Positions 1 through 64,000 of a stretch of DNA of 64,000 bases are shown here, piece after piece. Position 1 is the first letter of the stretch; each line of letters opens with the position of its first letter. This stretch comes from Macrostomum lignano (taxonomy: Eukaryota). Made by a program: the position numbers and the translations under genes. Under the pieces are notes generated by a model, which was not told the DNA's origin, searched no databases, and saw only the letters and a list, made by a program, of their open reading frames with translations. The stretch spans positions 1-64,000 of the forward strand of contig NIVC01003933.1 in the NCBI GenBank assembly GCA_002269645.1, written 5' to 3'.

Positions 1-490
1 ATACCAAATAGGGGAAAAGAATCCAAATAGGGAAAAGAATCCCAAAGTTGAAGAATCCGAAAGCTAGAATAGTCCAAAAGGGGAAAATAATCCCAGATTG
101 GGGAAAAGAATCCAAATAGGGCAAAAGAATCCCAAATAGGGAAAAAGAATCCCAAATGGGAAAAGAATCCCAAATGGGGAAAAGAATCCCAGATTGGGAA
201 AAGAATCCCAGATTGGGGAAAGAATCCAGATTGGGGAAAGATTCCCAAATTGGGGGAAATCCCAATAGGGGAAATAATACTAAAAGAAAGGATTCCCAAA
301 TATGGGAAAAGAATCCCAAAGCTGCATGGAAGAATCCCAAAAGGGGAAAGAATCCCAAAAGAGAAAGAATCCCGAATATGGGAAAAGAATCCCAAAGCTG
401 CATGGAAGAATCCAAAGAGAGGAAAAGAATCCCAAAGCTGTAAGAATTCCAAAAGGGGAAAATAATCCCACAGCTAGAAGAATCCCAATT
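1..490. repeat. Degenerate ~18-20-bp GGGAAAAGAATCCCAAAT repeat (FoxQ2 intron)
   Basis: Direct reading. Confidence 0.85.
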
Positions 491-521
491 CACGACAAAC
501 TTACACCCCCCGCAATTGAAG

Positions 522-1001
522 GCCGCTCCTCCAACGGCAAGGGTCACTACTGGTCGATTCACCCGGCCAATCTCGACGACTTTAAGCGAGGCGACTTCCG
601 CCGGCGTCGGGCCCAGCGCAAGGTGCGCAAAGCGATGGGGCTGGCCTGCCCCGACGAGGAGACACGCCGACCCCGTCGCCAACCGGCCCCGACAAATGCT
701 TCGACTGGCAGGCCGCAGCCGCCATGGCAGCCGCTGCCGCAGCGGCCGGCGCAGATTTCGGCCTGCCAATGACGTCATCGTTTCCGCCGCCCGTTTCTGC
801 AACATCAGCAGCAGCAGCAGCAGCAGCCGCCGTTCCAGACTCCCCAGCAACAGTTTCTGGCAACTTTGACGCCACTCCGGTGTACGACGGAAGCGAGGCT
901 TCGACATGGCTAGCCTACTGGCTCCGGAGGAGGCGTCTACGCCGCCAACGTCGACAATGTCGAGAGCGACTCGACCGCTTCTGTTGAACACGAGCTCTTG
1001 A
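522..1001 (+). CDS. foxQ2: Forkhead box Q2-type transcription factor, terminal exon only (upstream exon(s) outside window); two apparent -1 frameshifts
   Basis: After acceptor AG at 520-521 (phase 1) the frame reads GRSSNGKGHYWSIHPANLDDFKRGDFRRRRAQRKVRK, the FoxQ2-type end of the forkhead domain. It continues in another frame from ~661 (DTPTPSPTGPDKCFDWQAAAAMAAAAAAAG...) and in a third from ~891 (KRGFDMASLLAPEE, eh1-like), with TGA at 999-1001. The exact C-terminus is uncertain. Confidence 0.8.
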
Positions 1002-1129
1002 GGCCGCGCGCGAGCTTGAGTTAATGGCTCGGATTAAATTTTTTTAAACATTGCTTTGTTGTGGTCGATACTTAGATCTTCTCATCGCTAATTCAGATTT
1101 ATAAATCCCAATCCCAGATCCCTATTAAT

Positions 1130-1135
1130 AATAAA
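1130..1135 (+). terminator. Candidate polyadenylation signal of the FoxQ2 gene
   Basis: AATAAA ~130 nt after the putative stop; an ATTAAA also occurs near 1032. Confidence 0.35.
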
Positions 1136-1184
1136 AAGTCTCAAAGTCCCAAATCTAAACCATATTTTCAGCCCCGACATATTA

Positions 1185-1475
1185 GGTCCCTAATCCGAAA
1201 TTCCAAAAATCCCAGAATCCCAGAATCCCGAAATCCCGAATCTCAAATCCCAAATCCAAATCCCTATCCCAAAAATCCTAAAATCCAAATCTTGAATCAC
1301 AAATCCCAAAATCCCGAATCTCAAAATCCCCAATCCCAAATCCAAAGTCCCAATTCCCGAATCCCATATCGCAAATTCCAAAATCCCAAATCCCAAAATC
1401 CCAGAATCACAAAATCCCAAAAATCCCAAAATCCCATATCCCAAATCCCGCATCCCAAATAAAAAATCCCACATT
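1185..1475. repeat. Degenerate (AAATCCC)n-type repeat
   Basis: Direct reading; similar to 32965-33405. Confidence 0.8.
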
Positions 1476-2159
1476 CCAAGCTCACGCAGTTTCCTGTAAA
1501 ACTACTCAGCTAGTCAAGGCGCCTGATCGGCAAAAGTGTACGCAAGCACCCCTCTGATTGCGTCGCAGTGTCCGATGCAAGGCATCAAAGTATTCCAAAT
1601 AAATATGAATACACTTGTTCGCTTTTAATCTATTCGAACGCGTTTGAGCTTTCTAAGAAATGTTTCATTGTTCGGCCCCTCCCTAGTCACAGTTCTTGCT
1701 TAACTCGTTAAAGTTTAAAACAAAATCACGTCTCTGTTTATTAATAAGAATATTATTAAAAGTCTTTTGTTTTAATGCTTGTTTTACTTCCTTTGTTTTA
1801 CTGTTTTTGTTTGAACTTGAAGCAGTTTTGTTAAACAAAAATGTTTATATAATGTAATTATTGCTTGAAAACAAGTTTTGAATGCAAATTTTTCATTGAT
1901 TTAATAAACAATGCTCGTATTAAAAATGGCAGTAAACGTCACAATTATGAACGAAGATATTAACAATAATAATTATCATTATTAATAAATACACTTATCG
2001 CACGTTCAGTCCCTGCGCAGTTAATGCCTGGGCTTGCAAATTTGTCGCAGAAAAATTTATTGTAGATAAAAAAATTCGCTCAATTTGGACTTTCATATTT
2101 GATTGAATCTGAAAATGAAATCTACCGTATTGTTTTGTGATGAACTCTTCTTTCATCAC

Positions 2160-2790
2160 ATTCTCTCCTCCTCCCTATCTTTTCGCTCCTTCTCCCTTCT
2201 CTCCGCTCCCTTCTCCCCTTTCTCCTCTCACTTCTCCCCTCTCCTCTCTCTTCTCCCTTTCTCTCCGCTCCCTTCTCCTTCCTCTCCGCTCCCTTCTCCC
2301 ATCTTTCCGCTCCCTCTCCCCTCTCTCCTCTCCCTTCTCCCCTCTTTCCGCTCCCTTCTCCCCTCTCTCCTCTCCCTTCTCCCCTCTTTCCGCTCCCTTC
2401 TCCCCTCTCTCCTCTCCCTTCTCCCCCTCTCCTCTCCCTTCTCCCCTTTCTCCTCTCCCTTCTCCCTTCTCTCCGCTCCCTTCTCCCCCTCTCCTCTCCC
2501 TTCTCCCCTCTCTCTCCTCTCTCTTCTCCCCTTTCTCTCCGCTCCCTTCTCCCCTCTCTCCTCTCCCTTCTCCCCTCTTTCCGCTCCCTTCTCCCCTCTC
2601 TCCTCTCCCTTCTCCCCTCTCTCCTCTCCCTTCTCCCCTCTTTCCGCTCCCTTCCCCTCTCTCCTCTCCCTTCTCCCCTCTCACTCCGCTCCCTTCTCCC
2701 CTTTTTCCGCTCCCTTCTCCACCCTCTCTCTCCGCTCTCTTCTTTCCTCTCTCCGCTCCCTACTCCTTTTTCTCTCCTCCCTTTCCTGTC
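2160..2790. repeat. Polypyrimidine satellite (~21-bp CCGCTCCCTTCTCCCCTCTCT-like unit)
   Basis: Direct reading. Confidence 0.9.
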
Positions 2791-3837
2791 TGCTCACACC
2801 CCCATTAAATCTCAGACTGCACTCTCCGTCTTCTCTTCAATCCCATTAAGGCAGCCACAATGTCCATTGTTGGGGCAAACAACCCCAACCCCCAATCAAA
2901 GTGAGTGACAGTTGTCGTGTATTTAAAAAAACTTGATTCCCTCAACTTTCACTAGACTGAACCCTTCACAATGGCATTCAGCATAGCGAGAAAGTCGCCC
3001 CAGTCTTGTTCCGGGTGCAGAAACTCTCAATTTTTTTGCTTGCTAAAGAAATCACAGCCAGTTGGTGCTGATGAAGGTGGCTGAGGCAAAGATGCTGGCG
3101 GATGTTGCAGTAATCCCAGAAGAGGATATTTAAAAATGAATCTCAGTGAATTGCTTTAGTAGAAATGTTTTATACAAACTGGGCCTGCAGCTATAAGAAT
3201 AGAGTTGATTTTTTTACAAAACTCTTTCAATAAAGTTGAATTCATAATCTTTTTTGCCAGTCAGACAGGCAGACGGGGCTCTGTAGCCGGAAATGCAGAA
3301 GTGGGTATAAGATTGAGAGCTAGTAAAGCTACCGTGAAGGATCAGTAAGCTGACGGCAAGCTCTCTCTCTCTCTCATTCTCTCACTTCGGTAAGAGCCAC
3401 TTTCCCGTCATCATAAATTTGCCCAGCCTCCGGAGGCCTGATCAGACCTGACAACGTGAGCCCCATCGGAGTGGCAGGCAGGGCAGGCATTTCCCTAAAT
3501 AATTTGCCAAGCATTTGCACCACACTTTGCGTTGAAAAACTCTCTAGGAAGTGGGCGGGCTGGCTAATAGGATCAAGGAAGCACGCGAGGATGTCGGGAG
3601 CTCGAGATCAGCTAGACCGGGGGCAGAAAGAGTGGCAAAATTAATCGAGAAAGATCGAGAGTTAGGATTGTGACAGATTTTGAGCAAATTAAATTGACTG
3701 TTGGGGATTAAGTCAGAGAATCACGGAACCTGAAGATTTTTTACACGCTGATATTTTTGCTTCTGAATGCGCCGAGTTTCTTTTGGGTATTTTCTTTATT
3801 TCAGCAAAATCTTAAATTATGTTAACTGTGGATACGT

Positions 3838-4630
3838 TATAGATAGATTAGAGATCGATCACAGATAGATTAGAGATCGATCACAGATAGATTAGAGATC
3901 GATCACAGATAGATTAGAGATCGATCACAGATAGATTAGAGATCGATCACAGATAGATTAGAGATCGATCACAGATAGATTAGAGATCGATCACAGATAG
4001 ATTAGAGATCGATCACAGATAGATTAGAGATCGATCACAGATAGATTAGAGGTAGATCATTGATAGATTAAAGATGTTTAGAGATATATTAGAGATAGAT
4101 TAGAGATTAGAGATAGATTAGAGATACATCTAATCTAGGAGATCCCAGACAGATCGCACATAGATCACAGATAGATCAGAGATAGATCAGAGATATACCA
4201 CAGATAGATCACAGATAGATCAGAGATAGATCAGAAATAGACCAGAGCAGATAGATCACAGATAGATCACAGATAGATCACAGATAGATCACAGATAGAT
4301 CACAGATAGATCAGAGCAGATAGATCACAGATAGATCAGAGATAGATCAGAGCAGATAGATCACAGATAGATCACAGATAGATCATAGATCACAGATAGA
4401 TCAGAGATAGATTAGAGCAGATAGATCACAGATAGATCACAGATAGATCACAGATAGATCACAGATAGATCAAGGATAGATTAGAGCAGATAGATCACAG
4501 ATAGATCAGAGATAGATCAGAGATAGATCAGAGATAGATCAGAGATAGATCAGAGATAGATCAGAGCAGATAGATCACAGATAGATCACAGATAGATCAC
4601 AGATAGATCTGAGATAGATCAGAGATAGAC
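3838..4630. repeat. Compound array: 22-bp AGATAGATTAGAGATCGATCAC (~9 copies) then 11-bp GATAGATCACA/G units
   Basis: Direct reading. Confidence 0.9.
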
Positions 4631-5228
4631 CAGGGTTGACCAGAGAGAATAGATGGCACAACTGCCTGACTATTTGAATGACCAAATTTCTAGCCAAAGA
4701 ACGGATACTGCAATAATTAGTCATCCACACGGAGAAGATAATTACTCTGGTCTCAAATAGAAAAGTCAAATCAGCCCGGGTCTCCTTGCTTGAAAGGCAA
4801 CAAGCACAAAGAGGAACAGACTGGGAGCTCCTTGTTTCAATTCCTGCATTCTGAATTTTTAAACATCATTTTGGACCTGTAATTCCCAGAAAGACTACAA
4901 TTTGCTTATGTTGGGGCATCAACTCCTGAAGGATAGACACAGTCGGCTTAGTGAGTGAATTTTTCTTCCCAGAAGACATGGCCAGTTAAATTGATATCTT
5001 GTGTTCCAACTCAAAAAATTGGGCAATATTGTCCCGGAGCATGGCAACTCATACTCTCGATTTTGAGACAGCGCTTGGCGCCAAAATTCTTAATTAGGGG
5101 GGGGGGATTTTTTAATTCTCTCGGGGCAGCGGCGTTGAGGCCTGAGCTGAATGGTGAGGGGGTTCAGCCGTGACATCAGTTATGATCTCATCAGCTGATA
5201 TCCGCCTGATCCACCGCTTGATTTCGGC

Positions 5229-5985
5229 TTGAGCCTGTCTCTGAGCCTGTCTCTGAGCCTGTCTCTAAGCCTGTCTCTGAGCCTGTCTCTGAGCCTGTCT
5301 CTGAGCCTGTCTCTGAGCCTGTCTCTGAGTCTGTCTCTGAGTCTGTCTCTGAGCCTGTCTCTGAGCCTGTCTCTGATTCTGTCTCTGAGTCTGTCTCTGA
5401 GTCTGTCTCTGAGCCTGTCTCTGAGTCTGTCTCTGAGTCTGTCTCTGAGTCTGTCTCTGAGTCCGTCTCTGAGTCTGTCTCTGAGTCTGTCTCTGAGTCT
5501 GTCTCTGAGTCCGTCTCTGAGTCTGTCTCTGAGTCTGTCTCTGAGCCTGTCTCTGAGACATCTGAGCCTGTCTCTGAGTCTGTCTCTGAGCCTGTCTCTG
5601 AGTCTGTCTCTGAGTCTGTCTCTGAGTTTGTCTCTGAGTCTGTCTCTGAGTCTGTTTCTGAGCCTGTCTCTGAGTCTGTCTCTGAGTCTGTCTCTGAGTC
5701 TGTTTCTGAGTCTGTCTCTGAGTCTGTCTCTGAGCCTGTCTCTGAGGCTGTCTTTGAGCCTGTCTCTGAGTCTGTCTCTGAGTCTATCTCTGAGTCTGTC
5801 TCTGAGTCTGTCTCTGAGTCTGTCTCTGAGCCTGTCTCTGAGCCTGTCTCTGAGTCTGTCTCTGAGCCTGTCTCTGAGTCTGTCTCTGAGTCTGTCTCTG
5901 AGTCTGTCTCTGAGTCTGTCTCTGAGTCTGTCTCTGAGTCTGTCTCTGAGGCTGTCTCTGAGGCTGTCTCTGAGTCTGTCTCTTA
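5229..5985. repeat. 12-bp minisatellite CTGTCTCTGAGY
   Basis: Direct reading, ~60 copies. Confidence 0.95.
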
Positions 5986-6002
5986 GTATGTCTTGGCATC
6001 TT

Positions 6003-6783
<781 letters not shown>

Positions 6784-7249
6784 ATCTGTGCTGAGCCTCG
6801 CTCTCCAACCAGCGCACCAAGAAGTCACCGAGCGCCCCGGTGGCCAGCTCTGAAATGGATCGCCCAAGGGGGCAGTCGAGTCCCAAAGTCTTTCAACTCC
6901 CCCAGTCCACTTTGCATTCGATTTTGACTCGATCAGTATGCAGCTCTGGCGGCTGTATTTTCACTTGGCCATTATGAAGGATAATATTGTTAAATCGTTG
7001 TCCCATCAGGGGGTGGCGCGAGATATCCCCAGTTAATTCTGTCCCGATCCCAAAGACTGGGCCAGGCCCCGGGGCTCGGATTCGGGTCCGGATTGCTGGT
7101 GTGAAAGTTGCTTCAAATTGTCTCAAAAATCTTCACCGATCCCCTTGGGGGAGCAGAGATTTGCATCTGGTTACTTTGGAGTGAAAGCAGAAAATTCTGC
7201 CTCAGCTGACAGCTGCCAAGTCTTCTGCGAGTTGGCTTTACAGTAGCGT

Positions 7250-7742
7250 TCATTACAGCAGCATTGATTACAGTAGCATTGATTACAGTAGCATTGATTA
7301 CAGTAGCATTGATTACAGTAGCATCGATTACAGTAGCATTGATTACAGTAGCATTGATTACAATAGCATTGATTACAGTAGCATTGATTACAGTAGCATT
7401 GATTACAGTAGCATTGATTACAGTAGTACTCATTACAGTAGCACTTATTACAGTAGCACTGATTACAGTAGTACTCATTACAGCAGCATTGATTACAGTA
7501 GCATTGATTACAGTAGCATTGATTACAGTAGCATTGATTACAGTAGCATTGATTACAGTAGCATTGATTACAGTAGCATTGATTACAGTAGCATTGATTA
7601 CAGTAGCATTGATTACAGTAGCATTGATTACAGTAGTACTCATTACAGTAGCACTTATTACAGTAGCACTGATTACAGTAGCATTGATTACAGTAGCACT
7701 CATTACAGTAGCACTCATTACAGTAGCAATCATTACAGTAGC
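7250..7742. repeat. 15-bp minisatellite GCATTGATTACAGTA
   Basis: Direct reading, ~33 copies. Confidence 0.95.
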
Positions 7743-8234
7743 AGGCACAATGCATTGTGATATCTACATGGCACAAGCAGACTTCATTGCCAACTTAGCA
7801 GACTAATAGGCACATATGCTTATTATTAAAACAGTAATATGAGATTCATGGAGTGTGGAACTAGCAACACACAGCTATGCTCAATGTACACAATGCCACA
7901 ACAGACAATAACTGTCATTCGATAAACTCAAACCTCAGCGGGCGGTCTTTATCAATGCGAAAATATTGTAAGCCTCTCATAACCTATACTTTATATCTGA
8001 TTACCATAGAATGGCGGTGAAAATTATTGCGTTGTACTGATTGACAGGAATATTGATTGGAATTGGGCGGAGAATGACAATTTCTGCAAAATGTTGTCCA
8101 ACTGCCAAATATGCGGGCCGAACAAGATTAGCGCTCTGTTATTATTAGTCTGGGTTCGAGCAGATTTTAGCGTCATCTTAACTTCAACTTTAACCTCACG
8201 CTTTCAAACTGCATGAGGTCAATGTCCCTGCCTA

Positions 8235-10635
8235 CCCAACTCTAGGTCTCCTGTCTACCCAACGCTCGGTCTTCTGTCTACCAAACTCTCAGTCTCCTAT
8301 CTACCCAACTCTCAGTCTCCTATCTACCCAACTCTCAGTCTCCTATCTACCCAACTCTCAGTCTCCTGTCTACCACCCAACTCTCAGTCTCCTATCTACC
8401 CAACTCTCAGTCTCCTATCTACCCAACTCTCAGTCTCCTATCTACCCAACTCTCAGTCTCCTATCTACCCAACTCTCAGTCTCCTATCTACCCAACTCTC
8501 AGTCTCCTGTCTACCCAACTCTCAGTCTCCTATCTACCCAACTCTCAGTCTCCTATCTACCCAACTCTCAGTCTGCTATCTACCCGACTCTCAGTCTCCT
8601 ATCTACCCAACTCTCGGTCTTCTGTCTACCCAACTCTCAGTCTCCTATCTACCAAACTCTCTCAGTCTCCTATCTACCCAACTCTCAGTCTCCTATCTAC
8701 CCAACTCTCAGTCTCCTGTCTACCACCCAACTCTCAGTCTCCTATCTACCCAACTCTCAGTCTCCTATCTACCCAACTCTCAGTCTCCTATCTACCCAAC
8801 TCTCAGTCTCCTATCCATCCAACTCTCAGTCTCCTATCTACCCAACTCTCAGTCTCCTATCTACCCAACTCTCAGTCTCCTATCTACCCAACTCTCAGTC
8901 TCCTATCTACCCTACTCTCAGTCTGCTATCTACCCAATTCTCAGTCTCCTATCTACCCAACTCTCAGTCTGCTATCTACCAAACTCTCAGTCTCCTATCT
9001 ACCCAACTCTCAGTCTCCTATCTACCCAACTCTCAGTCTCCTATCTACCCAACTCTCAGTCTCCTATCTACCCAACTCTCAGTCTCCTATCCATCCAACT
9101 CTCAGTCTCCTATCTACCCAACTCTCAGTCTCCTATCCATCCAACTCTCAGTCTCCTATCTACCCAACTCTCAGTCTCCTATCCATCCAACTCTCAGTCT
9201 CCTATCTACCCAACTCTCAGTCTCCTATCTACCCAACTCTCAGTCTCCTATCCATCCAACTCTCAGTCTCCTATCTACCCAACTCTCAGTCTCCTATCTA
9301 CCCAATTCTCAGTCTCCTATCTACCCAACTCTCAGTCTGCTATCTACCAAACTCTCAGTCTCCTATCTACCCAACTCTCAGTCTCCTATCTACCCAACTC
9401 TCAGTCTCCTATCTACCCAACTCTCAGTCTCCTATCTACCCAACTCTCAGTCTCCTATCTACCCAACTCTCAGTCTCCTGTCTACCCAACTCTCAGTCTC
9501 CTATCTACCCAACTCTCAGTCTCCTATCTACCCAACTCTCAGTCTCCTATCCATCCAACTCTCAGTCTCCTATCTACCCAACTCTCAGTCTCCTATCCAT
9601 CCAACTCTCAGTCTCCTATCTACCCAACTCTCAGTCTCCTATCCATCCAACTCTCAGTCTCCTATCTACCCAACTCTCAGTCTCCTATCTACCCAACTCT
9701 CAGTCTCCTATCCATCCAACTCTCAGTCTCCTATCTACCCAACTCTCAGTCTCCTATCCATCCAACTCTCAGTCTCCTATCTACCCAACTCTCAGTCTCC
9801 TATCTACCCAATTCTCAGTCTCCTATCTACCCAACTCTCAGTCTGCTATCTACCAAACTCTCAGTCTCCTATCTACCCAACTCTCAGTCTCCTATCTACC
9901 CAACTCTCAGTCTCCTATCTACCCAACTCTCAGTCTCCTATCTACCCAACTCTCAGTCTCCTGTCTACCCAACTCTCAGTCTCCTATCTACCCAACTCTC
10001 AGTCTCCTATCTACCCAACCCTCAGTCTCCTGTCTACCACCCAACTCTCAGTCTCCTATCTACCCAACTCTCGGTCTTCTGTCTACCAAACTCTCAGTCT
10101 CCTATCTACCCAACTCTCAGTCTCCTATCTACCCAACTCTCAGTCTCCTATCTACCCAACTCTCAGTCTCCTATCTACCCAACTCTCAGTCTCCTGTCTA
10201 CCCAACTCTCAGTCTCCTATCTACCCAACTCTCAGTCTCCTATCTACCCAACTCTCAGTCTCCTGTCTACCACCCAACTCTTAGTCTCCTATCTACCCAA
10301 CTCTCAGTCTCCTATCTACCCAACTCTCAGTCTCCTATCTACCCAACTCTCAGTCTCCTATCCATCCAACTCTCAGTCTCCTATCTACCCGACTCTCAGT
10401 CTCCTATCTACCCAACTCTCAGTCTCCTATCTACCCAACTCTCAGTCTCCTATCCATCCAACTCTCAGTCTCCTATCTACCCAACTCTCAGTCTCCTATC
10501 TACCCAACTCTCAGTCTCCTATCTACCCAACTCTCAGTCTCCTATCTACCCAACTCTCAGTCTCCTATCCATCCAACTCTCAGTCTCCTATCTACCCAAC
10601 TCTCAGTCTCCTATCCATCCAACTCTCAGTCTCCC
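8235..10635. repeat. 23-bp minisatellite CTACCCAACTCTCAGTCTCCTAT, ~100 copies
   Basis: Direct reading. Confidence 0.97.
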
Positions 10636-11544
10636 ATCAGCCTTGAGCATTCGGCAGTTTACTCACTCGGAGTCTCCGACAACGCGAATCCGAAATTCGA
10701 CCCCGCCCCAGGCCAGCCGCCTTCGCAATCAACCGAGAGATCGGATCAGCCCTGATCAAAGCCCAACCCCTCCTCCCCTAAGCGACACGATTTGGGAAAT
10801 ATTTCCCCAATCGTCTTCTTCAAGACCTTCCGCGTGTCACGCGCTACTCGGGGGGTTTCGACTCAACAGAAAAAATCAGGACCCCAGGCTAATTATCTCA
10901 CAGCCTTCTCCCTCATCTTTGCCGGGGTTGAAAAAATCTGACAATGAAGTGAGGAAGCGAGCATGGGGAATTTTCGACGTTTTCAGCGCGCTGAGACTCG
11001 GACAGACAGACAGACTGGTGGAGGACAGATTTGGAGATCGAGCGTGTTGAGAAAGATTAGCGCAGGCCCTAATTAGCTTTGTCGCCTATTAAAGCTGGGC
11101 GAGTTTTTATTTGGTTCGAAGCTCAAAGTTATGACCGGCTTAAACTATGGCTGACACTCTCGCCTGCTCTCTGCTCCCTCACCTGATTCCTGTGCGCCGC
11201 AGTCTCTGCTTTCCCCGTGCTCCCTTCTCCTTCTCTTCTCCTCTCTCCTCTCTCCTCTCCTCCTTTCTCCTCTCTCCTCTCTCCTCTCTCCTCTCCTCCT
11301 TTCTCCTCTCTCCTCTCTCCTCTCTCCCTCACTTCTCTTCTCTCTTCTCTCCTCTCTCCTCTCTCCTCTCACCTCTCTCCTCTCACTTCTCTCCTCTCAA
11401 TTCTCTCCTCTCACCTCTCTCTCTCCTCTCACCTCTCTCCTCTCACCTCTCTCCTCTCACCTCTCACCTCTCTCCTCTCTCTTCTCTCTTCTCACCTCTC
11501 TCTCTCCTCTCACCTCTCTCCTCTCACCTCTCTCCTCTCTCCTC

Positions 11545-11912
11545 CAGTGGAGTAGCCAGGGGGGGGGGTGGGGTTGGGCGCGGCGGATACCAAAAACCAG
11601 GAGGCAAATGAGTGCCTGCGGCGCTAAAATGAGTGCCTGCGGCGCCAAAGTGAGTGCCTGCGGCGCTAAAATGAGTGCCTGCGGCGCCAAAATGAGTGCC
11701 TGCGGCGCCAAAATGAGTGCCTGCGGCGCCAAAATGAGTGCCTGCGGCGCCAAAATGAGTGCCTGCGGCGCCAAAATGAGTGCCTGCGGCGCCAAAATGA
11801 GTGCCTGCGGCGCCAAAATGAGTGCCTGTGGCGCCAAAAGTGGCAATGGCATAAGGCATGGCCAGCCAGGCCAACCCGCCCCCCCCAATTGAAATTCCTG
11901 GCTACGCTACTG
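11545..11912. mobile_element. hAT-like MITE with internal 21-bp minisatellite
   Basis: TIRs CAGTGGAGTAGCCAGG ... CCTGGCTACGCTACTG (14/16 match); flanked by 8-bp direct repeat CTCTCCTC (11537-11544, 11913-11920); splits a CT-rich satellite. Confidence 0.75.
11607..11838. repeat. 21-bp minisatellite AAAATGAGTGCCTGCGGCGCC (~11 copies) inside the MITE
   Basis: Direct reading. Confidence 0.95.
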
Positions 11913-12654
11913 CTCTCCTCTCTCCTCTCACCTCTCTCATCTCTCATCTTTCTCTCTCCTCTCTCCTCTCCTCTCCCATTTCACATCTCACCTTTATCCT
12001 CTCTCCTCTCACCTCTCCTCCTCAATCCTCTCTCTCCTCCATCATCTCTTCTCTCTCCTTTATCCCTCCTCTATCCGCCCCATCACACCGAGAGGATCAA
12101 CTCCAAAGCAAGCACTAGGGCAATACCGATCGAAAATCGGGCGAGATTTAAGAATTGCCGCTTGAAAGTTGACCAGCCATGCAGCCCCCCAAAACGCGGT
12201 TTTTCATCAGTTCCACTCGCTTTCCTCCTGACCCCGGCGCGGCCGCCGCCTTATAACCCCCCGCCGAGCCCAAAGTCATTAGCTCACCGCAGCCGCCACC
12301 CCCAGCCCCCGCTGCCTCAGGTGCTAATTGTTTCCTAATGATTATTTGCTCACTTGCCCATAACCGCTTTACCGTTCGGCACTCACTTCAAGTTTCCACA
12401 CGCGGCATTCGTCACACTTGCCAATTTCTCACATCTCGGAACTTGAGAATCTTTTTCGAACTAAGAAAAATTGATTTTATAAGCTCGTTCAGGTGTTGGA
12501 AATTTTTCAAAGGACCCGTCATTAGGGAAAGCAATTTGCGGTTAAGGGATTTTTTAGAGTTAGCAGCAAACTTTTTGGAACCCTCTCTGCCCGCGATCAA
12601 AGCGATCAAAATTGAATCAAGGAACCGAAAATAGACGTTAGGGAGTAGAGAGCA

Positions 12655-12782
12655 GTGAGAAGGAGAGAGTAGACAGTAGACAGACAGCAGAGAGAGGACA
12701 ATAAACAGTAGACAGTAGACATTAGACAGTAGACACTGAGAGTAGACAGTTGAGAGTAGACAGTAGACAGTTGAGAGTTGAG

Positions 12783-12816
<34 letters not shown>

Positions 12817-12831
12817 GAGTAGACAGTAGAG

Positions 12832-12879
<48 letters not shown>

Positions 12880-12915
12880 GAGTAGACAGTAGACAGTAGA
12901 GAGTAGACAGTAGAG

Positions 12916-12956
<41 letters not shown>

Positions 12957-12957
12957 G

Positions 12958-13047
<90 letters not shown>

Positions 13048-13083
13048 GAGTAGACAGTAGACAGTAGAGAGTAGACAGTAGAG

Positions 13084-13145
<62 letters not shown>

Positions 13146-13155
13146 GAGTACAGAG
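12655..13155. repeat. 7-bp satellite AGTAGAC/AGTAGAG
   Basis: Direct reading. Confidence 0.93.
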
Positions 13156-13599
13156 TAAATAGTTGAGAGTAATGTCACAAAGCTATTGCATTATCGCAGT
13201 TGGCCAGTGGTAAAAGCCAGTGACAAGCTAAATTCAATCCAGTTTTTATCAGTTCAGATCGTGGCAGTCCTGTTTCCCAAGCTCGCCCCGAAAATGGAAA
13301 GTTGAGTTAGTTTAACAACATTTCTGACTGCCCAACAAAAACCCAAATTCTTCAGTCTGTTCCCGAATTTCGCTTTGAAGGTGAAATGGAAAGTTAATTG
13401 AAAACGAAAAGTTTCCATTTTTTTCGTTTCCCTGCTCCAGTTGAGATGCGGTGAAAAATAAGCGAAATTAGGCTTGCACAGGGACCGAGCCAGGACTTCT
13501 GGGTGAGAAGCCTGGGCGGGATCGGCAACCGGGAAAGTAAAAGCGTCAAAAAGCGGAAATTTCGCCTAGCATTTTGCCTAAATGACACTCATGGTTGTG

Positions 13600-13905
13600 G
13601 AAGTAGAGAGTATAGAGCAGAGAGTAGAGAGCAGAGAGCAGAGAGTAGAGAGTAGAGAACAGAGAGTAGAGAGCAGAGATCAGAGAGTAGAGAGCAGAGA
13701 GTAGAGAGCAGAGAGTAGAGGGCAGAGAGTAGAGAGCAGAGAGTAGAGAGTAGAGAGCAGAGAGTAAAGAGCAGAGTAGAGAGCAGAGAGTAGAGAGTAA
13801 AGAGCAGAGAGTAAAGAGCAGAGTAGAGAGCAGAGAGTAGAGAGTAGAGAGTAGGGAGCAGAGAGTAGATAGTAGAGAGCAGAGAGTAGTGAGCAGAGAG
13901 TAAAG
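13600..13905. repeat. 7-bp satellite AGAGAGY
   Basis: Direct reading. Confidence 0.9.
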
Positions 13906-35600: not shown

Positions 35601-38600
35601 TAAAAGGATATTGGAGCATCAAAGATTCTGGAAGATTGGCGGCATCATCAAAGGATTCGGGAGATTGGCAGCATCATCATAGAATCTGTGAGGGTGGCGG
35701 CATCATAAAAGAATCTGTGAGGGTGGCGGCATCATAAAAGAATCTGTGAGGGTGGTGGCATCATCAAAGAATCTGTGAGGGTGGCGGCATCATCAAAGAA
35801 TCTATGAGGGTGGCGGCATCATCAAAGAATCTGTGAGGGTGACGGCATCATCAAAGAATATGTGAGGGTGGCGGCATCATCAAAGAATCGGGGAGATTGG
35901 CGGCATCATCAAAGAATCTGTGAGGGTGGCGGCATCATAAAAGAAACTCGGATGATCAAAGAGTCCGAGGTTGCCGGCAAAAAATCAAAAGTACAATTGA
36001 AATAACCAGAGAACACTCACTTGGAGATGGAGCCCCAGATGCTCTGCTGAGCCGGCTCGTCGCCCAGCAGGCTGTCATCGAGCCGGTCCGGCTTCTTAGC
36101 CACGCGCACAGTGATGACCTTGGACCGGAACGAGTCCAGGACGGCCACAGGGTCACCGGCCGCCGTCTCGCCGTCCGTATTCTCGTGCGCCGCAATGTCG
36201 TAAATATCGGCAGATTTTCCGGCTCGCAGCCGCAGTTGCCATGCATTGGGAGCGGCCTTCAATTGGAAATAGCCCAGATTGTACATGACAATGGTGTCCC
36301 TTAGCAACGGCTGCTGCACTGTGCCCAGGGTGAACTGCAGGCCGCGGGGGATCTGGTTACTAGCCGAGTCAACGCAGTGACCTTCAACCAGGAGGTATTC
36401 GAGCTCGTATTCGGCGTGAACTCCGCTGCCGGACACTGCGGCGAGTTGAATGTTGTCCAAATCGTACGGGGAGTTGACGACTTCGGCCATCCAGTTGTGC
36501 GGAGTGTCGATGCCCAGAGTCAGGATCGGTTGCGACGGCATGCCGTCAAAGTTGACGGTGCTGCCGGCACTTGACAGGCTGCCGTCTTTTGCGAATACTG
36601 GCGCCGCGGTTAATAAATACCTGGCAGGGTAGAGGGAAATATGCTTTAGAAAAGTAACTTACGATACATATCGGTAGATTAATTATTGAATCAGTAAATT
36701 GTGATGAAGTTTTTAGGAGACTAATGAATATGACAACACACAAAATAGCAGCTAATATTCTAGGTATCTACTAAAAATTTTACTTTTTTAATTATAATGC
36801 AAGTTAAAAATTGGCGAAGTCATCATCAAAGAATTGGGGAGATTAGCTGCATCATCAAAGGATTTTGGATACTGGCGGCATCATCAAAGGATTCAAAAAG
36901 TTGGCGGCGTCATCAAAGATTCCAGAAAACTGGCGGCATCATTAAATGATTCAAGGAATTGGCAGCATCATCAAATGATTCAGAAAATTGGCGGCATCAT
37001 CAAAGGATTCAGACAGTAGGCGGCATCATCAAAGGATTTTGGAGATTGGCGGCATCATTAAAGAATTCAGAAAATTGCCGACATCATCAAAAGATTCAAA
37101 AAATTGGCGGCATCATCAAAGATTCTAGAAAATTGGCGGCATTATTAAAGGATTCGGGGGATTGGCAAACATGCAAGCTAAAATTAATATTTTACTGGTT
37201 AAAATTTCGGCTTAGAAAAGTACTTTACACAACATATCGGCAAATAAAAATATCAAAATAACAATTACAAAACCGCTTACCTATAGAAAGTTTTTAACGG
37301 CGGTTCAGACAATTTCTCTCGACAATTAAAGGCCACAGTGATTCGAGCATTCAAAGCCTGCCGAAGCACCAGCAGAATGTGAGACATCTTTTGAGCATCC
37401 CTCGACAGCGGATCGACAATTGCCGTCACCTCCAGACTCGGCCTCGCCGAATTCGGCTCCATTGGTTCGAGTTTGAGTAATCCACCGGGCTGCAGACCGT
37501 CTGGCATAGCGATTCGACGAGTTGCCGACGAACCGGAAGTACTACCACCGGAACTAGAACTGGAACCGGAACCGGAACCAACAGCAGCCGGATGCGAGTT
37601 CAATAGCGCCGACAATCGCATAGATAATTCGGACCGATCGTTGCCGACGCTAGCCAGCTCGGTATTCGATAATTTGTCCAACGATTCGGCCACGGCTCGG
37701 CCGGCTCTGCTCAGGGCTAAGCGTTCCAACAGGCGCAGATCAGCCGGGTCCACTTCCGGTTGGGGCAGCGGCCCAACCAGGCGGCCGTTGGAGACCAGCG
37801 CCAGGGAGGGCGGTTCGGCGGTGGACGCCGCCGCAGGCGTGCCAAGCTCGGTTGAGGCGAATTTCGATAGCCTGCAGAAATTATTTTGGGAGTGCTCAAT
37901 ATTTATCTCAACTGGGAAATTTATCGATTAATTTTCTTGCCTGGAATTTGAGGATAAGTAGCCTAAGTTTACTTTTATGATTTAAGGGATCAACGGATTC
38001 GAAATCTACTTGAATGGGTTGATTTGAATCCTACTACCTGTGAATGGGATCACGGGATTTGAATCCTACATCCTGTGAGTGGGATCACGGGATTTGAATC
38101 CTACTATCTGTGAATGGGATCACGGGATTTGAATCCTACTACCTGTGAATGGGATCACGGGATTTGAATCCTATATCCTGTGAATGGGATCACGGGATTT
38201 GAATCCTACATCCTGTGAGTGGGATAATGGTATTTGAACCCTACTACCTGTGAATGGGATCACGGGATTTGAATCCTACATCCTGTGAGTGGGATAATGG
38301 TATTTGAATCCTACTACCTGTGAATGGGATCGCGGGATTTGAATCCTACTACCTGTGAATGGGATCACGGGATTTGAATCCTATATCCTGTGAATGGGAT
38401 CACGGGATTTGAATCCTACTACCTGTGAATGGGATCACGGGATTTGAATCCTACATCCTGTGAGTGGGATAATGGGATTTGAATCCTACTACCTGTGAAT
38501 GGGATCGCGGGATTTGAATCCTACTACTTGTGAATGGGATCACCGGATTTGAATCCTACATCCTGTGAGTGGGATCACGGGATTTGAATCCTACTACCTG

Positions 38601-41600
38601 TGAATGGGATTGGGATCGGACTCACCTATCCAACTCCCTCCTAGTCTGGTGCGAGTCAGCAGCGGCAGCAAACGCGTCCCAGTCCATGCCGTGAACGGCC
38701 AATTCTTTAAGCGCTTTGTTTCCAACCGCCGCCTCGTCAATGCCGCTCACAGCCGGCCAATTCTCTGGCTTGCACAGCTTGCTGGCCAGATTGACCGCAT
38801 GCTTGGCGGATTTAGTTGCCACGGTGCTGGCTGCCGACTGCAGAGCCTTGGCTAATAACAGGCCTGGCTCGCCAGTGTGCAGCAGGGCCAGGCGCAGCTG
38901 AGCGGAGGCCTTCACCAGGCGGAGCGCTTCGTAGGCGTGGGAGCGGCAGCCGGCGGTGGCCAAGTCGCAGGCCAGCCAGAGACTGGCGGCTCGCGTGGCC
39001 GAGTCGTCGTTTTTAACAAAATAGCTGCGGTGAGAATTGAGAAACGTATGGAGATGGGAGACGAGATGAGAGTGACAGGGTGAGACTGGGAGTGACGGGG
39101 TGAGACTGGGAGTGACGGGGTGAGACTGAGAGTGAATTGAGAGTGACGGGGTGAGACTGACAGTGACGGGGTGAGACTGGGAGTGACGGGGTGAGACTGA
39201 GAGTGAATTGAGAGTGACGGGGAGAGACTGAGAGTGAATTGAGAGTGACGGGGTGAGACTGAGAGTGAATTGAGAGTGACGGGTGAGATTGAGAGTGCCG
39301 GGTGAGATTGAGAGTGACGGGTGAGATTGAGAGTGCCGGGTGAGATTGAGAGTGACGGGTGAGATTGAGAGTGACGAGTGAGATTGAGAGTGAATTGAGA
39401 GTGAATTCAGAGATTGAGAATGCCGGGTGAGATTGAGAGTGACGGGTGAGATTGAGAGTGAGTGACGGGTGAGATTGAGAGTGACGGGTGAGACTGGGAG
39501 TGACGGGGTGAGACTGGGAGTGACGGGGTGAGACTAGGAGTGACGGGGTGAGACTGGGAGTGACGGGGTGAGACTGAGAGTGACGAGTGAGATTGAGAGT
39601 GAATTGAGAGTGAATTCAGAGATTAAGAGTGCCGGGTGAGATTGAGAGTGACGGGTGAGATTGAGAGTGCCGGGTGAGATTGAGAGTGACGGGTGAGATT
39701 GAGAGTGACGAGTGAGATTGAGAGTGAATTGAGAGTGAATTCAGAGATTGAGAGTGACGGGTGAGATTGAGAGTGAGTGACGGGTGAGATTGAGAGTGAA
39801 TATAGAGTGAATTCAGAGATTGAGAGTTCCGGGTGAGATTGAGAGTGACGAGTGAGATTGAGAGTGAATTGAGAGTGAATTCAGAGATTAAGAGTGCCGG
39901 GTGAGATTGAGAGTGACGGATGAGATTGAGAATGACGGGATGAGATTGAGAGTCCCGGGCGAGATTGAGAGTGACGGGATGAGATTGAGTGATGGGATGA
40001 GATTGTAAGTTATAGGGTGAGATTGAACGACAGGGTGAAATTGAGAGTGCGGGTGAGATTGAGAGTGACATGGTGAGATTAAGAGTGACGGGGTGAGATT
40101 GACTGATGGGATGAGATTGAGAGTGACGGGGTGACATTGAATGACAGGGTGAGATTGAGAGTGACGGGTGAGATTGAGTGACGGAATGCACTCAAAAACA
40201 CAAAAAATAATCACAGCCACTCACCTGAGTTTACCAACAGCATTCAGCTGCGCCTGAGTCAGCGTCTTGCCTCCCTGCAGCAGTCGCTGGTTGAGCCGTT
40301 TCACTACGTTGGGCCTTTCGTTGATAAAGTCGACAACATTTTGCGAATCTTTCAACTGACCGGCCGCCACCTCGCGTTGTAGCTCGCTGGTCTGGCGCAT
40401 GATCTCCGTTAACACCTGGCAGAGTGAAAGTTGATTTGTTAATGTGCGTACTGATATGCACAGCTTCACCATTTGTACAATAAGAGGGTTTTAAGAGGTT
40501 CTGAGGGTTTCAGAGTTTTTTCTGTTCGAAGTCTGATGTACATTGAGGGGTTAAATAAAGTAGCACGATGCCGAAGCGCAGGCAAGTGTATGTACAATAG
40601 GGAGGTTAGATAATGTACATTACAATGGGGGCAGGAAAATATCATCTACATGTACTTTAGGGCAGAAAAATATCAGCTATATGTACATTGGGGGCAGGAG
40701 AATATCAGCTATATGTACCTTAGGGCAGAAAAATATCAGCTATATGTACATTGGGGGCAGGAGAATATCAGATATATGTACATTGGGGGCAGGAAAATAT
40801 CAGCTATATGTACATTGGGGGCAGGAAAATATCAGCTATATGTACATTGGGGGGCAGGAAAATATCAGCTATATGTACATTGGGGGCAGGAAAATATCAG
40901 CTATAGATCCATCAGTGGTCTAGATATTGCTTGTAAATAGCCCGCAAGCATCTTACCGTCTCTTCAAAATTTGTCACCGCAGCGTTGGTGTCCAACAGTC
41001 CGCCATTGAGCAGCACAGCGGGAGCAGAGGCCAGCCCGGATCTGGCTAGGAAAGCCTGTCCAGCAGCCAGTTGATCTTCATAATCCGACGATTTATCCCC
41101 AAGCGCGTCTTTAGAGTCAACATCCGGGTAGAGACCTTTGAAGTACTGATGAGCAAACTCTAAATTGAGACTGTAGCCCTGCTCAAACGTCACTGAATAG
41201 ATGTCGGTGAGATAGCTGACAGCGGACCGTGTGGAGCCTTTGTCGTTTTTAACAAAATTGAACGAGCGAACGAGAGCCCGGCCGACTTCGTCTTTGGGTG
41301 CCCAGACTAGGCCTGACGGGAGAAAATGGGGGGATTTACATGTAGTTGAATTAGACGGAATCAAAATCAACATTGATTGGATTGCTAATGATATAAAGTT
41401 AGACGAGAGTAACATGGCTCACGAGATTAACATTACATAAAGGATGAGATCATGGGATAAAACACAGGATGGGATCATTGGGTCACACACAGGATGGGAT
41501 CATTGGGTCACACATAGGATGGGATCATTGGGTCACACACAGGATGGGATCATTGGGTCACACATAGGATGGGATCATTGGGTCACACACAGGATGGGAT

Positions 41601-43371
41601 CATTGGGTCACACACAGGATGGGATCATTGGGTCACACACAGGATGGGATCATGGAATCACCACACAGGATGGGATCATGGAATCACCACACACAGGATA
41701 GGATCATGGAATCACCTCACACAGGATGGGATCATTAGATCACACACAGGATCGGATTATGGAATCGCCACACACAGGATGGGATCAAGGAATACATAGG
41801 CACCAATACAAGACACTGGCGAGCCCTCACCAATCCGAATGGGCACCGTATGCTGAACGAATGCCTCGCAGTAGCGAATGAGATCGGCGCTCTCTTTGAC
41901 AGCCGGATCGATGAAGACCACCAAGTTGAACAGGTTCCTAGCGATTCTCCGCATGGTGCCAGGGAAAGCCGGCTTCAACAGGTCGTGCACGCTCCTGGGC
42001 CACTGGGCGTACACCTGACTCTGCTCCAAATCGTTCAGATAGACAACTGCCGGATCGCGAAAGTCTAAAGCGAATTTCTCATCGGAAGATGAAGCAGATG
42101 AAGCGGCGAGAGAGCGAAGCACGACACTGGCTACGTGGGAGGCTGGGAGGCCCAGCTGTGTAGCCGCGTCCATCAGGCTGGCTTCCTCTGTGAGAGACTG
42201 GCGTTAGAGTGATGAGGGAGTTGTGTGTAGCTTGATGTTGCTAGGGCTTGTGGGAAAAAGGGAATACATATTGGCTACAGGCTTATAACATATTTGTTGC
42301 TAAGAAGAACTAGAACTATGCCACAAAATATAATTCACCAAAGACACAAATTTACGAAAATAATGCTTGTTGCTTTGAGAGGAATTGAGATAAAAATACA
42401 AGCTAATGGTTGCTATGGGCATACAAGGTCGGAATAGCAGCTTTTAAGGTATCCAAGAGTACAAATATCGGTTGCTATGGGAACCTAAGAGGACAAATAT
42501 CGGTTGCTATGGGAACCTAAGATGACAAATATTGGTTGCTATGGGAATCTAAGAGGACAAATATTGGTTGCTATGAGAACCTAAGAGTACAAATATCGGT
42601 TGCTATGGGAACCTAAGAGGACAAATATCGGTTGCTATGGGAACCTAAGAGGACAAATATCGGTTGCTATGGGAACCTAAGATGACAAATATTAGTTGCT
42701 ATGGGAATCTAAGAGGACAAATATTGGTTGCTATGAGAACCTAAGAGTACAAATATCGGTTGCTATGGGAACCTAAGATGACAAATATCGGTTGCTATGG
42801 GAACCTAAGAGGACAAAAATCGGTTGTTATGGGAATCTAAGAGGACAAATATTGGTTGCTATGAGAACCTAAGAGGACAAATATCGGTTGCTATGAGAAC
42901 CTAAGAGGACAAAAATCGGTTGCTATGGGAATCTAAGAGTACAAATATCGGTTGCTATGAGAACCTAAGAGGACAAAAATCGGTTGCTATGAGAATCTAA
43001 GAGTACAAATATCGGTTGCTATGAGAACCTAAGAGGACAAATATTGGTTGCTATGGGAACCTAAGAGGACAAATATTGGTTGCTATGAGAATCTAAGAGT
43101 ACAAAAATCGGTTGCTTTGGGAACCTAAGAGGACAAATATTGGTTGCTATGAGAATCTAAGAGTACAAATATCGGTTGCTATGGGAACCTAAGAGGACAA
43201 AAATCGGTTGCTATGAGAATCTAAGAGTACAAATATCGGTTGCTATGAGAACCTAAGAGGACAGATATTGGTTGCTATGGGAACCTAAGAGGACAAATAT
43301 CGGTTGCTATGAGAATCTAAGAGTGCAAATACTAGTTGCTATGAGAACACAAGGGGTTGCTATGGGAACCT

Positions 43372-43417
<46 letters not shown>

Positions 43418-44912
43418 GCAGCATAGTGAACACATCGTAGAACTCCAAATCAACAGGCCGGCCATTGACCAATAACAGAGAGGCTCCCTGCGGCAAGCCG
43501 AGCTGCTGCTGAAACAATCGCTGGTTGGCTTCCAGTTGAGCTCTCAGGCTTGGCAGCACAGCAATCTGTGACAGGGCCTTAGCCCGTACAGGATAGTTCT
43601 GACTGAGATCGCGCAGCACGTGAAGACTGTCGTCAACAGTGACGGTAAGTACTCGTTGGGCAGCTTGGTAGCTCAGGTCTTGCAATTGCCAAGCTTTCAA
43701 CGGCGCAATCTCGGTTGAGCTGTCCAACAGGTGCTGCTTGAACTGGTTCAGCTCTTGGCTCAGGTTCGGGTGGAGGGCTCTGGAGTGCATAGGAAACAGC
43801 AGTAGGGATTGCAATGGATAGGGTGTGTTGCAACAGTAGGGATTGCAATGGATAGGGTGTGTTGCAACAGTAGGGATTTCAATGGATAGGGTGTGTTGCA
43901 ACAGTAGGGATTGCAATGGATAGGGTGTGTTGCAACAGTAGGGATTGCAATGGATAGGGTGTGTTGCAACAGTAGGGATTGCAATAGATAGGGTGTGTTG
44001 CAACAGTAGGGATTGCAATGGATAGGGTGTGTTGCAGCAGTAGGGATTGCAATGGATAGGGTGTGTTGCAACAGTAGGGATTGCAATGGATAGGGTGTGT
44101 TGCAGCAGTAGGGATTGCAATGGATAGGGTGGGGTGTTGCAACAAATTGATTCCCTTCTGTGCTCAACCACATTCATTTGTGACTTTTGGTTTACAAAAA
44201 ATTGGCCGAGGGGGGGGGTTGCTCAGTGGGCAGGATTGCCTCAGCGCTAGCTGCTTATGGGACGGATATGCGCTAATTAGGACTGACTGACCTCAGCTTG
44301 GAGAACAGGAAGCCCTGCACTTCGTCCTCTTCGTCATGCCGCCGATGAGAGTCTTCTTTGCTGTCTGGCAGAAATTAATAAAAAGTTATACTCGCATATT
44401 TATTTGAGAATCCATTCAGCAAGTAGTATAGAGAGGTAAATAAGCAGATTATATGATTAATAACCCATATTTCTGATGAAACCACCTGTTAAAAAGTCGC
44501 TTATTATTATTAGAATAACACACGGTTAAACTTCGTATACGTTGCTTACAATACAAAGGTCAGCAATTCTGACACCTTACAATACAGCAGGTAAATCACG
44601 TAAATGGCTGCATACAATTATAAATAATTACAAATTGATTTCACTGAATAGTTGAAAAACCAATACAACACCGGGAACTTACCACTTTGACTAGTCGCTA
44701 AAATTATTTTGCAGAGTAAAGAAAGACTGACATTATGTCTCTATCCATCACACTATCTGTCAATTAATCAGTGAACTTAATAAATCTGTCTGTCTTAGAG
44801 TCTTAGTGTCCTAGTGCCTGTCTGTCTTGTCCGTTTGTCCGTCTGCTGTCTGTCTGCCTACCTGCCTACCTGCCTGTCTGTCTGTCTGTCTGTCTGCCTG
44901 CCTGTCTTTCTT

Positions 44913-44945
<33 letters not shown>

Positions 44946-44962
44946 CTCTCTGTCTGCCTGCC

Positions 44963-45007
<45 letters not shown>

Positions 45008-45010
45008 GCC

Positions 45011-45060
<50 letters not shown>

Positions 45061-45068
45061 CCTGTCTA

Positions 45069-45103
<35 letters not shown>

Positions 45104-45120
45104 CTGTCTGTCTATCTGTA

Positions 45121-45189
<69 letters not shown>

Positions 45190-45204
45190 GTCTGTATGTC
45201 TACC

Positions 45205-45287
<83 letters not shown>

Positions 45288-47441
45288 TTATCTGTTTGTC
45301 TGTCTGTCTGTTGTCTATTGATGTCTATCAATCTATCAATCAATCTATGTCTATCTACGATCTATATCTAATTTTCATGTCTCTGTATCCATTCTTACAC
45401 ATAAATATCGCCAATTATCAAAACGGCAGACTCTTAGTAGTATGTTTAGAGCATCGCATCCTAAATGAGGTGTATGAAGTGAATATAAAAAGTTAGTAAA
45501 AAGACGCAACTCACCCTCAACTTTGCTATCATCCATAGCCTTATACTCTGTACTTTTGATAGCCAATTCCACACCATAGCCCGACAGCCTCGTGCGCTGC
45601 TGTCGCCGCTGCAGCGAATTCAACTCAGCTGGCGGAGCGTGACGAAAAGCGTATCTCAGTTTGCCGGCTCTGGCCAGCGTTGTCATGGCAACGTGCCAAG
45701 CTGGAAAACCGCCGGAAGCCAATCTAGCATAGAGCAAAACCGTTAGCGGCAGTTGCTGCTCATCAACTCCAGCTGATTCCAGCCTGACTTTATCGGTCCG
45801 GTACAGCTGCAGAGGTGCGCTGGCATTGGCCGCGGCTAACTTAGCATCCAGCTGATCCGCGGTACAGGCGATGCCACCGCCTGGTAGGACGGCGAAACCG
45901 CCGCTACTGTCGAGGCTTTTCAAGCATCTATCAGCGTCATTCAAGCCCAGCTGAGCGTTCATCTCCAGGGTTGGCGAGGCAGCTCGCAGTGACAGCCACA
46001 GGCGGAGCAGGTCGGACCGGCTGCCGGGCGCGAGTCGGCTTGACTCGGACAGGGCCAGCTGGTACTCTGCGCTGTCCGTCACTGCGGGTCGGTTTTGCCG
46101 TTGGGTGGCTGGGTCAGCTCCGGTCAGTTGCAGTATGATAGTGAGTCAGTGGGTCAGTGAGTCAGTGGGTCAGTTGGTCAGTGAGTCAGTTGGTCAGTGG
46201 GTCAGTAGGTCAGTGAGTCAGTGGGTCAGTGGGTCAGTAGGTCAGTGAGTCAGTAGGTCAGTGGGTCAGTGGGTCAGTTGGTCAGTAGGTCAGTGGGTCA
46301 GTGAGTCAGTAGGTCAGTGGGTCAGTGAGTCAGTAGGTCAGTTGGTCAGTAGGTCAGTGGGTCAGTGGGTCAGTGGGGCAGTGGGTCAGTGATTCAGTGA
46401 GTCAGTAGGTCAGTGGGTCAGTGAGTAAGTAGGTCAGTAGGTCAGTAGGTCAGGTCAGTGGGTCAGTGGGTCAGTGGGGCAGTGGGTCAGTGATTCAGTG
46501 AGTCAGTAGGTCAGTGGGTCAGTGAGTAAGTAGGTCAGTAGGTCAGTAGGTCAGTGGGTCAGTGGGTCAGTGGGGCAGTGGGTCAGTGATTCAGTGGGTC
46601 AGTGAGTAAGTAGGTCAGTAGGTCAGTGGGGCAGTGGGTCAGTGAGTCAGTAGGTCAGTTGGTCAGTGAGTCAGTGGGGCAGTGGGTCAGTGATTCAGTG
46701 AGTCAGTGGGTCAGTGAGTCAGTGAGTCAGTAGGTCAGTGGGTCAGTGAGTTAGTAGGTCAGTAGGTCAGTGGGGCAGTGGGTCAGTGAGTCAGTGGGTC
46801 AGTGAGTCAGTGAGTCAGTAGGTCAGTGGGTCAGTGAGTTAGTAGGTCAGTAGGTCAGTGGGGCAGTGGGTCAGTGATTCAGTGAGTCAGTGGGTCAGTG
46901 AGTCAGTGAGTCAGTAGGTCAGTGGGTCAGTGAGTTAGTAGGTCAGTAGGTCAGTGGGGCAGTGGGTCAGTGAGTCAGTGGGTCAGTGAGTCAGTGAGTC
47001 AGTAGGTCAGTGGGTCAGTGAGTTAGTAGGTCAGTAGGTCAGTGGGGCAGTGGGTCAGTGAGTCAGTCAGTCAAACTTTACTCACTGCTACTCAAGTCAT
47101 TCCGCTGTGCCAGATTGTCCAAATATTGCCAGAACAGTTCCGAATTTTGCTGGTGAAGGAACTCACTACAAATGATTAGGGAATGCTCATCATATTGTTA
47201 TTGTTTTAAATTTGAAATTACAATAACTAAGAAAATTAATGATGAATCAAGTAAACTCTTGCCTAGCCTCAGCCAGCAGCGAGGTGGACTGCCACTTGGC
47301 GAACATATTAACGGACACGAACTTGGATCGGGCCAGCACGCATGGCGGAGCGATGCTAATCAGTGCCAGCAGGAGGAGCGGCAGCGAGCAGCCAGCGCCA
47401 AACAAGCTAACAAACTGGGCCGCTCTCATTTGCTGCAACAT
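32662..47441 (-). CDS. UGGT: UDP-glucose:glycoprotein glucosyltransferase (UGGT, GT24), ~1571 aa, 14 coding exons
   Basis: Exons (minus): 47441-47263, 47165-47086, 46081-45515, 44364-44292, 43779-43416, 42197-41831, 41312-40957, 40415-40225, 39024-38626, 37871-37281, 36620-36021, 35076-34978, 33998-33428, 32940-32662 = 4716 nt, all phases consistent. Signal peptide; [20 protein letters not shown]; [11 protein letters not shown]; [11 protein letters not shown]; [23 protein letters not shown]; [11 protein letters not shown] (DxD); [10 protein letters not shown]; [10 protein letters not shown]; C-terminal HTEL ER-retrieval signal. Confidence 0.97.
32965..33405. repeat. Degenerate AAAATCCCGAATTCCAAAAACCATA repeat (UGGT intron 13)
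   Basis: Direct reading. Confidence 0.85.
34385..34842. mobile_element. Non-autonomous DNA transposon (MITE), copy 1, in UGGT intron 12
   Basis: ~35-bp TIRs CACAGATACTAGAATAACTAGATGGGCCACTCAG / CTGAGTGGCCCATCTAGTTATTTTAGTATCTGTG, subterminal TTCAGTTCAGTAG / CTACTGAACTGAA; homologous to 57437-57989. Confidence 0.75.
35620..35960. repeat. ~29-bp GGCGGCATCATCAAAGAATCTGTGAGGGT array (UGGT intron 11)
   Basis: Direct reading. Confidence 0.88.
36800..37165. repeat. Degenerate ~30-bp GGCGGCATCATCAAAGGATTCAGAAAATT array (UGGT intron 10)
   Basis: Direct reading; same core as 35620-35960. Confidence 0.82.
38020..38610. repeat. 34-35-bp TGTGAATGGGATCACGGGATTTGAATCCTACTACC array (UGGT intron 9)
   Basis: Direct reading. 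Confidence 0.92.
39060..40185. repeat. ~19-bp GAGATTGAGAGTGACGGGT array (UGGT intron 8)
   Basis: Direct reading. Confidence 0.92.
40615..40905. repeat. 32-bp GGGGGCAGGAAAATATCAGCTATATGTACATT array (UGGT intron 7)
   Basis: Direct reading. Confidence 0.9.
41445..41790. repeat. 25-bp GGTCACACACAGGATGGGATCATTG array (UGGT intron 6)
   Basis: Direct reading. Confidence 0.9.
42465..43415. repeat. 32-bp TGCTATGGGAACCTAAGAGGACAAATATCGGT array plus (CA)n abutting the donor (UGGT intron 5)
   Basis: Direct reading. Confidence 0.93.
43795..44140. repeat. 34-bp TGCAATGGATAGGGTGTGTTGCAACAGTAGGGAT array (UGGT intron 4)
   Basis: Direct reading. Confidence 0.93.
44815..45350. repeat. (CTGT)n microsatellite (UGGT intron 3)
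   Basis: Direct reading. Confidence 0.93.
46140..47072. repeat. 8-bp GTCAGTGG/GTCAGTAG/GTCAGTGA satellite (UGGT intron 2)
   Basis: Direct reading. Confidence 0.93.
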
Positions 47442-47599
47442 TTTAAAAGAAAAATTAACGATTTCTCATTTAAGCTTATATCGTGTATTTAATTGTTCTG
47501 ATAAAGCTATTGCCTTAAAAGCATCTAGTCTATTTGTACAATAAATCTCAATTGCAACTAATGTTGTAACGATAGTTCTAATAGGATTTGGGAAGTTGC

Positions 47600-48015
47600 T
47601 GAGGGAGGCTGGCTCAGCAACTGATGATCTGGGAGGCTGGCCCAGCAACTGGGGATCTGGGAGGCTGGCTCAGCAACTGAGGATCTGGGAGGCTGGCTCA
47701 GCAACTGATGATCTGGGAGGCTGGCTCAGCAACTGAGGATCTGGGAGGCTGGCCCAGCAACTGAGGATCTGGGAGGCTGGCCCAGCAACTGAGGATCTGG
47801 GGGGCTGGCTCAGCAACTGGGGATCTGGGAGGCTGGCTCAGCAACTGATGATCTGGGAGGCTGGCTCAGCAACTGAGGATCTGGGAGGCTGGCCCAGCAA
47901 CTGAGGATCTGGGAGGCTGGCCCAGCAACTGAGGATCTGGGAGGCTGGCCCAGCAACTGAGGATCTGGGAGGCTGGCCCAGCAAGTGATGATCTGGGAGG
48001 CTGGTGGCCCAGCAA
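47600..48015. repeat. 28-bp CTGGGAGGCTGGCCCAGCAACTGAGGAT array ~160 bp upstream of the UGGT ATG
   Basis: Direct reading. Confidence 0.93.
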
Positions 48016-49224
48016 CTCAATAGCTGTTAAATAGCTGGGGTAATGGCGGGTGTATGTGGTGACCCCCCAGTCCTTGAACTCATCAGCCCTTCCGATGCGC
48101 AGTGCAATAGCTGCGGCTGAGCTGTCGGTTGCAGATCTGCTCATTAGGGCAGGTGTAATCTATTATTACTGTTGCTGCTATTTGCTGCTATTAAGAGTTC
48201 ATACACTGAACTTAATCTTTAATCGGTATTCAGTATCATAGCGTGTATGAAAGTTCAATTCATTAGAAATGAAATTATTGTCTTAGTTCGAGTTTAAGTT
48301 CAAGTTTGTTTTAACCGGGTGAAATCAGAGCATATTAGTTTCCTTTTTTATTTTCGTGCAACTTGTTATCTAGTAGAATTATCAGTTCAGCATAAAATGT
48401 TTTTTTTTTGAAGTAAATGTAACAATTCTAGTAAAAAAGTAAATTAAGATTTTTTCTAACTCTCCATTAAAAGCAACAGTAAGAATAATGTATAAAAAGC
48501 CATGTACCACTGGAATTAGAGTAAGAATAAAAATCTACTTTTGGATAGACGTGCATCGATTGAAAATTACGTGCAACTCTCGCAAAAGAGTACGTAATAA
48601 ACTTACATTTTATGTTTTTTTGTGAGAAATATGTTGTTACTAATATTATCATCAAGGTTACTACTTGTTAAGACATTAGGAAACGAAAACACTTAATTTT
48701 TTTGTATTATCCTAAGCGGATAAAAATTCTATCAAGCCAATCAAGCGCACTGCCACTCTTCTAAATTGTCAAGCTAAGCAGCCAATTATTCTAGCCGCAG
48801 AAACTATGATTTCTCATAGAATTATTAATTTAATTTGCAGCATTTAATTTGGTCCAACAAGCATCAATTTGGTTCATAGCGGCTCTGTAGTTTCAGCCCT
48901 AGATTTTCATTTAGACACGACTGTCACAAGCAGTGAGAAGCAAGATCAGTCCCTAGAATCGTGGACTATAGTGCTACACTGTTAAACGAACGCCACGGGC
49001 TTGCGATCGAAGTGCAGTTTTGACCATGTTTAAATGCTCTCTTTGTTATTTTATAGTTGAGCAGATTGAATATTTGACGTCATATTTTAATGGTACAGTG
49101 AAATTTGTCACTCATGATTAGGATTCATAGCCGCTATGAGCTAAATTGATGCTTATGAACCAAAGCTTCCATTACTTTGACAGACGTATCTTGGATTAAA
49201 TTCAATGCTATTACACAAAGTCCA

Positions 49225-51197
49225 TTAACTATCTTGGCCCAGATAAGCTGGGTAATCCAGAGAGTTTTGCGAAGCAATTTTCTCAGCCAAAGTTTCATTG
49301 TTAGCCGACACGATGAGCTTGCTCTGCGGAGTAAGCGGCTCGCAGATTCTCAATACAATCGATCGCGGCTTGCAACTCAGCTTGCGAAACAATGCCATCG
49401 ACCTCTCCGAATAGTCTGCCGAGGAAAGCATCAGAATGTACCGGTTCTCAATGTCGTGCTCCTGCACTTGAGCAACTACGGACGACAGAATACCGACTAC
49501 AAAGTTAATGAATAGAATCGGCACAAATAGCACGTAGAATATGTGGGTCACGTTCAGGTCGATGCGATCGTTCTTCGGTACAAATATCGTCGTGTCAACA
49601 ATGTTCAAAGAAACTAGAAATGTCTCGTAGAAGGCGGCTAGAAACTGAGGAATTGTATCCGGCCTGCTAGTAGTAGAATTAGTTGAGCTAGAGAAGATAA
49701 AGTTCGACTGAAACATTCGCGCGAAGATGGCCATAAGTACCAAATAGAGGACTATAAAGAAGGTGAACGCTGTTAAACTGTTGTAGAAACTGCTCATTAA
49801 AGTAGTCAGTGGCCGCAACAGGCGAAGATAGCAGACAAGAAGACAGGCACTAGACAGCAACAGAATTATGTTGCATAGACCAGTGACAGTGTAAATAAAG
49901 TGACCGAATAGTTGGCAAGCGCGTTCAGCATCCAAGTAGATCCAAAACAGACCGACAGTGGCAGGAAACGAGACTAAGGTAGGCAAGTTCCACGTCAACA
50001 TGTCATAGTAGTACTTCCTTGGCCATTTAGGATAATTTACTTGGTTCCTGAAATATTTATCAAAAAATGGCAAAAACGTCTTAACAAACTGACAATTGCA
50101 AACCAACCGAATGGCACAATAGTGAAATGGCATTACAAACGTACTCACCTTATATATTCCTTGCGAACAACTCCATACAACATAGAAAACGTTCCAAGCG
50201 AAGTGTACGCAAGCCAAACCGAGAGAACTACAACTGTTCCAATAGGAATATCGGCATTCACGCCGGCGCATCTAAACTTGATGTAATCGTTGAGAATGCT
50301 GCCAGTGAACACAACAGTAAACACAGTGAGCAGAACACCGACGAAAAGAATGGTATAGAGATACATCTTATTCGACTCAAAAAGCAGGTCAACCCACTGT
50401 TTCCAGATGAAGTTGTGCCTAAAAATTCCGATTTTCTTGAGCTCCGGCAGGGTTGATTCGCCGTACAAATCAAGCAGGATGCAGATTGGGCTGGTGAAAT
50501 AACACGGATTTTCACCAACGAGTTCAGACACATCCATAGTGATGTGCTCAGTAATGCCGATAGCCTCCGACTTTACAAGACAGTTGGGTGAGAAATAGTA
50601 AATGACGTACTCAACGTAGTTTGCAAGACCGAGGTACACACCCCAGCTCAATGGACTCATGCCGGCAACACTTCGAGAATTAAGCATAACAGTATGCTGT
50701 TTCTGAGTGAAAAGCACACGATGGAACAAGCACACCAAGTCAAAAATTTCTGTCTTCGAACCCGTTTCCAATCGGCGCTTGGATGAAAAACTAAGTGCTC
50801 CAAACAAATGATGATAAGCGTTGAAGCCGTGCTCAACAATGCTGCTGAAGTCAACGCCAGACTCATTCATGTAAATCAGACACTTCTGTGCGTTATAAAA
50901 CATCGCGATAAAGAAAGGGTTGGTAGGAAACGGATGCACATTATTGCACATAGCAACAGTGCTAGCGAACTGCGGACTGCATTCAAGCCAAACACTACCT
51001 GTGTCTCTGCTTTGCAGGAACTGCTTCCAGTTGATGTGCCTTGAAAAAACTTTTAAGTCTTCAACGTTGTCCTCGGCGAGACACTTAATGAAAGCCAACC
51101 AGTCCTCGTTGGTTGGTAAAAAGTCCAAGATGTTGTAGGGACATTCGATCATTTCCGGTGTATCCAACTTGGGCAAGATAGAATTTTTGTGCTTCAT
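49225..51197 (-). CDS. Divergent TRPV-like channel, copy A (~623 aa, 2 exons)
   Basis: Exons 51197-50149 and 50047-49225 (101-nt GT-AG phase-2 intron; in-frame TGA 9 nt upstream of the ATG). Ankyrin-like AGMSPLSWGVYLG; TRPV linker/pre-S1 HITMDVSEL..IWKQW; six hydrophobic segments; pore FYETFLVSLNIVD; S6 LFINFVVGILSS; TRP-helix-like ENRYILML..SER. Confidence 0.8.
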
Positions 51198-53368
51198 TTC
51201 GAATCAAGTTTTGTTTTGCTGTAGTAAAATATTCCGCGTACAGTTGAAAACAACGTTCTGCGTTCCGATATTGACTTTTAGGCGCCAGTTTATAGGGCAA
51301 GCTAATCAGATTATATCATTGGCTATGCTTGGCTCTCCAGTAATCACATGACAGTGATTGGCTGTGTTACTCACTTCAGCAAGTTTTTCGTTTGAAATCA
51401 ACACTAGCTGTTAGTGTAAAATCAAGTGGCCAGATCAGAATACCAGACAGTACTTGGGGGCCCTTGATAAATTCACCTGGCTTTGTGAAACAATAAAACT
51501 GTCTATAGAATCTGCTATTGTATTATAATCCGAAGGCTAGGCAAACAGCGGCCGGGAAAAGTGGACCTGAGTGGGCAATCAATAATCAACTATGCAAATA
51601 TTTACCTTCCGAGCCAGTTGGGAAACCGAGAGCTCACTCTGAGCTAATCCGCTTAACTAGCACAGCATCCGCTGTGTGCCAGCCAGAATGACAAAGAAAA
51701 ATCATGCGACGAAGTTTATTTCTGTTGGCATGGCAACGGATTGACTGGCGTAGCAAAATGCGAATCAAACTGGATTTACAAGCTATCCAAAGCCGTGCAT
51801 TGATTTAATTATTGATAAGGTGAACGGAAGTGCTTGACTAGGACTATGAATAACTAGGCTCCCTGGGCTGGAAACGTTAATATTAATTAGACTAGAAGTT
51901 CTTCCATCAAAAACTTACTGGTTAGAAATATGTGCAAAAAAATCCCTAAGATAAAAGGATTGAGCCAGTCTATACAGAAAACTGTGCTCTGGGGGAAATA
52001 TAGAGGGCCCATCCCAAGACCATGCAAACTGCGTTTGGAGAGAGACACGCAGTTTGCAATGCACAATGGACAGCTAGCAAATGAGACAGCTAGGAAAGCT
52101 ATTTAGATAAAAGCTGTTTTCGTCTCCCCAAAGTCATACAACAAAAGCAACGTAAAATAACGTCTCCAACCTAGCAACCTACTAGAACTTTTTTTTCATG
52201 AAATACATGAAAAACAGGTACTTAATAAAAAATAAACCGAAGCCATAACTCTGAGCTGCATCTTTTCTTAATGCTTGAATATTATTATAGCCAGTTTTAA
52301 TTATCACTATCTAGTTCTTATGAAACTTAATGGACAGCTACATGTAATCTAAAGTAGCAGCTGTTGAAAGAGTTCACACTGCCCGAAATTCTGACTGTTC
52401 CACTTGTGACCTGGTGATCAAATATTGATAATACGCATCTGACTGATTGATCAAACACTCTTGTTTTAAAATATCAAGTGATTGACACTCGGTAAAGCAC
52501 TGAGCAGTATGCCACAAAAAGAATTCATTGATTGGTAGCAGGCATTAATGTCAAATATTTGCGACATAGGAGCGTGGCCAAGGGATCGCTGCAATTCTAA
52601 GCAATATGGGCGGGGGTTTAGACCCGATTGAGACGGCATAGAACTGCATCGATTAATTACACTATAAGTAGCTACACTCACAATTTAGCTACTGAGTGTA
52701 CTTCGAGAAAATTCACAATCCATTTATCCAGAAAAGAATTGTACAGCTTTCGATAGCTTTGTTTTATCAATGTTTATTTTTAAAAGAGAATTATTTTAGA
52801 ACACGACAAATAGCATTTGGTAATATTTCGTAGTTAAATGTAAACGCGAGTTTAATAACAGACTATAAGTTTCTATCACATTTTGCAATTGCATTTCCGT
52901 CATGCATGCTTGCTTTATAGATTTGAATCAGAATAATTTGTCCGATTGCAAAACTGCAAAACGGTACATTGCAAAAATTCTGTCCGATTACGCAAAAGTG
53001 AAACTGTAGAATCAAGGATAGGAACTCGGTTATCCTTGATAATCGAGGATAACCGATTATTCAACTTCCTCTCGGTTATTCAACTTCACTATCCAGATTA
53101 GAAATACTATTCGGCCATATCCGGATATTCGATCGGGTAAGGACATATTAGAATTCAGATAACAAACATCCGACTAAATTTTCGTCTAAATTTAGCGCAA
53201 ACGCAACGGTTGGTTTTTAAAGCCCTTTCTGAGCACACACAATATTGAACAAAGAAATTCTATACTATTACTATTGCATCACGTAATAGATTTACAGAGC
53301 ACAGAATGCCACTATGTTTAAAAAAAACTGAGTGAATTTTCAATTGTATCAATTTGCGACGAAATATG

Positions 53369-55312
53369 TCACAGAGGTCGCTGCGGAATCATTGACTCGA
53401 GCGTATTACGACAAAATGCAACAAGCTTGCTTTCCGGACTAAGCGGCTGACAAATCGACAATTTAACTGTTTGATGGCCCAATAAGCGTCGAATCAATCC
53501 ATTAATAAAATAGAATGTGCGCTCGGAAAATTCGGACGCCCCCAGCATTAAAATGTAGCGATTTTCAACGTCGTGTTCGATAACTTGAGAAACAACAGAC
53601 GACAGAATTCCGACAACGAAGTTTATGAATAGAATCGGCACAAACAGTACGTAGAACAGGTGTGTCACATTGAGATCAATCCGATCGTCTGCTGGCCTGA
53701 ATATTGTCGTATCGACGATGTTCAACGATACTAAAAACGTTTGATAGAAAGCTGCCAAAAAATCTGGAAACGTGTCGGATCGGCTGGTCGTAGTATTGCT
53801 GGCGCTTGAGAAAATAAAGTTGGACTGAAACATTCGCGCAAAAATCACCATCAAACAGAGGTACATAAAGACAAACACGCTGAAAGTACCTAGACTGTTG
53901 TAGAAGCTGCTCATCAAGGTAGTAAGGGAGGATACTAGGCGAAGATAGCACACGATTAGGCTGACACAAGTCATCAACAAGAGAATGTGGCACAAGCTAC
54001 TAACAGTGTAAATAAAATCTTTAAATATCGCGCAGCTCCGACCAGTGTCAAGGTAAATCCAAAGCAAGAACACTGTAATTAGCAAGGCAACAGTGCTAGG
54101 AAATAGCCAGCCAACTAGGTCTCTGTAGTTTCGGCGTGGTATTTTCGGGTATCCGACTTTGTGCCTGCAATAAAAACCAGGGAAAATTCGATAAACAGAA
54201 TACTGAATATAAGAATCGATTGTATAGCTACGCATGGACAGTGATGGTTACCTATAGTATTCCTTTCGAGCAACTCCAAATGCAGCAATAAAAACGGATG
54301 AACCCGAAGTGATAAGCCAGGTGAGTAAGACACAAACCGTTCCAGTTGGATACACAGAAGGAGCATTTTCGCACTTGCTTTTAATATAGTCGTTGCCACT
54401 GCTACCGGTAAAGACTACAGTGACTACAGTCAGCAAAATGGCGAGCAGCAAGTAAAAAAATATGACGACTCGATTGCGCTTAAACATTAAATCCACCCAG
54501 TGCTTCCACAGATAACCTTTCCGAAATATGCCGAGCCTTTTTAACTCGGGCAGAGTAGACTCGCCGTAAATGTCCAGCATGACGGAAAGTGGACTAGTAA
54601 AGAAGCTCGGATCCTCACCAGTAACATCTGACACATCCATAGTGATGTGCTCGTTGATACCCAGAGACTCGGAATGCACTGTACAATTTGGCGAAAAGTA
54701 GTAAATCACGTATTCTACCTGATCTGGCAGACCAATGTACACGCCCCAAGAGAGCGGTGTCATGCCATTTTGGCAAACTGATTTAATCATCGAACTCTGC
54801 TGATCGCGGGTGAACAAAGTGCAATGAAATAAAGTGATCAGCTCGCTATACTTGGCCAACGGAGCGTCGGGGCATCGACGGATCGACATGAAGTGTATGG
54901 CGCTAAATAAGACATGATAAGCGGACACGCCGCGCTCTCTTAGCTTGGAGAAGTCGACGCCGGACTCCATCATAAAAATCAGGCATTTTTGCGCGTTGAA
55001 GAACATAGCGACAAAGAATGGATTAGTGGGATACGGATGCTTTCCGGAGATTAATCCGCCTGGCAGAGTGAACTCATTTGAACAGTTGAGCCATACATTC
55101 TTAACGTCGCAACTTTGTAGGAAACGATTCCAGTCAACGTACTTAGAAAATATCTGCAAGTCTTCGACATTGTCATCGGCTAGACATTTGAGAAAGGACA
55201 ACCAATACGATTCTGTTGGTAAAAATTGTACTATGTCGAACTCACATTCGACTGTCTCGTTTAAGCCTGATTCAGACGACCCTACTGTAGCCGACGTAGT
55301 CAGTTCAAGCAT
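53369..55312 (-). CDS. Divergent TRPV-like channel, copy B (~618 aa, 2 exons), tandem paralog of copy A
   Basis: Exons 55312-54252 and 54164-53369 (87-nt GT-AG phase-2 intron at the same protein position as in copy A: EYYR|HKVGYPK vs EYIR|NQVNYPK). NGMTPLSWGVYIG; pore FYQTFLVSLNIVD; identical S6. Confidence 0.8.
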
Positions 55313-57436
55313 TGTCAAGCTTTGCTAGACAAGTTAGACTTACTATTGAACTCTATTGCTTGCCAAAATATGAGACTGTATGAGCACTACGCGGTGAGCT
55401 GGACTCATTCTTTAAAAAAACTTTTGATCACACACAAATCAACGGGGACAGACAGAAACGGCTTACTATTGGCTGGGAAGGCAATGAAAAATAAACTGGT
55501 TTCTCTCTGCAGCGACAGCGAATCGCAGAAGCTGAACAAAAGCAAATTAAGCAGTTTTCCTCATCAAAAAGACATTAGACTGAATATTCCATGTGACTTA
55601 TCCCATGTTAACTACGTAAATTATCGGACTATATAAAAGCAAATTAGCAAACAAATCATCAAAGTTATCAAATGCATAGGATGATAGGCCAGTGAGTAGC
55701 CTACCTCATAAAAGCAATATCCAATCAATCTAATCTACTGCAATCTAATTAAAGCAAGTGTACACCGGTTTCGTTTAGGCAAACAATGGACGAGTGGGAA
55801 CCCCAGTGAGTAGGAATCAATTGATTACTTTATAGTAATTAAATAGCAATCAGCCAAGCGGTACCTGGATCCGAGATACGTCACGTAGGTTAGCTAAAAA
55901 TTTTGCCTCCCGTCTCTGTGTACACACCAATCAGAAATTGCCGATTGGAAAGAGAGACCTTGCTGCATATTAGAAACTACTATTGGCGTTGGAAAAATAT
56001 TCACATCAATAATTACTGAATGCTTTTCTAGTTTACCTTGACTTAAAAACTAAAATGCTAAATATAGGACTTATATCTGAGTTAATCGACAAGTCAATTA
56101 TGGGTATAGGCGATATAGATAAAAGTTATGCTAATCAAAATATTATATGACAGCCAAAATTCCAGCTAACTTTGACAGCCTAGGAATCAGTTGATTGCCA
56201 CTGGCCAGATCACGTGACCCCCTTTTTTTTAACACTGGCTGTAGAGTGGAGTCAATACAGATAAACTGCTACGCTGCTGACAAATTTAATTACCTAATTA
56301 GCCTAATTAGTCTTTACTAACGAAGCAAGAATGGCTTGTTAGAAAAAAATTTTACAACTCACAAGCTCTATGGATTGTTAACGAACATAAATTTATATAA
56401 ATCATAATTGGTATCGATTTTGGCTATTAATAAAATCAACTGCTATAAAACTTAATTTCATAAGAATTTTCAAAAAAATAAATGAAATTCTAACAAAATA
56501 TAACAAATGGCTAAGTGACAAATACAGAAAACTTAATAGTTAACCTCTATAATGCGCTTAAAATTGTATAACATATCTGATAAATAAACAAGTCAAATTA
56601 CTGTTTAAAAATAAGTACAGTATCAAATTGAAGTGAAAGCCGTGTATTTTAAAACACAACCGCTTCGTTTTTAGTCAGTTATTGGAAAATCAAAGCAATG
56701 AAGTCCGCTTGAACAGTCAGTGAAAGAAAAGCTTAACTAAAGTTAGAGTCAAGTGTCCGAAAGCTACTTGTAGTAGTGATGCTACAATTTTAGTTAAACA
56801 TAAGTATTATAGCATTTTTTAATTGGAACCGGAGAACAGAAACGCGTGTTAAAGGTAAGATTTTTACAAACGCATTTGTAAGAATATGACACTTAAAATA
56901 ATTTAATTGAAGCTACCCGCATATTATATATACTGTTACTAAAAAATGTATATTACAATACGATAGACTCATGATAAACAAAATATCATCTCTCTCAAAG
57001 AGGACATCAGACTTTAGAGCATGATAATCTAAATATAAAATATACATAATAAAAGCTTAATAAGCCACTTCTATAGTTTGTAGTTAGCAAGTAAACTCTT
57101 TCATTAATTTTAACTGCTAGGTTTTACCGTATTCCATATTAATATGGGATGAATTGGAGAAAATGCGGATTTCATGCGAACTCCGGTCATGCTAAATTTC
57201 AAACCTGGATGCCATTCAATTCAAGTTCCAATCTGAGTTTTATATAACTCATACTTTATTTCAGGTATCAATAATTTTATTTTTTAAATTTTTCAAACCT
57301 ACTAAGAGGGTAGAACAAAATTGTTGGTTTGAATTGAATTTTCACTTTGACATTCTTGAGTTCATACCCAGGATGTTAAATGGCACAGCGATTCTGAACG
57401 CTTAACAAAAACCCAGTTGACACATTTAAATGACCC

Positions 57437-57989
57437 TTACAGATACTAAAATAGCTAGACTAGATGGGCCACTCAGGTATAAATAATTATTAAAATAAGC
57501 TTTCTACTTTCAGTTCAGTAGCAAAGAAGAATACGTAAGCTATTTTTAAAAAATCAAGGCAGCTGAGATGACTGATAATTCCAGAAGCCCAAAAGCTTGC
57601 AGACGCGTAAACAACTTGCTAATTGGTTCAGGCATAATGTACATTAGCCAGTCCACTGAAATGTACATGGCAGATTTAGGCTGGAATTCCGAGAAAGGCA
57701 ATAAAAATTTGGGTCGGGGCGGGGCGTAGTGTGGAAAGGCGCGGTTGGGGTGGGGTTTAAACTGGGGGTAAGAGGCATGCTGAAATGTACATGACTACAT
57801 GGCAGCTTTAGGCTGGAATTCCGACAAAGGCAAAAAAAATTGGCCGGGGCGGGGCGTAGGGTGGAAAAGCGCGGTTAGGGGGGGGGTTTAAACTGGGGGT
57901 AAGAGGCAATAAGTGAGCCTTGGCTTTTAAAATATTGAACTGAAAGTAGCTTGCACGCAAATGTACAGTGGTCCATCTAGTTGTCTGTG
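57437..57989. mobile_element. MITE copy 2 (same family as 34385-34842, opposite orientation, internal ~120-bp duplication)
   Basis: ACAGATACTAAAATAGCTAGACTAGATGGGCCACTCAGG at left, GTGGTCCATCTAGTTGTCTGTG at right; interior is the reverse complement of copy 1; AATGACCC on both flanks. Confidence 0.72.
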
Positions 57990-58070
57990 AATGACCCAAG
58001 CAAAATAACTTTACCCCTACCCCTGTTTCGCGGTCTCACTGCAACATAAATTAAAATAATGTTAAACGAA

Positions 58071-58715
58071 TTAAGCAGCCAAGAAAAACTCGTAGCCCTT
58101 AGGTATGAAAGGCGGCGGTCTTGGCTGTGGCGGCAGCCGAGTGAAGCTGTAACCGCTAGGTCGATACTGCAGCTGGTGCTGCCGCAGGCCGCCAGTGAAC
58201 ATACCAATTGACGGCGTCAGGCCCAACTGTACTCCGTACTTAGACAAAACTGCATCAGCTAGCATGGCAACCGTGAATCTGGAGCAATTACAGGCTAGCA
58301 CAGCCTCTAATAGGCACAGATGCAGGGCCTGGCCAGGTCGCAGGGCCAACAGGCCAGTCAAGGTGATGCTGAAGCTGAGCAAGAATGACAGCCAGAAGAA
58401 CAGATCGAAGCCAACAGTGGATCGCCAGGCTAGCAGGGGCAGCAGCATCGCACGGCAGCAGCCAGCAACTAAAACTAATTTGGCAGTCTTGTGCAGGCTC
58501 AGGCTGCCTCGGTTAACGAACTCGTTGGATAAGATGGCTAAGATCTGGGGGCGGGGCAGGGGCGGAATTACTTTGCAAAAAGGCTTTGATATATACAAGC
58601 TGTTTATAAGCTGGGACACTGCGATCAACAGCAAAAACAGAAACCAAGGCCAAAAAATTTACACGAAGGAAGTTGGAAGCTAATTTATTTGATTGATTAG
58701 TATTGTGCCAACGAG

Positions 58716-58765
<50 letters not shown>

Positions 58766-59476
58766 AATAGACAGAAAGACAGACACACAGACACAGAAAG
58801 ACAGACAGACAGACAGACAGACAGACATAAACTGAGACAGACAGAAAGACACGAACTGAGACAGACAGACAGACACTAAGACAGACAGACAGACAGAGAG
58901 ACAGACAGACAGACAGAAAGACAGACAGACAGACAGACAGACAGAAAGACAGACACACAGACAGACAGACAGACAGACAGACACAGACAGACAGACAGAC
59001 ACAGACAGACAGACATAAACTGAGACAGACAGACAGACACTAAGACAGACAGACAGACAGACAGAGAGACAGACAGACAGACAGAAAGACAGACAGACAG
59101 ACAGACAGACAGAAAGACAGACACACAGACAGACAGACAGACAGACAGACACAGACAGACAGACAGACACAGACAGACAGACATAAACTGAGACAGACAG
59201 ACAGACACTAAGACAGACAGACAGACAGACAGAGAGACAGACAGACAGACAGAAAGACAGACAGACAGACAGACAGACAGAAAGACAGACACACAGACAG
59301 ACAGACAGACAGACAGAAAGACAGACACACAGACAGACAGACAGACAGACACAGACAGACAGACAGACACAGACAGACAGACATAAACTGAGACAGACAG
59401 ACAGACACTAAGACAGACAGACAGACAGAGAGACAGACAGACAGACAGAAAGACAGACAGACAGAAAGACAGACAC

Positions 59477-59523
<47 letters not shown>

Positions 59524-60174
59524 CAGACAGACAGACATAAACTGAGACAGACAGAAAGACACGAACTGAGACAGACAGACAGACAGACAGAGAGACAGAC
59601 AGACAGACAGAAAGACAGACACACAGACAGACAGACAGAAAGACAGACACAGACAGACAGACAGACACAGACACTACCACAAATCTAAAACGATACGCAC
59701 ACAGATACAAAGCAGACACATCTCACACAAGACAACACAGACTAATAGGCTCACCATAGAGGCAGTCTGCAAAGTGGACACCAATAGCTTAGCATAGAAT
59801 TCCATCTCTTTAGCAGCCGAGAACACGGCAGCGGACAGATCCGAGTCCAAGTCTCTGGCCTCCAGCCACAAAGCGTAGGCCTCGCAGATGACTAACAGCA
59901 GCAGGCCGCGCCACACGGCCCCATGCGCCAGTCGGTGATTATGCAACAGATGGCGCATAGCAGCCAGTCTATGCAAAAGTATATCTAAGGCTAGCAACAG
60001 GCGATCGCATTCAATATATCGATCAGCTGGTTGACCGCATTTGTTACACTTGGCCAATTGCACTACATCTGCGCTGTACTTGGTGTAGAGACTGGAAACA
60101 GATGAGCCGCATTCTACACAAATGTAATCATTATAGTTGGCTTCTTTTGGTTTAGACTCGTTTGAAGACTGCAT
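58071..60174 (-). CDS. ARV1: ARV1 family ER membrane protein (~297 aa, 2 exons)
   Basis: Exon 1 60174-59755 has the Arv1 zinc motif [48 protein letters not shown]. Exon 2 best acceptor 58544 to TAA at 58071 ([20 protein letters not shown]). Phase-0 GT-AG intron; upstream in-frame alternative acceptors exist. Confidence 0.88.
58715..59670. repeat. (GACA)n-based microsatellite with variant blocks (ARV1 intron)
   Basis: Direct reading. Confidence 0.93.
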
Positions 60175-60889
60175 GGTTGCAGTAGAGACAGGTGCATGTT
60201 TGTTCTTTTATAAAGTTCATAATGAATTTGGCTTATTTTAATGCTAGCATATTTAGAAATCTTTTAAAATTAAAAGCTTGAGAACCACTGCATTAGGGGT
60301 CAGCAACATTTTTCCTTTTAAATTTTTAGAACAACAATCTTTCATTTATTGCAACTACAAAATCAAAATAAAAACAAAAACAAAATCAAAATTATTTTAT
60401 AGAAGGATAATTAATAAATCAATAAATAGGAAACCAAGACATTTTATTTACTATATTTTTTATGATAAATTTTGTTATTTATAAAATTTATTCTATAGTA
60501 TACCTGTTTTACCTTCAATGCTTATATAATACACATTTAAAAGGTTGGATCACAACTATACTATATGCTAATGCTAATAGACTAGGAGAGGTCCAATGGA
60601 TAGACCAAGGGAAATGTTTGATAGATAGACTAGGAGATCTACTTAATGTGTATTAACAGTCCAAAGACTGGCTTAATTAATAGCAATAGCAATATCAATC
60701 CATAGAATGCCCTCAATGTGCCAAGGCCAGATGCTTAGTTGGCTCTTTTAGAGTATACTAGCAATCCTCGTCCCCCGATGGGGGGCATCTAGATAGAATC
60801 TCTGGCTCTCTACAAGTATCAAAAAGACTGCCAAATAAAGCCTTCACATAGACAATAGAAAAACTGCTCAAATGAAGTGCAATGCAAAA

Positions 60890-61900
60890 AGAAAACATCC
60901 CAGGACAGCAAGCAACCCCCCAGATAGCAAGCACCACCAGATAGCAAGCATCTCCAGATAGCAAGCACCCCCCGATAGCAGGCACCCCAGATAGCAAGCA
61001 TCCACCTAATAGCAAGCACCCCAAGATAGCAAGCATCCACCTAATAGCAAGCACCCTTAGAAAGCAAGCATCCTCAGATAGCAAGCATCCACCTAATAGC
61101 AGGCACCCTTAGATAGCAAGCATCCCCAGATAGCAAGCACCCCCCGATAGCAGGCACCCCAGATAGCAAGCATCCACCTAATAGCAAGCACCCCAAGATA
61201 GCAAGCATCCACCTAATAGCAAGCACCCTTAGAAAGCAAGCATCCACCTAATAGCAGGCACCCTTAGATAGCAAGCATCCCCAGATAGCAAGCATCTCCA
61301 GATAGCAAGCACCCCAGATAGCAAGCATCCACCTAATAGCAAGCACCCCAAGATAGCAAGCATCCACCTAATGGCAAGCACCCTTAGAAAGCAAGCACCC
61401 CCAGATAGCAAGCATCTCCAGATAGCAAGCATCTCCAGATAGCAAGCACCCCAGATAGCAAGCATCCACCTAATAGCAAGCACCCCCAGATAGCTAGAAC
61501 CCCCAAGACAGCAAGCATCCCCCCCAGATAGCACACATATCCAGATAGCAAGCACTCCAAGATAGCAGGCACCCCAGATAGCAAGCATCCACCTAATAGC
61601 AAGCACCCTTAGATAGCAAGCATCCCCAGATTGCAAGCACCCCCAGATAGCAAGCACCCCCAGATAGCACGCATCTCCAGATAGCAAGCACTCCAAGATA
61701 GTAGGCACCCTAGATAGCAAGCATCCACCTAAAAGCAAGCACCCCCAGATAGCTAGAACCCCCAAGATAGCAAGCATCCCCCCAGATAGCAAGCACCCCC
61801 AGATAGCAAGCACCCCCAGATAGCAAGCATCCCCAGATAGCAAGCACCCCCAGATAGCAAGCATCCAATTGATAGCAATTATCTATCTTAAATAGCAAGC
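60890..61900. repeat. ~16-bp AGATAGCAAGCACCCC array upstream of ARV1
   Basis: Direct reading. Confidence 0.92.
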
Positions 61901-62004
61901 ATCCACCAGACAATAAGTATCTAGTGCAACAATTTCCTTAGCTTTATAGTGGCTACTTTATGATTGGCATGACGCTTCTTTTTACGTTTGTAATTGTCTC
62001 CATT

Positions 62005-62420
62005 ATGACATGGTGGCTCTTTTATGTTTGACATGGTGGCTTTTTAATGTTTGACCTGGTGGCACTTTAATGTCTGCAATGATGGCTCTTTAATGTCTGA
62101 CATGGAGTCACTTATACACTTGACATGGTGGCTCTTTAATGTTTGACATGGTGGCTCTTTAATGTCTATAATGATGGCTTTTTAGTGTTTACCATGGTGG
62201 CTCTTTAATGTTCGACATGATGGCTCTTTAATGTTCGACATGGTGGCTCTTTAATGTTCGACATGGTGGCTCTTTAATGTTTGACATGGTGGCTCTTTCA
62301 TCTTTGACACGGTGGCTCTTTAATGTTAGACATGGAGTCACATATATGTTTGACATGGTGGCCTTTAATGTTTGAAATGGTGCCACTTTTGTTTGACATT
62401 GTGCTTCTTTTATGTTTAGC
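62005..62420. repeat. Degenerate 23-bp TTGACATGGTGGCTCTTTAATGT array
   Basis: Direct reading. Confidence 0.85.
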
Positions 62421-62759
62421 ATTTTGTGTTTTTAAGGTTTTTGAATAAAAAAATATTTTTGCACTACTAAGATTTGAATTGAGGTTGCTGAATTAGCAGT
62501 CCAGTCTGTTTGCATCTAGGCTATCTCTTGTCGATTGGAGAATATGAATTGTGGCCCTTATAATTCAATTCTTATAGCAAATCGGTTAGAGTAAAAAGTT
62601 ATGACATAATCAATTTCTCAGTCAGCCAGTATCAGTCTCAATTTAAGTTAGCAATATGGTTACGCAATTTCATTCAAGTCGTGTGTGCATTTCTTCGGCA
62701 CTGTTTTCAACTTGCTGTGATGCAATCTTTATCAGAATTGAAATTCAGTCAGTCAGTTT

Positions 62760-63008
62760 TTTCTCTAGCATTCTTACAATGCATTTCAGGTCGAAAGAGC
62801 TGCTTGACCTTTGCAGAAAATCATGTTTTTCGAATATTTAATCCCTTTAATATTGATCGATTTCTTAGCCAAGATGCATGCACCATCCCAGGAAAATTTT
62901 GATTGAATGGTGCAAGTTTGAAGAGAATCAGTTGAGCCATTCTCGAAAAATCAATTACACGCACGCACGCACGCACAAATACAGCGCAAAATTAGTATAT
63001 AGAAGACT
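62760..63008 (+). mobile_element. Possible Helentron/HINE-type non-autonomous element relic
   Basis: TTGACCTTTG core, GCAAGTTTGAAGAGAATC, (CACG)n microsatellite then TTAGTATATAGAAGA end; resemblance from general knowledge only. Confidence 0.3.
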
Positions 63009-64000
63009 AAATAGTAGTACATAGATAGGACTTTCAATGTCATGCATTATTTATCCAACCCTACAACATCCATGGCTTTATTTTTAGGCCAGATGGGACA
63101 TTGAAGCAGGAGCCCTTAATATTTGTATTGATGTCTAAGTGCCCTTGCTAGGACTATCAACAGTTCTCCAAACTGTGTAGACTGATACTACAATACAGGT
63201 AATTACATGTACTAATATACTAACAAAAGTACTTATACTAGTATTGACTATTTTAAGCATGTAATGTCTATCCAATGTTCATTTTATTGCTTACTATACC
63301 CCAAACAACAATATCCTTTCAATATAGACTGCTTGGATTTGTATTTGACTTTGAGGCAGCTATGTGAATAGCACTTCCTACAATCCATGTGGCATTGTGG
63401 CCTCATATGCAATAGCAGGAATGTAACTTCCACTTTACTCAAGTTACATAGTGACATGTGCAAGCCCTTGGTCTCCAAAAGGCTTACATCAAAAACCTAC
63501 AAACTTGGACTTTCTGCAGAAATCTAATGGTGCTAGCAAAGCAATTCTTCTAGCTAATGAAATATGATGGCAGTTTAAGCAACTTTGCATCCTTGCCAGC
63601 ACATAATGCCTATTCAGTCACTCTTGGATTAGCTATGCTTTTAGTTATATATACCATTAACAAAATTTTGAAATTGTATTATAATCAAAATTTCTGTCAA
63701 AATTGGGTAAACATATGCATTTGTATAATTTAATTTAAGGACACATGGTTAAATAAGACCATCTGCAGCAATAACAAAATATTTATTTATGACTGTTCTA
63801 TCAAAACTAACAATGTAGAAGGTAAGCATAAATTGATCAACTACTAGGCTTAGCAAGGCAACCTTAAATTTTGTTCTCATCTGACTTTTGTGCAAGGAAG
63901 GGCAATTTACCACCATTGATACTCCATTTATTGCATTGCATAGGGATAGTTGCAATAGTTCAAGTACAAAGCATTGTAAAAGTGCAACTACATTTTTATA

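What the first reader, a model, noticed from the sequence alone, without database searches (positions are those of the whole stretch)
49225..55312. Tandem pair of atypical TRPV-like channels: short ankyrin domain, Gly-free 'LNIVD' filter, degenerate TRP box
Seen: ~620-aa proteins with only ~2-3 recognisable ankyrin-like repeats; copy A has an in-frame stop just upstream of its ATG, so it is probably complete. Pore FY(E/Q)TFLVSLNIVDTT; S6 INFVVGIL; Y where the TRP-box W is expected (ENRYILML). Established: TRPVs have about six ankyrins; TRPV1-4 have a GMGD filter and invertebrate TRPVs keep a filter Gly, whereas Ca2+-selective TRPV5/6 have LFSTFELFLTIID. Inference: a divergent TRPV/TRPVL-type subfamily that may have converged on a TRPV5/6-like Asp filter, possibly working as an A/B heteromer like Nanchung/Inactive or OSM-9/OCR-2.
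Basis: partly seen in the sequence, partly recalled or inferred. Interest (0 to 1): 0.72.

Follow-up and report, generated by a model that had tools for sequence, protein, structure and literature searches.

The report
Divergent short-ankyrin TRPV-like channel gene pair
Two neighbouring flatworm (Macrostomum lignano) genes encode intact, very divergent relatives of TRPV ion channels that lack the first ankyrin repeats and carry a TRPV5/6-style aspartate in the pore; they belong to a wider unnamed family, which is of moderate interest to people who study channel evolution.

Summary
Window 49225-55312 (minus strand) carries two paralogous two-exon genes, A (623 aa) and B (618 aa), 58% identical, with one intron at the same position and all the quoted motifs. 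The window is Macrostomum lignano DNA.

Neither protein hits any Pfam model or PDB sequence on its own. An exhaustive profile search found about 40 relatives of 555-666 aa. Profiles of that family hit only TRPV channels among the 60 best PDB matches listed. TRPV6 and TRPV5 come first (E 6e-37 and 8e-34), ahead of TRPV2, TRPV3, Nanchung and TRPV4.

AlphaFold models (pTM 0.72 and 0.80) give a TRPV-type subunit and Foldseek agrees.

- **Ankyrin domain:** the family lacks the equivalent of TRPV5 residues 1-110 (ANK1-2).
- **Filter:** the D of LNIVD aligns with the TRPV5 filter Asp. No member has a Gly after it.
- **TRP helix:** no member has the TRP-box Trp.

These traits are family-wide, so convergence in this pair is not needed to explain them. 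The filter Asp varies: it is Asn in the 99%-identical copy of A in the GenBank assembly and in 9 of 43 relatives.

Both genes are intact in both copies of the locus, with dN/dS about 0.2. An A/B heteromer has no support. Placement relative to TRPVL and TRPVA-D could not be tested.

The parts
50149..51197 (-). Gene A exon 1 (codons 1-349 plus 2 nt of codon 350): N-terminus, ankyrin-like repeats, beta hairpin, pre-S1, S1, S2
   Evidence: stop 2 codons upstream of the ATG
50048..50148 (-). Gene A intron, 101 nt, GT..AG, phase 2
   Evidence: identical intron in the homeologous locus L007
49225..50047 (-). Gene A exon 2 (last base of codon 350, then residues 351-623 and the stop): S3-S6, pore, TRP helix, C-terminal strand
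54252..55312 (-). Gene B exon 1
54165..54251 (-). Gene B intron, 87 nt, GT..AG, phase 2, same codon position as in A
53369..54164 (-). Gene B exon 2 including the stop codon
50583..50942 (-). A residues 86-205: three ankyrin-type repeats equivalent to TRPV5 ANK4-6
   Evidence: profile alignments to TRPV5/6 and DARPins; helix pairs 94-111, 127-162 and 182-201 in the model; alignment with TRPV5
51012..51107 (-). A residues 31-62: N-terminal helices that include a degenerate ANK3-like helix pair (31-53)
   Evidence: model helices with pLDDT 84-91; aligns with TRPV5 ANK3
50532..50576 (-). A residues 208-222: linker beta hairpin (IGITEHITMDVSEL, equivalent to YGPLTSTLYDLTEID in TRPV5)
49825..50369 (-). 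A residues 277-424: S1-S4 helices (the range spans the intron)
   Evidence: hydropathy; model
49588..49644 (-). A residues 485-503: pore helix and LNIVD filter; the D501 codon GAC is at 49594-49596
49459..49563 (-). A residues 512-546: S6 with the conserved Asn531 (INFVVGIL)
49399..49455 (-). A residues 548-566: TRP helix without the TRP-box Trp (ENRYILML)
49336..49356 (-). A residues 581-587: C-terminal beta strand (IVLRICE), equivalent to the TRPV strand that joins the linker hairpin
53705..53761 (-). B residues 489-507: pore helix and LNIVD filter; the D505 codon GAT is at 53711-53713
53576..53680 (-). B residues 516-550: S6

Best explanation
A and B are functional, tandemly duplicated paralogs in Macrostomum lignano. 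They belong to an unnamed, very divergent family of TRPV-type cation-channel subunits of about 600 aa.

Each subunit has the following parts, in order:
- a short cytosolic ankyrin domain (equivalents of TRPV ANK4-6 plus a degenerate ANK3-like helix pair, with ANK1-2 absent);
- the TRPV linker beta hairpin and a pre-S1 helix;
- S1-S4, then S5, pore helix, filter and S6;
- a TRP helix that lacks the canonical Trp;
- a C-terminal beta strand.

By analogy with solved TRPVs (inference), four subunits form one pore. The Asp of L-N-I-V-D sits where TRPV5/6 place the single Asp ring that binds Ca2+, so the Asp forms are predicted to favour or be blocked by divalent cations. The Asn variants would be non-selective.

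Between A and B the pore is far more conserved (85-91%) than S1-S4 and the termini (34-52%). The family also expands in tandem arrays. This fits diversification of the stimulus-sensing parts around a fixed pore, as in sensory receptor families (inference). The gating stimulus is unknown.
For: **Gene structure and intactness**
- Searches give the two-exon structure.
- The second genomic copy (L007, GenBank assembly GCA_002269645.1) has both genes intact with the same introns. dN/dS is 0.21 for A (11 synonymous, 9 non-synonymous codon differences) and 0.19 for B (9 and 6).

**Organism**
- P0001, named as an M. lignano protein, is 99% identical to A.

**Family**
- 39 hits in 1.84 billion representative proteins, most of them 555-666 aa and aligned end to end.
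- 7 of 25 members hit Pfam Ion_trans.
- A neighbour-joining tree puts the M. lignano clade with group 2 in 200 of 200 bootstraps.

**TRPV relationship**
- Profile A3 against the PDB: TRPV5 3e-27.
- Profile A5: TRPV6 6e-37 in one stretch (profile 67-555 to TRPV6 159-613), TRPV5 8e-34, TRPV2 2e-28, TRPV3 and Nanchung about 1e-27. All 60 listed hits are TRPVs.
- The narrow profile A4, which excludes group 3, still hits only TRPV5 (3e-5) and TRPV6 among channels.

**Fold**
- AF2 pTM is 0.72 for A and 0.80 for B. Both models show six TM helices, a pore helix, a TRP helix, a beta hairpin and a C-terminal strand.
- Foldseek gives TM-scores of 0.50-0.58 to TRPV1/2/3/5/6 and Nan/Iav, against 0.31-0.40 to TRPA1.

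**Key residues**
- D501 aligns with the TRPV5 filter Asp.
- N531 aligns with the S6 Asn and is present in 38 of 38 ungapped members.
- Sequons N473 and N515 lie in the predicted extracellular pore loops and are conserved in B.

**Complete N-terminus**
- Stops lie 1-22 codons upstream of the ATG in A, B and seven relatives, five of which are single uninterrupted ORFs.
Against: - No experimental data exist. No expression data or paper mentions these genes.
- A and B alone hit nothing in Pfam or the PDB, so the assignment rests on profiles and predicted structures. Sequence identity to TRPVs is only 11-14%.
- The filter Asp is Asn in the A' copy and in 9 of 43 relatives. That weakens any general claim of Ca2+ selectivity.
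- Loss of the TRP-box Trp and of ANK1-2 could mean altered or lost gating.
- dN/dS rests on only 15-20 differing codons per gene.
- Tetramer formation was not modelled.
- An upstream exon spliced in downstream of the ATG cannot be ruled out from genomic DNA alone.
Confidence: 0.8

Rival explanations
1. The family is a fast-evolving offshoot of the TRPV5/6-type lineage (the 'TRPVC/D' clade that is expanded in lophotrochozoans). On this view the Asp filter is inherited rather than convergent, and the genes are extreme members of a described clade.
For: TRPV6 and TRPV5 lead every profile search by about 15-28 bits over other TRPVs, and the match covers almost the whole protein. The filter Asp and pore helix align column for column. 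Lophotrochozoan TRPVC/D genes exist and are duplicated in a lineage-specific way (PMC9664204; six in abalone, PMC12980990).
Against: A score ranking is not a phylogeny, and the pore motif itself may drive the lead. Foldseek does not separate TRPV5/6 from TRPV1-3 or Nan/Iav. Described TRPVC/D genes are annotated as TRPV5/6-like and have six ankyrin repeats, whereas these proteins are invisible to Pfam. No reference invertebrate TRPV sequences could be obtained.
Confidence: 0.35
2. The family is, or includes, TRPVL. That is the already named sister family of TRPV, reported from cnidarians, annelids and a mollusc.
For: TRPVL is described as a TRPV sister group with a similar structure that most bilaterians have lost (PMC8749608; PMC12980990). 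The family here is about equally far from all TRPV types in fold. It is patchily distributed: no hit in the exhaustive search that was traced carries an organism name other than M. lignano.
Against: TRPVL is defined only by phylogeny, and no TRPVL sequence was available for comparison. TRPVL has not been reported from flatworms in the papers read. The clear TRPV5/6 lead in HMM scores is not what a sister of all TRPVs would be expected to show.
Confidence: 0.2
3. One reading: a TRPV/TRPVL-type subfamily converged independently on a TRPV5/6-like Asp filter and works as an obligate A/B heteromer like Nanchung/Inactive or OSM-9/OCR-2.
For: The two genes are adjacent, on the same strand and both intact. 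A UniRef gene model (P0002) fuses B and A, which could reflect read-through transcription. The pore and S6 are nearly identical, so mixed tetramers are sterically plausible.
Against: The filter motif is shared by the whole family, so no convergence within this pair is needed. Nan/Iav and OSM-9/OCR-2 pair two ancient clades, TRPVA and TRPVB (PMC9664204). A and B are lineage-specific duplicates that group together in 200 of 200 bootstraps. M. lignano has further paralogs (P0003, P0004), and relatives occur in arrays of three. No co-expression or interaction data exist.
Confidence: 0.12
4. The genes are decaying, non-channel or mis-modelled: pseudogenes, or fragments of longer TRPV genes whose ankyrin exons lie upstream.
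For: The genes have lost the TRP-box Trp and ANK1-2. The filter shows a D/N difference between copies. B is not annotated in the GenBank assembly. The UniRef model P0002 skips transmembrane segments.
Against: There are no frameshifts or internal stops in A, B, A' or B', and dN/dS is about 0.2. The pore is the best conserved part. The GenBank model of A has the same start. Seven relatives have the same length and N-terminal position, with upstream stops, and five of them are single uninterrupted ORFs. tblastn finds no further family exons in the window.
Confidence: 0.05

Closest known systems
TRPV5 / TRPV6 (vertebrate epithelial Ca2+ channels, 'TRPVD' type)
   Same: These are the best sequence-profile matches, covering ANK4 through the TRP helix in one stretch. 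The subunit fold is the same. A single Asp sits at the aligned filter position after a hydrophobic pore helix (…FLVSLNIVD against …FELFLTVID). The S6 Asn, the linker beta hairpin and the C-terminal strand are all present.
   Different: - Identity is only 11-14%.
- ANK1-2 and the N-terminal 110 residues are absent.
- Asn replaces Thr three residues before the Asp.
- No Gly-Pro follows the Asp.
- The TRP-box Trp (W583 in TRPV5) is absent.
- The C-terminus is short and lacks the long tail of TRPV5.
- The filter Asp is replaced by Asn in some copies.
- Ion selectivity is untested.
Lophotrochozoan TRPVC/D-like genes (annelids, molluscs; Morini et al. 2022, PMC9664204; abalone, PMC12980990)
   Same: They come from a spiralian lineage, show TRPV5/6-like affinity and have undergone lineage-specific duplication.
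   Different: Standard annotation recognises those genes as TRPV5/6-like. The proteins here give no Pfam hit and have a truncated ankyrin domain. The relationship was not tested by phylogeny.
TRPVL (vanilloid-like family; cnidarians, annelids, abalone)
   Same: It is a TRPV-related Group 1 TRP with ankyrin repeats, a patchy distribution and no known function.
   Different: It is defined only by tree position. No TRPVL sequence was available, it has not been reported in flatworms, and its pore and TRP-box features are unknown to me.
Nanchung/Inactive and OSM-9/OCR-2 heteromeric TRPVs
   Same: The subunit fold is similar (Foldseek top hits), and two related subunit genes occur in one genome.
   Different: Those pairs combine two ancient clades (TRPVA and TRPVB) found across animals and have longer N-termini. 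A and B are recent tandem paralogs within a larger expansion.
[quoted passage not shown]
   Same: They are lineage-specific TRPV-like genes that do not fall into the named subfamilies.
   Different: Any relationship is unknown.

Membership tests
TRP superfamily, Group 1 (6TM tetrameric cation channels) | Six transmembrane helices with a re-entrant pore helix between S5 and S6 | tested here: met
   Hydropathy. AF2 models with S1-S6 and a pore helix. More than 200 Foldseek hits at E<=0.001, and all 50 listed for each model are TRPV or TRPA1 channels. Relatives hit Pfam Ion_trans. A and B themselves do not.
TRPV | N-terminal ankyrin repeat domain of six repeats | tested here: not met
   Only equivalents of ANK4-6 plus a degenerate ANK3-like helix pair are present. 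Nothing aligns with TRPV5 residues 1-110. The short N-terminus is family-wide, with upstream stops.
TRPV | Linker domain beta hairpin plus a C-terminal beta strand after the TRP helix | tested here: met
   Predicted strands at 208-213, 216-222 and 581-587 in A, and at 211-217, 220-226 and 588-594 in B. They align with the TRPV5 YGPLTSTLYDLTEID and RWFLRVE segments. This rests on prediction only.
TRPV | TRP helix carrying the TRP-box Trp (IWKLQR / LWRAQ) | tested here: not met
   The helix is predicted (548-566 in A). The Trp column holds Arg in A, B and A', and no member of the 43 has Trp there.
TRPV | Conserved S6 Asn (LLNxLIAxM) | tested here: met
   N531 of A aligns with the TRPV5 S6 Asn and is present in 38 of 38 ungapped members.
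TRPV | Closest similarity to TRPVs rather than to other TRP families | tested here: met
   All 60 listed PDB hits for profiles A3 and A5 are TRPVs. Foldseek TM-scores are 0.50-0.58 for TRPVs and 0.31-0.40 for TRPA1.
TRPV | Placement inside the TRPV clade in a phylogeny with outgroups | not testable with these tools
   Only one reference TRPV (Lynx TRPV5, P0069) could be obtained.
TRPV5/6 type | Single Asp ring in the filter (T-I-I-D-G-P) | tested here: inconclusive
   The Asp aligns. The flanking residues differ (N-I-V-D-T-T). The Asp is Asn in A' and in 9 of 43 relatives.
TRPV5/6 type | High Ca2+ selectivity, inward rectification, constitutive activity | not testable with these tools
   Needs electrophysiology.
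TRPVL | Grouping with cnidarian and annelid TRPVL as sister to TRPV (the family is defined only by phylogeny) | not testable with these tools
   No TRPVL sequence was obtainable. The papers read describe only its tree position.
Obligate heteromeric TRPV pair (Nan/Iav type) | The two subunits come from the distinct ancient clades TRPVA and TRPVB | tested here: not met
   A and B are 58% identical and group together in 200 of 200 bootstraps. At least two more paralogs exist in the species.
Obligate heteromeric TRPV pair (Nan/Iav type) | Co-expression and mutual dependence for function | not testable with these tools
   No expression data or literature was found.

The most novel reading that the evidence does not exclude
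The two genes represent a previously unrecognised, old TRPV-related subfamily, distinct from TRPVA, B, C, D and from TRPVL. It is defined by a short ankyrin domain, a Y-x-T/S-F-x3-L-N-x-V-D/N pore motif with no Gly, and a Trp-less TRP helix. It is expanded as tandem, often intronless arrays in Macrostomum and in other, still unidentified eukaryotes known only from metagenome and transcriptome assemblies. It may serve as a sensory receptor repertoire with switchable (Asp or Asn) ion selectivity.
Probability: 0.35. Interest if true: 0.6.

Novelty: new variant of a known kind. Interest (0 to 1): 0.5.

Why it matters
TRPV channels are central sensory and Ca2+-transport channels, and their early evolution and subfamily boundaries (TRPVA-D, TRPVL, 'unclassified' mollusc genes) are still being drawn.

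A family that keeps the TRPV fold but drops ANK1-2 and the TRP-box Trp is a natural test of two questions. The first is which parts are needed for assembly and gating. The second is whether the single-Asp filter of TRPV5/6 is older than vertebrates.

The natural Asp/Asn difference between two nearly identical copies is a ready-made selectivity experiment.

The family also shows that standard domain searches miss real channels. A and B have no Pfam hit, and B is unannotated in the GenBank assembly.

The practical impact is modest. Nothing here bears on a known physiological function.

Tried and rejected
- **Direct searches:** Pfam on the four ORF pieces and on the spliced proteins gave no relevant hit. 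phmmer of A against the PDB gave nothing. The three-sequence profile gave only ankyrin hints at E about 1.
- **Word-index homology search:** A found only M. lignano proteins. Searching with group-3 member P0022 gave only unnamed metagenome proteins plus one vertebrate TRPV5.
- **Naming the source organisms of the relatives:** cluster look-up gave no names. Contig look-ups gave only sample and assembly accessions. A literature search for those accessions found nothing.
- **Literature on the gene and protein identifiers:** nothing found.
- **Reference sequences for a tree:** no supplement with TRPVL or unclassified abalone sequences is held. The Himmel and Cox review is not held. A formal phylogeny against the named subfamilies therefore could not be made.
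- **Bootstrapping:** the first attempt with Biopython timed out. It was redone with numpy.
- **Bacterial promoter/terminator scan:** uninformative for a eukaryotic gene.
- **Alternative genetic code in relatives:** considered because of internal TGA codons. Rejected as a gene-caller artefact, because nearly all the TGAs lie at or beyond the natural C-terminus.

Full report
**1. What is in the sequence**

The region holds two genes on the minus strand. Each appears as two long ORFs that overlap in different frames. Reading the junctions shows one canonical GT..AG intron in each gene, at the same codon and in phase 2.

- Gene A: 51197..50149 joined to 50047..49225, 623 aa, intron 101 nt.
- Gene B: 55312..54252 joined to 54164..53369, 618 aa, intron 87 nt.

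The spliced proteins are 58% identical over 590 residues. A stop lies 2 codons upstream of A's ATG and 4 codons upstream of B's.

At the DNA level only the pore-S6 coding part is still recognisably repeated: 74-77% identity with a spacing of 4117 nt. dS between A and B is saturated. The duplication is therefore old.

**2. Organism and second copy**

The closest database protein is 'hypothetical protein BOX15_Mlig003410g1 [Macrostomum lignano]', 99% identical to A. Its locus in GenBank assembly GCA_002269645.1 (L007) is collinear with the window at 96-98% identity. The gene order is Arv1, B, A, UGGT.

Both A' and B' are intact there with the same introns.
- A and A' differ at 11 synonymous and 9 non-synonymous codons (dN/dS 0.21).
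- B and B' differ at 9 and 6 (dN/dS 0.19).

The numbers are small, but this is the pattern of genes under purifying selection. One of the nine A/A' changes is D501N, at the proposed filter residue. B' was not annotated in that assembly.

**3. How divergent the proteins are**

Neither the ORF pieces nor the spliced proteins hit any Pfam-A model, even at E<=10. A alone hits no PDB sequence. For contrast, a single 192-aa exon of an unrelated TRPM-like gene elsewhere in the window hits solved TRPMs at 4e-15. UniRef calls the M. lignano proteins 'Ion_trans domain-containing', but the current Pfam did not reproduce that call.

**4. The family**

A three-sequence profile was searched exhaustively against 1.84 billion representative proteins. 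It found 39 proteins at E<=0.001, and most full-length ones are 555-666 aa and align end to end. Three groups appear.

- Group 1 is M. lignano: A, B, P0003 and P0004, so the species has at least four paralogs.
- Group 2 (P0007-P0013, P0032) shares LNIVD and FNYIIGVVS. It joins group 1 in 200 of 200 neighbour-joining bootstraps.
- Group 3 (P0018 and others, extended) carries LNMVD and LLNFLIALMS.

The members of groups 2 and 3 that were traced all come from unnamed metagenome, genome or transcriptome assemblies. I could not name the organisms.

The group-3 genes examined are called as single ORFs without introns (two contain TGA codons) on eukaryotic contigs of up to 5.8 Mb, and some are clustered. 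One 20-kb stretch holds three paralogs. Another locus has a second paralog 8.6 kb away.

**5. Relation to known channels**

Seven of 25 family members hit Pfam Ion_trans. Family profiles searched against all PDB sequences list only TRPV channels among the best 60.

| Profile | Result |
|---|---|
| 19 sequences (A3) | TRPV5 3e-27, TRPV6 4e-26, TRPV2 5e-22, Nanchung 2e-21 |
| 35 sequences (A5) | TRPV6 6e-37 (130.7 bits; profile 67-555 to TRPV6 159-613 in one stretch), TRPV5 8e-34, TRPV2 2e-28, TRPV3 and Nanchung about 1e-27, TRPV4 7e-26 |
| Groups 1 and 2 only (A4) | Only TRPV5 (3e-5) and TRPV6 (0.009) among channels, plus designed ankyrin proteins on one repeat |

**6. Fold**

AlphaFold2 models have mean pLDDT 74.9 and pTM 0.72 for A (13-sequence alignment), and pLDDT 81.8 and pTM 0.80 for B (35 sequences).

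Both models show, in order: helix pairs in the N-terminal third, a beta hairpin, linker helices, six long TM helices, a pore helix between S5 and S6, a helix after S6 in the TRP-helix position, and a late beta strand.

Foldseek against the PDB returns TRPV6, Nanchung/Inactive, TRPV1, TRPV2, TRPV3 and TRPV5 with query TM-scores of 0.50-0.58. TRPA1 entries score 0.31-0.40. The hairpin plus C-terminal strand is the arrangement seen in solved TRPVs (established knowledge). It also aligns with the corresponding TRPV5 segments.

**7. Residue-level anatomy from the alignment with TRPV5**

- **N-terminus:** nothing corresponds to TRPV5 residues 1-110 (ANK1-2).
- **Ankyrin repeats:** residues 32-53 of A align with ANK3, and residues 86-205 with ANK4-6.
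- **Pore:** …FYETFLVSLNIVDTT… aligns with …LFSTFELFLTVIDGP…, so D501 of A falls on the TRPV5 filter Asp.
- **Filter column across 43 family members:** Asp in 29, Asn in 9, Glu in 2.
- **Residue three before the filter:** Asn in 40 of 43.
- **Residue after the filter:** never Gly.
- **S6:** the Asn is conserved in 38 of 38 ungapped members.
- **TRP-box Trp column:** never Trp. In A the MAFFT column holds R553, and N552 is the alternative when counting from the start of the helix.
- **Other conserved positions:** W268 (pre-S1) and H129 (ANK5) are invariant. H518 (start of S6) is conserved in all 38 ungapped members.
- **Glycosylation:** sequons N473 and N515 lie in loops predicted to be extracellular and are conserved in B.

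Between A and B the pore helix and filter are 91% identical and S6 is 85%. S1-S4 are 45-52% and the termini 34-42%.

**8. Completeness of the N-terminus**

Several lines argue against missing ankyrin exons.
- The GenBank model of A uses the same start.
- tblastn finds no other family exons in the window.
- Seven relatives, five of them single uninterrupted ORFs, start at the equivalent position with in-frame stops 1-22 codons upstream.

This makes missing exons unlikely. Only cDNA can exclude them.

**9. Interpretation**

*Shown:*
- Two intact, conserved paralogs.
- Membership of a wider family.
- TRPV-type sequence and predicted fold.
- A truncated ankyrin domain.
- The aligned filter Asp.
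- Absence of the TRP-box Trp and of a filter Gly.

*Inferred:*
- Tetrameric cation channels.
- An Asp ring giving divalent-cation preference, as in TRPV5/6. There the single Asp is known to determine Ca2+ permeation and Mg2+ block (established knowledge).
- Asn variants being non-selective.
- Sensory-type diversification, because the sensing parts diverge while the pore is kept.

*Not supported:*
- Convergence as the origin of the Asp filter. The motif is family-wide and the family as a whole is most similar to TRPV5/6.
- An obligate A/B heteromer. These are lineage-specific duplicates within a larger expansion, unlike the ancient TRPVA/TRPVB pairing described in PMC9664204.

**10. Comparison with the literature**

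M. lignano is reported to have a canonical TRPV, and parasitic flatworms none (PMC5196486). TRPVs are divided into A, B and C/D, with C/D genes duplicated in annelids and molluscs (PMC9664204). TRPVL is a sister family known from cnidarians, annelids and abalone. Abalone also has two unclassified genes near TRPV/TRPVL (PMC8749608; PMC12980990).

None of the papers read describes a short-ankyrin, Trp-less, LNxVD family or these genes.

I could not obtain reference sequences to place the family on a tree. Whether it is an extreme TRPVC/D offshoot, TRPVL or a separate branch therefore remains open.

**11. Verdict**

This is a real feature, correctly read in its essentials by the first stage. It is best described as a new, divergent variant of the TRPV kind. 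Interest is moderate.

Noticed in passing
window 20103-24542 (minus strand): Several exons of a TRPM-like channel gene. ORF 20106-20681 hits Pfam Ion_trans and solved TRPM2-like, TRPM4, TRPM5 and TRPM8 structures at up to 4e-15. ORF 21474-22481 also hits Ion_trans weakly. The gene is unrelated to the A/B family.
   Followed up: partly
window 33401-46082 (minus strand): A multi-exon UDP-glucose:glycoprotein glucosyltransferase (UGGT) gene with Glyco_transf_24, UDP-g_GGTase and Thioredoxin_12 domains. The same gene follows A' in the GenBank locus L007.
   Followed up: partly
window 59674-60174 (minus strand): An Arv1-family gene exon (Pfam Arv1, 4e-30), upstream of B. The gene order Arv1, B, A, UGGT is conserved in L007.
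   Followed up: partly
window 49594-49596; L007 position of A' codon 501: The filter codon of A is GAC (Asp) in the window but encodes Asn in the 99%-identical copy of the GenBank assembly (P0001, P0002, L007). B keeps Asp in both copies.
   Followed up: yes
L007 6005-7948 (GCA_002269645.1, NIVC01001778.1): The counterpart of gene B is intact in the GenBank assembly, but the locus table lists no gene there.
   Followed up: yes
UniRef A0A1I8H738 (P0002), corresponding to window 49225-55312: A 732-aa gene model fuses B and A and skips transmembrane segments in both. For A it uses the normal donor (50148) and an in-frame AG inside codon R478 as acceptor. This could be a prediction artefact, or read-through with alternative splicing.
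   Followed up: partly
window 2100-2850, 5180-7800, 11150-15550, 17500-18330, 26270-28880, 43330-45370, 58700-59620, 61230-61860: Many long microsatellite or minisatellite tracts give spurious ORFs of 130-750 aa in several frames (for example DRQT/SLSL, CLSV and VQDCVQRCRIVSKGAGLCPK repeats).
   Followed up: no
L009 10001-11809 and L010 10001-12001 (ENA ERZ26052378): The metagenome gene calls for these eukaryotic contigs read TGA as Trp. The predicted proteins therefore run past the likely true stop. P0043 also has one internal TGA at codon 270 and may be a pseudogene.
   Followed up: partly
L002 1402-19633 (ENA ERZ26222911, 382-kb contig); L009 10001-21809: Distant relatives of A/B occur as clusters of ORFs called without introns (627, 584 and 610 aa within 20 kb; a second paralog 8.6 kb away on the opposite strand in L009). 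LTR-retrotransposon ORFs lie near other family loci (L006, L010). The source organism is unknown.
   Followed up: partly
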